A model generated the notes under the pieces. That model was not told the DNA's origin. It did no database searches and was given only the letters and a program-made list of their open reading frames with translations. 64,000 nucleotides of DNA, from the NCBI GenBank assembly GCA_037442205.1, contig JBBIQS010000039.1:6102-70101 (forward strand), given 5' to 3'. Of the stretch, positions 1-64,000 are shown in pieces. Each line of letters starts with the position of its first letter. The stretch's first letter is position 1. The stretch comes from Myxococcales bacterium. GTDB lineage: Bacteria > Myxococcota > Myxococcia > Myxococcales > UBA5297. The translations under genes were made by a program, and so were the position numbers.

Positions 1-2394
1 CGGGCGCACCTGCAGCACGTACAGCGTCGGGAGCTCCGGCTCCTTGCCGCTCTCCGTGCTCTTGCCCCAGTCCGCGGAGTCGAGCGCGAACTCGATTTCC
101 ACCGGGCAGCCCAGCCCTTCGGTGAACTGCTTGAGCAGCGCCGCCAGCGCCGGCGCCAGCGCCAGCGCGTCCCACTTCAGGATGTTGTGGAAGGTCACCA
201 CCCGCGGCCCGGGCAGGGTCAGGTTGTCGCGGATCACGTCGTCGTCGGGGCTGTAGACGCTGCCCACCAGCTTCAGCGTGCCGTCGGATTCGGCGTCGGA
301 GAGCTCGTACTGGCGCAGCGAGGCCTCGGGCCCGGCGAGGAAGTCGGTGCGCGGTACCGACAGATCGCAGGCCCAGAACCTCTTCTGGCTGAACTGCAGG
401 TAGTCCTTGGCGCTGCCGAACTGCGGCAGGATCGAGGGGGTGCTCGGCGAGAACTGCAGGCTGGCCCCGCCCTGGACGATGGTCTGCCCCAGCCCCAGCG
501 CCACCATCGCCAGCCCCTCCTCCGCCTTCTGGTGGCCCACCGGGTAGTAGTTGTAGGAAACCGCCACTCCGGCGATCGCCGGGTAGAAGCGCTCGCAGTA
601 GCTGCGCCCCACCATCTCCTGGATCAGCACCGCCATCTTCTCTTCTTCGATCGAGTACGGGGTCCCGGCGATATAGGCCCTCGCGTCGGCGGAGTAGGTG
701 GAGGCGTAGACGCTCTTGATCGCCTGGCACAGCTCCTGGAACCGCACCTCCGGGTCGGAGTGGTTGTTGGGGAGCATGTAGGTGGCGTAGATGCCGGCGA
801 AGGGCTGCAGCTGGCTGTCCTCGAGCAGGCTCGAGGAGCGGACCGCCAGCGGCCCCTTCATCGAGGCCACCGCCCGCCGCAGGTCGCTCATCAGCCCGTC
901 GCTGAGCTTGCCGGCCAGGCAGCGCCTGAGCACCGCCTTCTCGTCGAGCGAGGCCAGCCCGCCCTCCAGGATCTTGTTGGTCTCGAGGAAGCGGTCGAAC
1001 TCGTCGGTGGGCACCACCACCGAGCGCGGGATGCGCAGGTGCAGGTCGGAGAACCGCTTGTCCAGGTCGCTGCGCGCCAGGATCGAGCTGACGAAGGCCA
1101 GCCCGCGCGCCTTGCCGCCGATGGACCCCTTGCCCAGGCGCACGAACTGGCTGCCGGCCGCGTTGCGGTTGGAGAAGTCGGTGACCACGCCCTCGCTCTG
1201 CTTGAGGCGGGCCTGCTCCAGGGCGCGCAGCAGGTAGCCGCGCAGCCCCTCGACCCCGCCGAACTCGGCGGAGGTGCGCGGGCGCAGGTCCTGGGCCACC
1301 AGGAACATCGAGCGGGCCATCAGCCACAGCGAGAAGTGGTTGCGGGTAGCGTGGTACTCCACCGAGGCCGCCGGGACGGTGCGCAGCACCTGCTCCAGCT
1401 CGTACATGTGGCGGGCACGGCCGACCTCGGTCCGGTCGGGGAGGCGGAAGACGAAGTCGCCGAAGCCCAGCGACTCGTTGACGAAGAGGCGGATCTGCTT
1501 GAGCAGGCTGTCCGAGCTCTTGTCGGCGAACTGCACCCCCACCTCGGCGGCCAGCTTGGCGATGTCCGGCTCGGCCGACTGGAGCATCACCGCCAGGTCC
1601 GGGTTCTCGGCCCGCAGGGTCATGATCAGGTCGATCCCGGCCTTGGGATCCTCCTCGCCGCGGCGCGGGAAGCGCACGTCGCTGATCACCGCGATCACGT
1701 ACTCCTGGAAGCGCCGGTAGTGGCCCATCGCCTCTTCGTAGCTGCGCGCCAGCAGGAGCTTGGGGCGGGCCCGCATCCGCATCATCCGGTGCAGGTCGTT
1801 GACGCCCTCGCTGGCCAGCGAGCCCGACTGCTGCATCAGCTCGGCGTAGAGCAGCGAGAGGATCGACGAGTAGCGGCGGACCGAGTCCTCGACCACGATG
1901 ATCACCCGCACCCCGGCGCCGCCGGTGTCGTGGGGGGCGTTGCGCTGGTCCTCCACCAGCTTGACGATGGCCAGGATGATGCGGGCGTCGCCGGTCCACC
2001 AGAAGACGTGGTCCACCGCCTTGGGGTCGACGCCGCCCGGGAAGTGGGTGAGGTCGGCCTCGGTGAGCACCAACAGGACCACCGGCATGTAGGGGTAGCG
2101 CTCCTTGACCCGGCGGCCGAACGCCGACACGTCGGTGTCGGCGATGCGGACCATGGTCACCACCAGGTCGAAGCGCCGCTCGGCCAAGAGCTCCATCGCC
2201 TTGGCGCCGGTGGCGACATGGGTGATGCGCGGGGCGCTGGAGAGGTTGAGCTCGCTGTACTCGGTGAAGATGCGCTCGGTGAGCCGGCCGTCCTCCTCGA
2301 GGGCAAACGCGTCGTAGGGCGAGCTGACGAGCAGGATCTCGCGGACCCGGTACGGCATCAGGTCGTGGAAGCGCAGGTACCAGGGTTCCTGCAT
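1..2394 (-). CDS. Response-regulator receiver fused to a PEP/pyruvate-binding (PpsA/PPDK N-terminal ATP-grasp) domain; C-terminus cut by the window edge
   Basis: It is absent from the ORF track because it runs off position 1. My manual reverse translation from the ATG (complement of 2392-2394) gives MQEPWYLRFHDLMPYRVREILLVSSPYDAF...FDLVVTMVRIAD (receiver-like). It continues ...FVRLGKGSIGGKARGLAF...GPLAVRSSSLLEDS...AVLIQEMV, which are PPDK_N-type motifs. The frame stays open for 798 codons down to nt 1. Confidence 0.8.
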   Translation of the reverse strand, partial: MQEPWYLRFHDLMPYRVREILLVSSPYDAFALEEDGRLTERIFTEYSELNLSSAPRITHVATGAKAMELLAERRFDLVVTMVRIADTDVSAFGRRVKERYPYMPVVLLVLTEADLTHFPGGVDPKAVDHVFWWTGDARIILAIVKLVEDQRNAPHDTGGAGVRVIIVVEDSVRRYSSILSLLYAELMQQSGSLASEGVNDLHRMMRMRARPKLLLARSYEEAMGHYRRFQEYVIAVISDVRFPRRGEEDPKAGIDLIMTLRAENPDLAVMLQSAEPDIAKLAAEVGVQFADKSSDSLLKQIRLFVNESLGFGDFVFRLPDRTEVGRARHMYELEQVLRTVPAASVEYHATRNHFSLWLMARSMFLVAQDLRPRTSAEFGGVEGLRGYLLRALEQARLKQSEGVVTDFSNRNAAGSQFVRLGKGSIGGKARGLAFVSSILARSDLDKRFSDLHLRIPRSVVVPTDEFDRFLETNKILEGGLASLDEKAVLRRCLAGKLSDGLMSDLRRAVASMKGPLAVRSSSLLEDSQLQPFAGIYATYMLPNNHSDPEVRFQELCQAIKSVYASTYSADARAYIAGTPYSIEEEKMAVLIQEMVGRSYCERFYPAIAGVAVSYNYYPVGHQKAEEGLAMVALGLGQTIVQGGASLQFSPSTPSILPQFGSAKDYLQFSQKRFWACDLSVPRTDFLAGPEASLRQYELSDAESDGTLKLVGSVYSPDDDVIRDNLTLPGPRVVTFHNILKWDALALAPALAALLKQFTEGLGCPVEIEFALDSADWGKSTESGKEPELPTLYVLQVRP

Positions 2395-2631
2395 GTGGGC
2401 GGGCTGTCGGCGGGTCGAGAGCAAGGCGCTGGGTTCCCCGTGCGGTGAGGGAGCTTTGAACGGCCGGCTGATCGGCCGGTTCTTGTGGGAGCGACGGCGG
2501 TGCATTTTAGCCCGGACCACGCCTAAGAAACGCGGCTCAATGGCGAAAAATGGACAGCCTGGCTCCGGGGCGGGAAGTCCTGCGGGCGAGCGTGGCGAGC
2601 GACCGCGTGCGCTGCTGGCGCGAAACGCGCA

Positions 2632-2665
2632 CCCAAAAGCAAAGCCGGGCGATCGCTCGCCCGGC
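2632..2665 (-). terminator. Rho-independent terminator downstream of gdhA
   Basis: There is a perfect 9-bp stem, GCCGGGCGA/TCGCCCGGC (2644-2665), with a 4-nt loop. On the minus strand it is followed by TTTGCTTTTGGG (complement of 2632-2643), about 35 nt after the gdhA stop. Confidence 0.6.
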
Positions 2666-2699
2666 CTCGCGCAACTGCTCGTTCGGCTCGCTCAGCCGC

Positions 2700-4097
<1,398 letters not shown>

Positions 4098-4435
4098 TCA
4101 GGAAGGCGTCCGGGGGCCCCGGAATAGAGGCCGACGGCCTTCCACAGCGGCGGGCGTCTTACGCCCAACATCCCGTAATGTCAATCGTTTCTGGGAATCG
4201 GACATGACGCGCCAGGCTAGGTCCCCAAAGCCCTTGGGGAAACCGTCCGGCCGGCCCATGGCCCGCCGTCCGCGCAGTAGGCCGGGCGGCGAAACCTGGG
4301 CTTCTGGGGGCCATCGGCGAGGCTAATGGCAATCGGCCCGGGGCCGTTCGTAGATCCGAGAATCGGCGACCGGATCCGCCGGCGCGGGCGTATAAAGCTG
4401 CGCCGGCCAGCGGGACAGCCGGCGAGGGCGCGACC

Positions 4436-5554
4436 GTGGCGGCACCGACCGACTGGGAACGAAAGCTGGAGGACGCGCTGGTGCGGGTCCAGGGCGCCAT
4501 CGCCCGGGCCCAGGCCCGCCACGAGGCCGAGCTGCGCGCCCAGGGGCAGCAGCCGCGCTCGCCCTTCGACTTCGACTGGCTGGCGGCCCGGGAGGTCGTC
4601 CGGATGCGGCGCCGGCGGGCCCGCCACCGCTGGCGCCTGGAGCGCAAGCAGTGGAAGAAGCAGTTCCGCCGCGCCCGGCTCGAGCGCGCCAGCCGCTTCA
4701 AGGGCTATCTCTTCGCCGCCCTGGCGCTGCTATTCCTGGTCCAGATGACGGTCGATCCCCAGGTGCTCTGGTGGATGGTCTTCCTCGCCCTGGGGTTCGG
4801 GCAGGCATCGCTGCGCAACTTCGTCCACGTGCGCCAGCGAGAGGAGCTGGAGGCCCAGGAGCGGGCGGCGCTCCCCTCCCCCGAGAGCGCCGAGGCCCCG
4901 CCGCCGCGCGAAGCGGCCGAGAAAGCGGCACGCGCCGGCGACGGCTCGATCGACCAGCGGCTGCGGCGAATCGACGGCCTTTGCGACAAGCTGCTGGGCG
5001 AGATCAAGAACGGCCGCCCGGTGTTGCAGACGGTCGTCCAGAACCCTGAGCAGACCATCAAGGCGCTGCGCGCCACCTGCCACGAGCTGGCGCGAAGGGA
5101 GCAGGCGCTGCGGGCGCTGGTGACCCGCGAGGACGAGCAGCGGCTGGAGGCCGAGCGCGACGGGCTGGCGATGCGCATCGGGCAGGAGCAGGACGAGGTG
5201 GTCCGCTCGCGCCTGGGCTCGGCCCTGGCCGCGCTCGACGAGCAGGTGCGCCGGCGCAGGGACCTGGCGGTCGACGCCGCGCGGCTGGAGGCCGAGAGCA
5301 CCCGGCTGCTCTACACGCTCGAGAGCCTCTACACCCAGGTCCTCCGGGTCCGCTCGGCCGACGCCGCCTCGTCGGAGGTGGTGGGCGCCGGGCTGCGCCA
5401 GAGCCTGGAGCAGTTGGGCCTGGAGATCGACTCGGTGGCCGAGGCCCTGGAGCAGGTCGGCCGCGACGACCTATCGCGCGCCGGGGTGACCGCCGTTTCG
5501 CCGCTCGGCTCCGAGGAGCCTGCTCGCTCGCCCAGCGAGCGCGAGCGCAGCTGA
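4436..5554 (+). CDS. Hypothetical membrane protein with a long C-terminal coiled-coil
   Basis: The 372-aa ORF starts with GTG. It has a basic stretch, two hydrophobic helices (GYLFAALALLFLVQM / WWMVFLALGFG), and an E/R/L-rich helical region. Its composition differs from the shadow ORFs around it. I recognised no family. Confidence 0.55.
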   Translation: MAAPTDWERKLEDALVRVQGAIARAQARHEAELRAQGQQPRSPFDFDWLAAREVVRMRRRRARHRWRLERKQWKKQFRRARLERASRFKGYLFAALALLFLVQMTVDPQVLWWMVFLALGFGQASLRNFVHVRQREELEAQERAALPSPESAEAPPPREAAEKAARAGDGSIDQRLRRIDGLCDKLLGEIKNGRPVLQTVVQNPEQTIKALRATCHELARREQALRALVTREDEQRLEAERDGLAMRIGQEQDEVVRSRLGSALAALDEQVRRRRDLAVDAARLEAESTRLLYTLESLYTQVLRVRSADAASSEVVGAGLRQSLEQLGLEIDSVAEALEQVGRDDLSRAGVTAVSPLGSEEPARSPSERERS

Positions 5555-5669
5555 CGGCGCTCGACAGAGGGGCCTCGCCGGGGAGCCCGTCCCCGGGCCG
5601 GGCTGTTCTCACCGCCGCCGCCGGCCGTAGCTTCTCCAATGCCCAGCAGGTCTCGGGCGAGGAGGGGGT

Positions 5670-6185
5670 ATGCACAAGATCATTCCGGCGCTGGCAGCGT
5701 TGGCGGTCCTGGCCACGAGCGCGGTCGCGGCAGGTACCCCGAAACGCAGCTCCAAGCACACGCAGATGGACGAGGGGACCTCGTCGTCCAGCACCGACCA
5801 GAGCCAGAGCGCCACCGGCGGTTCGGCCGGCTCTGAGCAGGGCACCATGGGCTCGACCATGGGCTCCAGCTCGACCGCCGGCAGCCAGCAGCTGCAGGGC
5901 GTGGTGAAGAGCTACGACAAGGCCAAGAACCAGCTCACCATCCAGCTGCCGCTGTCGCCCAACGCCACCATCACCAAGAACGGCCAGGTGGCCCGCAGCA
6001 GCGACATCAAGGCCGGCCAGGAAGTGCGCGCCAACTACGACCCGAGCTCCAACAACATCAGCAGCCTGGACATCACCTCCGCCGGCACCGGCGGCACCGG
6101 CGCCTCGAGCAGCGATTCCAGCAAGAGCGACTCGAGCAAGAGCGATTCCAGCAAGAGCGACAGCAGCAGCGACATCAACAAGTAG
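5670..6185 (+). CDS. Secreted Ser/Thr/Gly-rich protein with a C-terminal SKSDS repeat
   Basis: A strong RBS (GAGGAGGGGG) lies 3 nt before the ATG. The signal peptide is MHKIIPALAALAVLATSAVAAG. A small folded-looking core (QLQGVVKSYDKAKNQLTIQLP...) sits between low-complexity Ser-rich tracts. Confidence 0.7.
   Translation: MHKIIPALAALAVLATSAVAAGTPKRSSKHTQMDEGTSSSSTDQSQSATGGSAGSEQGTMGSTMGSSSTAGSQQLQGVVKSYDKAKNQLTIQLPLSPNATITKNGQVARSSDIKAGQEVRANYDPSSNNISSLDITSAGTGGTGASSSDSSKSDSSKSDSSKSDSSSDINK
6111..6170 (+). repeat. Four copies of a 15-nt in-frame tandem repeat (AGCGAYTCNAGCAAG) encoding (SDSSK)n
   Basis: Read directly: agcgattccagcaag / agcgactcgagcaag / agcgattccagcaag / agcgacagcagcagc. 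Confidence 0.9.
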
Positions 6186-6382
6186 CTGGCCGCGCCGAGC
6201 GGTCGGCAGCCCCCTGCCCTGAGCCGAGCGCTGGCTCGCCTGCAGGGCCGGGGCCGCGGGAGAGGCGCGCCGCCCGAGCGGTGCGCCCTCCCTCGGGCAA
6301 GGCGAGCGCGAACGCGGCCGGTCCCGCGTCGCCCCCGGGACCGCGCTAGAGTGTCGCGCGAACCCTTTCCGCCTGGACCGCC

Positions 6383-7570
6383 ATGCGCTTCGAGTTCTGC
6401 AACCCCACCCGGCTGCTCTTCGGCGCCGGCAACCTGGACCGCCTGGGCGAGGAGGTCCGCCGCCTCGGCAAGCGGGCGCTGCTGGTGATCGGCGGCCGCA
6501 GCGCCAAGGCCGGCGGCACCTTCGACCGCGCCAGCGCCAGCCTCAAGGCCGCCGGAGTTTCGGCGGTGGAGATGGAGGGGATCGAGCCCAATCCCCGGCT
6601 GTCGACGGTGGCCCGGGGTGCGGCGCTCGCCCGCCGCGAGGCGGTGGACGTGGTGGTCGGGCTGGGCGGCGGCAGTGCCATGGACGCGGCCAAGGTGATC
6701 GCCGCCAGCGTCTTCTACGAGGGCGAGCTGTGGGAGATGTTCGTCCGCGGCCCCGGGGCCAGCCGCCCGCCGAGCCGCGCCCTGCCGATCGTCACCGTCC
6801 CCACCCTGGCCGCCACCGGCTCGGAGATGAACTGCGGCGCGGTGGTCACCAACGAGAAGACCACCGAGAAGAGCATCGTCCAGGCGAGCTGTCTGTACCC
6901 GCGGCTGGCGCTGGTCGATCCCGAGCTGACCCTGACCGTGCCGGCCAGCCACACCGCCTACGGCATCGCCGACCTGCTCACCCACGTCACCGAGGGCTAC
7001 TTCAACGGCGTCGACGGCACCCCGCTGCAGGACCGCTTCGCCGAGGGCGTGGTCCACACCGCGCTGGAGTGGGGTCCCAAGGCGGTGGCCAACGGCCGCG
7101 ACCTGGAGGCGCGCACCCAGATCCAGTGGTGCTCGGTGGTGGCGCTCAACGGCTGGGTGCAGGCCGGGGTCAGGGGCCCGTTCCCGGCGCACATCCTGGA
7201 GCACGCGCTGTCGGCGCACCACGACGTGCCCCACGGCGCCGGGCTGGCGGTGATCTCGCCGGCCTGGATGCGGCTGGCGGCGGCCCAGCGCCCGGAGAAG
7301 TTCGCCCAGTTCGGCGAGCGGCTCTTCGGCCTCGAGCCCCGCCCCGGCCACGAGCGCGAGCTGGCCCAGGAGGCCATCGGCAGGTACCAGGCCTTCCTCC
7401 ACAGCCTGGGCTGCCCGACCCGCCTGTCCGAGCTGGGCATCGGCCGGGAGAACCTCGCCCGCTTCGCCCAGGACGCGCTGCGCCTGGTCCGCGACCGCGA
7501 GAACCGGCTTCCGGGGAGACCGGCGCTGTCGGAGGCCGAGCTGGTGCGGCTTCTCGAATCGGCGCTGTGA
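6383..7570 (+). CDS. Iron-containing (group III) alcohol dehydrogenase, YqhD/butanol-dehydrogenase-like
   Basis: The 395-aa ORF contains ...VVGLGGGSAMDAAK... (the Fe-ADH NAD(P)-binding motif) and the downstream His cluster HxxxH (SAHHDVPHGAG). Confidence 0.9.
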   Translation: MRFEFCNPTRLLFGAGNLDRLGEEVRRLGKRALLVIGGRSAKAGGTFDRASASLKAAGVSAVEMEGIEPNPRLSTVARGAALARREAVDVVVGLGGGSAMDAAKVIAASVFYEGELWEMFVRGPGASRPPSRALPIVTVPTLAATGSEMNCGAVVTNEKTTEKSIVQASCLYPRLALVDPELTLTVPASHTAYGIADLLTHVTEGYFNGVDGTPLQDRFAEGVVHTALEWGPKAVANGRDLEARTQIQWCSVVALNGWVQAGVRGPFPAHILEHALSAHHDVPHGAGLAVISPAWMRLAAAQRPEKFAQFGERLFGLEPRPGHERELAQEAIGRYQAFLHSLGCPTRLSELGIGRENLARFAQDALRLVRDRENRLPGRPALSEAELVRLLESAL

Positions 7571-7595
7571 GCCGCCGCCGGGCTAAGCTCTGACC

Positions 7596-8396
7596 ATGCG
7601 CTCGTTCCTGCGAAATCTCCTCTGGCTGTGCGCGATCGCCACCGCGAGCGCCGCCGGCTCGATCGGCTGGCTGCTGTTGGTGCGCCGGGTGGTGGGCCCG
7701 GCGCTCCTGCGCGCCGACAACGACGTCGCCGGCAACTACCTGCAGACGCTGGGGACGGTCTACGCGGTGGTGCTGGCCTTCGTGGTCTACGTGGTCTGGA
7801 GCCAGTTCAACGAGGCCCGCGCCGCGGTGCAGAGCGAAGCCAACGAGATCTCCGACCTCTTCCGGACCGTCCACGGCCTGGGCGAGCCGACCCGCCGGCG
7901 GGTGCGGTCGCTGCTGACCGACTACGTCCAGCTGGTGGCCCGCGAGGAGTGGGCGGCGATGGGCAGGGGCCGCTCCCTGCCGGCGGCCCAGGCGATCCTC
8001 GACCAGGTGTGGGCGGCGCTGGAGGCGGCCGAGCCGGCGACCGCGCGCGCCGAGGTCATCTACTCCGAGGCGCTGGGCCGCTTCAACGACCTGAGCGACC
8101 GGCGCAGCCACCGCCTCTTCACCGCCCGGCTTCGCCTTCCGCCGCTGATGTGGACGCTGCTGCTCGCCGGCGCGGCCCTCACCGTCGGCTCGATGGCCCT
8201 GTTCGGCCTCGACACCTTCGCCTCCCACGCCCTGATGACCGCCTCGCTGGCCGGGCTCATCGGCTTCATCCTCTTCGTGGTCTACGACCTGGACAATCCG
8301 TTCTGGGGCGCCTGGCGCGTCGGTCCCTCGCCGCTGCTGCGGGCGATCGCCGAGGACACTCCCCAGCCCGCCGCCAGCCGGGACGCCGCCGCCTGA
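7596..8396 (+). CDS. Membrane protein, DUF4239-like
   Basis: The 266-aa ORF has N-terminal and C-terminal TM helices and a YAVVLAFVVYVVWSQFNEARAAVQSEANEISDL segment that I associate with DUF4239. The family call is from memory only. Confidence 0.65.
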   Translation: MRSFLRNLLWLCAIATASAAGSIGWLLLVRRVVGPALLRADNDVAGNYLQTLGTVYAVVLAFVVYVVWSQFNEARAAVQSEANEISDLFRTVHGLGEPTRRRVRSLLTDYVQLVAREEWAAMGRGRSLPAAQAILDQVWAALEAAEPATARAEVIYSEALGRFNDLSDRRSHRLFTARLRLPPLMWTLLLAGAALTVGSMALFGLDTFASHALMTASLAGLIGFILFVVYDLDNPFWGAWRVGPSPLLRAIAEDTPQPAASRDAAA

Positions 8397-8459
8397 GCTC
8401 GCTTTGCTGGGGGCCCCCCGAAATACCGGCGGCGACGGCGGGGCCGGTTTAGTGCCACA

Positions 8460-11400
8460 ATGGCCTCACGGACGGCCATGGCCAGCGAACCCAACCCCAG
8501 CGAACGGCTGCTCTTCGCCCTGCTCGCGGTCGAGCTCGACTGCTCCTCGCCGGTGGACGTGGCGGAGTCGCTGGCCGAGTGCCCGGCCGAAGGCGGCTAC
8601 GCCCCGCTGGCCGAGGCGCTGGCCCGCCGCGGGCTGACAGCCGAGCGGCGCCGGGACATCGAGCAGTCGCTGTCGCGCATCGCCGCCAACCAGATGGCCA
8701 CCCTGGCCGAGCCCATCGCCGCCCAGCGCAAGGACGAGCGCCAGCGCTCCGCGCAGGCCGCCGCCGAGGCCCGGCAGGCGGTGCGCGAGGACGAGCTCAA
8801 CCTCCCCGGCGAGCGGGCCGGCCGCTACCTCGTCAAGGGCGTCCACGGCCGCGGCGGCCAGGCCAAGGTGCTGCTGGCCTTCGACGAGGAGATGGACCGC
8901 GAGGTGGCGCTCAAGGTGATGCGCAACCCCGGCACCTCCAGCAGCATGCCGCCCTACTCCAGCATGCGCTCCACCCCCGGGGCGCTGCGCTTTTTGCGCG
9001 AGGCCAAGGTCACCGCCTCGCTCGAGCACCCGAACATCGTCCCGGTCCACGAGCTGGGCCGGCGCGAGGACGGCTCGCTCTACTACACCATGCGGCTGGT
9101 GCGCGGCCGGACCCTGGCCAAGTCGCTGGAGGAATGCAAGACCCTCGCCGAGCGGCTCAAGCGCATCGGCAGCTTCTGGGACGTGTGCAACGCCGTCGCC
9201 TTCGCCCACAGCAAGGGCGTGATCCACCGCGACCTCAAGCCCGAGAACATCATGGTGGGCGAGTTCGGCGAGACGGTGCTGCTGGACTGGGGCGTGGCCA
9301 AGGTCCACGGCGAGCGGGACATCGGCGCCAGCGACCTCAAGCGCGAGATCGACCGCCTCCACCAGGACAGCGACCGCACCCAGGCCGGCACCGCGGTCGG
9401 CACTCCGTCCTACATGAGCCCGGAGCAGGCGATGGGGCTGGTCGACGAGATCGACGGCCGCTCCGACGTGTGGGGGCTGGGGGCGGTGCTCTACGAGATC
9501 CTCACCGGCCGGCCGCCGTTCAAGGGCCAGACCCCGGTGCAGACCCTGGACGCGGTGGTCAACAAGCCGCACCTGCCGGTGCGCACCGCGGTCCCCGAGG
9601 CCCCGCGCGAGCTGACGGCCATCGCCGAGAAGTGCCTGCAGAAGGAGAAGGCCGACCGCTACCAGTCCGCCCACGAGCTGGCCACCGAGATCGAGGCCTT
9701 CATGACCGGCGGGCGGGTGCACGCCTACCACTACTCGAGCTTGGAGCTGGTGCGCCGCTTCTACGCCCAGAACCGGGCGGCGGTGGTGGCGGCCGGGCTC
9801 TTGCTGGCAGTGATCGTGGCCGCGCTGATTTCGGTCAGCGTGGCCCTCAAGTCCGAGACGCAGGCCCGGGCCCGCGAGTACCAGGAGCGGCTCACCGCCA
9901 ACTTCCATCTGGCCCAGGCCTTCGCCGAGAAGGCCGATCGGATGTCCGAGGACCAGCGCTTCCTGTCGACGGCGCTCTTCGCCTCGGCCTCGCTGCTGCA
10001 CAACCCGGCCCACCCGCTGAGCCCGTTCTTCGACCCCGGCTTCGCGGCCCAGGTCCCGGCCAGCGAGCAGAGCCGGGTGGGCGCCGCCTCGCAGACCTAC
10101 CGCGCCGGCTTCGGCACCTACGCCACCCTCTCCCGCTCGCTTTCCACCGGGGACGTCGCCGACCAGGTCGCCTTCTCCCGCGACGGGACGCTGCTCGTCG
10201 CCGCCAGCGGCCAGCGGGTGGTCCGCTTCCGCCTGCCCGGCGGCGAGCCGCTGCCTCCGCTGTCCGGGGGCCACCAGGAGTACATCTACGGCGTCGCCAT
10301 CTCGCCCGACGCCAGCCTGATCGCCTCCTGCGACCGGGCCGGCCAGGTGGTGGTCTGGGACGCCGCCGCCGCCAAGCCGCGCTTCCAGCTCAAGGCCCAC
10401 GAGGGCGCGGCCCACAACGTGGCATTCACCCCCGACGGAACCCGGCTGGTCTCCTCCGGCTACGACGGCACCCTCAAGGTGATCGACCTGGCCGACGGCA
10501 AGATCGCCGCCTCCCTCGCCACCCCTGCCCAGCACCTCAACAGCCTGGCGCTCTCAGCCGACGGCAAGCTGGCCGCGGTCAGCGCCGACGACCACCTGGC
10601 GCGGATCATCGACCTCGCCACCGGCAAGCCGCTGCCCCAGGTCTTCGCCCACGACAGCATCGCGCTGGCCGCCTCCTTCTCCCCCGACGGCACGCTGCTG
10701 GCCACCGGCTCCGAGGACCGGCGGGTGCGGATCTGGGAGGCGGCCACCGGCAAGCTCTTGCACACGCTGGAGGGCCACCGCGACGGCGTCCCTGGCCTCG
10801 ACTGGTCGCCCGACGGCAAGCTGCTGGGCACGGTCGGCTGGGACAAGAGCACCCGGCTCTGGGACGTGGCCGAGGGGCTTCCGCTGATCACCCTCGGCTC
10901 GCACGACGACCTCTCCTACGGCATCGCCTTCGCCCCCGACGGCCGCTCCTTCGCCACCACGGGCTACGACAAGGTCGTCAAGCTGTGGCAGCTGCGCCAG
11001 GCACCCGGGCTGACCACCCTGCGCGGCCACAGCGGAGTGATCTACGGGCTGGCCTTCTCCAGGGACGGCAGCCGGCTGGCCTCGGGCAGCTGGGACAAGA
11101 AGGTCATCGTCTGGGACCTCAAGTCGCACAAGCCGCTGGCCACCCTCTCCGGCCACACCGAGGCCATCGACGGCGGGGTGGCGCTGGACGCCGAGGCCCG
11201 GCGGGCGGTCTCCGGCGGCCGCGACGGCACGGTGCGGATCTGGGACGTGGCCTCCGGCAAGCCCCTGCACGTGCTGCAGAGCAGCAAGTCGATCGTCTAC
11301 GGCATCTCGATGTCCCCCGACGGCCGGCTGGCGGCCTCCTCCGGCCAGGACGCCCGGGTCCACCTCTGGGACGTGGAGAGCGGGGCCGAGCTGCGCACCC

Positions 11401-11999
11401 TCACCGGCCACGAGGCGGTGGCCGACCGCACCGCCTTCTCGCCCGACGGCTCGCTGCTGGCCACCGCCGGCTACGACAAGACCGTGCGGCTGTGGGAGGT
11501 CAAGACCGGCAAGATGCTCAAGGTGCTCAGCGGCCACCAGGACTGGGTCTCGGGGGCGGTCTTCTCCGCCGACGGCAAGCGGCTGGCCTCCTCGGGCAAG
11601 GACGGGGTGGCCATCGTCTGGGACGTGGAGAGCGGCCAGCAGACGCTGCGGCTGCTGGGCCACACGCAGTGGGTCAACGACGTGCGCTTCTCGCCCGACG
11701 GCAAGCTGCTGGCCACCGGCAGCGACGACACCACCGTCCGCGTCTGGTCGGCCCAGACCGGCAAGACGCTGATGGTCATCAACTGCCGCAGCCAGGCGGT
11801 GGCGCTGGAGTTCACCCCCGACGGCAAGTCGCTGGCGGTGGGCGACGACAACGAGATCAAGATCTACCCGCTGGACTTCTCGGCCCTCGAGTCCGAGCCC
11901 CAGGGCCTCCTGGAAACCGCTCAGCGCCAGGCTGGCTACCGGCTCGAGGGCTTCGAGCTCAAGGCCATCGCGCCCGAGGCCGCCGCTCCCTCTCCCTAG
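8460..11999 (+). CDS. Transmembrane Ser/Thr protein kinase with about 14 C-terminal WD40 repeats
   Basis: The 1179-aa ORF has Hanks kinase motifs (GRGGQAKV...ALKV, HRDLKPENIM, DWG, GTPSYMSPE). A single TM helix (AAVVAAGLLLAVIVAALISVSVAL) follows, then about 14 repeats of the ...GH...V..VAFSPDG..LA(S/T)...D..V(R/K)(L/I)WD... type. Confidence 0.9.
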   Translation: MASRTAMASEPNPSERLLFALLAVELDCSSPVDVAESLAECPAEGGYAPLAEALARRGLTAERRRDIEQSLSRIAANQMATLAEPIAAQRKDERQRSAQAAAEARQAVREDELNLPGERAGRYLVKGVHGRGGQAKVLLAFDEEMDREVALKVMRNPGTSSSMPPYSSMRSTPGALRFLREAKVTASLEHPNIVPVHELGRREDGSLYYTMRLVRGRTLAKSLEECKTLAERLKRIGSFWDVCNAVAFAHSKGVIHRDLKPENIMVGEFGETVLLDWGVAKVHGERDIGASDLKREIDRLHQDSDRTQAGTAVGTPSYMSPEQAMGLVDEIDGRSDVWGLGAVLYEILTGRPPFKGQTPVQTLDAVVNKPHLPVRTAVPEAPRELTAIAEKCLQKEKADRYQSAHELATEIEAFMTGGRVHAYHYSSLELVRRFYAQNRAAVVAAGLLLAVIVAALISVSVALKSETQARAREYQERLTANFHLAQAFAEKADRMSEDQRFLSTALFASASLLHNPAHPLSPFFDPGFAAQVPASEQSRVGAASQTYRAGFGTYATLSRSLSTGDVADQVAFSRDGTLLVAASGQRVVRFRLPGGEPLPPLSGGHQEYIYGVAISPDASLIASCDRAGQVVVWDAAAAKPRFQLKAHEGAAHNVAFTPDGTRLVSSGYDGTLKVIDLADGKIAASLATPAQHLNSLALSADGKLAAVSADDHLARIIDLATGKPLPQVFAHDSIALAASFSPDGTLLATGSEDRRVRIWEAATGKLLHTLEGHRDGVPGLDWSPDGKLLGTVGWDKSTRLWDVAEGLPLITLGSHDDLSYGIAFAPDGRSFATTGYDKVVKLWQLRQAPGLTTLRGHSGVIYGLAFSRDGSRLASGSWDKKVIVWDLKSHKPLATLSGHTEAIDGGVALDAEARRAVSGGRDGTVRIWDVASGKPLHVLQSSKSIVYGISMSPDGRLAASSGQDARVHLWDVESGAELRTLTGHEAVADRTAFSPDGSLLATAGYDKTVRLWEVKTGKMLKVLSGHQDWVSGAVFSADGKRLASSGKDGVAIVWDVESGQQTLRLLGHTQWVNDVRFSPDGKLLATGSDDTTVRVWSAQTGKTLMVINCRSQAVALEFTPDGKSLAVGDDNEIKIYPLDFSALESEPQGLLETAQRQAGYRLEGFELKAIAPEAAAPSP

Positions 12000-12265
12000 A
12001 GCGCACGCCGCTCGCGGGCCCTCGGGACGGTCGGTCCTCCACCCCAGCGCTTCCCAGCGCCAATCCAACTCGCTCCCGGCTCGCCTGCGCTCGGGATGGC
12101 GCGCCTCGCATCTCCGGGACCGGGCAGGCGGTGGCCGCGACCTGAACGAAAGGACCGGCAAATAGATTGGCAGTTCCGGGGACCGGCACCTCCTGCTACG
12201 CGGTATTGCGCTGGGCGGGAGCCGCACCTGAGCGGAGCCACGCCTCCAGCCCCGGGGGTGCGCCC

Positions 12266-14206
12266 ATGTCACGATTGACGATGACCTCGTGCATTCTGGC
12301 AATGCTGACCTGCGCCTGCGGTCCCCAGGAGGTGGGAGGAGCGGGTGCGGACAGCGGTGGCTCCGAAGTGCTCGACGCGGGCAACGAAGCCACCGCAGCC
12401 GTCGACTCCTGCTTCGACGGCAAGGACAACGACGGCGACGGGAAGATCGACTGCGCCGACCCCGACTGCGATGGCGCGCCCTGCCGGGCCTCGACCGAGC
12501 CCTGCGACCTCCCCGAGAAATGCACCGCCGGCGTGTGCCCGGCCGATTCCTTCGCTCCCGCTGGGCAGGTGTGCCGGCCGGCGGTGAGCGAGTGCGACGT
12601 CGAGGAGAAGTGCACCGGAGCCGAGGCCAAGTGCCCCCCCGACGCGTTCGAGCCGTCGTCCAAGCCCTGCCGGGCCTCCGCCGGCGGCTGCGACCTCGCC
12701 GAGATGTGCCCCGGGAACTCGGCCACCTGCCCGGGCGACGGCTACGCCCCGGCCAACACCGTCTGCCGAATCGCCGCCGGCGCCTGCGACGTCGAGGAGA
12801 AGTGCGACGGCCTCGGGCCGGCCTGCCCCGATGACGTCGTGGTCGCGGCGGGGACGGTCTGCCGGCCGAGCGCCGGGATCTGCGACATCGCCGAGTCCTG
12901 CGACGGCACCTCGCCGGACTGCCCGCCCGACGGCTTCGAGCCGGCCTCCAAGGTGTGCCGGCCGGCCGCCGGCGTCTGCGACGCGGCGGAGAAATGCACC
13001 GGCAGCGGCGCCGCCTGCCCGGCCAATGGCTTCGTCGCGAACAACAGCGTGGTCTGCCGCCACGCCACCGACCTGTGCGATGCCCCTGAGTACTGCTTCA
13101 ATGGGAGGTGCGAGCTGGACGCGGCCCTCCCCGCCGGCACCGTCTGCCGCAAGGCCGCGGGCGCCTGCGATCAGGTCGCCGAGACCTGCACCGGCAGCAG
13201 AATCATCCAGGTTGCCAAGCGGTGCCCGCCCGACGTCAACGGCTGCACCACCGGCCAGTACTGCAACGGCACCGCCTGCGTCGCGACGAAGGCCAAGGGC
13301 GCCGCCTGCACCTCGGCGGACGAGTGCTCCACCGGCTTCTGCGCCGACGGCGTGTGCTGCGACGGCCTGTGCACCGGCAGCTGCGAGGCCTGCAACAAGG
13401 CGGGAGCGGTCGGGACCTGCACCGCCCACGCCGCGGGGACGGACCCCGAGAACGAGTGCGGCGCCTACAGCTGCGACGGCGCCCGCGCCTGCGCCACCGG
13501 CTGCGCCCCCGCCTGCGCCGCCGGCTGCAAGACGGGCAACTTCTGCACCGGCACCGAGTGCACCACCAAGAAGGCCAACGGCACCGGCTGCGCTTCCTCC
13601 TGCGAGTGCACCTCCGGCAACTGCGTGGACGGGGTGTGCTGCAACACCTCGTGCTCGGGGGCCTGCGTGGCCTGCAATCTCGCGGGCAAGGCGGGCACCT
13701 GCTCCAACCGGCCGGCGGGAACCGATCCGGAGAACGGCTGCGGAGGCTTCACCTGCGGCTCGGCCGGAGCCTGCGCCACCACCTGCACGGGATGCGGGTC
13801 GAACTGCAAGACCGGCCTGTACTGCTCGGGCTCGACGTGCACCAGCAAGAAGCCCAACGGCCTGCCCTGCGCCGCCAACTGCGAGTGCGGCTCGGGCTTC
13901 TGCGTCGACGGTGTCTGCTGCGGCACTTCCTGTGACGGGCCCTGCCGCCAGTGCCTGGCGGGCTCGGGTCTGTGCATCAACGTGTTCCCGGGGGCCGATC
14001 CCAAGGGCGGCTGCGGCTGCTACAACTGCAACGGCAACGGCGGCTGCTACACCGGCTGCACGGTTCCCTGCGGCGCCCTCGAGGTGAAGACCAACTATTG
14101 GTGCCCCGCCGGCCAGTGCGCCCCGGACCTGCCGGGAGCGGCTCCCTGCTTCACCGGCTGCATGTGCTCGAGCAGCACCTGCTGGATTTCGGCCTGCAAG
14201 CCCTAG
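12266..14206 (+). CDS. Cysteine-rich repeat lipoprotein (disintegrin-like CR-CD-E-C-CP-D repeats plus Cys-rich about 75-aa modules)
   Basis: I trimmed the start to the ATG at 12266, which gives the lipobox MSRLTMTSCILAMLTCAC. A CFDGKDNDGDGKIDCADPDC metal-binding-like motif follows, then 8 copies of C-R-x5-C-D-x2-E-x-C-x-G-x4-C-P-x-D. After those come 3 copies plus a partial fourth of the G.(Y/F)C.G..C..KK..G..C....EC.SG.C.DGVCC...C.G.C.AC module. Confidence 0.85.
   Translation: MSRLTMTSCILAMLTCACGPQEVGGAGADSGGSEVLDAGNEATAAVDSCFDGKDNDGDGKIDCADPDCDGAPCRASTEPCDLPEKCTAGVCPADSFAPAGQVCRPAVSECDVEEKCTGAEAKCPPDAFEPSSKPCRASAGGCDLAEMCPGNSATCPGDGYAPANTVCRIAAGACDVEEKCDGLGPACPDDVVVAAGTVCRPSAGICDIAESCDGTSPDCPPDGFEPASKVCRPAAGVCDAAEKCTGSGAACPANGFVANNSVVCRHATDLCDAPEYCFNGRCELDAALPAGTVCRKAAGACDQVAETCTGSRIIQVAKRCPPDVNGCTTGQYCNGTACVATKAKGAACTSADECSTGFCADGVCCDGLCTGSCEACNKAGAVGTCTAHAAGTDPENECGAYSCDGARACATGCAPACAAGCKTGNFCTGTECTTKKANGTGCASSCECTSGNCVDGVCCNTSCSGACVACNLAGKAGTCSNRPAGTDPENGCGGFTCGSAGACATTCTGCGSNCKTGLYCSGSTCTSKKPNGLPCAANCECGSGFCVDGVCCGTSCDGPCRQCLAGSGLCINVFPGADPKGGCGCYNCNGNGGCYTGCTVPCGALEVKTNYWCPAGQCAPDLPGAAPCFTGCMCSSSTCWISACKP
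12481..13234 (+). repeat. Eight tandem in-frame repeats of about 26-30 codons (disintegrin-like Cys motif)
   Basis: The copies are VCRPAVSECDVEEKCTGAEAKCPPD, PCRASAGGCDLAEMCPGNSATCPGD, VCRIAAGACDVEEKCDGLGPACPDD, VCRPSAGICDIAESCDGTSPDCPPD, VCRPAAGVCDAAEKCTGSGAACPAN and three more. Confidence 0.85.
13244..14062 (+). repeat. Three tandem Cys-rich modules of about 75 codons each
   Basis: The TGQYCNGTAC...DGVCCDGLC...CEACN...GTDPENECG, KTGNFCTGTEC...DGVCCNTSC...CVACN...GTDPENGCG and KTGLYCSGSTC...DGVCCGTSC... modules are collinear. Confidence 0.8.
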
Positions 14207-14233
14207 CGGTTCCGGGGGTGGACCAGCGCCCGG

Positions 14234-14283
14234 GGCGCCGCGCCTGATCGGCCGCCGATGCGAGGCGGCAGAGGCGCGGCGCC
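14234..14283 (+). terminator. GC-rich stem-loop after the Cys-rich lipoprotein gene (possible terminator)
   Basis: GGCGCCGCGCC (14234-14244) pairs with GGCGCGGCGCC (14273-14283). An inner GCCGCC/GGCGGC stem lies in between. The trailing sequence CTGTGTTCC is only weakly T-rich. Confidence 0.3.
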
Positions 14284-14445
14284 CTGTGTTCCGACGAGCA
14301 GGCCGGCTCCAGATCGCCCGGGGAGAGGTGGTGTATTGTCCCGCCGTGGGGCAACCCCGGCCGGCTTGGCCGACCGGGGCAGGCGTCGCGGGCTCGGCAT
14401 TTCTCCGCCAGGGGCCGCGGCAGGCCAGGTCCCGGGGGAGATCAG

Positions 14446-15783
14446 GTGTCCGGCACGCCTTCGGCGATTCCTGGCAGGTACTCGGTCGACGCTGCCGTCA
14501 AGCCGCTGCTCGAAGCGTCGATGTCGCGCGGCGAGCAGATCGCTTCGGTCCTGCGCATCGGGCTGTGCTCTCTGTCGGGTGCGCGCTCGGCCCTTCTCTG
14601 GTCGCAGGCCGGCTGGCCGGTGAACGAGCAGCGCGCGGCGGCGGTGACCTTTCCGGCCCTCGCCCTGGGCATCGCCTTTTCAGCCTATGCGCTGGTCACC
14701 CTGCGCCGCCCTCGCTCCCCCTTGCGGCTGGTCCACGCCTCGGTGACCGTCGATGCGGTGGTGGCCTTCGCCGGCCTGCTGACCAACGTGCTCTGGCCCT
14801 GGCCGGGATACCTGGGAATCATCAACATGCCCGACATCGGGCTGCTGGTCCTGCTGGCCCTGGGAGCCGGCCTCAGGCAGGCGCCCAGCGCCTCGGTGCT
14901 GGGGGGCGTTCTCTTCGGCTCGGCGTTCCTGGCCCTGGCGCTGCTCGACCAGCGCAACCCGATCCCTCGGTCGACCTCGGACATGCACCACTACGCCTTC
15001 CACGCGATCTTCCTGGTGATCTCGGCGACCATGGCGTTCGTCTACGCGCTGCGCACCCGGACCATGGCCGAGCGCGCCGCGCGCGCCGCGGTGCAGCTGG
15101 CCTTCGCCGGCAAGAGCCTCGCCTCGCTGCTGCACGAGCACCACGACCTGCGCGCCTGGCTGGCCTCGGCCAGGCTCAACGCCGATCTCGTCCAGCGGGC
15201 CATGGAGGAGGCCGGCTCCCGGTCGGCGCCGGCCGTCGAGGCGGTGGAGCGATTGCGGGACGATCTCGCGAAGGTCCACGCCGTGGTCGACGACATCAAG
15301 GCGCGCGCCTTCGGCGAGTCGATGGGGCTGGAGAAGGTGTCGCCGGTCGCGGTGCAGCCGGTGGTGGAGGAGGTGATGGCGGGGCTGAGGCCGCGCTTCC
15401 CCGGGTCGGCGCTGCAGGCCCAGGTGGCGGACGACCTGATGGTCGGCGTCGCCGGCGGAGCCGCGAGCCTGCAGCGGGTGCTGTTCGGGCTGCTGGTCAA
15501 CGCCTGCGAGGGCGACGGCGAGCGCCGGGCCGGGCAGATCGGGGTGCGCGCCTGCCGGCAGGCGGCGAACCGCGTCCGGATCGAGGTCCGCGACGACGGC
15601 CCGGGGTTCCCGGCCCAGATGCTGGACGAGTCGCTGGTGCGCGGCAGAACGTCCAAGAAGGAGGGCTCCGGCCTCGGGCTGTCGCTCGCGGCGCGGCTGG
15701 TGGAGGCGAGCGGCGGGCAGCTGAGCTGGGCAAACGGCTCGGAGGGCGGCGCCCGGGTGGTCGTCGATCTTCCCGCGGCTTGA
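14446..15783 (+). CDS. Membrane sensor histidine kinase (multi-TM N-terminus; RegB/ActS-like architecture)
   Basis: The longest ORF starts at GTG 14446, and ATG 14521 (MSRGEQIASV) is an alternative start. It has about 6 hydrophobic helices, an H-box-like LLHEHHDLRAWL, and a HATPase_c domain (VRDDGPGFP...GSGLGLSLA). Confidence 0.8.
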   Translation: MSGTPSAIPGRYSVDAAVKPLLEASMSRGEQIASVLRIGLCSLSGARSALLWSQAGWPVNEQRAAAVTFPALALGIAFSAYALVTLRRPRSPLRLVHASVTVDAVVAFAGLLTNVLWPWPGYLGIINMPDIGLLVLLALGAGLRQAPSASVLGGVLFGSAFLALALLDQRNPIPRSTSDMHHYAFHAIFLVISATMAFVYALRTRTMAERAARAAVQLAFAGKSLASLLHEHHDLRAWLASARLNADLVQRAMEEAGSRSAPAVEAVERLRDDLAKVHAVVDDIKARAFGESMGLEKVSPVAVQPVVEEVMAGLRPRFPGSALQAQVADDLMVGVAGGAASLQRVLFGLLVNACEGDGERRAGQIGVRACRQAANRVRIEVRDDGPGFPAQMLDESLVRGRTSKKEGSGLGLSLAARLVEASGGQLSWANGSEGGARVVVDLPAA

Positions 15784-15828
15784 CGGCGGCCGAAAGCCGC
15801 GGCGCGGTCTCGTGCGATACTGCGAGCC

Positions 15829-16383
15829 ATGGTGCGAACGGTCGAGCGCGCGCTGGTGGTCGAGGACAACCGCGCCCTCTCGCGCACCTTCGCCGAGCTG
15901 CTTCGCAGCCATTTTCCGCAGGTGCGCGCCGCGGCCTCGGTCGGGGAGGCGCGGGCGGCCTGCGAAGGCTGGCAGCCCGACCTGATTGTGCTCGACGTGG
16001 CGCTCCCCGACGGGACCGGAATCGACGTGCTCCGACACCTCGAGCGCCGCCCTGCGCCGGCGGTGGTGGCGGTGTCCGCGGAAGCCGAGCCGGCGCAGGC
16101 CTTCGAGCTCGCGCGGATGGGAGTGCGGGTCTATCTCCCCAAGCCGGTCTCCCTGCCGAGCTTCGAGGCGGCGCTCAAGGAGGCGCTGGAAACCGCGCCC
16201 GACATGACGGCTTCGATTCGCCAGGCGGTGGGGCATCGGCCGCTGCACGAGGTCGAAGGCCAGGTGCGCGAGACGATGGTCGAAGAGGCGCTGGCCCGGT
16301 CCGGTCACAGCTGCCGCGGCGCCGCGCGCCTGCTCGACGTATCGCGCCAGCTGCTCCAGCACATCCTGCACCGCTTCCGCTAG
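15829..16383 (+). CDS. Response regulator: receiver plus Fis-type HTH, with no AAA+ domain (RegA/ActR/PrrA-like)
   Basis: The 184-aa ORF has a receiver domain (ALVVEDN...DLIVLDVALPDGTG...KP) and a C-terminal HTH_8-like segment (GHSCRGAARLLDVSRQLLQHILHRF). Confidence 0.85.
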   Translation: MVRTVERALVVEDNRALSRTFAELLRSHFPQVRAAASVGEARAACEGWQPDLIVLDVALPDGTGIDVLRHLERRPAPAVVAVSAEAEPAQAFELARMGVRVYLPKPVSLPSFEAALKEALETAPDMTASIRQAVGHRPLHEVEGQVRETMVEEALARSGHSCRGAARLLDVSRQLLQHILHRFR

Positions 16384-16395
16384 GCCTGCGGCTCC

Positions 16396-17577
16396 TCAGA
16401 AGAGCTGGTTGAGCTCGACGTAGAACCCGGTGCTTCCCTCGGAGCGCCCCAGGTCGATTCGCAGGACGAAGTCCTCGACGAAGGCCAGCCGCAGGCCGCC
16501 GCCCCAGGCCAGGTGGAAGCGCCAGAGCGGGCCGTCCTCGGCGAGCTGGGCCCAGACCCTCCCCGCATCGGAGAAGGCGACCAGCCACAGGTCGGCGGCG
16601 CGGTCGAAGGGGCGCAGCCGCAGCACCCGCGACCGCAGCTCGGCGTTGGCCAGCAGCTTCGCCTTGCCCAGGTAGCGGTAGCGCGGCAGGCCCCGCACCG
16701 AAGCCTGCCCTCCCAATCCCTCGAAGAGGTTGGGCCCGCCGGCCATGTTCGAGAGCATCGGCAGGGGCACCGCGCCCTCGTCGAGATCGGCGGTCAGGCG
16801 CCCCGCCAGGACGAGGGCGGGCCCCAGGCCGAAGGGCGAATGATAGCCGGCCAGGATGGCGTAGCCGCCGGCGAACGCCGAGCTGGCGCCCAGGACGGCG
16901 TGCGCCGCGCGAAAGCCCGCCTTGGCGAACAGCCCGCCGGTGGGCGAAGCCTCGACGTCCCGGCCGTCGAACAGCAGGGCCAGCTCGAGCTGGCCGACGC
17001 CGCCGCCGTCCCATCCCGTCGGCCGCTGGAGCGCCAGCAGGCTCTCGCCCCCGGCCTTCATCAGCAGGCGCTGGTAGCCATATCCCGCCTCGAGATGCCA
17101 GCGCCCGCCAAGCCCGTAGCGGACGGCGAAGCTCGCCCGGGGGCTCGTCAGCTCGTAGGCGTAGTACCCGTCTCGCCACGCCGGATCGCCCTCCGGCAGC
17201 ACCGCCAGGCCGTTGCCGAAGCCGTAGAACGGGCGGAAGAGGTCGCGGAAGAACCCGAGCTCGAGGGACAGGCGGAACGGCGTCCCCGCCACTCGCGGCG
17301 CGTCGAGCTGCAGGTAGTGGTTCTGCACGCCGCCGGTGGTGAAGAAGGCCTGGGCGCGGAGCGCCAGCCGGTACCGGGCGCTGGCCGGGTGGCGCCAAAA
17401 CAGGGCCAGGTCCGCTCCCAGCCCGAGCCCGGTGTCGCTGTCGTAGCTGAGGATCGGCAGGCCCGCCAAATCGAGGCGCTCGACGGCCTCGCCCCCGGCG
17501 GCGGGTTCGGCACTGGCCGCGCCGGCAAGGGCGGCGACCAGGACCGCCCACTTCGCGCTGGAGCCCCGCGCCTTCAC
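16396..17577 (-). CDS. Outer-membrane beta-barrel protein (Omp85 / surface-antigen-like barrel)
   Basis: I trimmed the start to GTG 17577, which gives the signal peptide VKARGSSAKWAVLVAALAGAASA. The protein shows an alternating beta-strand pattern and ends ...GFYVELNQLF, with the terminal aromatic residue typical of OMPs. Confidence 0.7.
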   Translation of the reverse strand: MKARGSSAKWAVLVAALAGAASAEPAAGGEAVERLDLAGLPILSYDSDTGLGLGADLALFWRHPASARYRLALRAQAFFTTGGVQNHYLQLDAPRVAGTPFRLSLELGFFRDLFRPFYGFGNGLAVLPEGDPAWRDGYYAYELTSPRASFAVRYGLGGRWHLEAGYGYQRLLMKAGGESLLALQRPTGWDGGGVGQLELALLFDGRDVEASPTGGLFAKAGFRAAHAVLGASSAFAGGYAILAGYHSPFGLGPALVLAGRLTADLDEGAVPLPMLSNMAGGPNLFEGLGGQASVRGLPRYRYLGKAKLLANAELRSRVLRLRPFDRAADLWLVAFSDAGRVWAQLAEDGPLWRFHLAWGGGLRLAFVEDFVLRIDLGRSEGSTGFYVELNQLF

Positions 17578-17865
17578 CCGATGTCCCCCTTGGCGCCGCC
17601 CCGGGGCGGCCTGCTCCTCGCTGGCGATCGAGCTGGTCGCCGAGATTCCTCGCGGCGCCGCCCCACCCGTATGGGAGGTGCGAGGATACACCGATCGAGC
17701 GTGCGCCGATCCGTCCGCTTGCCTTCGGGGGGATATCCGGGCCTCGACCGCGCATGGCCCTGGCGCCCGCCCTCCGGATGGGTTATGCCTGCGCGCCGTT
17801 TGCCGCCCGGTTACCCAAGCTGGCCCTTGGCCTCAGGCCCGCGCCAGAAGCGGCGGAATTTTCGC

Positions 17866-17893
17866 TTGACCGAAGCAAGGTTCTTTGTAAGTT
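17866..17893 (+). promoter_or_regulatory. Candidate sigma-70-type promoter for rpsU
   Basis: TTGACC (17866-17871), a 16-nt spacer, then TAAGTT (17888-17893). It lies in a locally AT-richer patch about 150 nt upstream of rpsU. Confidence 0.3.
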
Positions 17894-18040
17894 AAGGCGT
17901 TTACCGTACTTACAGGCCCTGGTGCGCCCGCCGGAAAGACCCTTGGCGGGCGATCGTTTGCCCGGGCCCCATGATTTTGGACACGAGTTTGTTCCGGTGG
18001 CGCCCCCTGGGCGCCCCTGCCGGCGAAGGGAGGTGACCCA

Positions 18041-18238
18041 ATGCCCGGTGTACGCGTCAAGGAAGGCGAATCCTTCGAAAACGCGATGAAGCGCTTCAAG
18101 AAGCAGTGCGAGAAGGCGGGAATCCTCTCGGAGATCCGCAAGCGCGAGCACTACGAGAAGCCCTCCGTCAAGCGGAAGAAGAAGGCCCTCGCGGCCAAGA
18201 AGCGCGCTCTCAAGAAGATGCGCAAGTCGTACGTCTAA
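18041..18238 (+). CDS. rpsU: 30S ribosomal protein S21
   Basis: The sequence [48 protein letters not shown]... is a textbook S21. The RBS is GGGAGGTGA. Confidence 0.97.
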
Positions 18239-18396
18239 CTGCCTCTCTGCCGGCGCCTCCTGTCGACGGGCGGCGCCGGCGGCGAGCCGGCATCAAGCAG
18301 CCCACGGCCCGGGAGCCCGCTTGCGAGCTCTCGGGCCATGTCCGTTTCCCGCTCTCCACCTCTCGAGAGCCGGAGCCGGGGAATCGAAGAAGGCGC

Positions 18397-18846
18397 ATGA
18401 GCCTGAGACAGCGCATCGACGACGACCTGAAGCGGGCGATGAAGGCCCGGGACCAGACCGCCCTCTCCTCGGTGCGGATGCTCAAGGCGGCGGTGACCAA
18501 CCGCGACATCGAGCTCGGCAAGGAAGCCGACGAGCTCGAGGTGCTCAAGCTGGTCGAGAAGCAGATCAAGCAGCGCAAGGAGGCCGCCGACCTCTTCCGC
18601 CAGGGCGGCCGGCCCGAGCTGGCCGAGACTGAGGAGAAGGAGGCCGCTTTCCTCTCAAACTATCTGCCCCAGCGGCTGACCGAGCAGGAGCTTCTAGCGC
18701 TGGTCGATCAGGCCGTCGCCGAGGCGGGCGCCACCTCGATCAAGCAGATGGGCCAGGTCATGAAGCTCGCCCAGGCCAAGGCCCAGGGGCGCGCCGACGG
18801 CAAGGCCATCAGCGAAGCGGTCAAGAAGAAGCTCTCCACCCCGTAA
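18397..18846 (+). CDS. GatB/YqeY domain protein
   Basis: I trimmed the start to ATG 18397. The protein reads MSLRQRIDDDLKRAMKARDQTALSSVRMLKAAV...LSNYLPQ...IKQMGQVMK... It follows rpsU, the usual YqeY position. Confidence 0.9.
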   Translation: MSLRQRIDDDLKRAMKARDQTALSSVRMLKAAVTNRDIELGKEADELEVLKLVEKQIKQRKEAADLFRQGGRPELAETEEKEAAFLSNYLPQRLTEQELLALVDQAVAEAGATSIKQMGQVMKLAQAKAQGRADGKAISEAVKKKLSTP

Positions 18847-18871
18847 GGCAGCGCCCCGACCTCGGCCACCG

Positions 18872-20692
18872 ATGCAGATTCCGCCGGAAAAGATCCACGA
18901 GATCCTCGAGCGCACCGACCTGGTGGCGCTGGTCTCCCGGCACGTCGAGCTCAAGAAGAGCGGCCGAGCCTACAAGGGCCTGTGCCCCTTCCACGGCGAG
19001 AAGACGCCCAGCTTCCACGTCACCCCCGAGCGGCGGATCTTCAAGTGCTTCGGCTGCGACGCCGGCGGCGACGCCATCGCCTTCCAGATGCGCATCAGCG
19101 GCCGCCCGTTCGTCGAGGTGGTGCGCGAGCTGGCGAAGGAGGCGGGCGTCACCCTCGAGGAGCGCGAAGATCCCGCCTCCCGCGAGCGCGCCCAGTTGCT
19201 GGAGGCCAACGAGCAGGCCCGCCGCCTCTTCGAAGACCAACTGTGGAAGGACCCGCGCGCTGCCCCGGGCCGCGAGCACCTGGCCAAGCGGTCCGTCTCG
19301 GAAGAGCTCGCCCGCCATTTTGGCCTGGGCTATGCCGTCAATGCCTGGAACGAAGTTGTCAACCGCTTTGTTAGGGAGGGCATCCTCGAGTGGGGGGCGC
19401 GAGCCGGACTGTGCGCCCCGCGGACCAAGTCGGACGGGTTTTACGATGTTTTTCGCGGGCGCCTGATGATCCCTATCCGCTCACCGGAAGGACGAACCGT
19501 CGCCTTCGGCGCCCGCCTGATCGAGGAGAACCCGCGCCCCGACGGCAACTCGGGGCCCAAGTACCTCAACTCCAAGGACTCGCCGCTGTACCGCAAGAGC
19601 GAGGTCCTCTACGGCCTCGACCTGGCCAAGGACGAGATCCGCCGCTCGCGCACCGCCGTCCTGGTCGAGGGCTACTTCGACGTGATCGGGCTGCACGGCG
19701 CCGGGGTCAAGAACGCGGTGGCGCTCTGCTCCACCGCCCTCACCGCCGGCCACCTGCAGGCGCTGTCGCGCGCCGACGCCCAGGACCTGGTGCTGCTGCT
19801 CGACGGCGACGCCGCCGGCCTCAAGGCGGTCGAGCGGCTGGCCGGTCCGATCCTGGCCTCCGGCGCCAAGGCCCGGGTGGCCTGCCTGCCGCAGGGCGAC
19901 GACCCCGACACCTTCGCCCTGCGCGAGGGCAAAGCCGCTCTCGACTCGCTGGTGGAGAAGGCCCCGGTCCTGAGCCGGCACCTCTTGCACCAGTGCCTGC
20001 CCTCCCCGCGGACCTCCTCGCTGGAGGAGAAGCTCGCCGCCCTCGCCCGCCTCACGCCGGTGCTGGAGCAGATGCCGGCCGGGGTGGCCAAGAGCATGTT
20101 CCTCACCGAGCTCGCCGACCACCTCGGCGTCCCGGAGAGCGACATCAAGGCCCACCTCAACCGCGAGGTGAAGGCGGCGCCGCGCCCCAAGCCGGCGCCC
20201 CAGGCCAAGCCGGTCTCGGCCTCGCTCAGCCCTCACGAGGAGCTGCTGGCGGCGCTGCTGATCGCCGACCCGCCGCTGCGCGACGAGCCCGAGGCTCGCT
20301 TCGCCGACCAGATCCGCTCGCTGGAGGTGCGGCTGCTCTTGATCGCCGAGCGGCCGCTGGAGGCGCTCAATTCGCTGGCCCCCGCCCTGCGCCAGGGGCT
20401 GGAGCGGCGCCTCTCCGAGATCGCCCAGACCATGGCCGAGCCCGACAAGCGCCGCAAGGCGCTGCGCGACTCGTGCGCCGGCATGCGGCTGTCCCAGGTG
20501 ATGGAGCAGGTGGCAGAGAAGAAGGCGGAGCTCATCGAGGCCGAGCGCAGCGGCGCTCCCGAGGACGAGCTCTCCCGCCTGCAAGCAGAATTCGGCCAGC
20601 TGATGACCCAGCGCAAGCGGTTCGAGGACCGCTCGCGGGTGGCGGCCGACGCCGAGGGGGTCGCTGCGGCGGCCCGAGGGAGGGCGCAGTGA
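18872..20692 (+). CDS. dnaG: DNA primase
   Basis: It has the zinc finger [13 protein letters not shown]...[11 protein letters not shown] and a TOPRIM region ([10 protein letters not shown]...LLLDGDAAG). Confidence 0.95.
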
Positions 20693-20763
20693 AGAATCCC
20701 CTTTCGTATTTCAAGGATCGGCTCGCCGGCAGGCTGGGCCTGACCCGCGGCAAGGAGCAGTCG

Positions 20764-23025
<2,262 letters not shown>

Positions 23026-23052
23026 GCCGACAGCCGAGCCTCTGAATACGAA

Positions 23053-23090
23053 GGGCCCGCGCGACGCGTCGCGCGGGCCCTTCTCTTTTC
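23053..23090 (+). terminator. Rho-independent terminator after rpoD
   Basis: GGGCCCGCGCGAC-GCG-TCGCGCGGGCCC is a hairpin with 12-13 bp arms (23053-23080). It is followed by TTCTCTTTTC. Confidence 0.75.
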
Positions 23091-23130
23091 AGCCGCCGCT
23101 GGCCCAGGAGAATCGCGGGACCGCGGCGCA

Positions 23131-23202
23131 TGGGCCCTGCAGGATTCGAACCTGCGACGAAGCGGTTATGAGCCGCCGGCTCTACCGCTGAGCTAAGGGC
23201 CC
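23131..23202 (-). tRNA. tRNA with anticodon CAT; features favour tRNA-Ile2 (lysidine type) over elongator Met; not an initiator
   Basis: The reverse complement folds as GGGCCCT TA GCTC AGCGGTA GAGC C GGCGG CTCATAA CCGCT TCGTC GCAGG TTCGAAT CCTGC AGGGCCC A. G1-C72 is paired, so it is not an initiator. It has C4-G69/C5-G68 and a G27-U43 wobble, and it closely resembles E. coli ileX as I recall it. Confidence 0.9.
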
Positions 23203-23503
23203 GGTCGAGCGTGGGCCGTTTTGGCATGGCGCGGGCCGGGCATCAAGCCTTTGCCGCTCCGCTTGCGCCAAGCCACGCACCGATATGCCGCGCTCCGCCG
23301 CCATGCGCCGATTCCCGACCGCTCCCAACGATTGGCCGAGCGACCGAGCGCTCGGGAGAAAGGGCGACATCCCTCCAAGGCGGATGACCGGGTGCGGCTG
23401 TGCGGTTGCATCACGCAGAACCGTTTCACTTGGACCACCCAGCGCCTGAGAGATAGGCGCCTGCAAGCGCTCCATGCGAACTGCCCAGCGCTTCACACTG
23501 CGG

Positions 23504-23531
23504 TTGCGTCGCGGCGAGCGTGTGGTATATC
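23504..23531 (+). promoter_or_regulatory. Candidate promoter for the zinc-ribbon/RNase H genes
   Basis: TTGCGT (23504-23509), a 16-nt spacer, then TATATC (23526-23531), about 40 nt upstream of the GTG at 23572. Confidence 0.25.
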
Positions 23532-23571
23532 CCCGCGCGAATCGGGGGTTCGTTCTTTTGGAGGCTTATCC

Positions 23572-24297
23572 GTGTCCGTCAAGGAGCTGCTGAAGGGGCT
23601 TCACGCGCTGCAGAAGATCGACCTCGAGATCCTCGAGCTGCGGCGCACAGGTGAGGCCCATCCGAAACGGCTGGCCCAGCTCGATGCCGAGCTGGCCACC
23701 GCTCGAGGGGCTGCCGATCTGGAGCGCAACCGCCTGGCGGACAACGAGAAGCAGCGGCGCGACAAGGAGCAGGAGATCTCCTCCGAGAAGGAGAAGATCA
23801 AGAAGTGGGAGGCGCGGCTCGCCGAGCAGCGCACCACCCGCGAGTACGCCGCCCTGGCCCGCGAGATCGACATCGCCAAGAAGGCCGTCCTCAACCTGGA
23901 GGACGAGCTCAAGCTGCTGGTCGCCGCCACCGAAGAGATCCGCAAGGCGCTCAGCGTCAAGGAGGGCGACCTTCGCCGCCGCGAGGACGCCAGCGCCGCC
24001 GAGCGCACCACGCTCACCACTCAGATTTCGACCCTCGACGGCCAGGTGAAGGGGCTGTCGGAGAAGCGCGACGAGGCCGCCAAGGGGGTCGACTCCGGGC
24101 TGGCCGCCAAGTACGAGTCGGTGCGCAAGAAGCGCGGCAGCGGCATGGCCCCGGTGGTCAACGGCATCTGCAAGGGCTGCAACATGCGCCTGCCTCCGCA
24201 GCTGCAGAACATCCTGCGCGCCGGCGCCACCATCGAGGCCTGCCCCAACTGCCTGCGGCTGATCTACGCCTCGGAAGTCATCAACCTCGGCGAGTAG
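23572..24297 (+). CDS. C4-type zinc-ribbon coiled-coil protein (DUF164 / COG1579)
   Basis: I trimmed the start to GTG 23572, with GGAGG 7 nt upstream. The protein has a long coiled coil and then the ICKGCNMRLP...ACPNCLRLIY zinc ribbon. Confidence 0.85.
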   Translation: MSVKELLKGLHALQKIDLEILELRRTGEAHPKRLAQLDAELATARGAADLERNRLADNEKQRRDKEQEISSEKEKIKKWEARLAEQRTTREYAALAREIDIAKKAVLNLEDELKLLVAATEEIRKALSVKEGDLRRREDASAAERTTLTTQISTLDGQVKGLSEKRDEAAKGVDSGLAAKYESVRKKRGSGMAPVVNGICKGCNMRLPPQLQNILRAGATIEACPNCLRLIYASEVINLGE

Positions 24298-24330
24298 CGC
24301 CCCGAGCTCCCGGCGCGATCGGCCTCTCCC

Positions 24331-25026
24331 ATGGCGCTGCCGTCCCGCGCTGAGATCCTGAACTTCATCGCCGCCCGCGAGGGTCTGGAGAAGACCCTCG
24401 AGCGCTTCCCCGGCGTCACCCGCGAGCAGCTGCGCGCGGTGCTGCGCGACGCGGCGGTGCTGCTGCTGGCCGAGGAGCAGGGCGTCGAGGAGCAGCCGGA
24501 CGAGAAACCGCTGGCGCCGCTGCGCGAGCAGAAGGTTTCGCCGCCAGCTCCCGCTGCCGCCGTTCCCTCCCCGCATCGCCCGGTACCTGAGCCGGCCGCT
24601 GAGACGGCTGCTGGCGAGGGCGCCAAGCGGCTCAAGCTCTACTCCGACGGCGCCGCCCGCGGGAACCCCGGACCGGCGGGCGCGGGCGCGGTGCTGATGA
24701 AGCAGGACGGCACCCTGGTCGCCAAGCTCGGCAAGTTCCTGGGCACCCAGACCAACAACGTGGCCGAGTACACCGCGCTGATCCTCGGCCTCGAGACCGC
24801 TCTGCGGCTGGGCGCCGACGAGATCGACGTCTTCGCCGACTCCGAGCTGCTCATCCGCCAGCTGGAGGGCGTCTACAAGGTCAAGAGCCCCGGGCTCAAG
24901 CCGCTCTACGACCAGGTCAAGCTGCTGCTCCGCCGCTTCCAGCTCGTGCGCCTGCAGCACGTGCCTCGCGAGAAGAACAAGCTCGCCGACGAGATGAGCA
25001 ACCGCGCCATCGACGAGAAGATGTAG
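24331..25026 (+). CDS. RNase H type-1 family protein with an N-terminal extension of about 90 aa
   Basis: The C-terminal domain reads LYSDGAARGNPGPAGAGAVL...NNVAEYTALILGLE...DSELLIRQL...REKNKLADEMSN, covering the DEDD catalytic positions. The N-terminus is a helical domain plus a Pro/Ala linker. Confidence 0.85.
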   Translation: MALPSRAEILNFIAAREGLEKTLERFPGVTREQLRAVLRDAAVLLLAEEQGVEEQPDEKPLAPLREQKVSPPAPAAAVPSPHRPVPEPAAETAAGEGAKRLKLYSDGAARGNPGPAGAGAVLMKQDGTLVAKLGKFLGTQTNNVAEYTALILGLETALRLGADEIDVFADSELLIRQLEGVYKVKSPGLKPLYDQVKLLLRRFQLVRLQHVPREKNKLADEMSNRAIDEKM

Positions 25027-25068
25027 CGCCCGCTCCGCGGCGCCTCGCGCACTCCAAGGACAAGAAGA

Positions 25069-25106
25069 GGCGAAGCCGAGAGACCTTGCGATCCCTCGGC
25101 TTCGCC
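25069..25106. terminator. Hairpin between convergent genes (RNase H gene and hppA)
   Basis: GGCGAAGCCGAG (25069-25080) pairs with CTCGGCTTCGCC (25095-25106). On the minus strand it is followed by TCTTCTTGTCC. Confidence 0.5.
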
Positions 25107-25131
25107 CCTGTGATTCAACCTACGGCGTGGG

Positions 25132-27759
<2,628 letters not shown>

Positions 27760-27820
27760 TGCGGGCAATCTCCTTTACGGACGAACGGTCAGGCGCTGTC
27801 GCGTCAGGGAGTCAGGTGCG

Positions 27821-28582
27821 TCAGCGGTCCGCCGAGTGCCACCAGGCGTGGTGGCTGATCTCCAATTCCTCCTCTGCGGGGAAGCGGTAGAAGCGCATCC
27901 CAGTCTGGTCTCCGATGAAGAAGCCGCGGCGGATGACCCGGAAGAAGCCCTGGGTCCGCGGCGTGCGCGACACGGTCTTGGTGCTCTTGCCGCCCTGCCC
28001 GGCCAGCTCGCGCAGGCAGTCCTCGATGTGCATCCGGTCGGAGTACGGCAGGTCGCCGCGCAGCCGGCCCTTGTCGTCGCGGTCGATGCGCAGGTCGGCG
28101 AAGAACAGCCGCGGGGCGCCGACCGGGTTGGAGGGGTCGGTCATGTAGCGGCAGAACTGCGCCGGCGGCAGCCGCGAGACCACCAGCGGGATCAGCGGGC
28201 ACAGCTCCTGGTACATCGCCGGGCCCTGCTCCTCCTTGGCCGCGTCGTAGGGGCTCTGGTCGAGGGCCAGCACCCGGCCGTCAGGGGTGGTCAGGTAGAG
28301 CTTGCGGTAGGCCGCCAGCGGCACGAACTCCATCGCCCGGTAGACGGAGATGTACTTGCTGCGCTTGGGACTGCCGTCGGGGCGCGGGGTCAGCCGGGCC
28401 TCGAGGTCGGAGACGGGGAAGTGGTCGCCGGCCTGGGCAGGATCGATCTCGAAGAAGATCACCCGCCCGCTGGCCAGCTTCTTGGTGCCAACCGCCATGT
28501 AGATGCCGAATTCCTCCGGCTCCAGGTGGGAGGCAACCAGGGCTTCGAAGCGGGATCCGATCAGATAGAGATGGGTCTTCAT
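27821..28582 (-). CDS. Hypothetical cytoplasmic protein (253 aa), no family recognised
   Basis: It has a clean ATG and normal, diverse amino-acid composition (MKTHLYLIGSRFEALVASHLEPEEFGIYMAVG...HHAWWHSADR). It lies 52 nt upstream of hppA on the same strand. Confidence 0.7.
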   Translation of the reverse strand: MKTHLYLIGSRFEALVASHLEPEEFGIYMAVGTKKLASGRVIFFEIDPAQAGDHFPVSDLEARLTPRPDGSPKRSKYISVYRAMEFVPLAAYRKLYLTTPDGRVLALDQSPYDAAKEEQGPAMYQELCPLIPLVVSRLPPAQFCRYMTDPSNPVGAPRLFFADLRIDRDDKGRLRGDLPYSDRMHIEDCLRELAGQGGKSTKTVSRTPRTQGFFRVIRRGFFIGDQTGMRFYRFPAEEELEISHHAWWHSADR

Positions 28583-28792
28583 GGCAGCCGTTCCTTGGGC
28601 AAGGCAGGAGCGCCGGAGCTGACCCGCACGCTCGCCGCGGGGTCGGGCGGCCCGGGGTGTGAGGGTCGCCGCCCCGACAACGTCCGCCAGCGGACAAATG
28701 TTCTGCTGGGGCTGAATCGACGAGGCGGCACCAGTTCGGCGCGCCGAGCGCTCGTCAGAGCAGCGGCGAAGTGAGTCAGCCGGCCAGCGGAA

Positions 28793-29791
28793 TCACTCGA
28801 CGGTCAGCTCGCCCGCCAGATCCTCGCGCATGCGCGCACGCACGCGGGCAGGGTCGGCCTCGTAGGCCAGCACGTGCATCAGCTTGGTGACCGCGGCCTC
28901 GGGCGTCATGTCGCCGCCGCCGATCACCCCGCGCTCCAGCGCCGCCGCGCCGCCCTCGTAGAGCGACAGATCGACCGCGTTGCAGCGCGCCTGGCTGACC
29001 ATGACCACTGGGATTCCGCGCTCGCGCGCCTCGTCGAAGAGCGGCACCAGCGAGGTTTCGCCGTGGGCCGGGAAGTTGCCGGCGCCGAAGCCCTCGACCA
29101 CCAACCCCTTGAGCCCGGACAGCAGCCCGCGGCCGACCGAGGGCGGGAAGCCGGGGAAGATCTTGAGCAGGAAGACCTCGGGCTCGAGCCGCGCCGCCAG
29201 GTGCTGCTCGCCCCCCGCTGGCCGCCCCGCCGCCCAGACGATGTCCACGCCCAGGGTTCCCAGAGGCGGGAAGTTGGGGCTCTCGAAGGCGTCGTAGTCG
29301 TTGATCTTGCCCTTGCGCGTGCGGTTGCCGCGGTAGAGCCGGCTGTCGAAGCAGACGCTCACCTCGCTCGGGCCCTGGCAGGCGGCGGTGACCGCGTCGA
29401 TCAGGTTGAGGCGGGCGTCGGTGCGCACCTCGCCCAGCGGCCGCTGCGAGCCGGTGAGGACCACCGGCCGGCGGGGGTTGCGCACCATGAAAGACAGGGC
29501 GCTGGCGGTCCAGGCCATGGTGTCGGTGCCGTGGGTGATGACGACGCCCTCGTACTCCTCCAGCGCCTTGCCCACCCGCTCGGCCAGCGAGCACCAGAGC
29601 GCCGGCCGCATGTCCGAGCTGTCGATGTTGCTGAACACCTCCAGCGACACCTCGGCGATCCGCCACAGCTCGGGGGCGTGGCGGCGCAGCATCTGCTCGA
29701 AGTCGGCCGGGCGCAGCGGCTGCGGGCGGCTGCCCTGCATGCCCAGGGTCCCGCCGGTGTGGAGGATGAGGATGCGCTTGCGCTCAGGCAC
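28793..29791 (-). CDS. ansA: Type I L-asparaginase
   Basis: I trimmed the 783-aa shadow-extended ORF to GTG 29791, which has AGGAG upstream. The protein shows ILILHTGGTLGM (catalytic Thr motif), ...ITHGTDTMAWTA..., and full-length asparaginase collinearity. Confidence 0.9.
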   Translation of the reverse strand: MPERKRILILHTGGTLGMQGSRPQPLRPADFEQMLRRHAPELWRIAEVSLEVFSNIDSSDMRPALWCSLAERVGKALEEYEGVVITHGTDTMAWTASALSFMVRNPRRPVVLTGSQRPLGEVRTDARLNLIDAVTAACQGPSEVSVCFDSRLYRGNRTRKGKINDYDAFESPNFPPLGTLGVDIVWAAGRPAGGEQHLAARLEPEVFLLKIFPGFPPSVGRGLLSGLKGLVVEGFGAGNFPAHGETSLVPLFDEARERGIPVVMVSQARCNAVDLSLYEGGAAALERGVIGGGDMTPEAAVTKLMHVLAYEADPARVRARMREDLAGELTVE

Positions 29792-29938
29792 TGGGTGGCT
29801 CCTTGAGTGTGCGAGACTAGATCGAGTCCAAACATGAATCGAGCGAGTTCCCTGCCGCCCAGAACGCTTGCCTCCGCTCTCCGGACGTCTCTCGCTCGGC
29901 TTTACCGTCCCCGCTCGTTCGACTACCATCCGCGCTCG

Positions 29939-30817
29939 ATGCGCCGCCCCCTCGCCGCCCTGCTCGTGGTCTTTGGCCTGCTGCTCGCCGGCTGCCAGAC
30001 CGATCGAGCCGTCGCCCAGCCGCCCGTGGGGCCTCTGAACCTGTCGAACGCAGGCGTCCGGGGGCTCAACGCCGAGCTCGAGGACACCGTGCGCTCGGTG
30101 GCCCTGCGGGCGCGCTGCCCCTGCGGCGGCGACCACAGCCTCGACGCCTGCGTGCGCAGCCACACCTCTTGCGAGCTGGGCCCGCGGACGCTGTCGCTGT
30201 CCGCCAAGCTGGTGAAGATGGGCGCCACCATCCCCGACGCCGAGCAGGAGCTGGCCAACTACCGGGCCTCGTTCTTCGGCCCGCGGCCCCAGTTCGAGCT
30301 GAGCGAAGGCGCCTGCAAGGGCCCCAGGGACGCCAAGGTGACGGTGGTCGAGTTCTCCGATTTCGAGTGCCCGGCCTGCGGCAACGCCCGCCTGGTGGTC
30401 GAGTCCCTGCCCGAGGCCATCCCCGGCCTGCGGATGTGCTTCAAGCACTTCCCTCTCAAGCGCCACCTGCGGGCCTTCGACGCCGCCCAGGCCGCCGAGT
30501 TCGCCCGCGAGCAGGGCCGCTTCTGGGAGCTGCACGACCTGCTCTTCGACGGCCAGGCCAGTCTGGAGATCGAAGACTTCAAGAAGTACGCCCGCATCCT
30601 CGGCCTGGACGACGCCGCGCTGGAGCAGGCGATCCACTCCGGGAAGTACGCCGAGCGGGTCCAGCAGAGCCGCGAGGAGGGCGTGGCCGCCGGCGTCAAC
30701 GCAACCCCCAGTCTCTTCATCAACGGGCGGCTCCTGTCGCTGCCCATGGACGCCGATCTCATCGCGCACAGCGTGCAGGACGAGCTGGTCTACAAGGCCG
30801 GCGCTGCGCACCCCTGA
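29939..30817 (+). CDS. DsbA-family thiol:disulfide oxidoreductase lipoprotein
   Basis: I trimmed the start to ATG 29939, which gives the lipobox MRRPLAALLVVFGLLLAGC. The thioredoxin active site is FSDFECPACG, and the tail is DsbA-like (GVNATPSLFINGR). Confidence 0.85.
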   Translation: MRRPLAALLVVFGLLLAGCQTDRAVAQPPVGPLNLSNAGVRGLNAELEDTVRSVALRARCPCGGDHSLDACVRSHTSCELGPRTLSLSAKLVKMGATIPDAEQELANYRASFFGPRPQFELSEGACKGPRDAKVTVVEFSDFECPACGNARLVVESLPEAIPGLRMCFKHFPLKRHLRAFDAAQAAEFAREQGRFWELHDLLFDGQASLEIEDFKKYARILGLDDAALEQAIHSGKYAERVQQSREEGVAAGVNATPSLFINGRLLSLPMDADLIAHSVQDELVYKAGAAHP

Positions 30818-30863
30818 GATCCGGCGCCTTGCGAGGTGCTTCGTGAGAGCGCGTGATTCCTTC

Positions 30864-32051
30864 GTGAAGATGCTGGTGGCCGCCCTGGCCCTGTCGCTGC
30901 TGCCTGGCCTGGCCGCCGCCCAGCGCCGGGTGCTCGGCGGCGCCAAGCCGACCGAAACCAAGCCGGCCGAGTCCGCTCCGGCGGCGCCGGGTCCGTCGAA
31001 GGAGGAGCCCAAGAGCCCTGCCCCCGCTCCGGCTCCGGCTCCGGCTCCGACCGCACCTGCCTCCGACGCGGTGGCCCCGGAGAAGCTGGGCGCCGACAAA
31101 GAGCGCGAGAGCAAGGTCTCGGCACCGGCGATCCTGGTTCCCAAGGACGAGCAGGGCCAGCCGGAGAAGGCCGCCGGCCGGGCGGTGGTCGCCGCCGAGC
31201 CGCAGGAGTCGGTCTACCGCAAGAAGATCGACAAGAACGTCATCGTCCTCCACGTCCGCCCGGCCAGACCGCTGCCCGCCCAGCCGGTGACGCTGACGGT
31301 GGAGCTGCAGAAGCTGCTGCCCATCCCGGACCCGGCAATCGGCGATCGCGCTCCGGTCGAGGGCGCCACGGTGCTGGCCACCATCACCCGCGACGGCAAG
31401 GGGGCCACTCCCAGCAGCTACCTGTTCCACCCGATGTCCGACTCCGGCGTCTACGGGGTGCGCTTCAGCGTCCCCGAGCACGGCCGTTACAAGGTGGAGA
31501 TCGCCCAGAGGCCCGGCCCCAACGCCGAGGTGGCCGAGCGCCCGATCGGCGCTGAGTTCGTGCTGGGAATCGGCGAGGCCACGCCGATGGAGGCCTCGCA
31601 GGAAGAGGGGGCGATCAAGGCCGGCAAAGGCCGCAGCGCCCTGCGGGTGGCCGACGCCAAGCACAAGGAAGGCCCGGCCGAGCTGATGCGCTCGCTCGGC
31701 GAGCACTGGATGGCCCTGATGCGCGGGCTGGAAACCAACCTCACCCTGGGCGAGCTGCAGGGCCACGCCAAGGCCATCGCCGAGCTGGCTGGCAAGCTGC
31801 CGGGCCAGGTGCCGCTGTCGATGGCGATCGACGGCCGGGAGTTCGACGCGCTGGCGCAGCAGCTGGCCAAGTCGGCCGCCGAGCTGCCGGCGGTAGCCGG
31901 CGACCGCGCCGGAGCCAAGGCCCAGGTGACCAGGATGGAGCAGGACCTCTGCCTGCGCTGCCACACCAAGTTCCGCTTTCGCATCGCCGACGAGCTGAGC
32001 AGCTGGCCGACCTTCGAGCCCAAGGCCCCCAGCGCCTCCCGCCGCCCGTAG
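30864..32051 (+). CDS. Secreted protein: Pro/Ala-rich linker, beta-sandwich-like domain, and a C-terminal four-helix cytochrome c'/c556-like domain (one CxxCH)
   Basis: The start is ambiguous (GTG 30843, GTG 30864 or ATG 30870). The signal peptide is (VK)MLVAALALSLLPGLAAA. A single haem motif, CLRCH, lies about 30 aa from the C-terminus after a helical region of about 110 aa, which is the class II cytochrome c arrangement. Confidence 0.75.
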   Translation: MKMLVAALALSLLPGLAAAQRRVLGGAKPTETKPAESAPAAPGPSKEEPKSPAPAPAPAPAPTAPASDAVAPEKLGADKERESKVSAPAILVPKDEQGQPEKAAGRAVVAAEPQESVYRKKIDKNVIVLHVRPARPLPAQPVTLTVELQKLLPIPDPAIGDRAPVEGATVLATITRDGKGATPSSYLFHPMSDSGVYGVRFSVPEHGRYKVEIAQRPGPNAEVAERPIGAEFVLGIGEATPMEASQEEGAIKAGKGRSALRVADAKHKEGPAELMRSLGEHWMALMRGLETNLTLGELQGHAKAIAELAGKLPGQVPLSMAIDGREFDALAQQLAKSAAELPAVAGDRAGAKAQVTRMEQDLCLRCHTKFRFRIADELSSWPTFEPKAPSASRRP

Positions 32052-32079
32052 TCCTTCCCTGACGCCTTTGGATCCCGCC

Positions 32080-32991
32080 ATGACCAGAGCTTCCCTCGTC
32101 ATCCTCTGCTGCCTCGCTCCGGCGCTGGCCGTCGCCGGCGCCCCCGCCGAAGTCGGCGACGCCGCTCACGGCGAGGCCCTGTTCCGCCTCCACTGTGCCG
32201 GCTGCCACGGCGCCGACGGCACCGGCGGCGGCTACCTCGCCCCCTCGCTCAAGAGCCCAGCTCCCGGCAACCTGCGCGACCCGGCCTACGCCATCCAGCG
32301 CACCGAGCAGGACCTGTTCGACGCCATCGCCAAGGGCGGCGCCGCCACCGGCCACCACTTCTCCATGCCCGCCTTCGGCGACGACCTGGGCGCCCTCGAC
32401 CTGTGGGACGTGGTGGCCTTCTTGCGCCGCGGCCAGGTGCAGATCGCCGACTACTTCCCGGCGGCGGCCCGCTACACCGCCAAGGTCTTCGCCATCGACG
32501 CCGACGGAAAGAAGCGGCTCGAGCCGGTGCTCGGATCGCTTTCGGACGAGGAGGCGCGAGTGCCGGTGGCCATCGTCTTCGGCGGCCAGAAGGCCGGCGA
32601 CGTCCCGCTCTTCGTCACCCAGGCCCCGCGCCAGCTCGACACCCTCAAGCCCAAGGAGAAGGCGGGCTACCTGGCCTTCGTGACGCTGGCCTGGCCCGGT
32701 GGCAAGCCGGTCCCGGCGACGGTGGCCTTCGACCGCGAGGGCGTGATCAGCGCCATCCGGCTCGCGGCAGGGGCGCTGCCGGACAAGGAGCTGGCCAAGG
32801 CCCAGAAGCTGGCCTCCGGCTACGAGGGCCAGGGCAGCAAGAAGGGCCCGTACAAGGAGCTCAAACCTCCCAAGGGCGCCGGCAAGGAGGCCGCTGAGGT
32901 CACCAAGGCGCTGACCCGCGCCTACCTGCGCGTGCTCGAGGGCGCCATCATGTTCGACAAGGAGGAGCGCGAGCGGCACTGGGCCGACTGA
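32080..32991 (+). CDS. Periplasmic class I c-type cytochrome with a C-terminal domain of about 180 aa and unknown function
   Basis: It has a signal peptide, the haem motif HCAGCHGADGTGGG, and a candidate distal Met (FSMPAFG). I did not recognise the C-terminal half with any confidence. Confidence 0.8.
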   Translation: MTRASLVILCCLAPALAVAGAPAEVGDAAHGEALFRLHCAGCHGADGTGGGYLAPSLKSPAPGNLRDPAYAIQRTEQDLFDAIAKGGAATGHHFSMPAFGDDLGALDLWDVVAFLRRGQVQIADYFPAAARYTAKVFAIDADGKKRLEPVLGSLSDEEARVPVAIVFGGQKAGDVPLFVTQAPRQLDTLKPKEKAGYLAFVTLAWPGGKPVPATVAFDREGVISAIRLAAGALPDKELAKAQKLASGYEGQGSKKGPYKELKPPKGAGKEAAEVTKALTRAYLRVLEGAIMFDKEERERHWAD

Positions 32992-33056
32992 GCCCGAAGA
33001 CCGCCGCTTCTTCGAGGGAGCCCCAGCCGCTCCCACCGAGACGCTGCCCACCGGCC

Positions 33057-34325
33057 ATGAGCGAATTCATCCGCGTCGACGACAAGGGGAACCTGGCGCC
33101 CGAGGACACCGCCTCCCGGTCCCGCCTCGCCGGCCAGGCCGGCCGCTTCTACCTGGCCCCGACCTCGCCCGACATCCTATTCGCGGTGCGCGCTCCCTGC
33201 CGCGGCGGGGGCGCGGCGCCGCGGGTGGTGCTGGCGGGCGACCTGTCGGGCCTGGCGCTGGCCGACCTGGTCGCCTTCCTCAACCAGGGGCGAATGAGCG
33301 GCCTGCTGCGAGTCCTCTCTACTAGCGGCGAGCGGGCCATCGTCTTCAAGGACGGCGAGGTGCGCGGCGCCGCCAGCGACAATCCCACCGATCGCCTGGG
33401 CGAGATCGCGGTGCGGTTGGGCTGCATCACCCGCCCGCAGCTGGAGCAGGTGCTGGCCCACCCGCCTCCCAACACCCGCATCGGCCGGGCGCTGGTGGAC
33501 GCCGGCTTCCTCAAGTCCCACGACCTGTGGAAGTGCATGCAGCACCAGGTCACCGAGATCTTCCACAGCATCCTGCTGGCCAGCGAAGGGGCCTTCATGC
33601 TGGTCGATCAGCCGGTGGACGATCGCAACAGCATGACCCTCAACACCCAGGGCCTGCTGATGGACGCCATCCGGCGCATCGACGAGATGAAGGAGTTCCG
33701 CAAGCGGCTGCCCTCCCCGCGCACTTACATGCTGCGCAAGAAGGCCGCCGGAGCCGACCTCGACCAGCAGGAGCGGGCGCTGTACTCGCTCTGCGATGGG
33801 CAGCGGACCGTGGCCGATCTGGCGCAGCTGGCGCACCTGAGCGAGTTCGACGCCACCAAGGTGCTGCACCATCTGGTCGAAGGCGGATTCCTCACACCCA
33901 GCCCGACCCCGGGGGCCAACGCGCCGCAGACCGCCCGGCCCGCAGAACACCTGACGCCGGAGCGGGTCACTCGGGTCTTCAACGACATCTTCAAAGAGAT
34001 CCTGATGGAGATGCGCCAGAAGGGCGCGGCGGCGGAGTTCATCGGCGCGGCCAACGCCGCCGCTGCCGGCCAGGCAGCCAAGGTGCCGATGCTGCGCGGG
34101 GCGAGCTTCGCGCCCGATGGCACCCTCCCCGAGGCGCAGCTGGCCAAGGGAGTGGCGGCGCTCGGGCTCGCTCCCGCCGAGGGCGCCAAGGTGCTGCAGA
34201 GCGTGCTCAACGAGCTGATGTTCTTCCTGCTGTTCCAAGCCGGCGAGCTGCTGGAGGAGCAGGAGAACGAGGAGCTGGGCCACCGGGTAAAGCAGCTGCT
34301 GGCGGCGCTGGAGGGAGAAGCGTGA
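33057..34325 (+). CDS. DUF4388 domain protein
   Basis: The GDLSGLALADLVAFLNQGRMSGLLRV...IVFKDGEV..A segment is typical of the DUF4388 (PATAN-associated) domains common in Myxococcota. The family call is from memory. Confidence 0.7.
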   Translation: MSEFIRVDDKGNLAPEDTASRSRLAGQAGRFYLAPTSPDILFAVRAPCRGGGAAPRVVLAGDLSGLALADLVAFLNQGRMSGLLRVLSTSGERAIVFKDGEVRGAASDNPTDRLGEIAVRLGCITRPQLEQVLAHPPPNTRIGRALVDAGFLKSHDLWKCMQHQVTEIFHSILLASEGAFMLVDQPVDDRNSMTLNTQGLLMDAIRRIDEMKEFRKRLPSPRTYMLRKKAAGADLDQQERALYSLCDGQRTVADLAQLAHLSEFDATKVLHHLVEGGFLTPSPTPGANAPQTARPAEHLTPERVTRVFNDIFKEILMEMRQKGAAAEFIGAANAAAAGQAAKVPMLRGASFAPDGTLPEAQLAKGVAALGLAPAEGAKVLQSVLNELMFFLLFQAGELLEEQENEELGHRVKQLLAALEGEA

Positions 34326-35404
34326 GCGCGCTGCTCGAAGGACTGGAAGCGCCGCTCTCGACCACCTCGCTGCCCGGGACCGGCGGCGTCGTGCGGGTCA
34401 CTCCCGAGGACTTCGAGGTCGAGGAGCTGCCCGCCTATCTGCCCAGCGGAAACGGCGAGCACCTCTTCCTGTGGATCGAGAAGCGCGGGCGCAACACCCG
34501 CGACGTGGTGCGCGAGCTGGCCGCCAAACTCAGCCTGCCCGAGCGCGAGCTGGGCTTCGCCGGCCTCAAGGACAAGGCCGCGGTGACCCGCCAGTACGTC
34601 AGCGCGCCGAGAGTCGATCCGGCGCGGGGCCAGGCGCTCTCTGGCGAGGGCTGGCGGGTGCTCTCGGCGGCGCGCCATGAGAACAAGCTCAAGACCGGGC
34701 ATCTCAAGGGCAACCGCTTCTGCATCCGCATCCGGGAAACGGTCCCCGGGGCGCTGGAGCGGGCCAAAGCCTGCGCCGAGGCGCTGGAGCGGCAGGGATT
34801 GCCCAACGCCTTCGGCCCGCAGCGCTTCGGGCGCCAGGGACTCAACGCGATCACCGGGCGGGCGCTGCTGACCGGGGCCTCGACCCCGGAGGTGGCTCGA
34901 GCGCGCCGCGACCGCTTCCTGCGGCGCATCGCCATCTCCGCCTACCAGGCGCTGCTCTTCAATCGGGTGCTCGCCGAGAGGATGAAGGAAGGGCTCCTCG
35001 GGACCGCGCTGCCCGGCGATCTGATGAAGAAGCTCGACACCGGCGGCCTCTTCACCAGCTCTGATCCGGGCGCAGATCAGGGGCGGCTGGAGCGCTTCGA
35101 GATCTCGCCCACCGGACCGATCTTCGGGTCCAGGATGATGCAGCCTCAGGCGCAGGCCTGGGAGCGCGAGAGCCGGGTGCTGGCCGCGGAGGGACTGACC
35201 CTGGCCTCCTTCGCCCCGCTCAAGGCCGACGGCGAAGGGAGCCGGCGGGCGCTGAGGCTGCCGATGAAGATCGAGGTCGAGCAGAAAGGCGAGGCGCTGG
35301 AGCTGCGCTTCGCGCTGCCCAAGGGCTCGTTCGCGACCACCGTGCTGCGCGAGGTCATGAAGCCCGAGGCGCTGCCCGAGCTTCCCGAGGAGCGCGACGA
35401 CTGA
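34322..35404 (+). CDS. truD: tRNA pseudouridine(13) synthase
   Basis: The GTG at 34322 overlaps the upstream stop as GTGA. The protein shows PEDFEVEE..., FAGLKDKAAVTRQ (catalytic Asp motif) and NAFGPQRFG. Confidence 0.9.
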   Translation: MSALLEGLEAPLSTTSLPGTGGVVRVTPEDFEVEELPAYLPSGNGEHLFLWIEKRGRNTRDVVRELAAKLSLPERELGFAGLKDKAAVTRQYVSAPRVDPARGQALSGEGWRVLSAARHENKLKTGHLKGNRFCIRIRETVPGALERAKACAEALERQGLPNAFGPQRFGRQGLNAITGRALLTGASTPEVARARRDRFLRRIAISAYQALLFNRVLAERMKEGLLGTALPGDLMKKLDTGGLFTSSDPGADQGRLERFEISPTGPIFGSRMMQPQAQAWERESRVLAAEGLTLASFAPLKADGEGSRRALRLPMKIEVEQKGEALELRFALPKGSFATTVLREVMKPEALPELPEERDD

Positions 35405-35440
35405 GCGCGCTGGGCAGCGCGCCCGGCGGAAGTGCTCGGG

Positions 35441-36580
35441 CTACTGCCGCTCGAGGTACTCGGCGCCCTGGTGTGCGATGTAGCTGAGGATGGCGACCTC
35501 GGCGTCGGTGAAGTGCGCGGTGCCCTTGCGGTTGATTATCTCCAGGCATCCGAAGCTGCGGCCTCCGGAGACCATCGGAGCGCACAGGATCGACTGAGTC
35601 TCGTAGCCGATCTTCTTGCTCACCTCGCGGTAGAAGCGCGGGTCCTTCTGGGTGTCGCTGATGGCCAGGCTCACCGCCTCCTGGCTGCAGAAGCCGACCA
35701 CGCCCACGCCCGTCGGGATGCGCAGCTTGAGCTTCTCCAATTCGGCGGCCTTGGGCCCGCGCGCGGTGGACAGCTTGAGCGTGTCGTCGGCGAAGTCCGC
35801 CACGAACACCGAGCCGGCGTCGGCAGGGATCTTCTCCAGCGCCAGGTCGAGCAGGAACGCCAGCCCGGCCTCGCGCTTTCTGCCGTACACGTCCTGGGTG
35901 CGCTCGAAGAGGTCGGCCAAGATGTCCTCGAGCTGCAGCGAGGTCTTCGACCGGCCGATGTGCCCGGTGACCGGCTGCGAAGGGCGATCCACCACCTCGA
36001 CGCTGCGGGCGCTGCCTTCCGCCGCCGGAGCGGCCTTGGGGGCCGGCTTGAGCTCGGCCTTGGGCGCCGGCTTGGCGGCAACCGGCGCCGCCTTCGGCTC
36101 GACCTTGGCCACCGGCTTGGCCGGAGGCGGCATCGGCTTGGGCGCCGGCTTCGGCTCGACCTTGGGGGCCGGGGTCGGAGCAGCCTTGGCCACTGGAGCA
36201 GCAGCGGGCTTCGGCGGCGGGGCCCCGACCACAGTCTGCGCCGTCTCGGGGTTGGCATCGGGCGCCGGGGCGAACGCCGGCATCTCGGGCAGTGTCTTGG
36301 CGGCCGGAGCCGGGGCCGGAGCCTGCGGAGCGGGCGCGGCGGCCGCCGCCTCCTCGAGCTCCTTGATGCGGAACACTCTCCCGGTGTTGGCGTCGGTCAC
36401 ATGGATGGAGTTGTCCTCCATGATGTCGACCATGATGTTGGCGACCTGAGTGCCCTTCTCGTTGGGCAGCTTCTTGAGCCCGGCCTTGAGCCCCGCCATC
36501 CAGTTGTCGGCGTCCACTTTCAGAGTGACGTTGAACTCTCCGGGCGCCGCCGCGGGGATGAAGACTTCGTACTTGGCCAT
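35441..36580 (-). CDS. GAF-domain protein with an N-terminal domain of about 75 aa and a long Pro/Ala/Lys linker
   Basis: I trimmed the start to ATG 36580, with GGAGG upstream. The protein reads MAKYEVFIPAAAPGEFNV..., then about 110 aa of PAPK-rich linker. The C-terminal GAF domain reads (...GSVFVADF...GVVGFC...ILCAPM...GCLEIINRK). Confidence 0.85.
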   Translation of the reverse strand: MAKYEVFIPAAAPGEFNVTLKVDADNWMAGLKAGLKKLPNEKGTQVANIMVDIMEDNSIHVTDANTGRVFRIKELEEAAAAAPAPQAPAPAPAAKTLPEMPAFAPAPDANPETAQTVVGAPPPKPAAAPVAKAAPTPAPKVEPKPAPKPMPPPAKPVAKVEPKAAPVAAKPAPKAELKPAPKAAPAAEGSARSVEVVDRPSQPVTGHIGRSKTSLQLEDILADLFERTQDVYGRKREAGLAFLLDLALEKIPADAGSVFVADFADDTLKLSTARGPKAAELEKLKLRIPTGVGVVGFCSQEAVSLAISDTQKDPRFYREVSKKIGYETQSILCAPMVSGGRSFGCLEIINRKGTAHFTDAEVAILSYIAHQGAEYLERQ

Positions 36581-36953
36581 GGGGGTTCCGCCTCCGAAAA
36601 CAGCAGGAAAAAGTGGACACTCGCCTATCAGACCGCCGGGGGCCGCGCAACCGGCGGCGGGCGGAGGAGAGTCGCGGTCGGGCGCCGCTGGCACCGGTGT
36701 CAGGTCGCTGGGCCGGACCGGTGCCCCCACCCCCGCTGCCGCCGAAGTGACGGGAACTCTAAGCTGCTGATTTCCGGTCACTTTGCTCCTGCCCGCTGGA
36801 TCCGACTTCCTCCGGAGTTTTTCCCGCCGATCTCGGGAATCGCTCCCCTGACGCCTGCGGACTCGCAGGGGCCGAACCGGGAGTTGCTCCCGATTCGGCC
36901 CTGGAGCGCGGGCGGTACATTCGCCTCGGAAGCCACACAGGAGGTCGCGAGTC

Positions 36954-37379
36954 ATGAAGCGGATCGGCGGCGGAAGCACGGTGCATGGCGGCTACTACTG
37001 GAACCTGAAGGGCTGGGACATCGCCGCCGTCCAGGGCGAGGTGGGCCGGCTGCCCGGGAATCAGGCGGACACGTACCTCCACGTGCCGCTGCCGGCGATG
37101 CTGGTCCTGGTGCCGGTGTTGGGCGCGGCCTACGCCCTCTTCCTGCCGGCGGCGGGGATCGCGATGGCGGTTTGGGGCGCGGGCAAGAAGCTGGGCGTGG
37201 TGGGCAAGGCGGCGGTCGAAGAACTCGCCGCCACGGTGAGCCCGACCTGGCGCCCGGGCGAAGCGCACTTCGCCAGCAAGCCGGACAGGAACCAGGCTGG
37301 CGACAAGGCGCGCGATCCCTCGCTCGAGAAGTTGCAGAAGGAGCTCGAGCAGAAGCGCCACTCGGAGAAGAAGAGCTGA
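36954..37379 (+). CDS. Small membrane protein, unknown family (paralog 1)
   Basis: The 141-aa ORF has GGAGG about 9 nt upstream. It shares GGYYWN..W...AVQGEVG, a hydrophobic stretch of about 30 aa, and KKLxxVG....LAATVSPxWRPGEAxFAxKPD with the next ORF. Confidence 0.75.
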   Translation: MKRIGGGSTVHGGYYWNLKGWDIAAVQGEVGRLPGNQADTYLHVPLPAMLVLVPVLGAAYALFLPAAGIAMAVWGAGKKLGVVGKAAVEELAATVSPTWRPGEAHFASKPDRNQAGDKARDPSLEKLQKELEQKRHSEKKS

Positions 37380-37431
37380 CCGCTCGCTTCACGAGCGACC
37401 TCGACGGCCGACCTCGGCCAGGAGACGAGCC

Positions 37432-37878
37432 ATGACGCGCTACCACGGCGGCACCAAGGTTCTGGGCGGGTACTACTGGAACATCTCGAGCTGGGAGCTG
37501 GTCGCGGTGCAGGGCGAGGTCGGGACCCTGCGGGCCGCTTCCGAGGAGACCTTCCTGCGGCTACCACTTCCGGTGTTGCTGCTGGTCATCCCGCTGATGG
37601 GGGCGCTGTTCGCCTTCTTCCTGCCGGCACTGGGCTTCGCGATGGTGACCTGGGGGCTGGGCAAGAAGCTGGCCCAGGTCGGGCGCCAAGCGATGCAGCA
37701 GCTGGCGGCCACGGTCAGCCCGGCGTGGCGCCCGGGCGAGGCCAACTTCGCCGGCAAGCCCGACGAGACGAAGGAACAGGGTCGGTCGGGCGAGGCTTCG
37801 CTCGAGAAGCTCAAGCAGGACATCGAGGAGCGCCGCCGCCTGGAGGCGGAGAAGGAGAAGAAGGACGAGCAGAGCTGA
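37432..37878 (+). CDS. Small membrane protein, unknown family (paralog 2)
   Basis: The 148-aa ORF has a GGAG RBS. In my ungapped hand alignment, 64 of its first 111 positions are identical to the preceding ORF. Confidence 0.75.
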   Translation: MTRYHGGTKVLGGYYWNISSWELVAVQGEVGTLRAASEETFLRLPLPVLLLVIPLMGALFAFFLPALGFAMVTWGLGKKLAQVGRQAMQQLAATVSPAWRPGEANFAGKPDETKEQGRSGEASLEKLKQDIEERRRLEAEKEKKDEQS

Positions 37879-37906
37879 GCGGCAGCTCCTCGGATTCGCC
37901 GGCGGC

Positions 37907-37940
37907 GGGCGGGCCTCTCAGGGTCCGCCCTTCGTGTTTG
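37907..37940 (+). terminator. Terminator hairpin between the convergent paralog-2 gene and the response-regulator gene
   Basis: GGGCGGGCC (37907-37915) pairs with GGTCCGCCC (37922-37930), including one G-U pair, around a 6-nt loop. TTCGTGTTT follows. Confidence 0.45.
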
Positions 37941-37944
37941 CCGC

Positions 37945-38601
37945 TCAGGGATCGACGCGGATCACGCCCATCTTCAGGGCGATGCGCACCAGGTCGGTGC
38001 GGTTGTGGGCGTCGAGCTTCTCCATCACCCGCTCGCGGTGGCTCATCGCCGTCTTGACGCTGATTCCCAGCGTCTCGGCGACCTCCTTGTTGCTCTTGCC
38101 CTCGGCCACCAGCTTGAGGACCTGCTTCTCGCGATCGGTGAGCGATTCGTAGAGGTCGGACTTCTCGGCCTGCGCCGGCCTGGCCAGCTCTTCCATTGCC
38201 TCGCGCGCCACCTGCGGATCGAGCACCAGCCCGCCGGCATGGGCGCCGCGGATGGCGTCGGCCAGCGCCGAGCCGGCGGCCTTCTTCAGCACGTAGCCGC
38301 TCACTCCGATCTTGAGGAAGCGCCGCACGTACTCGCGATCCTCGTATTGGGTGAGCACGACGATCTTGGTGTTGGGCCGGTCCTTCTTGATCTGCAGGGC
38401 GGCCTCGAGGCCTCCCAGGCCCGGCATGTGGATGTCCATCAGCACCACGTCGGGACCGACCTTGGCCACCTGCTCCACCGCGGCTTGGCCGTCGGCGACC
38501 TCGGCCACCACCTCGATGTCCGCGGTGGCTGCCAGCAGCGCCTTGAGTCCCTCGCGCAGGATGCCGTGGTCGTCGGCGATGAGGACGCGGATCTTAGCCA
38601 T
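37945..38601 (-). CDS. NarL/LuxR-family response regulator
   Basis: The receiver domain shows RVLIADDH...DVVLMDIHMPG. The C-terminal LuxR HTH reads LTDREKQVLKLVAEGKSNKEVAETLGISVKTAMSHR. Confidence 0.95.
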   Translation of the reverse strand: MAKIRVLIADDHGILREGLKALLAATADIEVVAEVADGQAAVEQVAKVGPDVVLMDIHMPGLGGLEAALQIKKDRPNTKIVVLTQYEDREYVRRFLKIGVSGYVLKKAAGSALADAIRGAHAGGLVLDPQVAREAMEELARPAQAEKSDLYESLTDREKQVLKLVAEGKSNKEVAETLGISVKTAMSHRERVMEKLDAHNRTDLVRIALKMGVIRVDP

Positions 38602-40435
38602 GGGGCGCCTCCTTCGGGACCGGCACGCGGATGGCCACCAGGCATCCTTGCCCGGGCGCCGACTCGATCCTCACCTCGCCTCCCATCAGCTCGACCCTCT
38701 CGCGAATCCCCAGCAGCCCCCAGCCTCGCCCGTCCTTGCCAGGAGCGGCAAGCGAGGACACCTCGAAGCCGCGGCCGTCGTCCTCGATGTCGATCGCCAG
38801 AAGCCCGTCGCTGAGTGCGCACTGGATGAGCACGCTCTCGGCCCGGGCATGCTTGGCGATGTTGGTGAGCGTCTCCTGCACCGCCCGGAAGATGGCGATC
38901 TCCAGCTGCGGCGGCAGCCGCTCGTCCATTCCCTCCGCCTCGAAGCGCACCACCACTCCCTGCCCCTTGAGCACCCGCTCGGCATACCAGCGCACCGCCG
39001 AGCGCAGCCCCAGGTCGTCGAGCACCGAGGGGCGCAGGTCGACGATGAGCCGGTGGACCTCGTCGAGCGTGTGGACCGCCAGCTCCTTGGCCTCCGCCAG
39101 GCTCTGGCGCGCCTTCCCCGGCGGCTCGCCCGAGACCGCCGACTCCAGCCTCATCGTCAGCGCCGCCAGGCTCTGGGTGGTCTCGTCGTGCAGCTCGCGG
39201 GCGATGCGCTTGCGCTCGTCCTCCTGGGCGCCGATCACCTTGTGCAGCAGCTGCGCCCTCCCCTCCTCGCGCCGCTTGAGCTCGGCGTTGGCCTTCTCCA
39301 GCTCAGCAGTGCGCTCGAGCACCCGCGCCTCCAGCTCGCGGTTGCTCTTCTCGACCGTCTCCAGGGAGCGCTTGAGCGCCAGCCGCATCCTCTCGAAGGA
39401 CGCCCCCAGCCAGCCGATCTCGTCGTTCCCGACCGGCGGGATGGGCGAGTCGAGCTCGCCCTTGGCGATCCGCTCGGCGGAGGCCGCCAGGGTCGCCAGC
39501 GGCCGGGTGACGCTGCGCGCGGCGCCCCGGGCCAGCAGCAACCCGAGGACGAGCAGGCTCAGCGCGACCAGAGACCCGTTGTGCGACAGCGCGGTCGAGA
39601 AGGCGAAGGCCTCGCTCTCGGGCTGGCGGACGACGACGCCCCAGGGGATGGCGGGCAGCGGGGCGAAGGCCATCACCTCGGGAGTGCGCGGCGCCGATGC
39701 GCCCTCCTGCTGATGGCAGCCGTGGCAGGCGCCGGAGGTGGTGCGGTGGTCGCGGATCAAGCTGGCGAGGAACTGGGCGTGGTCGCTCTCGAGGAACAGG
39801 CGGCCTTCGTCGGTGCTGGCGATGACGGTCCCCTTGCCGTCCACCAGGTCGATCGACTCGCTGGCCGCGAGCTGGAAGCGCCTGAGCAGCGCCGGCAGGT
39901 GCGGCCCGAGGGGGTCGATGACGCCGCCGACCAGGCCCAGGACTTCCCCGGACCAGTTCTTGGCTGGCAGGAGGACGTAGAGGCGCCGGCCGCCGTCGGC
40001 GTCCGGGATCAGGTCGCTGATCAGCGGGCGGCCGTCCTTGACCACCTGGGCGAGCGGCGCCGCCAGCGGCCGGGACTTGGGCTCCATGTACGAGATCCGC
40101 CCCTGGGCGTCGGCGAGGAAGGTCTCGTCGATGACCAGGTGGCGGCGCACGAAGGCGTAGCGCAGCTCGGCCCGCGTGGCCTCGGAGGCCTGATCGAACG
40201 TCGAGCTGCCGGCGATCTCCTGGAGCCGATCGACCTGCGCGGCAAGCAGCGAGGAGATCCGCTCGGCCACGCTCGAGGCCAGCACCTGCCGCTCCGAGAG
40301 CACCCGGCGCTCGGTCTCGCGGATCGACCAGGAGCCCAGGGCGGCCATCGCGGCCAGCGGCGCCAGCAGGCCGAAGGCCACCAGCGACAGCAGGCGGACG
40401 CGGATCCGACCTCTCAGCGGCGTGGCCTCGCTCAC
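38594..40435 (-). CDS. Sensor histidine kinase: TM, periplasmic double-Cache-like domain with a CxxCH motif, TM, HAMP, HisKA_3, HATPase
   Basis: The 613-aa ORF has its GTG start overlapping the upstream stop as GTGA. The H-box is RIARELHDETTQSL (NarX/DegS type). HATPase motifs are present, and SGACHGCHQQ lies between the two TM helices. Confidence 0.9.
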   Translation of the reverse strand: MSEATPLRGRIRVRLLSLVAFGLLAPLAAMAALGSWSIRETERRVLSERQVLASSVAERISSLLAAQVDRLQEIAGSSTFDQASEATRAELRYAFVRRHLVIDETFLADAQGRISYMEPKSRPLAAPLAQVVKDGRPLISDLIPDADGGRRLYVLLPAKNWSGEVLGLVGGVIDPLGPHLPALLRRFQLAASESIDLVDGKGTVIASTDEGRLFLESDHAQFLASLIRDHRTTSGACHGCHQQEGASAPRTPEVMAFAPLPAIPWGVVVRQPESEAFAFSTALSHNGSLVALSLLVLGLLLARGAARSVTRPLATLAASAERIAKGELDSPIPPVGNDEIGWLGASFERMRLALKRSLETVEKSNRELEARVLERTAELEKANAELKRREEGRAQLLHKVIGAQEDERKRIARELHDETTQSLAALTMRLESAVSGEPPGKARQSLAEAKELAVHTLDEVHRLIVDLRPSVLDDLGLRSAVRWYAERVLKGQGVVVRFEAEGMDERLPPQLEIAIFRAVQETLTNIAKHARAESVLIQCALSDGLLAIDIEDDGRGFEVSSLAAPGKDGRGWGLLGIRERVELMGGEVRIESAPGQGCLVAIRVPVPKEAPHG

Positions 40436-41049
40436 GGGCCCTCCTTGCGCACGCTGCCGGCCATGCGCAGCAGTTGCCCGAGCCCGCCACTGCCTCGCAG
40501 CGCCAGTCGGCTGCCGTTCTGCTCCCAGGTCAGCTGGTGCCAGACCTCTCCGTCTCCCCCGCGCAGCAGCGTAAGCCGGCCCTCGAGCTTGCCGACCTTG
40601 AGCGGCCCCTCCTCGACCTTGGTCGCCTGGGGAAGCATGTGCTCCGGGATCTCGGCCGCTCCGCCGATCGTCTGCGCCAGGTAGAGAGCCGGCCCCGCCG
40701 ACTCGCGCGACTGGAATTCGAGGACGACCACTGCCGGGCGCCCCCCGGTGGCGCGCACCACCTTTGGAGGCCAGGCGAGCGACTGCGGGAAGTAGGCCGG
40801 CAGCAGCAACCGCTGGCGAAGCCGCCGCTCCAGGTCGGCGACGCTCGAATAGAGCCGGCCTTCCGCGGGCTCGGTGAGCAGCCGCGGGAGCGCACCCAGC
40901 CCCTCGAGCGAGGCAGTGGCCGCCGTCATCACCAGCGCGAGCGTGACCAGCGCACGGGCGAGCGCGCCGGCGCCGCCTTCGCGCCCGGCCCGCACCGGCG
41001 CCCCTGAGGGCGGCACGGAGGTCGGCTTGGCCAGGCTCGGAGCGTCCAT
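40432..41049 (-). CDS. Single-pass membrane protein with a periplasmic domain (205 aa), unknown function
   Basis: I trimmed the start to ATG 41049, 2 nt after the upstream stop. The TM helix is ALARALVTLALVMTAATA. A mixed domain follows (LLLPAYFPQSLAWPPKVV...LTWEQNGSRLALRG). Confidence 0.65.
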   Translation of the reverse strand: MDAPSLAKPTSVPPSGAPVRAGREGGAGALARALVTLALVMTAATASLEGLGALPRLLTEPAEGRLYSSVADLERRLRQRLLLPAYFPQSLAWPPKVVRATGGRPAVVVLEFQSRESAGPALYLAQTIGGAAEIPEHMLPQATKVEEGPLKVGKLEGRLTLLRGGDGEVWHQLTWEQNGSRLALRGSGGLGQLLRMAGSVRKEGP

Positions 41050-41051
41050 GG

Positions 41052-42011
41052 TCAGACCACGAAAAAGAGCAGGACCGCCAGCGACAGACCGGTGAGGACC
41101 AGCCGCAGCGCCTCGAAGGGGACCGGCCGCGGCTCCGGGCGATCGATCAGCCGCCGGCAGCGCTCCTCGATGGCCATCGCGCGGGCGCGCGCCAGGAACG
41201 GCTCCCCGGCGAAGTCCGGGCTGCGCTGGAAGCTGTGCGTGGCGCAATAGAGCTTCAGCAGCCCGGAGGCCACCCCCAGCCGATCGCCAGTCGCGCCGGC
41301 GGCGACCTCGTCCGCCCTCCTCTCTGCGTCGCGGGCGATGGCCCGCACCATGACGTGCAGCACCGGGTTGAAGGCCTGCAGGGTTCGCGCGGCGAGCAGG
41401 GCCCAGCTCAGGAAGGGATCGCGCTCCTTCAGGTGGCCCAGCTCGTGGGCCAGCGCCGCCGCCAGCTCCCGCTCGTCGAGCGCCGCCAGGGCACCGCGCG
41501 AGACGATCAGCCGCCCCCGGACCGCCCCGGCGCACATCAGGAAGGGAGGCTCGGCGTCGAGGAGGACGATCTCAGGCGGCCGGACGCCCAGCGAATGGCA
41601 GAGAGAATCGACCGCCGCTGGTAGCGCAGGATCGATCGGCGCCTGGCCGAAGGGCAGCGCGCGCTCGAACAGCTGTTCGCGCAGGAAGGGAACGGCGTCG
41701 CGCAGGAAGAGCAGCACGCCCAGGGAGGCGAAGGCCGCCAGCCACAGGTGGAAGAGGGGCAGGCCGAAGAGCTCGACCTGGGCCCAGCTGACTCCGGCGA
41801 AGAGGGCCCGCTCGTCGAGGAACCACTCCTGGTGCCGCTGCGGTGCCAGCAGCTCGAACAGCGGCAGCACCAGCAGCGGGAAGGCCAGCGACAGCAGCCG
41901 GAAGCGGACCTTCTGCCGTGGGTCCTCGACGCGCCAGCGGCGCAACAGCGCCTCGACCACCAGCGCCGCCACCAGGGCGTGAAAGATGGCCTGGGCGATG
42001 AGCTGGGCCAC
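41052..42011 (-). CDS. M56/M48-type (BlaR1-like) integral-membrane zinc metalloprotease; protease domain only
   Basis: The 319-aa ORF has multiple TM helices and an ALAHELGHLKERD HExxH motif in the BlaR1/HtpX context. It has no C-terminal sensor domain. Confidence 0.85.
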   Translation of the reverse strand: MAQLIAQAIFHALVAALVVEALLRRWRVEDPRQKVRFRLLSLAFPLLVLPLFELLAPQRHQEWFLDERALFAGVSWAQVELFGLPLFHLWLAAFASLGVLLFLRDAVPFLREQLFERALPFGQAPIDPALPAAVDSLCHSLGVRPPEIVLLDAEPPFLMCAGAVRGRLIVSRGALAALDERELAAALAHELGHLKERDPFLSWALLAARTLQAFNPVLHVMVRAIARDAERRADEVAAGATGDRLGVASGLLKLYCATHSFQRSPDFAGEPFLARARAMAIEERCRRLIDRPEPRPVPFEALRLVLTGLSLAVLLFFVV

Positions 42012-42012
42012 C

Positions 42013-42741
42013 CTACTCCTTCGGCCGGCTGGCGCCCTCGATCCTCGCCAGCTCGAGCGGATGCTCGTGTTCCATGCGCTCCCGGCTGATCTTGCCGGTG
42101 AAGATCGCCGTATCGAAGGGGAACACGTCGGGGTTGAGGTGGGCGTTGTAGATGTGCCAGACGATGACCACCAGGAAGGCCATCAGGCCCTCGTTGCTGT
42201 GGGCCATCTTGGCGGCGGGAATCACCTCGCCGGGCAGCAGCCTTGCGACGGCGATCGGGAAGAACAGGATCAGCCCGGTGACCGCCATGATCAGCGCCCC
42301 GAACACCAGCCCCCAGTACTCGAACTTCTGCCGGTAGTCGAAGCGGTCGTACCTGGGCGGCGACTCGCGGAAGCCCAGGTAGTACTTCAAGGTGTCGATG
42401 GCGTCGCGGAAGTCCTGGCGCTTGGGGACGATGGCGAAGCTGGCCCGCCGCTGCGCCAGCTGCCAGATGTTGAGCGCGAAGTGGAACACCACCAGCGCCA
42501 CCATGAAGAAGCCACAGGCCCGGTGGACCTGGCGGGCGAAGGTCACCCCGCCCAGCGAGGCCATCAGCGCCTTGGCCCAGCCGCTGTCGTAGAACTTCTG
42601 CGGGAAGCCGGTCAGGCTCAACAGAGTGAAGCTGGTGAGCATGGCCACGTGCTCCAGCCGCTGGCGCAGCGAGAAGCGCGTCAGGAAGGGCTCGGTGCTC
42701 GGGCGGGCCATCGCGACGGCCTGATCAGAGGGCGTGCTCAT
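42013..42741 (-). CDS. Dihaem b-type cytochrome (FdnI/HydC-like membrane subunit)
   Basis: I trimmed the start to ATG 42741, which overlaps the upstream stop as ATGA. The protein has 4-5 TM helices with conserved His residues ([28 protein letters not shown]...WHIYNAH). Confidence 0.85.
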
Positions 42742-43832
42742 CGGTTCACCACCACTCGCCACAGGTGCAGCAGGATCTGCAGCACCAGCCCGCCGATCAT
42801 GAAGGGGATGACCAGCGAGTAGAAGACCTTCACCCCGTACACCAGCGGCGCCTTGGTGAGGCTGGGCTCGTAGTGGCTCATCCAGGCGGCGGGGAAGCTG
42901 GCCCCGGAGTCGGGGTGGCACCTCTGGCAAGTCTTGACCAGGTTGGCGGCCATCACCCGCGAGTCCGGCGAGCGGACCTTGGCGATGTCGTGGACCCCGT
43001 GGCAGTCGGTGCACAGCGCCACCACCGGGTTGACCCCGCCCCTCTGCGCCGACTGCAGCGAGGCGGTCATCCCGTGGAAGTCGGAGAGGTAGGTCTGCAG
43101 CACCTTGGTCGACAGGCCGTACCTCTTCATCATCGGCTCGTTGGTGTGGCAACTGCCGCACATCTCCGGGGTCTTGAGCCGCCAGGCGCCGGCCTTGGGG
43201 TTGGCGATGTCGTGCGAGCGGTGGCAGTCGGTGCAGGTGGGCACGTCGGCGCTCTCGCCGCTGAGCAGCGCCTGGCCGTGCACCGACTTCACGTAAGAGG
43301 CGTTCACCGCCTCGTGGCACTTGGAGCAGGAGCGGCTGATGCGGGCCCGCGGCTCGGCGGCGCGGCCGACGTCGTGGGCCCCGTGGCAGTCGGCGCACAC
43401 CGCCGCCCCGAGGTTGCCGTTGTCGCGGGCGGCGTTGTGGACGCTGTCCAGGGTGCGCTGGTAGTTGGCGAAGTGGCACTGCTTGCACTGCTCGGAATAG
43501 TTGATGGTCAGCTCGCGGCGGGTCTTGAAGGCCTTGGGGTCGTGGCCGCCGGAGCTGCCCTTCAGATCGGCGTGGCAGTCGGTGCAGCTCAGGTTCTCGC
43601 CGTGTATCGAGCGGGCGAAGAGCTGGGCGTCGACGAACAGGCTCTGGGGCTCACCCCCTTCGAGCGCGACCTCCAGCCCCTGATCGCCGTGGCACTCCAG
43701 GCAGTCCTCGGCCGCCGCCGGCTTGCCGGCCGCCGGAGGGTCGGCGGGCCGCGCGCCCGCGTCGGGGGCCTGGGCGCGCGCCGAAGCGGCCGCCAGAGTC
43801 GCGACGAGCAGGCCCAGCAGACTCAGCCTCAT
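42738..43832 (-). CDS. Nine-haem c-type cytochrome with a C-terminal membrane anchor
   Basis: I trimmed the start to ATG 43832, with GAGGAGAGGAG upstream. It has a signal peptide ([20 protein letters not shown]). The 9 CxxCH motifs are CLECH, CTDCH, CKQCH, CADCH, CSKCH, CTDCH, CGSCH, CTDCH and CQRCH. A C-terminal TM helix follows. Confidence 0.9.
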
Positions 43833-43966
43833 GGACTGCTCCTCTCCTCGAAGTCGCCCTCCGGTCCGCGGCGCAGTCGCTTCGCCCCAGGCCCGGTCGC
43901 TGCCTCGACCTCGGAACGGGGGCGCGTCGCGATAAGCGTCGGCGGCGCCCGAGGCCTCCCTGGAGT

Positions 43967-43985
43967 AGCAAATCGGCGATTTGCT
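43967..43985. promoter_or_regulatory. Perfect 8-3-8 palindrome (candidate operator) in the divergent cytochrome-operon/uspA intergenic region
   Basis: AGCAAATC-GGC-GATTTGCT, read directly. It lies about 135 nt upstream of the cytochrome operon ATG. Confidence 0.35.
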
Positions 43986-44168
43986 GTCACCCCAACCACA
44001 CGGCAAAAGCCATGCTTCTACGGCACGTTAGGAAGCCTACGGCGAGCTTGGCCTGTCGCCCTGCGGCCTGCCGGCGCACTTCGGTGGCGCCGCCGGTCGG
44101 GATAGCGAATCGATCGCTCGGCGCGGCCGTCGGCCGGCGCCTAGCGTTGAGGAGGGACGGAGGCGGTC

Positions 44169-44594
44169 ATGGGCTTCGAGCGGATCCTGGTGGGCGTCGA
44201 CGGCTCCGAGGCCTCGCTGCGGGCGCTGCGGTTGGGCGTCGAGATCGCCGCCAGGTTCGGGGCGAAGGTGACGCTGGTGACCGTCATCCCGCCGCTGCTG
44301 CTGCCCAACGACGCCTACGCGCCCGGGGTCGGGGCGATCGAGCAGGAGCACCGCCGGCATGCCGAGCAGGTGCTGGCTGAAGCGAGCGAGCTGCTGGAAC
44401 CGAAGGTTGAGGTCGACAAGGTCCAGCTCTTCGGCGCCCCGGCCGAGTCGCTGGCTCAGCTCGCCCAGTCTGACGAGGTGGGGATGGTGGTGGTCGGCAG
44501 CCGCGGGCGCAACGCGGTGATGCGGGTGCTGGTGGGCAGCGTCTCCGACCGGCTGGTCCACATCAGCCCCAAGCCGGTGCTGATCGTCCATTGA
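44169..44594 (+). CDS. Universal stress protein (UspA family)
   Basis: The protein reads MGFERILVGVDGSEAS...VVGSRGRNAVMRVLVGSVSDRLVHISPKPVLIV. Confidence 0.9.
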   Translation: MGFERILVGVDGSEASLRALRLGVEIAARFGAKVTLVTVIPPLLLPNDAYAPGVGAIEQEHRRHAEQVLAEASELLEPKVEVDKVQLFGAPAESLAQLAQSDEVGMVVVGSRGRNAVMRVLVGSVSDRLVHISPKPVLIVH

Positions 44595-44832
44595 GCCGGC
44601 GCCGGCCTGCCCGGCCGCGCACCGTGGTGGCCGCCCACCGCTTATGCGACAGGGCGGTCCGGCTGTTTCACCACGGCGCACCACAGCGCACCGCTCTGAA
44701 ACATTGCGCAACCTCGCAGCGCTCGCCCGCTCGCCCGCCGTCGCCGGCAATGTCCTGTGGTTCTCACTACTTGGCGGCGCCGCTCCGCGCGGCATGCGCC
44801 GTGCTCAGTGACCACCGAATCCCGAAAGCTCC

Positions 44833-45210
44833 ATGCGCCAGCCAGCCCACATGCCGACCGAGGTGCCTGAGGTCGATATCGCGTTCTCGGGATATCCGCC
44901 GGAAGCGGGTCCGGCGGTCGAGCGGCAGGCCCAGCTGCTGCGGGCGCTGGGCCATCCGGTGCGGCTGCAGTTGGTGCGGGCCCTGGCCGAAGCCCCGCTC
45001 TCGGTGAGCGCGCTCTCGCAGCGGCTCGACCTGCCCCAGAGCCGGGTCTCGCAGCAGCTGTCCCTGCTGCGCCACCAGAACCTGGTCTCGGCCATCCGCC
45101 GCCAGGGATTCGCCATCTACCACCTGGCCGAGCCGCACCTGCGCGCGCTGGTGGCCTGTCTCGACGAATGCTGCCCGCCCACGGCGACGGCAGCGGGGAG
45201 TGCCCGATGA
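44833..45210 (+). CDS. ArsR/SmtB-family transcriptional regulator
   Basis: The winged HTH reads LLRALGHPVRLQLVRALAEAPLSVSALSQRLDLPQSRVSQQLSLLRHQNLV. Its stop overlaps the next start as ATGA. Confidence 0.85.
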   Translation: MRQPAHMPTEVPEVDIAFSGYPPEAGPAVERQAQLLRALGHPVRLQLVRALAEAPLSVSALSQRLDLPQSRVSQQLSLLRHQNLVSAIRRQGFAIYHLAEPHLRALVACLDECCPPTATAAGSAR

Positions 45211-47396
45211 GCACGATGAGCCGCAGGACCTTCCTCAAGGTCGCCGGAGGGTCGGTGCTGGGCGGCCTGGCGGCGAGCGCCGGCCTGTTCGGCCGCGCGG
45301 TGAGCGCCCAGGAGCTGAGCGGGATCGTCCCCGACCGCGTGGTCCCCAGCTTCTGCGAGCTGTGCTTCTGGAAGTGCGGGGTGCTGGCCTACGTCAAGGA
45401 CGAGAAGGTCTACAAGATCGAGGGCAACCCCAAGCACCCGCTCTCCAACGGCATGCTCTGCCCGCGCGGCGCGGCGGCAGTGGGCGCGCTCTACGACCCC
45501 GACCGGCTGCGCCAGCCGCTGCTCAGGGTCGAGGAGAAGGGCGCCCAGAAGTGGAAGCCGGTCAGCTGGGAGGAGGCCCTCGACTTCACCGCCAGGCGGC
45601 TGACGGGGATCAAGGCCAAGTACGGCGCGGGCGCGATCGCCGTCTTCTCCCACGGCCACGGCGGCGGCTTCTTCAAGACGCTGCTCAAGGGCATGGGCTC
45701 GGGCAACGTGGTCGCCCCCAGCTACGACCAGTGCCGCGGCCCGCGCATGACCGGGTTCAACCTCACCTTCGGCCTCGACCCCAATTCGATCGAGACCATC
45801 GACATGGCTCACTCCAGGTGCATCGCCTTCCTCGGCACGCACCTGGGCGAGAACATGCACAACACCGCGGTCCAGGACGTCTCCGCCGCCAACGCCAACG
45901 GCGCGGTGTTCATCACCGTCGACCCGCGCTTCTCGATCATCGCCAGCAAGTCCAAGTACTGGCTGCCGATCAAGCCCGGCACCGACACCGCGCTGCTGCT
46001 GGCCTGGGCCCACGTGCTGATCAACGAGGGGCTGTACCAGAAGGAGTTCATCGAGAAGAACGCCATCGGCTTCGACCAGCTCAAGGAGCACCTGCAGGAT
46101 AAGACCCCGGAGTGGGCCTGGCTGCAGACCGGCATCGAGCCCTCGCTGATCCGCGAGACCGCGCGCGAGCTGGCCCGGGCCGCCCCAGCCTCGATGGTCA
46201 ACCCCGGCCGCCACGTGGTCTGGTACGGCAACGACGCGCAGCGCTCGCGGGCGGTGGCCATCGTCAACGCGCTGCTCGGCAACTGGGGCAAGAAGGGCGG
46301 CTTCTACCTGCCCGAGACCTACCCGGTCCCCGAGCTCAAGGGGCCCAAGCCGCCGCCGAGTGAGCACTTCCACCCGCGCCAGAAGTTCCCGTTCGCCGGC
46401 GCCGACTGCGCCTACGACGTCTGCGACGCCTCGCTCTCCAAGCCCAACGACCCGGCCAACGTGAAGGCCTGGCTGGTCTATGGCTGCAACGTGCCGCTGA
46501 CCCTGCCCAACACGGAGCAGACCATCGCCGCGATGAAGGAGCTGGAGCTGGTGGTGGCCATCGACACCATGCCCGCCGAGGTCACCGGCTGGGCGGACGT
46601 GATCCTGCCCGAGAACACCTACCTCGAGCGCTTCGACGAGCTGCATAACCCGCCCTTCCGCGTCCCCTACGTAGCGGTGCGCCAGCCGGCGGTGGCCTCG
46701 CTCTACGACACCAAGCCCGGCTGGTGGATCGCCAAGGGCCTGGCGGAGCGGATGGGTCTGGCCGAGTACTTCCCGTGGAAGGACATCGAGGAGTACCTCG
46801 ACAAGCGCTGCCAGGCGGTGGGCATCGACTTGGCCACTCTGAAGAAGGAAGGCGTGATCGCCCGCGAGCCCAAGGGCATCTACGACGACTCGCCGGAGAT
46901 GACCTTCGCCACCCCGAGCAAGAAGATCGAGCTCTACAGCCAGCAACTGGCCGACGCCGGGCTGGACCCGATCCCGCGCTACGAGCCGCCGGAGGAGCCG
47001 CCTGCAGGCTACTTCCGGCTGCTCTTCGGCCGGGCCCCGGTCCACACCTTCACCCGCACCACCAACAATCCCCAGCTCAACGAGATCTTCCCCGAGAACG
47101 AGCTCTGGATGAACGGCTCGATGGCGCGCTCGCTGGGCCTCAAGAACGGCGACCGGGTGATGCTGGAGAACCAGGACCGGGTGAAGGTCGGGCCGATCAA
47201 GCTCAAGGTCACCGAGCGCATCCGCCAGGACTGCGTCTACATGGTCCACGGCTTCGGGCGCGAGGACGCGCGGCTGCGCAAGAGCTACCGGCGCGGGGCC
47301 GCCGACTCGCGGCTGATCACCCGCATCAAGCGGGACCCGCTGATGGGCGGCACCGGGATGAACGTCAACTTCGTCTCCGTCTTCAAGGAGGGCTGA
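45207..47396 (+). CDS. Tat-exported molybdopterin oxidoreductase catalytic subunit (PsrA/PhsA/TtrA-like)
   Basis: The twin-arginine signal is MSTMSRRTFLKVAGG. The N-terminal 4Fe-4S motif is CELCFWKC...CPRG. The protein has the length and collinearity of the DMSO-reductase superfamily. The substrate cannot be assigned from sequence alone. Confidence 0.9.
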   Translation: MSTMSRRTFLKVAGGSVLGGLAASAGLFGRAVSAQELSGIVPDRVVPSFCELCFWKCGVLAYVKDEKVYKIEGNPKHPLSNGMLCPRGAAAVGALYDPDRLRQPLLRVEEKGAQKWKPVSWEEALDFTARRLTGIKAKYGAGAIAVFSHGHGGGFFKTLLKGMGSGNVVAPSYDQCRGPRMTGFNLTFGLDPNSIETIDMAHSRCIAFLGTHLGENMHNTAVQDVSAANANGAVFITVDPRFSIIASKSKYWLPIKPGTDTALLLAWAHVLINEGLYQKEFIEKNAIGFDQLKEHLQDKTPEWAWLQTGIEPSLIRETARELARAAPASMVNPGRHVVWYGNDAQRSRAVAIVNALLGNWGKKGGFYLPETYPVPELKGPKPPPSEHFHPRQKFPFAGADCAYDVCDASLSKPNDPANVKAWLVYGCNVPLTLPNTEQTIAAMKELELVVAIDTMPAEVTGWADVILPENTYLERFDELHNPPFRVPYVAVRQPAVASLYDTKPGWWIAKGLAERMGLAEYFPWKDIEEYLDKRCQAVGIDLATLKKEGVIAREPKGIYDDSPEMTFATPSKKIELYSQQLADAGLDPIPRYEPPEEPPAGYFRLLFGRAPVHTFTRTTNNPQLNEIFPENELWMNGSMARSLGLKNGDRVMLENQDRVKVGPIKLKVTERIRQDCVYMVHGFGREDARLRKSYRRGAADSRLITRIKRDPLMGGTGMNVNFVSVFKEG

Positions 47397-47400
47397 GCCG

Positions 47401-47937
47401 ATGGCCCGCTACGGCATGACGGTCGATCAGCGGCTGTGCGTCACCTGCAACGCCTGCGTGATCGCCTGCAAGAACGAGAACAAGGTCCCGGAGGGCGCCG
47501 CCCGCTGCTGGACGGCGCAGATCGAGCGCGGGAGCTTCCCCACCGTCTCGCTGGAAACGCGCTCCGAGCGCTGCAACCACTGCGAGAACGCCCCCTGCGT
47601 CTCGGCCTGCCCCACCCGCGCCAGCCACTACCTGGCCGGCGGGCTGGTGGCGGTGGACAAGGACAAGTGCGTCGGCTGCAAGGCCTGCGTCACGGCCTGT
47701 CCCTACGAGGCCCGCTACATCCATCCCGCAGGCTACGTGGACAAATGCTCCTTCTGCCCGCACCGGGTGCAGAAGGGCCAGGAGCCGGCCTGCGTGGCGG
47801 TCTGCCCCACCGACGCCCTGACCTTCGGCGATCTCGACGACCCGCACTCCAAGGTCCACCGCCAGCTGCAGACCCGGACCTTCAAGGTCCTCAAGGAAGA
47901 AGAGGACACCCGCCCCAAGGTCTTCTTCCTCACCTGA
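47401..47937 (+). CDS. 4Fe-4S ferredoxin electron-transfer subunit (PsrB/NrfC-like)
   Basis: It has four Cys clusters (CVTCNACVIAC, CNHCENAPC..C, CVGCKACVTAC, CSFCPHR...C). Confidence 0.9.
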   Translation: MARYGMTVDQRLCVTCNACVIACKNENKVPEGAARCWTAQIERGSFPTVSLETRSERCNHCENAPCVSACPTRASHYLAGGLVAVDKDKCVGCKACVTACPYEARYIHPAGYVDKCSFCPHRVQKGQEPACVAVCPTDALTFGDLDDPHSKVHRQLQTRTFKVLKEEEDTRPKVFFLT

Positions 47938-47949
47938 CCGGACGACGCC

Positions 47950-49203
47950 ATGAGCTCACAAACTCTCGACTTGCGCGCTGCGCTCTCCCAGGTGCCCAAA
48001 CTATTCCTGGTGACCGACGGCGATCCCAAGCACACCGCCCGCGGCAAGCTGCTGCTGCGGGGCCTGCTGGCCGTCGCTCTGGCCGGCCTGGTCTCGGGGA
48101 TCATCGCCTTCCTCTACGGGCACCACGTGATGGGCACCAACTCCGAGATCCCCTGGGGCGTGCTCATCGCCAGCTACACATTCTTCGTGGCCAACACCAG
48201 CGGGCTGTGCCTGGTCGGCTCGCTGGGGCACGTCTTCGGCTACAAGCTCTTCGAGCCGGTGGCCAAGAAGGCGCTCCTGCTGGCGCTGATCAACCTGCTG
48301 TTGGGCTTCGCGGTCATCGGCAGCGAGCTCGAGCGGCCGCTCCTGCTTCTGAAGATGGTTCTGCTCTCCCCCAACCCCACCTCGCCGATCTGGTGGATGG
48401 GCACGCTCTATGGGCTCTACCTCTTCGTCATCCTCTTCGAGCTCTACTTCCTGCTGCGCGAGGATCACCGGCGGGCCAAAGTGGCCGGAATCGTCGGGGT
48501 GATTGCGGCGGTGGCGGCGCACACCAACCTGGGCGCAGTGTTCGGGCTGTCCCACGCGCGCGCATTCTGGGCTGGGCCGTTCTTCCCCATCTTCTTCCTG
48601 GCCTGGGCACTGGCCTGCGGCGCGGCGCTGCTGGCGCTGATGGTCTACTTCCAGGACTACTTCTCCCGCGCCGACAAGCAGGTGCGCGAGGAGCACAAAC
48701 CGCTGCTGGCGGCGCTCGGCCAACTGCTGGCGCTCTTCCTGTCGATCGTGGCGGTGCTGGCGGCCTGGAAGCTCATCTCCGACGTCTACGCCGACCACCG
48801 CGGGCTGGCGGTCATCGGCTGGGCGCGGATGACCGGACCGCTCTTCTTCTCAGTGTGGATCTTCGAGATCTTCCTGGGGCTGGTGATCCCGCTGGCGCTG
48901 CTGTTGGGGCCCAAGCGCAACCAGCCGCGGACCATCGCCATGGCGGCGGCGCTGCCGATGCTGGGCGTCTTCGTGATGCGCTACAACTTCGTCTACGCCG
49001 GCCAGATGCTCTCGCTGAAGCCGATCGTCGGGCACCTGGGCGAGGTCATCACCTACGGCCCGCCGTTCAAAGGCAACCCCGCCGGCTTCCTCTCGTACAC
49101 GCCCTCGATCGTCGAGGCGCTCATCGTCGCCGGCGCCGTGGCCGGCGTGATCCTGCTCTACGTCGCCGGCACCAAGCTGCTCGAGCCGGCCAAGGAGGCC
49201 TGA
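47950..49203 (+). CDS. NrfD/PsrC-family integral-membrane quinol-interacting subunit
   Basis: The 417-aa ORF has about 10 TM helices. Its position after the A and B subunits is the canonical PsrABC order. Confidence 0.85.
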   Translation: MSSQTLDLRAALSQVPKLFLVTDGDPKHTARGKLLLRGLLAVALAGLVSGIIAFLYGHHVMGTNSEIPWGVLIASYTFFVANTSGLCLVGSLGHVFGYKLFEPVAKKALLLALINLLLGFAVIGSELERPLLLLKMVLLSPNPTSPIWWMGTLYGLYLFVILFELYFLLREDHRRAKVAGIVGVIAAVAAHTNLGAVFGLSHARAFWAGPFFPIFFLAWALACGAALLALMVYFQDYFSRADKQVREEHKPLLAALGQLLALFLSIVAVLAAWKLISDVYADHRGLAVIGWARMTGPLFFSVWIFEIFLGLVIPLALLLGPKRNQPRTIAMAAALPMLGVFVMRYNFVYAGQMLSLKPIVGHLGEVITYGPPFKGNPAGFLSYTPSIVEALIVAGAVAGVILLYVAGTKLLEPAKEA

Positions 49204-49204
49204 G

Positions 49205-49786
49205 ATGGCCGAGACCACTCAGCTCGCCGAGTCGCAGCCGAAGCGGCCGGCGCCCTACTGGAACTCCTACGTCGCCGGCTTCGGCCTGGGGCTGGTGCTG
49301 CTGGCCTCCTACGTGCTGGCCGGCCGCGGCCTGGGGGCCTCCGGCGCGGCCACGCGCATCGCCAGCTACGCGGTGCACAAGGTCGACGCCATGGCCCATG
49401 GCGGCACCGAGGCCGAGGGGCACACCGTCGCCCGGGCCAACGCCTACATGGCGCCCTACGTGAAGGGCCCGGCCGATCCCTTCGACGACTTCCTGGTCTA
49501 CCTGATGGTCGGAATACTCTTCGGCGGATTCGCCAGCGGCTGGTCCGCCGGGCGAGTCTCCTTCGAGATCGTCAAAGGCCCGCACGCCACCAACAAGAGG
49601 CGGCTGGCGCTGGCGCTGCTGGGCGGCTTCATCTCCGCCTACGGAGCGCGGCTGGCGCGCGGCTGCACTTCGGGGCAAGCGCTGAGCGGCGGGGCCACGC
49701 TGGCGCTGGGGAGCTGGGCATTCATGCTCGCGGTCTTCGCCGGCGGCTACGCGCTGGCCTACTTCCTCAGGAAGGAGTGGCTCTGA
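49205..49786 (+). CDS. YeeE/YedE-family sulfur-compound transporter, half-size unit 1
   Basis: The hydrophobic 193-aa protein carries the LARGCTSGQALSG motif typical of YeeE/YedE. Confidence 0.85.
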   Translation: MAETTQLAESQPKRPAPYWNSYVAGFGLGLVLLASYVLAGRGLGASGAATRIASYAVHKVDAMAHGGTEAEGHTVARANAYMAPYVKGPADPFDDFLVYLMVGILFGGFASGWSAGRVSFEIVKGPHATNKRRLALALLGGFISAYGARLARGCTSGQALSGGATLALGSWAFMLAVFAGGYALAYFLRKEWL

Positions 49787-50379
49787 TGGAACCGCTCGCT
49801 CCAGTCACCAAGGTCTTCGAGCTGGGCGCCAACGCCGAGGCGGTGCTGGCCATGCTGCTCGGCTTCGGCTTCGGCTTCATGCTCGAGAAGGGCGGCTTCG
49901 GCAGCTCGAAGGTTCTGGCCGGCCAGTGGTACGGCTACAACTTCGCGGTGCTGCGGGTGATGTTCACCGCGATCATCACCAGCATGGTCGGCCTGTTCGG
50001 CCTTCGCTACCTGGGGGTGGTCAACTTCGAGCTGGTCTACGTCAACGAGACCTTCCTCTGGCCGCAGATCGTCGGCGGCTTCATCTTCGGCATCGGCTTC
50101 GTGATCGGGCAGTTTTGCCCTGGGACGGCGCTCGCCGCCTGCGCCACTGGGAAGATCGACGCCATGGTCTTCACCGCCGGCTTCTGGATCGGGATCGTCG
50201 CCTTCTCGTTCAGCTTCCCGCTGTTCTCCAGGTTCTATGACAGCTCGAGCATGGGCCGGATGCTGGTCTCCGACTGGCTGCACCTGCCGGCGGGAGTGGT
50301 GGTCTTCCTGGTAGTGCTGATCGCGCTGGGAGCCTTCGCCCTCACCCATTTCCTCGACAAGAAGCTGGCCAAGAGCTGA
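49786..50379 (+). CDS. YeeE/YedE-family sulfur-compound transporter, half-size unit 2
   Basis: ATG 49786 overlaps the upstream TGA by 1 nt, and AGGAAGGAG lies 9 nt upstream. The motif is GQFCPGTALAACATG. Confidence 0.85.
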   Translation: MEPLAPVTKVFELGANAEAVLAMLLGFGFGFMLEKGGFGSSKVLAGQWYGYNFAVLRVMFTAIITSMVGLFGLRYLGVVNFELVYVNETFLWPQIVGGFIFGIGFVIGQFCPGTALAACATGKIDAMVFTAGFWIGIVAFSFSFPLFSRFYDSSSMGRMLVSDWLHLPAGVVVFLVVLIALGAFALTHFLDKKLAKS

Positions 50380-50391
50380 GTCGGAGGGACC

Positions 50392-51006
50392 ATGTTGACC
50401 CGCAACCGCATCGTCTTCGCCGTGGTCTTCGCGCTGGCTGGCGCTGGCGTGGCCGCGCTGTCCTTCAAGGGCGACCCGCCGCGGGAGCTGAATGCCGCCT
50501 TCCACGCCGACAGCGCCAAGCAGGTGAGTCCCGCCGAGCTGGCCAGCTGGATCATCGAGGGCCGGCGGGACTTCACTGTGGTCGACACCCGGCCGGTGGA
50601 GAACTACCAGGCCAGCCACGTGCGCGACGCGGTCAGCTGCGGTAGCTGCCACCAGTCGAAGCAGCAGGCGCGCGAGTCGGAGACCTTCGTCGATCTCTCG
50701 AAGAAGATCGTGCTCTACGCCCAGTCCGACGCCGACGAGATCGTGCTGCCCAAGATCCTGGTCGAGAACCCGCGGCTGCTGAGGCTGTCGGGAGGCTTTG
50801 AAGGTTGGCAGCAGGAGATCCTGGCGCCGGTGAAGCAGGAGGGCCTGACCAGCGATGAGCAGGTCCTCGACGCACGCCGCCGCGAGGCGCGACGCGCCTT
50901 CTTCTCCGGCGAGACGCCCAGCGCCCCGGCACCGGTGAAAGCGCCCGTCGAGCCGGTTCGCCGCGGCGGTCCCCATAAGGCGGCAGCAGCCGCCGAGGGC
51001 TGCTGA
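50392..51006 (+). CDS. Membrane-anchored rhodanese-homology-domain protein lacking the catalytic Cys but carrying CGSCH
   Basis: It has an N-terminal TM anchor. The rhodanese fold signals are VSPAELASWI...FTVVDTRP...SHVRDAV...IVLYAQSD...LSGGFEGW. The active-site position reads YA rather than YC. Confidence 0.75.
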   Translation: MLTRNRIVFAVVFALAGAGVAALSFKGDPPRELNAAFHADSAKQVSPAELASWIIEGRRDFTVVDTRPVENYQASHVRDAVSCGSCHQSKQQARESETFVDLSKKIVLYAQSDADEIVLPKILVENPRLLRLSGGFEGWQQEILAPVKQEGLTSDEQVLDARRREARRAFFSGETPSAPAPVKAPVEPVRRGGPHKAAAAAEGC

Positions 51007-51007
51007 G

Positions 51008-53722
51008 TCAGCGGCAACTCGCCGGCCGGCGTTCGAGGCTGGCCGGGAAGTCGGAGTAGATCCGGGCGCTGTCCGCCTTGCCCGGATCGTGGCAGCGCAG
51101 GCAGCCTCCAACCCGCAGCGTTCGCTCTCGCGCCGCGCGGTCCAGCGGCGCGAGCTGGGTGCGGGTCGCCTTGGCTGAGCCGCCATTCTCGGCCGCGCCA
51201 ATCCACGCATCGGCTGGCAGCCCGTCGCGAAGCGGCCCGCTCTCCGGCTCAAATCGCGCCACGCCTCCGGTGGACACGACCGTGCCGACGCCCAATCCCG
51301 CCGCCGCGGTCTCGCTATGGCACGAGGCGCAGGACCGGCCTGCGCGCGTCGTGGTGTGCGGCACCGACAGGGCGAACGCGCGCACCATCCTGGTCTTTTC
51401 GGTCATCAGTGCCCCGGCGCGATCGGGCAGCGTTCTCGGAGCCGGGACCTCGGGGCCATTCAGCGTGAGGATCATCCCCGGAGCCACCGGCTCGATTCGC
51501 CCCTCGCCATCTCGCTCGAGCACTCCCAGCGCTGGCGCCACAGCCTTCGGTTCGGCGTCGTATTCGGCGTAGGCCCCTGCCCGCTCCTCCCGCGCCAAGG
51601 CATCGAAGCGCTTGCCGCTCGCATCCCATTGCGTGTGGCAGCTCAGACACTGGGTGGTCCAGCTCGAGTGGCAGGACTGGCAGGAGAGCCGCTCATGCCC
51701 TGCGATCCCCGCGCAGGCGCGCGCCGGCGGCTTGGCGAGATGAACCTTGCCGCTGAGCTTTCCTCTGATCTCGACGTTGCCGTCGGGCAAAGGCCGCGCG
51801 TTGCTCAGCGCCAGCCCACTGCGATCCTCGGCGAGTAACACGCTGCTCTTGTCCAGGCCGCGCAGCCGGGCGACGACGCGCGCATCCTTGTCGGCGTCCT
51901 TCACCAGCACCGACTTGGCCGGCTGCACCCGGTGGCAGGTCTGGCAGCGAATCTTCGTCGCCTGCTCCTCGTGCAGCGGCGCGCTTCCGTCGCCCATCGC
52001 CTCCGCCCCGAGGTGGCAGTCGATGCAGGCCATCCCTAGGGCGTGGTGAACGTCCTCTTGCTCCTTGAGCAGCACCCGGCCGTCCTCGAGCAGCCGCCAG
52101 CTCCCCGGCGGCCGCGACTTCGCCTCCTGCGCGGTCAGCGCCGACTCGCGCCAACCGGCATAGGCCAGCGAGATGCGCCCGGAACGGCTGTGGCAGCCGA
52201 AGCAGCTCTCGTCGCCCACCTGCACGGTCAGCTTGGGATGGGTGAAGCGACGCGCGTTCTCCTTGGAGTAGTCGCGCCCCTCGGGATAGCGCACGTGGCA
52301 CGCCGCGCAGCCGCCTCCGCGCGAGAGCTCGGTCACCGGCCCCGGAGCGTCCTTGAGCTGCCCGAGGTGGCAGTTCACGCACAGCTGACGCAGGTGGCGG
52401 TCGGCCGCCGAATCCCCCAGGTCCTTGGGCGAGTCGCTGCCATCTGGCGCTGGCCGCTCGCCAAAGGCCCAGCGATCCACGGCGATCATCCCGCGCACCG
52501 TTGCCATTGGGGAGCCGGCCACGCGCCCGACGAGGTCGCCATGGCAGCCGGCGCGTCCGCAGCTTCGGGCCGCAGTGTCGAGGTTTCCCGGAACTCGAAC
52601 CAGCCCGGCGTGGGCCGAGGCGGCGTCAGGCGCGTCGGGGTTTCCGAGATGGCAGGAGAAGCACCCCATCGCCTTCGGGTCGTGCGACGACTCGATGCCG
52701 CTAACCTCGCTGTGGCAGCCGACGCAGCCCTCGACCTTGCCGTCGCCGAACTGCACGGCTTGCTCGGGAAGGCTGGTTACCGCCAAACGCCCCACCGCCT
52801 CGCCACTGCGGCTGGCCGGCCCGCCGCGCCCCAGGCCACGCAGCTCCCAGCCCGCCCCGCGAAAGAGCGCCGCGAAAACACCGGTCAGCAGGTAGACAAC
52901 CAGCCCGGCCACCAGAGCGTTCAGCGCCGGGCGCCGCAGACTCTCGAGCTTCGGCAGGGCCACCAGCAGAACCAGCGGAGCCACGAGGACCACCCAGATC
53001 CATCCCGGTTCAGTCAGATGATGCAGCGCCTCCTGCACGGCCAGGGAGTACCAGGGCCCTTTGCGCACCGGATCCACGCCGTCGTGAAGCGCCGGCGGCA
53101 GCACCATCCCGAGCCCGAGCGCGAGCAGCAGCGTCGACAGGGTCGCCGGGGCCGAGGGCCAGATCCTACGTCCGTGCTCGACGGCCACCAGCGCCAGCGC
53201 CACCGTCAGCGTGGCCGCGTGATGGAGGTAGGGAATCTGGAGGTCGGCTCCGGTGCCGAAGAGCGAGGTCGCCGCGGCCTCGCCGAGAAGCGGCAGCTTC
53301 TCCAGCAGGCCGGTAGCGATCTGCCGCGCCAGCTCGGCATCGGCGTCCCCCTTGAGCACGAAGCCGGTGAGCATCGCCCCGAGCAGCAGCGGAATGGCCA
53401 GCACTGCGCGCGCCCACACACCCCAGCGCGGCTTGAGCTCCCCGCGCGCGGCCAAGTGCTCGACCACGTGCATGAGCCCGAGGATCACCAGCAGGTTTCC
53501 CGACCAGGCGTGCAGGGCGCGCAGCAGCCTGCCGGCGCCGCTCGAGAGCTGCAGCAACGACAGCGAGCTCCGCGGCGCGCCCACGTCGTAGCCGACGGCC
53601 AGCACGATTCCCGAAACCGCGACCAGCAGCAGCGCCGCCAGCGCCAGGGTCCCCGCGGTGGCGAAGCGTCGGTTCCAGCGGCCAAACCAGCTCGTCAGCC
53701 GGCTCTGGTCAGCCGAGTTCAA
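51008..53722 (-). CDS. Fusion protein: cytochrome b6/b-like membrane domain plus a multihaem cytochrome c domain of about 600 aa
   Basis: The N-terminus has His-x13-His (LHAWSGNLLVILGLMH) and His-x14-His (HAATLTVALALVAVEH) pairs, plus a PWY segment (KGPWYSLAV). The C-terminal part has 11 CxxCH motifs plus one CGRAGCH (CX4CH). The TTG start at 53722 overlaps the Rieske stop by 14 nt. Confidence 0.85.
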   Translation of the reverse strand: MNSADQSRLTSWFGRWNRRFATAGTLALAALLLVAVSGIVLAVGYDVGAPRSSLSLLQLSSGAGRLLRALHAWSGNLLVILGLMHVVEHLAARGELKPRWGVWARAVLAIPLLLGAMLTGFVLKGDADAELARQIATGLLEKLPLLGEAAATSLFGTGADLQIPYLHHAATLTVALALVAVEHGRRIWPSAPATLSTLLLALGLGMVLPPALHDGVDPVRKGPWYSLAVQEALHHLTEPGWIWVVLVAPLVLLVALPKLESLRRPALNALVAGLVVYLLTGVFAALFRGAGWELRGLGRGGPASRSGEAVGRLAVTSLPEQAVQFGDGKVEGCVGCHSEVSGIESSHDPKAMGCFSCHLGNPDAPDAASAHAGLVRVPGNLDTAARSCGRAGCHGDLVGRVAGSPMATVRGMIAVDRWAFGERPAPDGSDSPKDLGDSAADRHLRQLCVNCHLGQLKDAPGPVTELSRGGGCAACHVRYPEGRDYSKENARRFTHPKLTVQVGDESCFGCHSRSGRISLAYAGWRESALTAQEAKSRPPGSWRLLEDGRVLLKEQEDVHHALGMACIDCHLGAEAMGDGSAPLHEEQATKIRCQTCHRVQPAKSVLVKDADKDARVVARLRGLDKSSVLLAEDRSGLALSNARPLPDGNVEIRGKLSGKVHLAKPPARACAGIAGHERLSCQSCHSSWTTQCLSCHTQWDASGKRFDALAREERAGAYAEYDAEPKAVAPALGVLERDGEGRIEPVAPGMILTLNGPEVPAPRTLPDRAGALMTEKTRMVRAFALSVPHTTTRAGRSCASCHSETAAAGLGVGTVVSTGGVARFEPESGPLRDGLPADAWIGAAENGGSAKATRTQLAPLDRAARERTLRVGGCLRCHDPGKADSARIYSDFPASLERRPASCR

Positions 53723-54091
53723 CGTCCACCGCCGTTCCCGCGTCGTCCGGGGCGAGCCGCAGCAGCCGCAGGTCGGCCCACGCGGGCCCCTCTACCCGCT
53801 TGCCGTCGCGATCGAACTTCGAGCCATGGCAGGGGCAGATCAGCAGCCCGCCCTGCTCGCGGTCGATCCGGCATCCCAGGTGCGCGCAGCGCGAGGAGAA
53901 TGCCCGCACCTCCTCGCCCGCCCGGACGAGAATCACCTCCCCATGGAAGCTGATCCCGTCTGCGGCCGGCTTGGGAATCGTCAGCCGCTTGCTCTCTTCG
54001 CGTCGGCGCCGGGCGGTTCCCAGCAGGCCCGCGGCCCCGGCCAGCAGCGCCGAGAGCCCGGCCATCGCCCCGCGCAAGAGATCCCGACGCG

Positions 54092-54098
<7 letters not shown>
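53709..54098 (-). CDS. Tat-exported Rieske [2Fe-2S] protein
   Basis: The twin-arginine segment is LTRRDLLRG. The Rieske boxes are CAHLGC and CPCHGS. I prefer the GTG at 54098, which has GGGAG 9 nt upstream. The longest ORF begins at GTG 54125. Confidence 0.85.
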
Positions 54099-55888
<1,790 letters not shown>

Positions 55889-56086
55889 GTCCAACTCCTC
55901 GCCTGGAACGATTCGCAACGGTTTGAGACTGTCGTTCTCCAAAGGATTCACCGGGCAGGCTATCCGAAAGCCGCAGTCGTTTCCTGGCCTTGCGCCGCCG
56001 GAGAGCCTCCCGCGGAGCCCGCCGCTTCTCAACAGACGACCGGCCGCCGATCTGGGCGGCCGGAGGCCGAGTACCCGGAGGGCTGT

Positions 56087-58219
56087 CTAGAGGGCGGGCA
56101 CGGCGAGTTGCAGCACCGCGCCCAGCGAGGTCCCCACCAGCAGCTGGCTGCCGTCGGAGGTGAAGGCCAGCGCGGTGGCCCGCTCGGCGTTGGCGGCCAG
56201 GCTGAAGTGGTCAACCTCCCGCTGCCGGTCGAGGCTGAACAGCCGCACCTGGCCGTCGGCGAAGGAGGCGGCCAGCTGCCGGCCGTCGCTGGAGAGCGCG
56301 AAGGCGATGGCCCGCGAGGAGAACTCCCCCAGCGAACCGCTCTGTCTGGCCTCCGGCACGTCCCAGACCTCGAGCACCGAGCCATGCGGCGAGCGCGTGG
56401 CCAGGAAGGCCCGGCTGCCGTCGCCGGTGAGGGCGATGGCGAAGACCTCGCGCCCGTCCCACTTGAAGGTCTGCACGGTCTTGCCGGTGGCCACCTCGCG
56501 GATCACCGGGGCTTCCCCGCCGCCGGCGGTCAGCGCCAGCTTGCCGTCGGTGGTGAAGAGCACCGCCGACACCAGCCGCGAGAACCAGATGCTGCCCAGC
56601 TCCTTGCCGCTCTCCATCTCCCACAGCGCGATGCGCTCGTAGCTTGTGGAGAGCGCCTGCTTGCCGTCGCCGCTGAAGGCCACCCCCGCAAGCCCCCGGT
56701 GCGAGCCGAGCAGCTTCAGCGGCGCCCCGGTGGCCACGTCCCACAGCCGCTGCAGGCCGTTGATGTCCGCGGCCAGCGCCATCTTGCCGTCGGGAGAGAA
56801 GGCCACCGCTCGCACGTCCAGGGCGTACTGGTCGAAGGTGAAGAGCTCCTCGCCCTTGTCGAGCTGCCAGAGCCGGGCGGTGCCGTCGCGGGCGGCGCTC
56901 AGCGCCAGCCGGCCGTCGGGCGAAACCGCCAGGCTCTCCACCGCCCCCGAGTGGCCGCCGCTCTCGCGCAGCAGCTTGCCCTGGGCCAGGTCCCAGATCC
57001 GCAGCGTCCCCGACTCGTCGAAGACCGCGTGGACGCCGTCCGGGCTGAAGGCCGCCGAGCGCGCCCCTTCGTCCGGCTTGCCGGAGGCCACCACCTCGTC
57101 GAGCGAGGCGGCGTCCCACTGGCGGATCCAGATCTCCGCCGCCGGCTTCTCGGAGCGGGCGCTGGCCGAATAGACCGCCGGCCGGTTGGAGCCAGTGGCA
57201 CCGATCCGCCGCCCGTCCGCCGACCAGGAGAGGCTGAGCAGGTGCATCGGCTGCTCGACCAGCGCGGTCGAGGTCGAGGTCCGCAGGTCCCAGCGCGCCA
57301 GCCGCCGCCCCTCTTCGCCTGAGAGCGCGTAGCGGCCGTCGGGGGAGAGCGCCAGCGCCGTCACCTCCGGCCCCCCGGGCATCCCCAGCATCTGCAGCGA
57401 CTTGCCGCGGGTCAGGTCCCAGACACGCAGCGTCCCGTCCTGGCCGCCCGAGGCCACCCGCTTGCCGTCGGCGAAGGCGGCCAGCGCCCGGATCCACCCC
57501 TGGTGTCCGTAGAGGGTGAACAGGGCCCGCCCGCGGGCGATCTCCCACACCCGCACCACTCCGTCCTCGCCGCCGGAGACCAGCAGCTTGCCGTCGACGC
57601 CGAAGGCCACCGCGGTGGCCGCGCCCCGGTGCCGGTGCAGCCGATGCACCAGTCGCCCGGTCTCCGCGTCCCAGACGGCGACCGTGCCGTCGCGCGCTCC
57701 CGCGGCGATCTGGTGGCCATTGCGGGAGAACGCAAGGCAGGTCGCGGCTGCGTCCAGCCCCTCGAGCAGGTGGAGCTGGCGCCCGCTCGGCAGGTCGAAG
57801 AGCCGCAGCGCCTCTCCCGCTCCTCCGGAGAGCAGCCGCTTGCCGTCCGCCGAGACGGCCACCAAAGGGCCGGCGCTGCGCAGCGCATAGCCGCCCCAGA
57901 CGCTCTCCAGGTGGAGATGCTTGAGATGCGCCAGGTGCCTGAGCGGGCCGGGCAGCTCAGCCGCGGCGCCGGCCGGCTCTGCGGGAGCGGGCTTGGAGCT
58001 CGCCGCAGCCTTGGGATCGGCGGGCGGCTCGGAGGGGCGAGGCGGTTCGGGGCTCATGGGCGAGGGCGTATGGGAAACCGCCGCGTCGGCAGCGCCTCGC
58101 CCGGCGTCGGCGGGAGCTCCCGGAGCGGGGGAACTCGGAGACGCAGCGGGCTCGGCCGCGCGCGAAAGAGGAGCGAGCAGGAGAGCGGCGAGCAGTGGGA
58201 GTGGCGCACCGGCGCGCAT
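56087..58219 (-). CDS. Secreted WD40-repeat (double beta-propeller) protein
   Basis: The signal peptide is MRAGAPLPLLAALLLAPLSRAAEP. A Pro/Ala/Ser linker follows, then about 13-14 WD-like blades (...VAFSPDG...D.T.R(L/I/V)W(D/E)...). Confidence 0.85.
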   Translation of the reverse strand: MRAGAPLPLLAALLLAPLSRAAEPAASPSSPAPGAPADAGRGAADAAVSHTPSPMSPEPPRPSEPPADPKAAASSKPAPAEPAGAAAELPGPLRHLAHLKHLHLESVWGGYALRSAGPLVAVSADGKRLLSGGAGEALRLFDLPSGRQLHLLEGLDAAATCLAFSRNGHQIAAGARDGTVAVWDAETGRLVHRLHRHRGAATAVAFGVDGKLLVSGGEDGVVRVWEIARGRALFTLYGHQGWIRALAAFADGKRVASGGQDGTLRVWDLTRGKSLQMLGMPGGPEVTALALSPDGRYALSGEEGRRLARWDLRTSTSTALVEQPMHLLSLSWSADGRRIGATGSNRPAVYSASARSEKPAAEIWIRQWDAASLDEVVASGKPDEGARSAAFSPDGVHAVFDESGTLRIWDLAQGKLLRESGGHSGAVESLAVSPDGRLALSAARDGTARLWQLDKGEELFTFDQYALDVRAVAFSPDGKMALAADINGLQRLWDVATGAPLKLLGSHRGLAGVAFSGDGKQALSTSYERIALWEMESGKELGSIWFSRLVSAVLFTTDGKLALTAGGGEAPVIREVATGKTVQTFKWDGREVFAIALTGDGSRAFLATRSPHGSVLEVWDVPEARQSGSLGEFSSRAIAFALSSDGRQLAASFADGQVRLFSLDRQREVDHFSLAANAERATALAFTSDGSQLLVGTSLGAVLQLAVPAL

Positions 58220-58378
58220 GAGCGCTCTTCTACCGCGCGCCGACGGGCTCGGCCACCGATTGTTCTGCCAGAGCCGCCTGGTCGAAGCCGCGTTTTCCGC
58301 AGCCGCCGAGGGCCCGCCCGCGCTTTACGGCGGCGGCCCTTCGCAGCGATGATGTGCGGCCCTTTCCGGAGGTTCCCC

Positions 58379-59749
<1,371 letters not shown>

Positions 59750-59866
59750 GGCGCTCGCCGCCTCGAGCCATCTCTCCCCTCGGCTCGGCAGCCGCTCCGG
59801 CGGCTGTCGAGCGCCCGTTGCAGCCTGGGCCCGCGCTGCCCACGCTCCCTGTTGGGAGAGAAGCGC

Positions 59867-60295
59867 ATGCCCTACGCCCGATCGCTTCAGGTCCTGATCG
59901 CAGCCTGCCTGGCGTCCGCGAGCCCCATCGCTCTCGCCGAGACCCCGGCCGACCCGGCGCCAGCTCCGAGCCAATCAGAGGAGGCGAGCGGTCCCCGCCT
60001 TGGAATCCAGGGTGAGTCGCTGACTCCGGAGCAGGCCGACGCCCGCGGCACCATCACTCGCCGCGGGGTGATCGTCGGCAAGGTGCTCGCGGGGAGCGCC
60101 GCCGCCCGCGCCGGCCTCGCCGCCGGCGACGTGCTGATCGCCATCGACCAGGCGCCGATCGGCGACACCAGCGACCTGGCCTGGGAGGTCGGCCAGCTCG
60201 AGCCCGGCCAGAAGGTGGCGCTGCAGTTCGTGCGCAACGGCGTGACCACGGTGCGCATCGCCACCCTCGAGCGCGCGGCGGCGCAGAAGCCCTGA
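59867..60295 (+). CDS. Secreted PDZ-domain protein
   Basis: ATG 59867 follows GGGAGAGAAG. The signal peptide is MPYARSLQVLIAACLASASPIALA. The PDZ core is GVIVGKVLAGSAAARAGLAAGDVLIAIDQAPI. Confidence 0.75.
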   Translation: MPYARSLQVLIAACLASASPIALAETPADPAPAPSQSEEASGPRLGIQGESLTPEQADARGTITRRGVIVGKVLAGSAAARAGLAAGDVLIAIDQAPIGDTSDLAWEVGQLEPGQKVALQFVRNGVTTVRIATLERAAAQKP

Positions 60296-60303
60296 CTCGG
60301 CGG

Positions 60304-60774
60304 CTAAGGAGGGATCGGCCCGGAGCTGTTGGGAGGGGCGATCCGGTTCTCGATGTTCTCCGGCGGGCGCGGGACCCGGCCGGCCGGCATCTCGTGGTCG
60401 CGGTAGAAGCCGATCTGCCAGCGCAGCACTCCGATGGTGTCGACGTAGCTCAGCTCGCGAACGGCGTAGTTGGCGTGGACGCTGCAGCCGGCCTGGCGCG
60501 CCACGTCGTCAGTGAGCGGCGCGTTCTCAGGCTGCGGGAAGGACGTGGTCTCGCCGACGCGCACCGCGCCGGGCGGGAGCGCCGAGACGACCCTGATCTC
60601 GCAGCCCAGCAGAGTCTCCGGCGGCATCGGCGCAACCCGAGGAGTCGTGGGCACGCCGCCGGGGCCGTTCTCCTCGGCGGCCTCCGCCACCCGCGCCGTC
60701 CGCAGCCCTACCGCCAGGGTGCCGGCCAGGATCAGGACCAGCAGCCCCAGCGCGCCAATGAGCAGCTTTCGCAC
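60304..60774 (-). CDS. Hypothetical membrane-anchored protein
   Basis: I trimmed the start to GTG 60774, with GAGG upstream. The TM anchor is VRKLLIGALGLLVLILAGTLAV. A domain of about 120 aa follows, of no family I recognise. Confidence 0.5.
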   Translation of the reverse strand: MRKLLIGALGLLVLILAGTLAVGLRTARVAEAAEENGPGGVPTTPRVAPMPPETLLGCEIRVVSALPPGAVRVGETTSFPQPENAPLTDDVARQAGCSVHANYAVRELSYVDTIGVLRWQIGFYRDHEMPAGRVPRPPENIENRIAPPNSSGPIPP

Positions 60775-60917
60775 GACCGACCTCGATGCGCGCCAGCCAT
60801 GGCAAGCATAGGCACCGCCCAATCGGACGTAACGAGCGGGGCGAGCGGCGGACCTCTGGCTGGAGGAATCGAGGCCGGCAGAGCCCCCGGCCGCCCAGCT
60901 GCTGCAGCGATGGCCGG

Positions 60918-62090
60918 CTACGACACCCGCAAGACGAAGCACTTGAGGTAGCGGGTCTCGCGCACTCCCAGGAGCACCGGGTGGTCGCGGCCGGCGCCGC
61001 GCTTCTCGATGACCTGCACCTCGCGGCGCGCGTCGCGGGCGGCGGCGCCGATGATCTCCTCGAAGTGCTCCTCGCCGACATGGAAGGAGCAGCTGGCGCT
61101 GATCAGCACGCCGCCCGGGTTGAGCAGCTGCAGCGCCCGCAGGTTGATCTCCTTGTAGCCCCGCTCGGCGGCGGCGATGGCCGACTTGCCTTTGGCGAAG
61201 GCCGGCGGGTCGAGGACGATGGTGTCGTAGCGCTGCCTGGCCTCGACCTGCGCCTTGAGGAAGTCGAAGGCGTTGGCGACCACCGCCTCGACGTTCTTGA
61301 GCCCGTTGCGCTCGGCGTTCTCGGCGATCAGCTTGCCGGCCGAGTCGCTGATCTCCACCGCGGTGACCTTGTCGCAGCCCTGCGCCAGCTGCAGGGCGAA
61401 CCCGCCGACGTAGGAGAAGCAGTCCAACCCCTGACCGCGGGCGTACTGACGGGAAGCGAGGTGGTTCTCGCGCTGGTCGAGGAAGCTGCCGGTCTTCTGT
61501 CCCTCGAGCGGATCGATGCGCACCCGCACCGCGCCCTCCAGGTACTCGATCACCCCGGGCGGCGTCCCGGAGAGCAGCCCCTTCTTCGGCTCCAGCCCCT
61601 CGAGCTGGCGGACCTTGGCGTCGCTGCGCTCGACGATCGACTTGGGCCGGTAGAGCTCCTCGAGGATCGAGGTGAAGAGCGCCCGGCGAGCGTCGGTGCC
61701 CTGGCTCAGGAGCTGGACGACCAGGCAGTCGCCGTAGCGATCGACGACCAGGCCGGGGATGAGATCGGCCTCGCCGTGGGCCGCGCGCCAGGCGTCGCTC
61801 TGGGGAAAGGCCTGCTCCCGCAGCGCCTTGGCCGATGCGAGGCGGCGCAGGAAGAACGCCCGGTCGCACTCGACGTCCTCACGCGCGAGCATCCGCAGCG
61901 CGATCTGGCTCTTCGAGGAGTAGAAGGCCGTGCCCCGGCAGCGCCCGCGCTCGTCGAGCACGCGCACCACCTCGCCTCCGGGCAGGGAGGGCGGCCGCGC
62001 CAGGTCGCTGCGGAAGATCCACGGGTGTCCGGAGCTGATCCGATCGCTGCCCCGGCGAGTGACGACGACAGAGGGAGAGGATGAGGACAT
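60918..62090 (-). CDS. rlmI: PUA-domain class I SAM-dependent rRNA (m5C) methyltransferase, RlmI/YccW-like
   Basis: I trimmed the start to ATG 62090. The protein shows GHPWIFRSD (PUA-like N-terminus), ...QKTGSFLDQREN..., VLDCFSYVGGFAL, and DPPAF (catalytic motif IV). Confidence 0.8.
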   Translation of the reverse strand: MSSSSPSVVVTRRGSDRISSGHPWIFRSDLARPPSLPGGEVVRVLDERGRCRGTAFYSSKSQIALRMLAREDVECDRAFFLRRLASAKALREQAFPQSDAWRAAHGEADLIPGLVVDRYGDCLVVQLLSQGTDARRALFTSILEELYRPKSIVERSDAKVRQLEGLEPKKGLLSGTPPGVIEYLEGAVRVRIDPLEGQKTGSFLDQRENHLASRQYARGQGLDCFSYVGGFALQLAQGCDKVTAVEISDSAGKLIAENAERNGLKNVEAVVANAFDFLKAQVEARQRYDTIVLDPPAFAKGKSAIAAAERGYKEINLRALQLLNPGGVLISASCSFHVGEEHFEEIIGAAARDARREVQVIEKRGAGRDHPVLLGVRETRYLKCFVLRVS

Positions 62091-62095
62091 GGTTC

Positions 62096-62947
62096 TCAGA
62101 AGCTCACCGGCACGCCGGGGACCACCCGCCCCTCCACTTCCCTCACCCGGCAGCCGGCCCAATGCGGATCGTGGGAGAAGAAGAGAATCGACTCGTCCTC
62201 CACCGCCTGCGCGAGGAGCATCTTCTTCTCCTCGAGCGAGGTCAGCGGATAGAGGTCGGTGGACATCTGGTAGTGGGGCTTGAAGTGGGCGGCAGTGGGG
62301 ATCAGGTCGCTGCAGTAGACGACCTCGACGTTGTCGGAGAGCACGCGCACCAGCTGCATCCCCACCGTGTGGCCCTCGGAGAGGCAGAGCTGCACGCCCT
62401 CGAAGAGCTCGGTCTCGCCCTCGACCAGGTGCAGCCGCCCGGTGCTCTCCAGCAGCGAGAAGTCGAGTGGCTCGAAGTTGCGGCGATCCCGTTCCGAGGG
62501 GTGGTGCGCCCAGCGCCAGTGGCGGCGCTGCAGGTGGAAGGCGGCATTGGGGAAGGCCAGGAACGGCGCTCCGTCGGGGCCCAGGCGCGTGGTGCCGCCG
62601 GCGTGCTCGACGTGGAGGCTGCTCAAGATGACGTCGGTGATCTCCTCGCGGCGGGTGCCGGCGCGGGCCAGCTCGCGGTCGAGGTCGGACTGGCTACGGT
62701 CGAGGCTGATGCGGTCGCGCTGGCGCTCGGTCAGCTTCTCGCCCAGGCCGGTGTCGACCAGGATGCGGCGCATGCCGCTCTCGATCAGCAGGCAGCGCGA
62801 GGCCAGCAGAACCCGGTTGAGCTCATCGGGAGCGAAGGAGCGCTGCCAGACCACGCGCGGGACCACGCCGAAGAGCGCGCCGCCGTCGAGGCGGAAGAGC
62901 CCGTCGCGGATCTCGTGCAGGGTGAACCGACCCGCGTGAAACGCCAT
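62096..62947 (-). CDS. MBL-fold metallo-hydrolase
   Basis: The protein shows ...ILVDTGLG...VILSSLHVEHAGG... (a variant of HxHxDH) and a later ...SEGHTVG... It lies 5 nt upstream of the methyltransferase gene. Confidence 0.75.
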   Translation of the reverse strand: MAFHAGRFTLHEIRDGLFRLDGGALFGVVPRVVWQRSFAPDELNRVLLASRCLLIESGMRRILVDTGLGEKLTERQRDRISLDRSQSDLDRELARAGTRREEITDVILSSLHVEHAGGTTRLGPDGAPFLAFPNAAFHLQRRHWRWAHHPSERDRRNFEPLDFSLLESTGRLHLVEGETELFEGVQLCLSEGHTVGMQLVRVLSDNVEVVYCSDLIPTAAHFKPHYQMSTDLYPLTSLEEKKMLLAQAVEDESILFFSHDPHWAGCRVREVEGRVVPGVPVSF

Positions 62948-63041
62948 CGCATCAGCTCCGGGACGCCAAAGTTCGCGGAGTATAATGTCGCCATTCGAGA
63001 GCCAGCAAGAAGTCGCGGCTCCAAGCGCCTCGAGGTGATGA

Positions 63042-63713
63042 TTGGGTTACGAGTTGCTCGTTCGCGCGCCCACTGCAGAGAAGAAGCTCGCGGACGCCGT
63101 CCTGGTTGAGCAGCTGCGGCAAGCCGTGCAGGTCGGACTGGAGACGCTGGCCGATTCGGCCCCTGCCTCAGCACCGACTCCTGCGTCGCCCGCCCCGACC
63201 CAGGACGCCGCCCAGCCTTCCGCGATTCCGACGTCAGCTACGGCAGCTGCCGCAGATGCCCTCGCGACAGCCGCCGCCGATCTCCCGGCAGAGCTCGCCG
63301 GCCCGCTGTCGATCCCAAACGGCCCGGCGAAGGTCGCGGCGCGGCTTTATCGGCTCGAGGGAGGGGTGGCCGGAGCCGACCTCGAGGTGGCCTTCGGCGG
63401 GACGGAGCTGGAGCTGCGCCGCGCCTTCCAGTTCGCTCAGCAGCTGGCCGATCAGGCGGGCGGAGTGGTCTTCGATCCCCAGCTGTCAGTCACGGTGGGT
63501 CGAGGGTCGCTCGAGGACGTGGTCGGCCGCTGGCGCACCTCACAGAACTGGCTGGGAGATGTCGCCGGCACTCTCGAGGACGGGCGGGCGATGCTCGATC
63601 TGGCCCCGCCGCCGCCGCTGATCTCCCCGCGCAACCGGGTCATCCTGCTGGTGGGCGGGGGCTTGCTCGCCCTCTACTGGCTGGTCGGGGTCCTGCTCAA
63701 CGCCTTCCGCTAG
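63042..63713 (+). CDS. Hypothetical protein with a C-terminal TM anchor
   Basis: The 223-aa ORF has an uncertain TTG start. It has an Ala/Pro-rich linker, a folded-looking region, and a C-terminal helix (VILLVGGGLLALYWLVGVLL). Confidence 0.45.
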   Translation: MGYELLVRAPTAEKKLADAVLVEQLRQAVQVGLETLADSAPASAPTPASPAPTQDAAQPSAIPTSATAAAADALATAAADLPAELAGPLSIPNGPAKVAARLYRLEGGVAGADLEVAFGGTELELRRAFQFAQQLADQAGGVVFDPQLSVTVGRGSLEDVVGRWRTSQNWLGDVAGTLEDGRAMLDLAPPPPLISPRNRVILLVGGGLLALYWLVGVLLNAFR

Positions 63714-63760
63714 CTCGACCGATCGCTGTCCGGCTCCAGGTGCGTGTTAGAACCCGGCGC

Positions 63761-64000
63761 ATGAAACGAGCCCTCCCCGTCGCGCTGTTGTGCGGTTGTG
63801 CCTCGGCGCCGGTCGCCAAGACCGGGTTTCCCAGCAACCTGCCCGCACTCCCCAGAGCTGCTCCCACCATGGTCCAGGAATCTCAGCACGGCGCCGATGT
63901 CTCCGATCCATTCCGGTGGCTCGAGGACGAGAAAGCCAAGCCGGTGCAGGAATGGATGTCGGCCCAGGATGCCGGCGCCCGCGCGCGCCTGGCGGTCTTG
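63761..64000 (+). CDS. Prolyl oligopeptidase (S9A) lipoprotein, N-terminal fragment running off the window end
   Basis: The lipobox is MKRALPVALLCGCAS. The DPFRWLEDEKAKPVQEWMSAQ segment is the characteristic N-terminal motif of prolyl endopeptidases. Confidence 0.7.
   Translation, partial: MKRALPVALLCGCASAPVAKTGFPSNLPALPRAAPTMVQESQHGADVSDPFRWLEDEKAKPVQEWMSAQDAGARARLAVL

Follow-up and report, generated by a model that had tools for sequence, protein, structure and literature searches.

The locus raises the question of why the genes for a membrane cytochrome pair should be packed together with those for a zinc metalloprotease and a two-component system. A preliminary description had read it as one translationally coupled operon, in which a split CbcL-like quinol dehydrogenase is joined to a BlaR1-type protease and a sensor/regulator pair, and had proposed that it may be a self-regulating unit for sensing redox state or electron acceptors. 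We analysed the locus within a 64-kb stretch of DNA (the window), and all coordinates are positions in this window (Table 1). The six genes, cytC9, cytB, M56, the single-pass gene, HK and RR, all lie on the minus strand and are tightly packed.

Table 1. Features of the six-gene locus and its surroundings.
Feature	Position	Strand	Description
GC-rich hairpin	37907..37930		Directly past the RR stop; only terminator-like site in 37600-44400
RR	37945..38601	-	NarL/FixJ-type response regulator, 218 aa
HK	38594..40435	-	Sensor histidine kinase, 613 aa
CHGCH, HK residues 237-241	39713..39727	-	Putative covalent haem c site
His219 of HK	39779-39781	-	Putative distal ligand
Single-pass protein	40432..41049	-	Periplasmic beta-rich domain, 205 aa
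M56	41052..42011	-	M56/M48-type four-TM zinc metalloprotease, 319 aa
HELGH of M56	41433-41447	-	
cytB	42013..42741	-	FdnI/HydC-type membrane cytochrome b, 242 aa
cytC9	42738..43832	-	Periplasmic nine-haem cytochrome c, 364 aa; signal peptide, C-terminal membrane anchor (TM)
Palindrome	43968..43984		Perfect, 17 bp, GCAAATCG-G-CGATTTGC; 136 nt upstream of the cytC9 ATG
Divergent neighbours	44169..49203	+	Usp, PhsA/PsrA-like molybdopterin oxidoreductase, PsrB-like FeS protein, NrfD-type membrane subunit (Pfam, NCBIfam)
PhsA/PsrA-like molybdopterin oxidoreductase	45168-47396	+	Pfam, NCBIfam

The six genes form a compact unit, with the order, reading frames and junctions that had been described. 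The start codon of cytB overlaps the stop codon of cytC9 (ATGA), a single nucleotide separates cytB from M56 (TAG-G-GTG) and two separate M56 from the single-pass gene (TGA-CC-ATG), the single-pass gene and HK overlap as GTGA, and the start of RR overlaps the stop of HK by 8 nt (ATGGCTAA). In every gene, the claimed frame has a third-position GC of 0.85-0.99, and this signal shifts frame at each junction. Good Shine-Dalgarno sequence is found at the start of cytC9 (GGAGAGGAG), and RR has GAAGGAGG. The concern that start codons had been misplaced does not apply to HK and M56, for which no start codon further upstream is possible in either frame. It does apply to the single-pass gene, the only one with a soft start: the ATG at 41049 lacks a Shine-Dalgarno sequence, and a start at the in-frame GTG at 40995, which follows AGGGG, would widen the gap to M56 to 56 nt.

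A scan of positions 37600-44400 revealed no terminator-like site within the operon. The hairpin beyond RR, which has a T-run on the plus strand only, likely marks where transcription of the unit stops, and would serve the convergent gene as well. At the other end, the palindrome upstream of cytC9 is flanked by the hexamers GTGACA and TACTCC and occurs once in the window, where the chance expectation is 0.13 even with three mismatches allowed; it is a candidate operator inside a candidate promoter. The palindrome is not kept at other loci, which have lineage-specific sigma70-like or sigma54-like elements instead. The divergently encoded Usp/PhsA-like cluster is a possible set of functional partners or co-regulated targets. 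At one metagenomic locus (L125), genes for homologues of the PsrA (E = 2e-141) and PsrB proteins of the window come directly after cytC9-cytB.

The cytochrome genes encode the parts of a CbcL-like protein as two polypeptides. CbcL and MtoC/MtrH are inner-membrane quinol oxidases or quinone reductases of extracellular electron transfer, and the FdnI family is dihaem. CytC9 matches Pfam multihaem families and carries nine CxxCH motifs, which, like eight further His residues and Met235, are all at least 94% conserved in 140 homologues; exactly nine motifs are present in 107 of 107 split homologues. CytB matches PF01292 (E = 1.5e-16) and, below the curated cutoff, the formate dehydrogenase gamma model TIGR01583 (E = 1.3e-15), and six His residues (H31, H73, H87, H181, H196 and H227) are invariant in 127 homologues. 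The CytC9-CytB concatenate aligns from one end to the other with single-chain nine-haem/cytochrome b proteins (40-43% identity over 92-98% of the concatenate), with CytB collinear with their C-terminal half and the alignment running across the split junction. Therefore, the designation ‘split CbcL-like’ holds. The nine CxxCH motifs and the HydC/FdnI-type cytochrome b with conserved His are shared with MtoC/MtrH and with CbcL (GSU0274) from Geobacter sulfurreducens, in which nine CX2CH motifs in the N-terminal periplasmic part are followed by a membrane helix and the cytochrome b (PMC6295460); the likeness to CbcL rests on this published layout, and the alignments are to fused homologues. In contrast to the single polypeptide of the CbcL/MtoC/MtrH type, the pair consists of two ATGA-coupled open reading frames, split in the cytoplasmic linker, and the split is kept in more than 100 homologues. 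A further difference lies in the surroundings: the split form has its own HK-RR pair, and often the M56 pair, linked to it, whereas in the fused relatives inspected this signalling set was not found, and their genes lie in cytochrome-rich respiratory clusters without a kinase. The window also codes for another large b/c cytochrome.

The preliminary description had named adjacency confined to this genome as a refuting condition, but the arrangement is found elsewhere too. The six-gene order is present in 48 GTDB species-representative genomes, mostly Anaeromyxobacteraceae with several Acidobacteriota, and the modal junctions in these genomes are 4-nt overlaps, except for 23-26 nt at cytB/M56. 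Rearranged versions of the cassette occur at metagenomic loci. Of the 49 metagenomic loci that could be determined in a search from the cytochrome, 36 had HK-RR and/or M56 adjoining, in four arrangements and in hosts with GC contents of 44-74%. Conservation of the linkage despite rearrangement argues for function, and many bacteria of soil and sediment have the cassette. The M56 and single-pass genes always travel as a pair, which in the commonest arrangement is located between the cytochromes and the kinase, in some loci lies upstream, and in others is absent. At least seven loci retain cytC9-cytB-HK-RR without the pair, which is therefore not essential to the core. Thus, the sensor/regulator link to the cytochromes is conserved across loci, and the protease is not the fixed link that had been supposed: the conserved core is the cytochrome pair with HK-RR, to which M56/single-pass is added as a movable, dispensable pair.

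The kinase consists, in order, of a TM helix (residues 15-33), a periplasmic dCache_1 domain, a second TM helix (283-301), HAMP, HisKA_3 and HATPase_c, and RR combines a receiver (Response_reg, E = 8.7e-28) with a GerE helix-turn-helix domain (E = 4.5e-21); all HAMP-HisKA_3-HATPase_c and receiver/GerE domains score above curated cutoffs. The isolated sensor domain of HK matches dCache_1 with 46.6 bits (cutoff 45), and its profile matches the ligand-binding domains of PctC and PctA, which are dCache structures. A feature absent from the preliminary description is the CHGCH motif in the membrane-proximal Cache module. CxxCH is found in 54 of 75 unique orthologues (~72%), and in 53 of these 54 the column of His219, ~18 residues upstream, is occupied by Cys (42) or His (11). 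Among the 21 orthologues without CxxCH, which include all Acidobacteriota versions examined, 18 have neither residue there. This covariation points to a haem c that is bound covalently and has an axial ligand, and the kinase of the window probably carries such a haem. The proposed redox sensing gains support from the periplasmic motif and its covarying ligand, but about a quarter of the orthologues lack the motif, and haem sensing is therefore not a universal input.

Sensors of the sCache_heme family (PF11845; GSU0582, GSU0935) likewise have an extracytoplasmic Cache fold with CxxCH on an inserted segment (PMC12889525), and the Cys/His axial ligation of the covalent haem c in Tll0287 (preprint PMC12889525) recalls the covarying Cys of most HK orthologues. 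However, the sensor domain of HK gave no match to PF11845 (DUF3365/Tll0287), even at E <= 10, and only dCache_1 was found. The sensor domain of HK is a double Cache akin to that of PctC/PctA, its CxxCH lies in the module nearer the membrane, and the motif is less widely conserved than in sCache_heme (~99%; PMC12889525).

BlaR1 and MecR1 are beta-lactam sensor-transducers, with an extracellular class D beta-lactamase-like domain after TM4. M56 matches PF05569 with 49.9 bits (cutoff 31) and PF01435 (Peptidase_M48) with 37.1 bits, as well as HtpX models. It shares with BlaR1/MecR1 (peptidase family M56) the four-TM protease (helices 1-19, 39-57, 84-102 and 301-319), in which HExxH and, further along, a Glu lie between TM3 and TM4; all 19 homologues compared have H189, E190, H193 and E230. 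By sequence, M56 is the equivalent of the BlaR1 protease domain, and it ends at residue 319, right past TM4, where the BlaR1 sensor domain would begin. A penicillin-binding sensor domain was not detected by Pfam, the NCBIfam model blaR1_generic scored 17.9 bits, below its cutoff of 400, and a BlaI/MecI-type repressor was found neither among the operon genes and their window neighbours nor among the genes called at four related loci. In contrast to BlaR1/MecR1, the protease is embedded in a respiratory/two-component operon, and is followed, at all loci examined, by the single-pass protein, a separate polypeptide whose beta-rich periplasmic domain is unrelated. This protein has no Pfam match (two of eight homologues match DUF4245), and its family comprises 365 clusters among 1.84 billion representatives. 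An AlphaFold2 model of it (mean pLDDT 80.7; 10-residue block means of 87-95 over residues 61-200) gives weak fold matches to PsbP, RseB/MucB and DcrB. ‘BlaR1-type’ is accordingly an apt term for the four-TM zinc-protease domain, but not for a complete BlaR1 system. The initial interpretation stands for the compact unit, the split CbcL-like pair and the sensor/regulator link, and not for an obligate protease or a full BlaR1 type.

Dedicated two-component systems adjoin respiratory operons in TtrSR-TtrBCA, TorSR-TorCAD and NarXL. These systems likewise place a kinase that senses the periplasm and a NarL-type regulator beside the respiratory genes presumably controlled. The cassette differs in that its regulatory genes follow the structural genes within one unit and are translationally coupled to them, its sensor probably works through haem instead of binding a substrate, and it includes a protease pair. 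LiaFSR and VraTSR also combine a HisKA_3 kinase and a NarL-type regulator with small membrane proteins encoded before the kinase, but the accessory proteins here (M56 protease, DUF4245-like protein) are unrelated, and in contrast to the intramembrane-sensing LiaS, HK has a large periplasmic domain.

We lean slightly towards a model in which the six genes are transcribed together and provide a membrane electron-transfer complex with its own envelope signalling system. CytC9, with nine periplasmic c haems and a one-helix anchor, and CytB would form a two-subunit equivalent of CbcL/MtoC/MtrH that may connect the menaquinone pool with periplasmic partners by electron transfer, in a direction that we infer only. 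The kinase would sense the periplasm via dCache_1, which in this lineage may hold a haem c with Cys or His as distal ligand; with haem c in the sensor domain, the signal would most likely be the redox state or a haem ligand (NO, sulfide), and may be reported by, or be in equilibrium with, the neighbouring cytochrome. Phosphorylated by the kinase, the NarL-type regulator would control the promoter of the operon, and probably adjacent respiratory genes such as the divergent Usp/PhsA-like cluster. On the best reading of the genes, the cassette would be a self-contained quinol:cytochrome module that senses redox state or a ligand and probably regulates itself. The role of the protease is the least certain part of this model. 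Taken together, M56 and its single-pass partner resemble a BlaR1 that has been divided behind the last helix, and as an accessory module they may either tune the signal by regulated proteolysis or police the membrane cytochrome.

An unlikely alternative is that CytC9-CytB is mainly sensory rather than a bulk respiratory enzyme, sampling the quinone pool or periplasmic acceptors and passing electrons to the kinase haem, with the cassette as a multi-component sensor of electron acceptors controlling other respiratory operons. HK-RR accompanies the cytochrome pair far more often than terminal reductases, four-gene cytC9-cytB-HK-RR units with nothing else exist, the putative haem c site of the kinase faces the same compartment as the nine-haem domain, and the other large b/c cytochrome and the Psr/Phs-type complex of the window could do the bulk work. 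Nine haems and a dihaem cytochrome b would, however, make a costly sensor; the linkage is kept even by kinases without CxxCH, 12 loci have cytC9-cytB with no HK nearby (one of them in-line with PsrAB), and the kinase-free clusters of the fused relatives also speak against it. We give about the same low credence to a role of the M56 pair in quality control or maturation, in which it would act like HtpX on the cytochrome complex, for example by removing mis-assembled apo-subunits, and the two-component system alone would regulate. The HtpX and Peptidase_M48 matches, the lack of a BlaI-type repressor at any locus inspected, and the displacement or loss of the pair while cytC9-cytB-HK-RR persists are consistent with such a role. 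On the other hand, Pfam prefers M56 over M48, the four-TM topology stops where BlaR1 continues into its sensor, a constant partner with a periplasmic domain fits a sensor/transducer pair, and the pair most commonly sits between cytochromes and kinase. That the adjacency has no functional meaning, and the signalling genes govern an unrelated envelope process, is very improbable and strongly disfavoured: two-component systems are indeed plentiful in Myxococcota genomes, but the same partners are linked over at least two phyla, across the full GC range of hosts and in four gene orders, with conserved overlapping stop and start codons.

Beyond the slightly favoured model of an electron-transfer complex with its own signalling system, we tentatively raise a bolder and rather doubtful one, in which a double-Cache kinase with an independently gained, covalent and Cys/His-ligated haem c would read the redox state of its partner nine-haem/b cytochrome, and a BlaR1-like protease, separated from its periplasmic sensor partner, would add a proteolytic layer to the two-component signalling without a BlaI-type repressor. 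There seems to be no earlier description of the cassette. If the bolder model were true, haem-Cache sensors would have a second origin, distinct from sCache_heme, and the cassette would represent a previously unrecognised four-component redox-sensing system.

Re-translation of the window (approximately 70% GC) shows that the minus strand of 37945-43832 is wholly occupied by six consecutive, unbroken reading frames. The tight junctions between them in the preliminary description (ATGA, TAG-G-GTG, TGA-CC-ATG, GTGA and ATGGCTAA) are exact, and third-position GC reaches 0.85-0.99 in the frame assigned to each gene, switching at every junction. The starts of the histidine kinase (HK) and the M56 peptidase are the furthest-upstream start codons possible in frame, which leaves no room for wider junctions there. 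Only the start of the single-pass protein is uncertain: ATG 41049 is not preceded by a Shine-Dalgarno sequence; an alternative in-frame GTG (40995) lies behind AGGGG and would leave a gap of 56 nt. Relatives most often show a 4-nt overlap between M56 and its partner. No terminator-like structure is found inside the six-gene unit, and a GC-rich hairpin lies 3' of the stop codon of the response regulator (RR). Between 37000 and 45500 no Rfam family of regulatory RNA matches, and a sigma-70 promoter scan of 37600-44400, uninformative in a genome of 70% GC, returned none.

Features of the cassette and its surroundings (window coordinates)
Feature	Position	Strand	Description
cytC9 (nine-haem cytochrome c)	42738-43832	-	364 aa; signal peptide, nine CxxCH, C-terminal hydrophobic helix
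cytB (cytochrome b)	42013-42741	-	242 aa
M56 peptidase	41052-42011	-	319 aa; HELGH
Single-pass protein	40432-41049	-	205 aa
Histidine kinase	38594-40435	-	613 aa
Response regulator	37945-38601	-	218 aa
Hairpin	37907-37930		GC-rich
Palindrome	43968-43984		17 bp, perfect
Usp gene	44169-44594		divergent from cytC9
Psr/Phs-like cluster	45168-51006	+	PhsA/PsrA-like molybdoenzyme, PsrB-like FeS protein, NrfD-type subunit, Sulf_transp (YeeE/YedE-type) fragment, rhodanese
Second large inner-membrane cytochrome	51008-53791	-	one ORF, ~900 aa
PAS + sigma54-activator gene	54092-56086	-	
WD40-repeat protein	8397-11999	+	large; fused to Ser/Thr protein kinase domain
WD40-repeat protein	56087-58324	-	large
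RVT_3/RNase H-like ORF	24298-25026		

Domains were assigned with Pfam and NCBIfam, and membrane helices by hydropathy. CytC9 falls into multihaem cytochrome c families and cytB into PF01292 (prokaryotic cytochrome b561, FdnI/HydC type), and the regulator combines a receiver with a GerE HTH domain. The kinase consists of dCache_1, HAMP, HisKA_3 and HATPase_c domains, and because its helices lie at residues 15-33 and 283-301, the Cache domain is periplasmic. The protease scores higher with Peptidase_M56 (49.9 bits) than with Peptidase_M48 (37.1 bits). Of its four membrane helices, the third and fourth are separated by about 200 residues that include HExxH and Glu230, and the chain stops directly after helix 4. 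Such an arrangement matches the BlaR1 protease domain without its extracellular sensor; the term ‘BlaR1-type’ is apt for the protease domain only, and no BlaI-type repressor was found among the operon genes, their neighbours in the window or the called genes of four related loci. The single-pass protein, with one N-terminal helix followed by a periplasmic domain, has no Pfam or NCBIfam match.

CbcL contains nine CX2CH motifs in its N-terminal half, followed by a HydC/FdnI-like membrane half (PMC6295460). With concatenated cytC9 and cytB as query, we retrieved single-chain proteins of 616-662 aa, and one of 779 aa, that align with 91-98% of the concatenate (39-43% identity). The usual CxxCH count in these proteins is nine, at aligned positions, and three of them have 10-11. 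The split point of the window pair falls in a short cytoplasmic linker behind the anchor helix. All nine CxxCH motifs of cytC9, eight further histidines and Met235 are at least 94% conserved among 140 homologues, and six histidines of cytB are invariant among 127; the predicted cofactor ligands are strictly conserved in both proteins. The end-to-end collinearity with fused proteins and the conservation of ligands justify the term ‘split CbcL-like’ at the level of architecture. His356 in the anchor helix of cytC9 is invariant in 15 close homologues and less than 90% conserved in the wider set, so we do not propose it as a haem b ligand. Two of the fused proteins (P0122 and P0125) carry two extra CxxCH behind the cytochrome b domain, around residues 630-660 at the extreme C-terminus; the resulting 11 motifs imply a putative additional haem-binding tail on the far side of the membrane domain. 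Fused relatives from a Planctomycetes MAG and a JGI metagenome were also inspected: their neighbours are other cytochrome genes, and the signalling set of the cassette is absent.

To survey the neighbourhood, an alignment of M56 homologues was scanned against one genome per GTDB species, and all ORFs of the resulting loci were compared with the six window proteins using phmmer. The order cytC9-cytB-M56-partner-HK-RR, on one strand, is found at every locus with a long enough contig, and all six genes are present at 48 loci; the adjacency is not unique to this genome. Carriers include Anaeromyxobacter oryzae, oryzisoli, terrae, soli and sp. PSR-1, many Anaeromyxobacteraceae MAGs, and Acidobacteriota MAGs (Vicinamibacterales, Holophagales). 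Independent gene calls agree in three six-gene loci. At four of the five junctions the genes most often overlap by 4 nt; at cytB/M56 the modal distance is 23-26 nt. A frame-shifted Eisenbacteria locus (L061) was set aside. A locus from a MAG labelled Bacteroidales bacterium (L086) was rejected as a third phylum: its cassette contig has an un-Bacteroidales GC content of 68%, and the locus is probably a binning error, hence unusable as evidence for Bacteroidota.

A second scan, anchored on cytC9 in metagenome contigs, yielded 49 loci with a judgeable downstream region and GC contents of 44-74%. Twelve have the order cytC9-cytB-M56(-partner-HK-RR), and in seven M56 and its partner lie upstream, followed by cytC9-cytB-HK-RR. 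Seven others have cytC9-cytB-HK-RR and lack M56 over at least 3.5 kb of upstream sequence, and in a further seven with this order the upstream sequence is too short to tell. RR-HK is on the opposite strand in three, one has cytC9-cytB-PsrA-PsrB, and 12 show something else. From the gene orders in both scans we conclude that the cytochrome-signalling linkage is real and old, that its core is the cytochrome pair with HK-RR, and that M56 and its partner, which always co-occur, are movable and dispensable as a pair. The proposed adjacency of cytochromes, protease and two-component system is kept at the 48 six-gene loci, but the M56 pair is not a fixed part of it.

Only eight relatives of the single-pass protein were found by a word-indexed search (two of them touching DUF4245), and an exhaustive profile search gave 365 clusters, nearly all of 170-200 aa. 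An AlphaFold2 model from the eight-sequence alignment (mean pLDDT 80.7; 10-residue block means of 87-95 for residues 61-200) shows one helix and then a beta-rich domain. Foldseek against the PDB and a viral library gave no match under E = 0.001; weak matches (best E = 0.016) were to PsbP, RseB/MucB, DcrB and YpmB. The PsbP/RseB/DcrB-like resemblance of the model is only a hint, and we treat the protein as a putative periplasmic interaction or sensor domain.

The periplasmic domain of the kinase contains a CHGCH motif (residues 237-241) that the preliminary description missed. CxxCH is present at this column in 54 of 75 unique kinase orthologues, 53 of which have Cys (42) or His (11) at the column of His219, about 18 residues upstream; neither residue is found there in 18 of the 21 kinases without CxxCH. 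A distal axial ligand would be expected to co-vary in this way, and the pattern speaks against a chance CxxCH. The motif is missing in the Acidobacteriota kinases and a few others, so sensory input is not uniform across the family.

The isolated sensor domain matches dCache_1 with 46.6 bits (gathering score 45) and shows no match to PF11845 at a threshold as lax as E ≤ 10. When 16 orthologous domains were combined into a profile, it retrieved the dCache ligand-binding domains of PctC and PctA (E = 4.8e-5), with the motif-bearing segment between aligned blocks of the membrane-proximal module; a single-sequence search against the PDB gave nothing meaningful, and only the profile reached PctC. 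From a single-sequence AlphaFold2 model (mean pLDDT 35.9) no structural conclusion was drawn. The sCache_heme family (DUF3365/Tll0287, including GSU0582 and GSU0935), in which Tll0287 has Cys/His ligation, has been described as the first case of a Cache domain to which a cofactor is covalently bound (2026 preprint, PMC12889525). Because the kinase domain belongs to a different Cache family, its putative haem site looks like a separate acquisition.

The best NCBIfam model for the molybdopterin oxidoreductase encoded beyond the Usp gene is PhsA (467 bits, under its cutoff), and the gene content of the cluster, which diverges from the cassette, resembles that of a thiosulfate/polysulfide-type reductase locus. 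At L125 (3495-8277), on a metagenome contig of 58% GC, cytC9-cytB is followed in line by close homologues of the PsrA (E = 2e-141) and PsrB of the window, with an HK-RR pair upstream, which suggests that the cytochrome pair and the Psr/Phs-like enzyme work together. An FeS-NrfD-GcvH-c7-GcvH cluster lies ahead of the cassette in most Anaeromyxobacter loci. Given these two arrangements, a recurrent association with PsrBC-type modules is likely.

Several further features were observed around the cassette. In L001, L002 and L003 (~1-8000) and about 35 other Anaeromyxobacter loci, the conserved upstream cluster encodes a HAMP-HisKA kinase, a Peptidase_M54 (archaemetzincin-like), a sigma54 response regulator, Fer4_11, NrfD, a GcvH-like protein, cytochrome c7 and another GcvH-like protein; both a metzincin within a two-component pair and GcvH-like proteins adjoining an NrfD module are unusual. 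Usp genes repeatedly adjoin cytC9-cytB or fused relatives, as in the window, at L130 (1927-7985; three matches after the pair) and at L084 (9752-10189; one, after Crp/FNR-type regulators). The second large cytochrome of the window starts with a cytochrome b/b6-type domain (PF00033) and carries some 11 CxxCH in its C-terminal half, so that the Psr/Phs-like cluster is flanked by two different b/c cytochromes. With the sigma54-activator gene just downstream (in window coordinates) on the same strand, it recalls Geobacter CbcBA with its sigma54-dependent regulator. WD40-Ser/Thr kinase fusions, of which the window encodes one, are typical Myxococcota signalling proteins.

The perfect palindrome in the 318-bp intergenic region is unique in the window, and since it sits between GTGACA and TACTCC, it could be a candidate operator inside a candidate promoter. 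K-mer enrichment in 53 non-redundant regions upstream of cytC9 revealed no universal regulator-binding motif, only lineage-specific elements, and the window palindrome does not occur in the other loci. Some Anaeromyxobacter regions contain TTGGACA-N17-TGGTAGGA and GATCAATT, another group has ATCTGCTA, and in Acidobacteriota (L045, L048, L049, L056, L057, L065) TGGCA-N6-TTGC lies just upstream of cytC9. The last resembles a sigma54 -24/-12 promoter, and TTGGACA-N17-TGGTAGGA, present in many Anaeromyxobacter, is sigma70-like; the sigma factor to which the cassette is wired may differ between phyla.

The best-supported reading, which we hold with moderate confidence, is that of a CbcL-like complex whose expression is tuned by a haem-dCache kinase and NarL-type regulator, with an accessory M56 pair. 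CytC9 and cytB would transfer electrons between quinol and the periplasm, and the putative haem-bearing kinase, responding to periplasmic redox state or a haem ligand, would act through the regulator to adjust expression of the complex and probably of neighbouring genes too. That the neighbourhood is meaningless we consider very improbable, as the linkage outlasts rearrangement. The cytochrome pair might instead serve chiefly as the input of the sensor, which seems to us unlikely; similarly doubtful is that the M56 pair performs HtpX-like quality control rather than signalling.

Each part of the cassette is from a known family, and respiratory operons that carry a two-component system of their own are well known. 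What appears new is the conserved split-CbcL and HK-RR cassette, with or without the M56 pair, a dCache_1 domain that probably binds haem covalently and has a co-varying ligand, and a BlaR1-type protease domain with a separate periplasmic protein and without BlaI. Full-text literature searches on CbcL-like proteins, Anaeromyxobacter, M56 and BlaR1 found no description of the cassette or of the other two features, an absence that is not proof.

The range of electron acceptors open to metal- and sulfur-respiring bacteria is set by inner-membrane quinol:cytochrome oxidoreductases. To our knowledge, how cells sense which oxidoreductase branch to deploy is poorly understood beyond a few Geobacter regulators. 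The cassette, present in cultured Anaeromyxobacter, offers a widespread, compact and genetically tractable case of an oxidoreductase hard-wired to its own sensor, and its M56 pair a test of whether BlaR1-type proteases signal via partners other than BlaI repressors. If the kinase binds haem c, covalent-cofactor Cache domains would be found not only in the single-Cache Tll0287 family but also in dCache_1, a much larger one, and the trait would have arisen more than once.

Follow-up and report, generated by a model that had tools for sequence, protein, structure and literature searches.

The window, a 64,000-nucleotide stretch of Myxococcales DNA, carries on its minus strand a Rieske gene followed by a 904-amino-acid open reading frame in which a cytochrome b core continues into a multihaem cytochrome c domain (Table 1). 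This anatomy is as an earlier note on the same DNA had described it: the stop codon of a Tat-signal Rieske gene overlaps the start of the cytochrome b frame, and no stop precedes the haem domain. The overlap is 14 nt long, and the two genes are translationally coupled. A possible Rieske start at 54125 lies 27 nt upstream of the earlier note's 54098. Directly upstream of the Rieske gene, and co-directional with it, is a gene for a sigma-54-dependent activator; a search for a sigma-54 promoter consensus found none, and a related regulator lies within 10 kb at 12 of 80 loci. At its other end, the fusion gene is convergent with a gene for a rhodanese-like protein, with 1 nt between them.

Table 1. 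Coordinates of the genes, domains and motifs in the window
Feature	Position	Strand	Remark
PsrABC-type molybdoenzyme, whole	45168..49203	+	
Tat-signal catalytic subunit (PsrA-type)	45168-47396	+	Thermus PsrA match
4Fe-4S subunit	47401-47937	+	NrfC/TtrB-like
NrfD-type membrane subunit	47950-49203	+	
Half-size YeeE/YedE-type (Sulf_transp) membrane protein 1	49205-49786	+	
Half-size YeeE/YedE-type (Sulf_transp) membrane protein 2	49777-50379	+	
Membrane-anchored rhodanese-like protein	50392..51006	+	Pfam Rhodanese, E 1.9e-9
904-aa ORF	51008..53722	-	TTG start; cytochrome b core and multihaem cytochrome c in one polypeptide
ExtM-like periplasmic 12-haem cytochrome c domain, aa 326-904	51011..52747	-	NCBIfam ExtM profile
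Linker from helix G to haem domain, aa 293-325	52748..52846	-	Break point in natural split variants
Subunit-IV-like / cytochrome b C-terminal-like helices E-G, aa 187-292	52847..53164	-	Predicted fold
Qo-site ef-loop motif K-G-P-W-Y	53048-53062	-	GPWY at aa 222-225
Cytochrome b6-like four-helix bundle, helices A-D, aa 18-186	53165..53671	-	Pfam PF00033
Haem-b ligand H183	53174-53176	-	Aligned with cytochrome b6
Haem-b ligand H168	53219-53221	-	Aligned with cytochrome b6
Haem-b ligand H85	53468-53470	-	Aligned with cytochrome b6
Haem-b ligand H71	53510-53512	-	Aligned with cytochrome b6
Rieske [2Fe-2S] subunit, ExtO-like, 138 aa	53709..54125	-	
Cluster Box II CPCHGSKF	53814-53837	-	Rieske protein
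Cluster Box I CAHLGC	53871-53888	-	Rieske protein
Tat motif TRRDLL	54075-54092	-	Twin-arginine motif of Rieske protein
PAS-domain sigma-54-dependent activator	54092..56032	-	Pfam Sigma54_activat E 5e-69, PAS, HTH_8

Authenticity and spread of the fusion

The window comes from a metagenome, and the earlier note had allowed for a sequencing error that joined two genes. We found no support for such an artefact. An independent Logan contig (7.9 kb, 25x) shows 0 differences over 50800-54300, and a second sample covers 52562-52954, across the junction, with substitutions only and no indels, so that two independent metagenome assemblies bear out the continuity of the frame. In addition, full-length proteins of about 900 aa occur in more than 100 clusters, and the protein is a single ORF at 78 of 80 genomic loci. 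An artefactual joining is accordingly of negligible probability; the contig support and the hundreds of species carrying relatives rule out sequencing error as the origin of the fusion.

No fewer than 557 species genomes contain a relative of the fusion protein, and culturable Bacteroidota and Ignavibacteria are among the carriers. The locus appeared in no RNA run, and the M. roseus proteome tables that we searched do not list the predicted orthologues. Split variants also occur within the family: at three loci (L003, L081 and L082) the b ORF ends in the linker, where a second gene, provided with a signal anchor of its own, takes over. The 150 nearest representatives include 27 fused proteins and 58 unfused forms with seven transmembrane (TM) helices, almost all of them with GPW[YF]. 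The fused and the separate arrangement are interchangeable, and close relatives have the 12-haem protein as a separate, membrane-anchored product. Nor is the fusion unusual, contrary to the earlier note, since it occurs in hundreds of species, the clade and a multihaem fusion were already reported (PMC4122944), and a split equivalent exists in Geobacter.

Cofactor sites of the cytochrome b core, Rieske subunit and haem domain

We assessed conservation over 112 full-length homologues. The cytochrome b core matches Pfam Cytochrome_B over aa 22-157 of the 904-aa ORF (E 9e-11), and its top PDB match is cytochrome b6, with E 5e-10 for the single sequence and 3e-19 for the family profile. The histidines H71/H85 (x13 spacing) and H168/H183 (x14) align with H86, H100, H187 and H202 of the solved b6, the x14 pair residue by residue, and are kept in at least 111 of the 112 homologues; the four haem-b ligands proposed earlier are thus present. 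Neither Pfam nor NCBIfam profiles match aa 187-292, including those for subunit IV and ExtQ, and the subunit-IV-like assignment of this region therefore leans on predicted fold. The full-length AlphaFold model has a pLDDT of 82.7, with about 90 over aa 10-290 and below 50 in the linker at aa 296-307. Using Foldseek, the aa 1-300 model aligned with full-length bc1 cytochrome b over 310-350 columns (probability 1.0; TM about 0.55, normalised to the target). The predicted fold thus superposes on whole bc1 cytochrome b. The seven TM helices of the model leave the C-terminus on the periplasmic side, towards which the 12-haem domain extends. The 7-helix core and the His-x14-His on helix D are b6f-type traits; where b6 has Cys35, the covalent attachment point of haem ci/cn, both the family profile and the window sequence show Thr or Ala, and no Cys lies upstream of helix A, so that haem ci is absent.

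The ef-loop is placed homologously, between helices E and F, and reads K-G-P-W-Y where canonical complexes have PEWY, PDWY or PVWY. This replacement, pointed out in the earlier note, is a nearly invariant family trait: all 112 homologues have the Pro and the Trp of the motif, 111 the Gly, and 110 a Tyr or Phe at its end. Given the Pro at its second position, atypical quinol chemistry is a reasonable expectation. A Pro at this position is common to the GPWY and APWY clades.

The preceding gene encodes a Tat-signal Rieske protein, as had been claimed: the 138-aa product has the twin-arginine motif, both cluster boxes and a Pfam Rieske match (E 1.5e-11), and its top NCBIfam matches are b6f PetC-type models. 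A Rieske gene adjoins the fusion gene, in the same direction, at 72 of the 80 loci of our synteny set and at all 41 of those that are well flanked. The pattern CxHxGC, 11 aa, CxCHGSx[F/Y] occurs in 67/67 family members, with an S-F signature in 38 (including the window, CPCHGSKF), S-Y in 29, and G-F or A-Y in none. S-F and S-Y signatures are classed as mid+ to high potential (scheme cited in PMC4122944), these classes being predictions from sequence only. A mid-to-high potential, as so predicted, is odd in combination with low-potential menaquinol, an observation that runs against a forward Q cycle.

The missing canonical Qo glutamate could also mean that the protein is a non-bifurcating quinol dehydrogenase, or transmembrane electron conduit, built on the cytochrome b fold and working without a Q cycle; the four-helix haem-b module is reused as an electron-transfer unit in other fusions (PMC4122944). 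However, the Rieske partner is always there with its cluster ligands intact, and conservation extends to the two haem-b His pairs and the entire ef-loop. These are features expected of bifurcated Qo chemistry, and we consider a non-bifurcating enzyme very improbable.

In the C-terminal domain, eleven CxxCH motifs (aa 333, 354, 448, 472, 507, 566, 593, 681, 692, 798 and 874) and a single Cx4CH at aa 388 (CGRAGCH, 52541-52561) give 12 c-type haem sites in total, which reproduces exactly the earlier count of 11 plus one. Each motif Cys and His is kept in at least 110 of the 112 homologues, and, as judged from the alignment, all cofactor sites are under strong purifying conservation. Several multihaem Pfam families match the ORF, and positions 13-580 of the 599 in the NCBIfam ExtM profile match aa 324-882 (E 3.8e-66). 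A PDB search with the haem-domain profile found no solved homologue. Outside the haem motifs, seven His, three Met, K457 (five residues past a haem motif), C670 and C903 are invariant. The His and invariant Met residues, with M374 (86%), make up 10-11 distal-ligand candidates for the 12 haems, a crude count read from the alignment.

This deficit of ligand candidates, together with the invariant Lys457, C670 and C903, would fit a domain that acts as the terminal reductase, in the manner of octahaem tetrathionate reductase or the sulfite reductase MccA, making the complex a quinol:chalcogen reductase acting on S/Se species delivered by the YeeE-like and rhodanese-like proteins. Consistent with this, rhodanese-like proteins accompany both the fusion module and the ext cluster of Geobacter, in which selenite/tellurite reduction requires the porin gene extI (PMC5877670), and the haem-domain profile weakly matches NrfA and MccA. 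However, these matches reflect no more than haem-packing motifs (PDB matches at E 0.004-0.9), the active-site signatures CxxCK and Cx15CH are absent from the haem domain, the ligand count is crude, and a dedicated molybdenum reductase is already encoded alongside. A catalytic haem domain therefore seems improbable.

Gene neighbourhood and proposed function

The neighbouring molybdoenzyme has the features of a Psr/Phs/Srr-type enzyme: its catalytic subunit is similar to Thermus PsrA (2vpw) over aa 17-739 (E 1.5e-209), carries a Tat signal (SRRTFLK) and is accompanied by 4Fe-4S and NrfD subunits. Its best NCBIfam model is PhsA, but the score (467) falls below the equivalog cut-off (694), so the match does not fix the substrate. 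At 35 of the 41 well-flanked loci, orthologues with 43-55% identity are found no more than 10 kb from the fusion gene, in varying orientation, and the Psr cluster is missing from the other 6. By tblastn, PsrA was found at 35, PsrB at 36 and YeeE at 34 of these loci; ORF clustering placed the GGC-type rhodanese-like family within 10 kb at 36 and MobA at 27. The YeeE/YedE pair has partial NCBIfam matches to YedE/FdhT and TsuA, and Pfam Sulf_transp matches its orthologues. The rhodanese-like protein of the window lacks the catalytic Cys and ends in ...E-G-C; a C-terminal Cys, mostly as GGC, occurs in 66 of 69 family members. ORF clustering of the 80 loci revealed no conserved porin and no extra cytochrome family. 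The suggestion that the protein forms an extracellular wire therefore finds no support, there being no conserved porin or outer-membrane conduit nearby and the conserved neighbours being a periplasmic Psr/Phs-type molybdoenzyme, YeeE-like transporters and rhodanese-like proteins.

Together, these observations make it probable that the locus encodes a GPWY-clade Rieske/cytochrome b complex in which cytochrome c1/f is replaced by a fused 12-haem ExtM-like cytochrome, and which would run a Q cycle within a chalcogen/metalloid module. Its most likely role would be that of a menaquinol:multihaem-cytochrome oxidoreductase for sulfur, selenium or arsenic respiration. Menaquinol would be oxidised at the Qo site; one electron would pass to the [2Fe-2S] cluster, the fused haem chain and a periplasmic partner, and haems bL and bH would carry the other across the membrane to a Qi site, conserving energy. 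The complex would cooperate with the PsrABC-type molybdoenzyme, the split YeeE/YedE, the Gly-Gly-Cys rhodanese-like carrier and often MobA, the conserved synteny suggesting that it is one branch of such a sulfur/selenium/arsenic respiratory module. NrfD provides PsrABC with a quinol-oxidising subunit of its own, a bc complex is not obviously needed, and the path of the electrons therefore does not follow from the synteny.

One bc1 complex of Acidithiobacillus ferrooxidans runs uphill. The complex described here could also work in reverse. Reduced sulfur, arsenite, Fe(II) or a partner cytochrome would then be the candidate periplasmic donor, its electrons passing along the 12-haem chain and the high-potential Rieske centre uphill to the menaquinone pool at the expense of pmf, and PsrABC using or supplying quinol. 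The mid+ to high potential class of 67/67 Rieske partners favours this, although it is predicted from sequence. So does the grouping of GPWY with APWY, which is tied to reverse electron flow, apart from PEWY/PDWY (PMC4122944, which also records a PPWY variant in A. ferrooxidans). Against it, the only conserved neighbour that might oxidise a donor is the Psr-type enzyme, elsewhere characterised as a reductase, and the cultured carriers are organotrophs (PMC3362086, PMC3534657). We regard reverse operation as unlikely, though less so than a catalytic haem domain.

A broader proposal, which we put forward only tentatively, is that the Rieske/cytochrome b/12-haem complex, Psr, split YeeE/YedE, catalytically dead GGC rhodanese and MobA form one undescribed respiratory system shared across phyla (Bacteroidota, Ignavibacteriota, Myxococcota, Acidobacteriota and others), acting on a carrier-bound S/Se substrate, with the bc complex as its dedicated electron entry or exit, possibly in reverse or with a catalytic haem. 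If true, this would be a role not currently known for any Rieske/cytochrome b complex.

The GPWY branch has no characterised member despite the breadth of species genomes that encode relatives. The genome papers of two cultured carriers state that a cytochrome b-Rieske complex is absent, and respiratory models of common sediment and subsurface bacteria therefore leave out a step that may conserve energy. A concrete functional context comes from the tight linkage to an enzyme of the polysulfide/thiosulfate/selenite-reductase type and to S/Se handling proteins. This linkage could also account for the 'Psr/Phs' locus of Melioribacter, whose induction by arsenate is puzzling, and connect it with the Ext 'bc complex' of Geobacter, which is just as unexplained. 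Fused and split versions both occur in nature and are ready material for structures of a Rieske centre feeding a long haem chain.

Comparison with known complexes

The complex falls within the GPWY branch of bc-type complexes, which had been catalogued before. The GPWY clade, the multihaem fusion and the split Geobacter parts were known; the conserved Psr/YeeE/rhodanese neighbourhood is an arrangement that we did not find described in the papers searched. An exhaustive HMMER search placed the b domain nearest to GPWY cytochromes b, by similarity ranking and not by a tree: among the 150 nearest representatives, 94 have GPW[YF], three APWY, three SPWY, one PDWY and one PEWY, and the other 48, many of them fragments or b6-only proteins without the loop, have no motif match. 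Kao and Hunte (2014, Genome Biol Evol, PMC4122944) defined this 'GPWY clade' and described the Ignavibacterium album cytochrome b as 'fused to a triheme cytochrome c7 domain'. Their clade shares with our family the GPWY/GPWF motif, the C-terminal multihaem fusion, S-F/S-Y Rieske partners and the taxonomic groups in which it occurs (delta-proteobacteria/Myxococcota and Ignavibacteria); one of the relatives that we found is a locus from an I. album MAG (L057). Whereas the fused part was there a trihaem c7 by Pfam match, it is here a domain of about 580 aa with 12 invariant haem sites, homologous to ExtM, and that paper mentions neither the wide spread in Bacteroidota nor the Psr/YeeE/rhodanese neighbourhood.

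Named relatives belong to the Geobacter sulfurreducens 'bc complex' cluster ExtM-ExtN-ExtO-ExtP-ExtQ-ExtS (GSU2935-GSU2930; PMC2825233, PMC5877670), called 'selenite/tellurite reduction operon' in NCBIfam. There, ExtM (12 haems, about 68 kDa) stands beside ExtO, a 14-kDa Rieske protein, ExtP, a b6-like cytochrome b, and ExtQ, a small membrane protein (PMC5877670, PMC2825233). ExtM has 12 haem motifs, as does the window protein, whose N-terminus matches ExtP (E 4.5e-16), and a rhodanese-like protein is nearby in both systems (ExtH in Geobacter, GGC-type here). The scores fall far under the equivalog cut-offs (NCBIfam NF040943 and NF040969; 223.7 versus 800 bits for ExtM, 59.3 versus 290 for ExtP), which makes these proteins relatives, homologous along the full profile, but not orthologues. 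Geobacter also has four separate genes in another order, whereas here the b, subunit-IV-like and 12-haem parts are one polypeptide, and its partners are ExtN (10 haems), ExtS and the ExtHIJKL porin/selenocysteine-cytochrome set instead of PsrABC, YeeE and the GGC-rhodanese.

Cytochrome b6f and the Firmicute and heliobacterial b6c complexes are alike in the haem-b bundle, the x14 spacing on helix D and seven helices without an eighth. They differ in having the haem-ci Cys, separate b6 and subunit IV, PEWY/PDWY rather than GPWY, and one or two haems rather than 12. In Bacillus, QcrC is a subunit IV fused to a cytochrome c. The Rieske/cytochrome b complexes of anammox Kuenenia (kustd1480-85, kuste4569-74) have hexa-/octahaem subunits (PMC12954380); these are separate proteins, accompanied by haem cN, an NAD(P) oxidoreductase and HAO-like subunits that have no counterpart here, but both systems combine a b6-like cytochrome b and a subunit-IV-like part with a multihaem cytochrome c that replaces cytochrome f.

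Architecture of the fused cytochrome

The Rieske stop and the TTG start of the fusion overlap by 14 nt in this window, whose G+C content is about 70% (see the table of features). The Rieske protein carries a twin-arginine motif (TRRDLL) and the boxes CAHLGC and CPCHGSKF, in agreement with the Tat-signal Rieske gene, overlapping the cytochrome b start, that the earlier note had described. Direct motif counts in the fusion gave His71/His85 (x13), His168/His183 (x14), GPWY at aa 222-225, 11 CxxCH motifs (aa 333, 354, 448, 472, 507, 566, 593, 681, 692, 798 and 874) and a single Cx4CH (CGRAGCH, aa 388). All of the elements named in that note are thus present in the 904-aa protein, and its anatomical interpretation is correct. 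Read support across the b/c junction, raised there as a concern, was examined using Logan contigs from a public subsurface-metagenome run containing the stretch. A 7.9-kb contig at 25x is identical to the window across 50800-54300, and in a second sample of the same study the junction (52562-52954) is spanned with substitutions only and no indel. These contigs and the homologues described below exclude an assembly artefact as the source of the fusion.

Among solved structures, cytochrome b6 is the best match to aa 1-320, at E 5e-10 for the sequence by itself and E 3e-19 for a family profile of 22 sequences. H71 and H85 align on b6 H86 and H100, and H168 and H183 on b6 H187 and H202 with equal x14 spacing; in an alignment of 112 full-length homologues the four His are kept in at least 111, which upholds their assignment as haem b ligands. 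Where b6 has Cys35, the residue that holds haem ci, the fusion family has Thr or Ala, so no haem ci is expected. Against Pfam and NCBIfam, aa 185-330 gave no match to subunit IV, Cytochrom_B_C or ExtQ, and aa 187-292 had no hit at all. An AlphaFold2 model computed from 31 homologues (pLDDT 82.7 on average, about 90 in the membrane part) contains seven transmembrane helices (A-G), cd1 and cd2 surface helices and an ef helix beginning right after GPWY, and Foldseek aligned 310-350 model columns with complete cytochrome b chains from many bc1 complexes (probability 1.0). As modelled, aa 1-292 are the counterpart of b6 together with subunit IV, or, put differently, of helices A-G in bc1 cytochrome b, with GPWY in the place of PEWY. 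Seven helices would leave the C-terminus in the periplasm, so that a cytochrome c domain can follow directly.

Specifically, aa 324-882 match positions 13-580 of the 599-position NCBIfam model of ExtM (E 3.8e-66), labelled 'selenite/tellurite reduction operon c-type cytochrome', and aa 23-184 match ExtP, the b-type cytochrome of ExtM's operon (E 4.5e-16); both scores are far under the equivalog cut-offs. The fused part is pinned down as a homologue of the 12-haem cytochrome ExtM. With 14 haems (2 b and 12 c) added to an apoprotein of 95.3 kDa, the holoprotein would be expected at about 104 kDa. Each Cys and His of the 12 haem motifs is kept in at least 110 of the 112 homologues, 106 of which have exactly 11 CxxCH motifs, and K-G-P-W-Y is nearly invariant among them. 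Outside the haem motifs, seven His (347, 371, 443, 495, 559, 676 and 789) and three Met (406, 576 and 750) are invariant and M374 is kept in 86%, giving 10-11 obvious distal ligands for 12 haems. This alignment arithmetic hints that some haems may be His/Met-ligated and that one or two sites may be open; that the domain has a catalytic haem is, in our judgement, improbable.

Lys457, Cys670 and Cys903 are also invariant or nearly so in the family. Lys457 (window about 52352-52354) sits five residues past the fourth haem motif, and C670 (~51713-51715) and the penultimate C903 (~51014-51016) could form a disulfide pinning the C-terminus. Haem motifs 10 and 11 are separated by a beta-rich region (aa ~690-830). 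A profile of the haem domain gave motif-level matches only against PDB sequences (NrfA 0.004, ACIII ActA 0.013, MccA 0.87), and no solved structure homologous beyond the haem-motif level was found. Modelled alone from an 11-sequence alignment, the domain reached an unusable pLDDT of 47.7; the 50 matches listed by a fold search with the full-length model were all cytochrome b chains, with no structural neighbour of the haem domain among them.

Distribution of fused and split forms

A protein search with the fusion yielded 170 relatives, including over 100 of 860-970 aa with 96-100% query coverage and 35-60% identity, from Myxococcales, Acidobacteriota, Balneolales, Bdellovibrionales, Bacteroidales, Ignavibacteriales and one Rubrivivax MAG. 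In a scan of one genome per GTDB species, at least 557 stretches encode a relative of the fusion protein, a breadth that does not support the supposed rarity of b-multihaem fusions; cultured isolates of Maribellus, Draconibacterium and Melioribacter are among the carriers, as is an Ignavibacterium album MAG. When aa 1-300 were searched exhaustively with HMMER against 1.84 billion representatives, 839 relatives emerged, of which 56 reach E <= 1e-30. The top 150 of the 839 include 27 fused proteins (at least 850 aa), 58 unfused seven-helix proteins (270-330 aa) and 18 that are b6-only, and almost all loop-containing proteins have GPW[YF].

The fusion is one continuous ORF in 78 of 80 homologous loci; the fused arrangement is borne out in homologues, and a split one also occurs. 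In a Calditrichaceae locus (L003:9580-12799), a 137-aa Rieske protein is accompanied by a 301-aa b gene ending exactly after helix G and by a third gene, of 629 aa, with its own N-terminal anchor and the complete 12-haem motif pattern. Two unfused b genes from the HMMER search (L081 and L082) are each followed by a separate anchored cytochrome gene. That of L082 has 11 CxxCH and one Cx4CH and shares 36.5% identity with aa 331-903 of the fusion; the L081 contig stops shortly past the signal anchor and first CxxCH. Given these split relatives, this cytochrome b clade seems to have the 12-haem cytochrome as its constant partner. Fusion of the two genes recurs as a variation, and fused and split forms interchange. 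The three natural split variants, each made up of a Rieske gene, a seven-helix b protein (291-301 aa) and a separately anchored cytochrome gene, can serve as comparators for the fused form.

A conserved gene neighbourhood

We mapped the neighbourhood in the 80 loci by tblastn with the window's neighbours and by clustering of all ORFs, with annotations confirmed by Pfam. This revealed a recurrent set beside the Rieske and fusion genes: a PsrA/PsrB/PsrC-type molybdoenzyme, two half-size YeeE/YedE proteins (Sulf_transp), one or two rhodanese-like proteins and often MobA. The regulator in the set varies by lineage, being a MerR protein with a Cys-rich tail, a Crp/Fnr protein, a sigma-54 activator or, in the window, an ArsR protein. 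No description of this neighbourhood was found in the literature searched.

Features of the window and their occurrence in the 41 loci flanked by 8 kb or more on each side
Feature	Position	Strand	Remarks	Loci (method)
Nine-CxxCH cytochrome	42738-44006	-	Signal peptide after internal Met; C-terminal hydrophobic helix; partial DmsE-family decahaem matches	
Universal stress protein	44169-44594	+	Just upstream of ArsR-family gene	
ArsR-family regulator	44833-45210	+	Cys-rich C-terminus (ACLDECC); overlaps psrA start	
PsrA	45168-47396			35/41 (tblastn)
PsrB	47401-47937			36/41 (tblastn)
PsrC	47950-49203			
YeeE/YedE-type halves (193 + 200 aa)	49205-49786, 49777-50379	+	Overlapping; each matches half of Pfam Sulf_transp	34/41, pair (tblastn)
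Rhodanese-like protein	50392-51006	+	After YeeE pair; N-terminal membrane anchor	36/41 (ORF clustering)
Fusion, 904 aa	51008-53722	-	TTG start; Pfam Cytochrome_B aa 22-157 (E 9e-11), several multihaem families downstream	
Rieske protein, 138 aa	53709-54125	-	Pfam Rieske E 1.5e-11	41/41 (tblastn)
PAS-domain sigma-54 activator	54092-56032	-	Overlaps Rieske start by 34 nt, co-directional	
Large WD40-repeat protein	56087-58219	-	Just beyond activator gene	
Beta-eliminating lyase (tryptophanase / tyrosine phenol-lyase type)	57503-59749	+	Just beyond activator gene; real start probably near 58.4 kb	
MobA				27/41 (ORF clustering)

The two gene groups are divergent in Bacteroidales, convergent in the window, and joined in Ignavibacteria in one co-directional string (mobA-Rieske-fusion-merR-psrABC-yeeE-yeeE-rhodanese). 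Functional association, rather than inherited gene order, would be expected to give a linkage that persists through such rearrangement. In Ignavibacteria a gene for a MobA-like molybdenum-cofactor guanylyltransferase lies directly 5' of the Rieske gene (L009:8928-9536, plus strand; likewise L020, L023, L025, L040 and L057), so that the bc module and the molybdoenzyme look to share one operon there. The MerR gene of these loci, with its Cys-rich C-terminus, lies between the fusion and psrA.

Window PsrA matches Thermus PsrA (2vpw) at E 1.5e-209, its best NCBIfam model is PhsA (under cut-off), and its orthologues are 43-55% identical to it. The two-gene split of the YeeE/YedE-type transporter is conserved across phyla. 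The rhodanese-like family was found in 47 of the 80 loci (for example L070:2898-3536, minus strand), commonly as a tandem pair. Its rhodanese domain is without the catalytic Cys (window loop IVLYAQSDADE), and its C-terminal Gly-Gly-Cys is nearly invariant, with Cys last in 66 of 69 members (the window copy ends EGC). This end recalls the GGCGG swinging arm of SoxY and the polysulfide carrier Sud. The window copy alone among the 69 has a CxxCH motif (CGSCH, aa 83-87; 50638-50652), which may have arisen by chance or mark a haem or redox site specific to this lineage.

Other genes of the window are not part of the set: the nine-CxxCH cytochrome occurs near the fusion in one of the 80 loci, and the beta-eliminating lyase and WD40-repeat protein are unlinked to the module elsewhere. 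No sigma-54 promoter (TGGCAC-N5-TTGC, up to one mismatch) occurs anywhere in the window.

Arsenate strongly induces MROS_1774, a Psr/Phs-type gene of Melioribacter roseus that follows a MerR gene (PMC5492636); judged by the gene order in two other isolates of Melioribacter, Rieske and fusion genes lie directly upstream of the corresponding MerR-psr unit. The predicted M. roseus orthologues MROS_1771 and MROS_1772 are not listed in the proteome supplements, whose comparison is limited to aerobic versus fermentative cells, and no RNA-seq run containing the locus was found in a search. It has been proposed that rhodanese-like proteins encoded beside a Psr-clade enzyme mark a respiratory selenite reductase (Wells 2019, as relayed in PMC8528874). 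The conserved neighbourhood gives the module a testable physiological context.

Predicted function and relation to known systems

All cofactor-binding elements of the Rieske/cytochrome b core are present and conserved. In the reading that we favour, with some confidence, as the most likely, menaquinol would be oxidised at the Qo site of cytochrome b, one electron passing from the Rieske centre through the fused haem chain to a periplasmic acceptor and the other from bL to bH and Qi, and the complex would serve a sulfur, selenium or arsenic respiratory module. PsrABC has its own quinol site beside that of the bc module. A quinol dehydrogenase that does not bifurcate seems very improbable. The earlier note envisaged a wire from quinol to the periplasm or the cell exterior; clustering of ORFs from the 80 loci found no conserved porin or outer-membrane cytochrome near the module, so the extracellular wire is unsupported and an extracellular conduit was rejected.

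The main alternative is that the complex runs in reverse. The carrier bacteria use menaquinone, and a high-potential Rieske signature in menaquinone users suggests reverse flow, as does the Pro at the second Qo position common to the GPWY and APWY clades, cytochrome b groups named by their Qo motifs. In each of the 67 Rieske partners CxHxGC is followed, after 11 residues, by CxCHGSx[F/Y] (S-F in 38, window included; S-Y in 29). For the Rieske centre of the window, the S-F signature predicts a potential of roughly +200 mV or higher. For the APWY group, reverse operation has been proposed, and the Rieske partners of APWY and GPWY cytochromes b, none characterised, were predicted to have mid+ to high potential (Kao & Hunte, PMC4122944). 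At the level of motifs, the signatures found here agree with that description of GPWY partners. Reverse operation appears unlikely to us, and forward menaquinol oxidation is retained as the favoured reading.

No work on the clade after that of Kao & Hunte turned up in a full-text literature search for 'GPWY'. The genome papers of I. album and M. roseus state that no cytochrome b-Rieske or bc1 complex is present (PMC3362086, PMC3534657), as does the M. roseus multi-omics paper (PMC5492636). An I. album MAG (L057) and two other Melioribacter isolates (L023, L040) encode the Rieske and fusion pair beside the 'Psr/Phs' operon, so the module was probably overlooked in the type strains.

In G. sulfurreducens, ExtM (a 12-haem, 68-kDa cytochrome), ExtO (a 14-kDa Rieske protein), ExtP (a 23-kDa cytochrome b) and ExtQ (a 17-kDa membrane protein) are encoded by separate genes of a genus-conserved cluster, a candidate 'bc complex' of Butler et al. 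(PMC5877670, PMC2825233). To this the present analysis adds the 12-haem ExtM identity of the fused part, the interchange of fused and split forms, the breadth of distribution and the conserved neighbourhood. Whereas ExtP, ExtQ and ExtM are separate in Geobacter, the window protein is the fused counterpart of ExtP, (ExtQ) and ExtM; the locus, carried on a Myxococcota-like contig from a subsurface metagenome, is of a known but uncharacterised kind that belongs to the GPWY clade and has its split form in ExtMOPQ.
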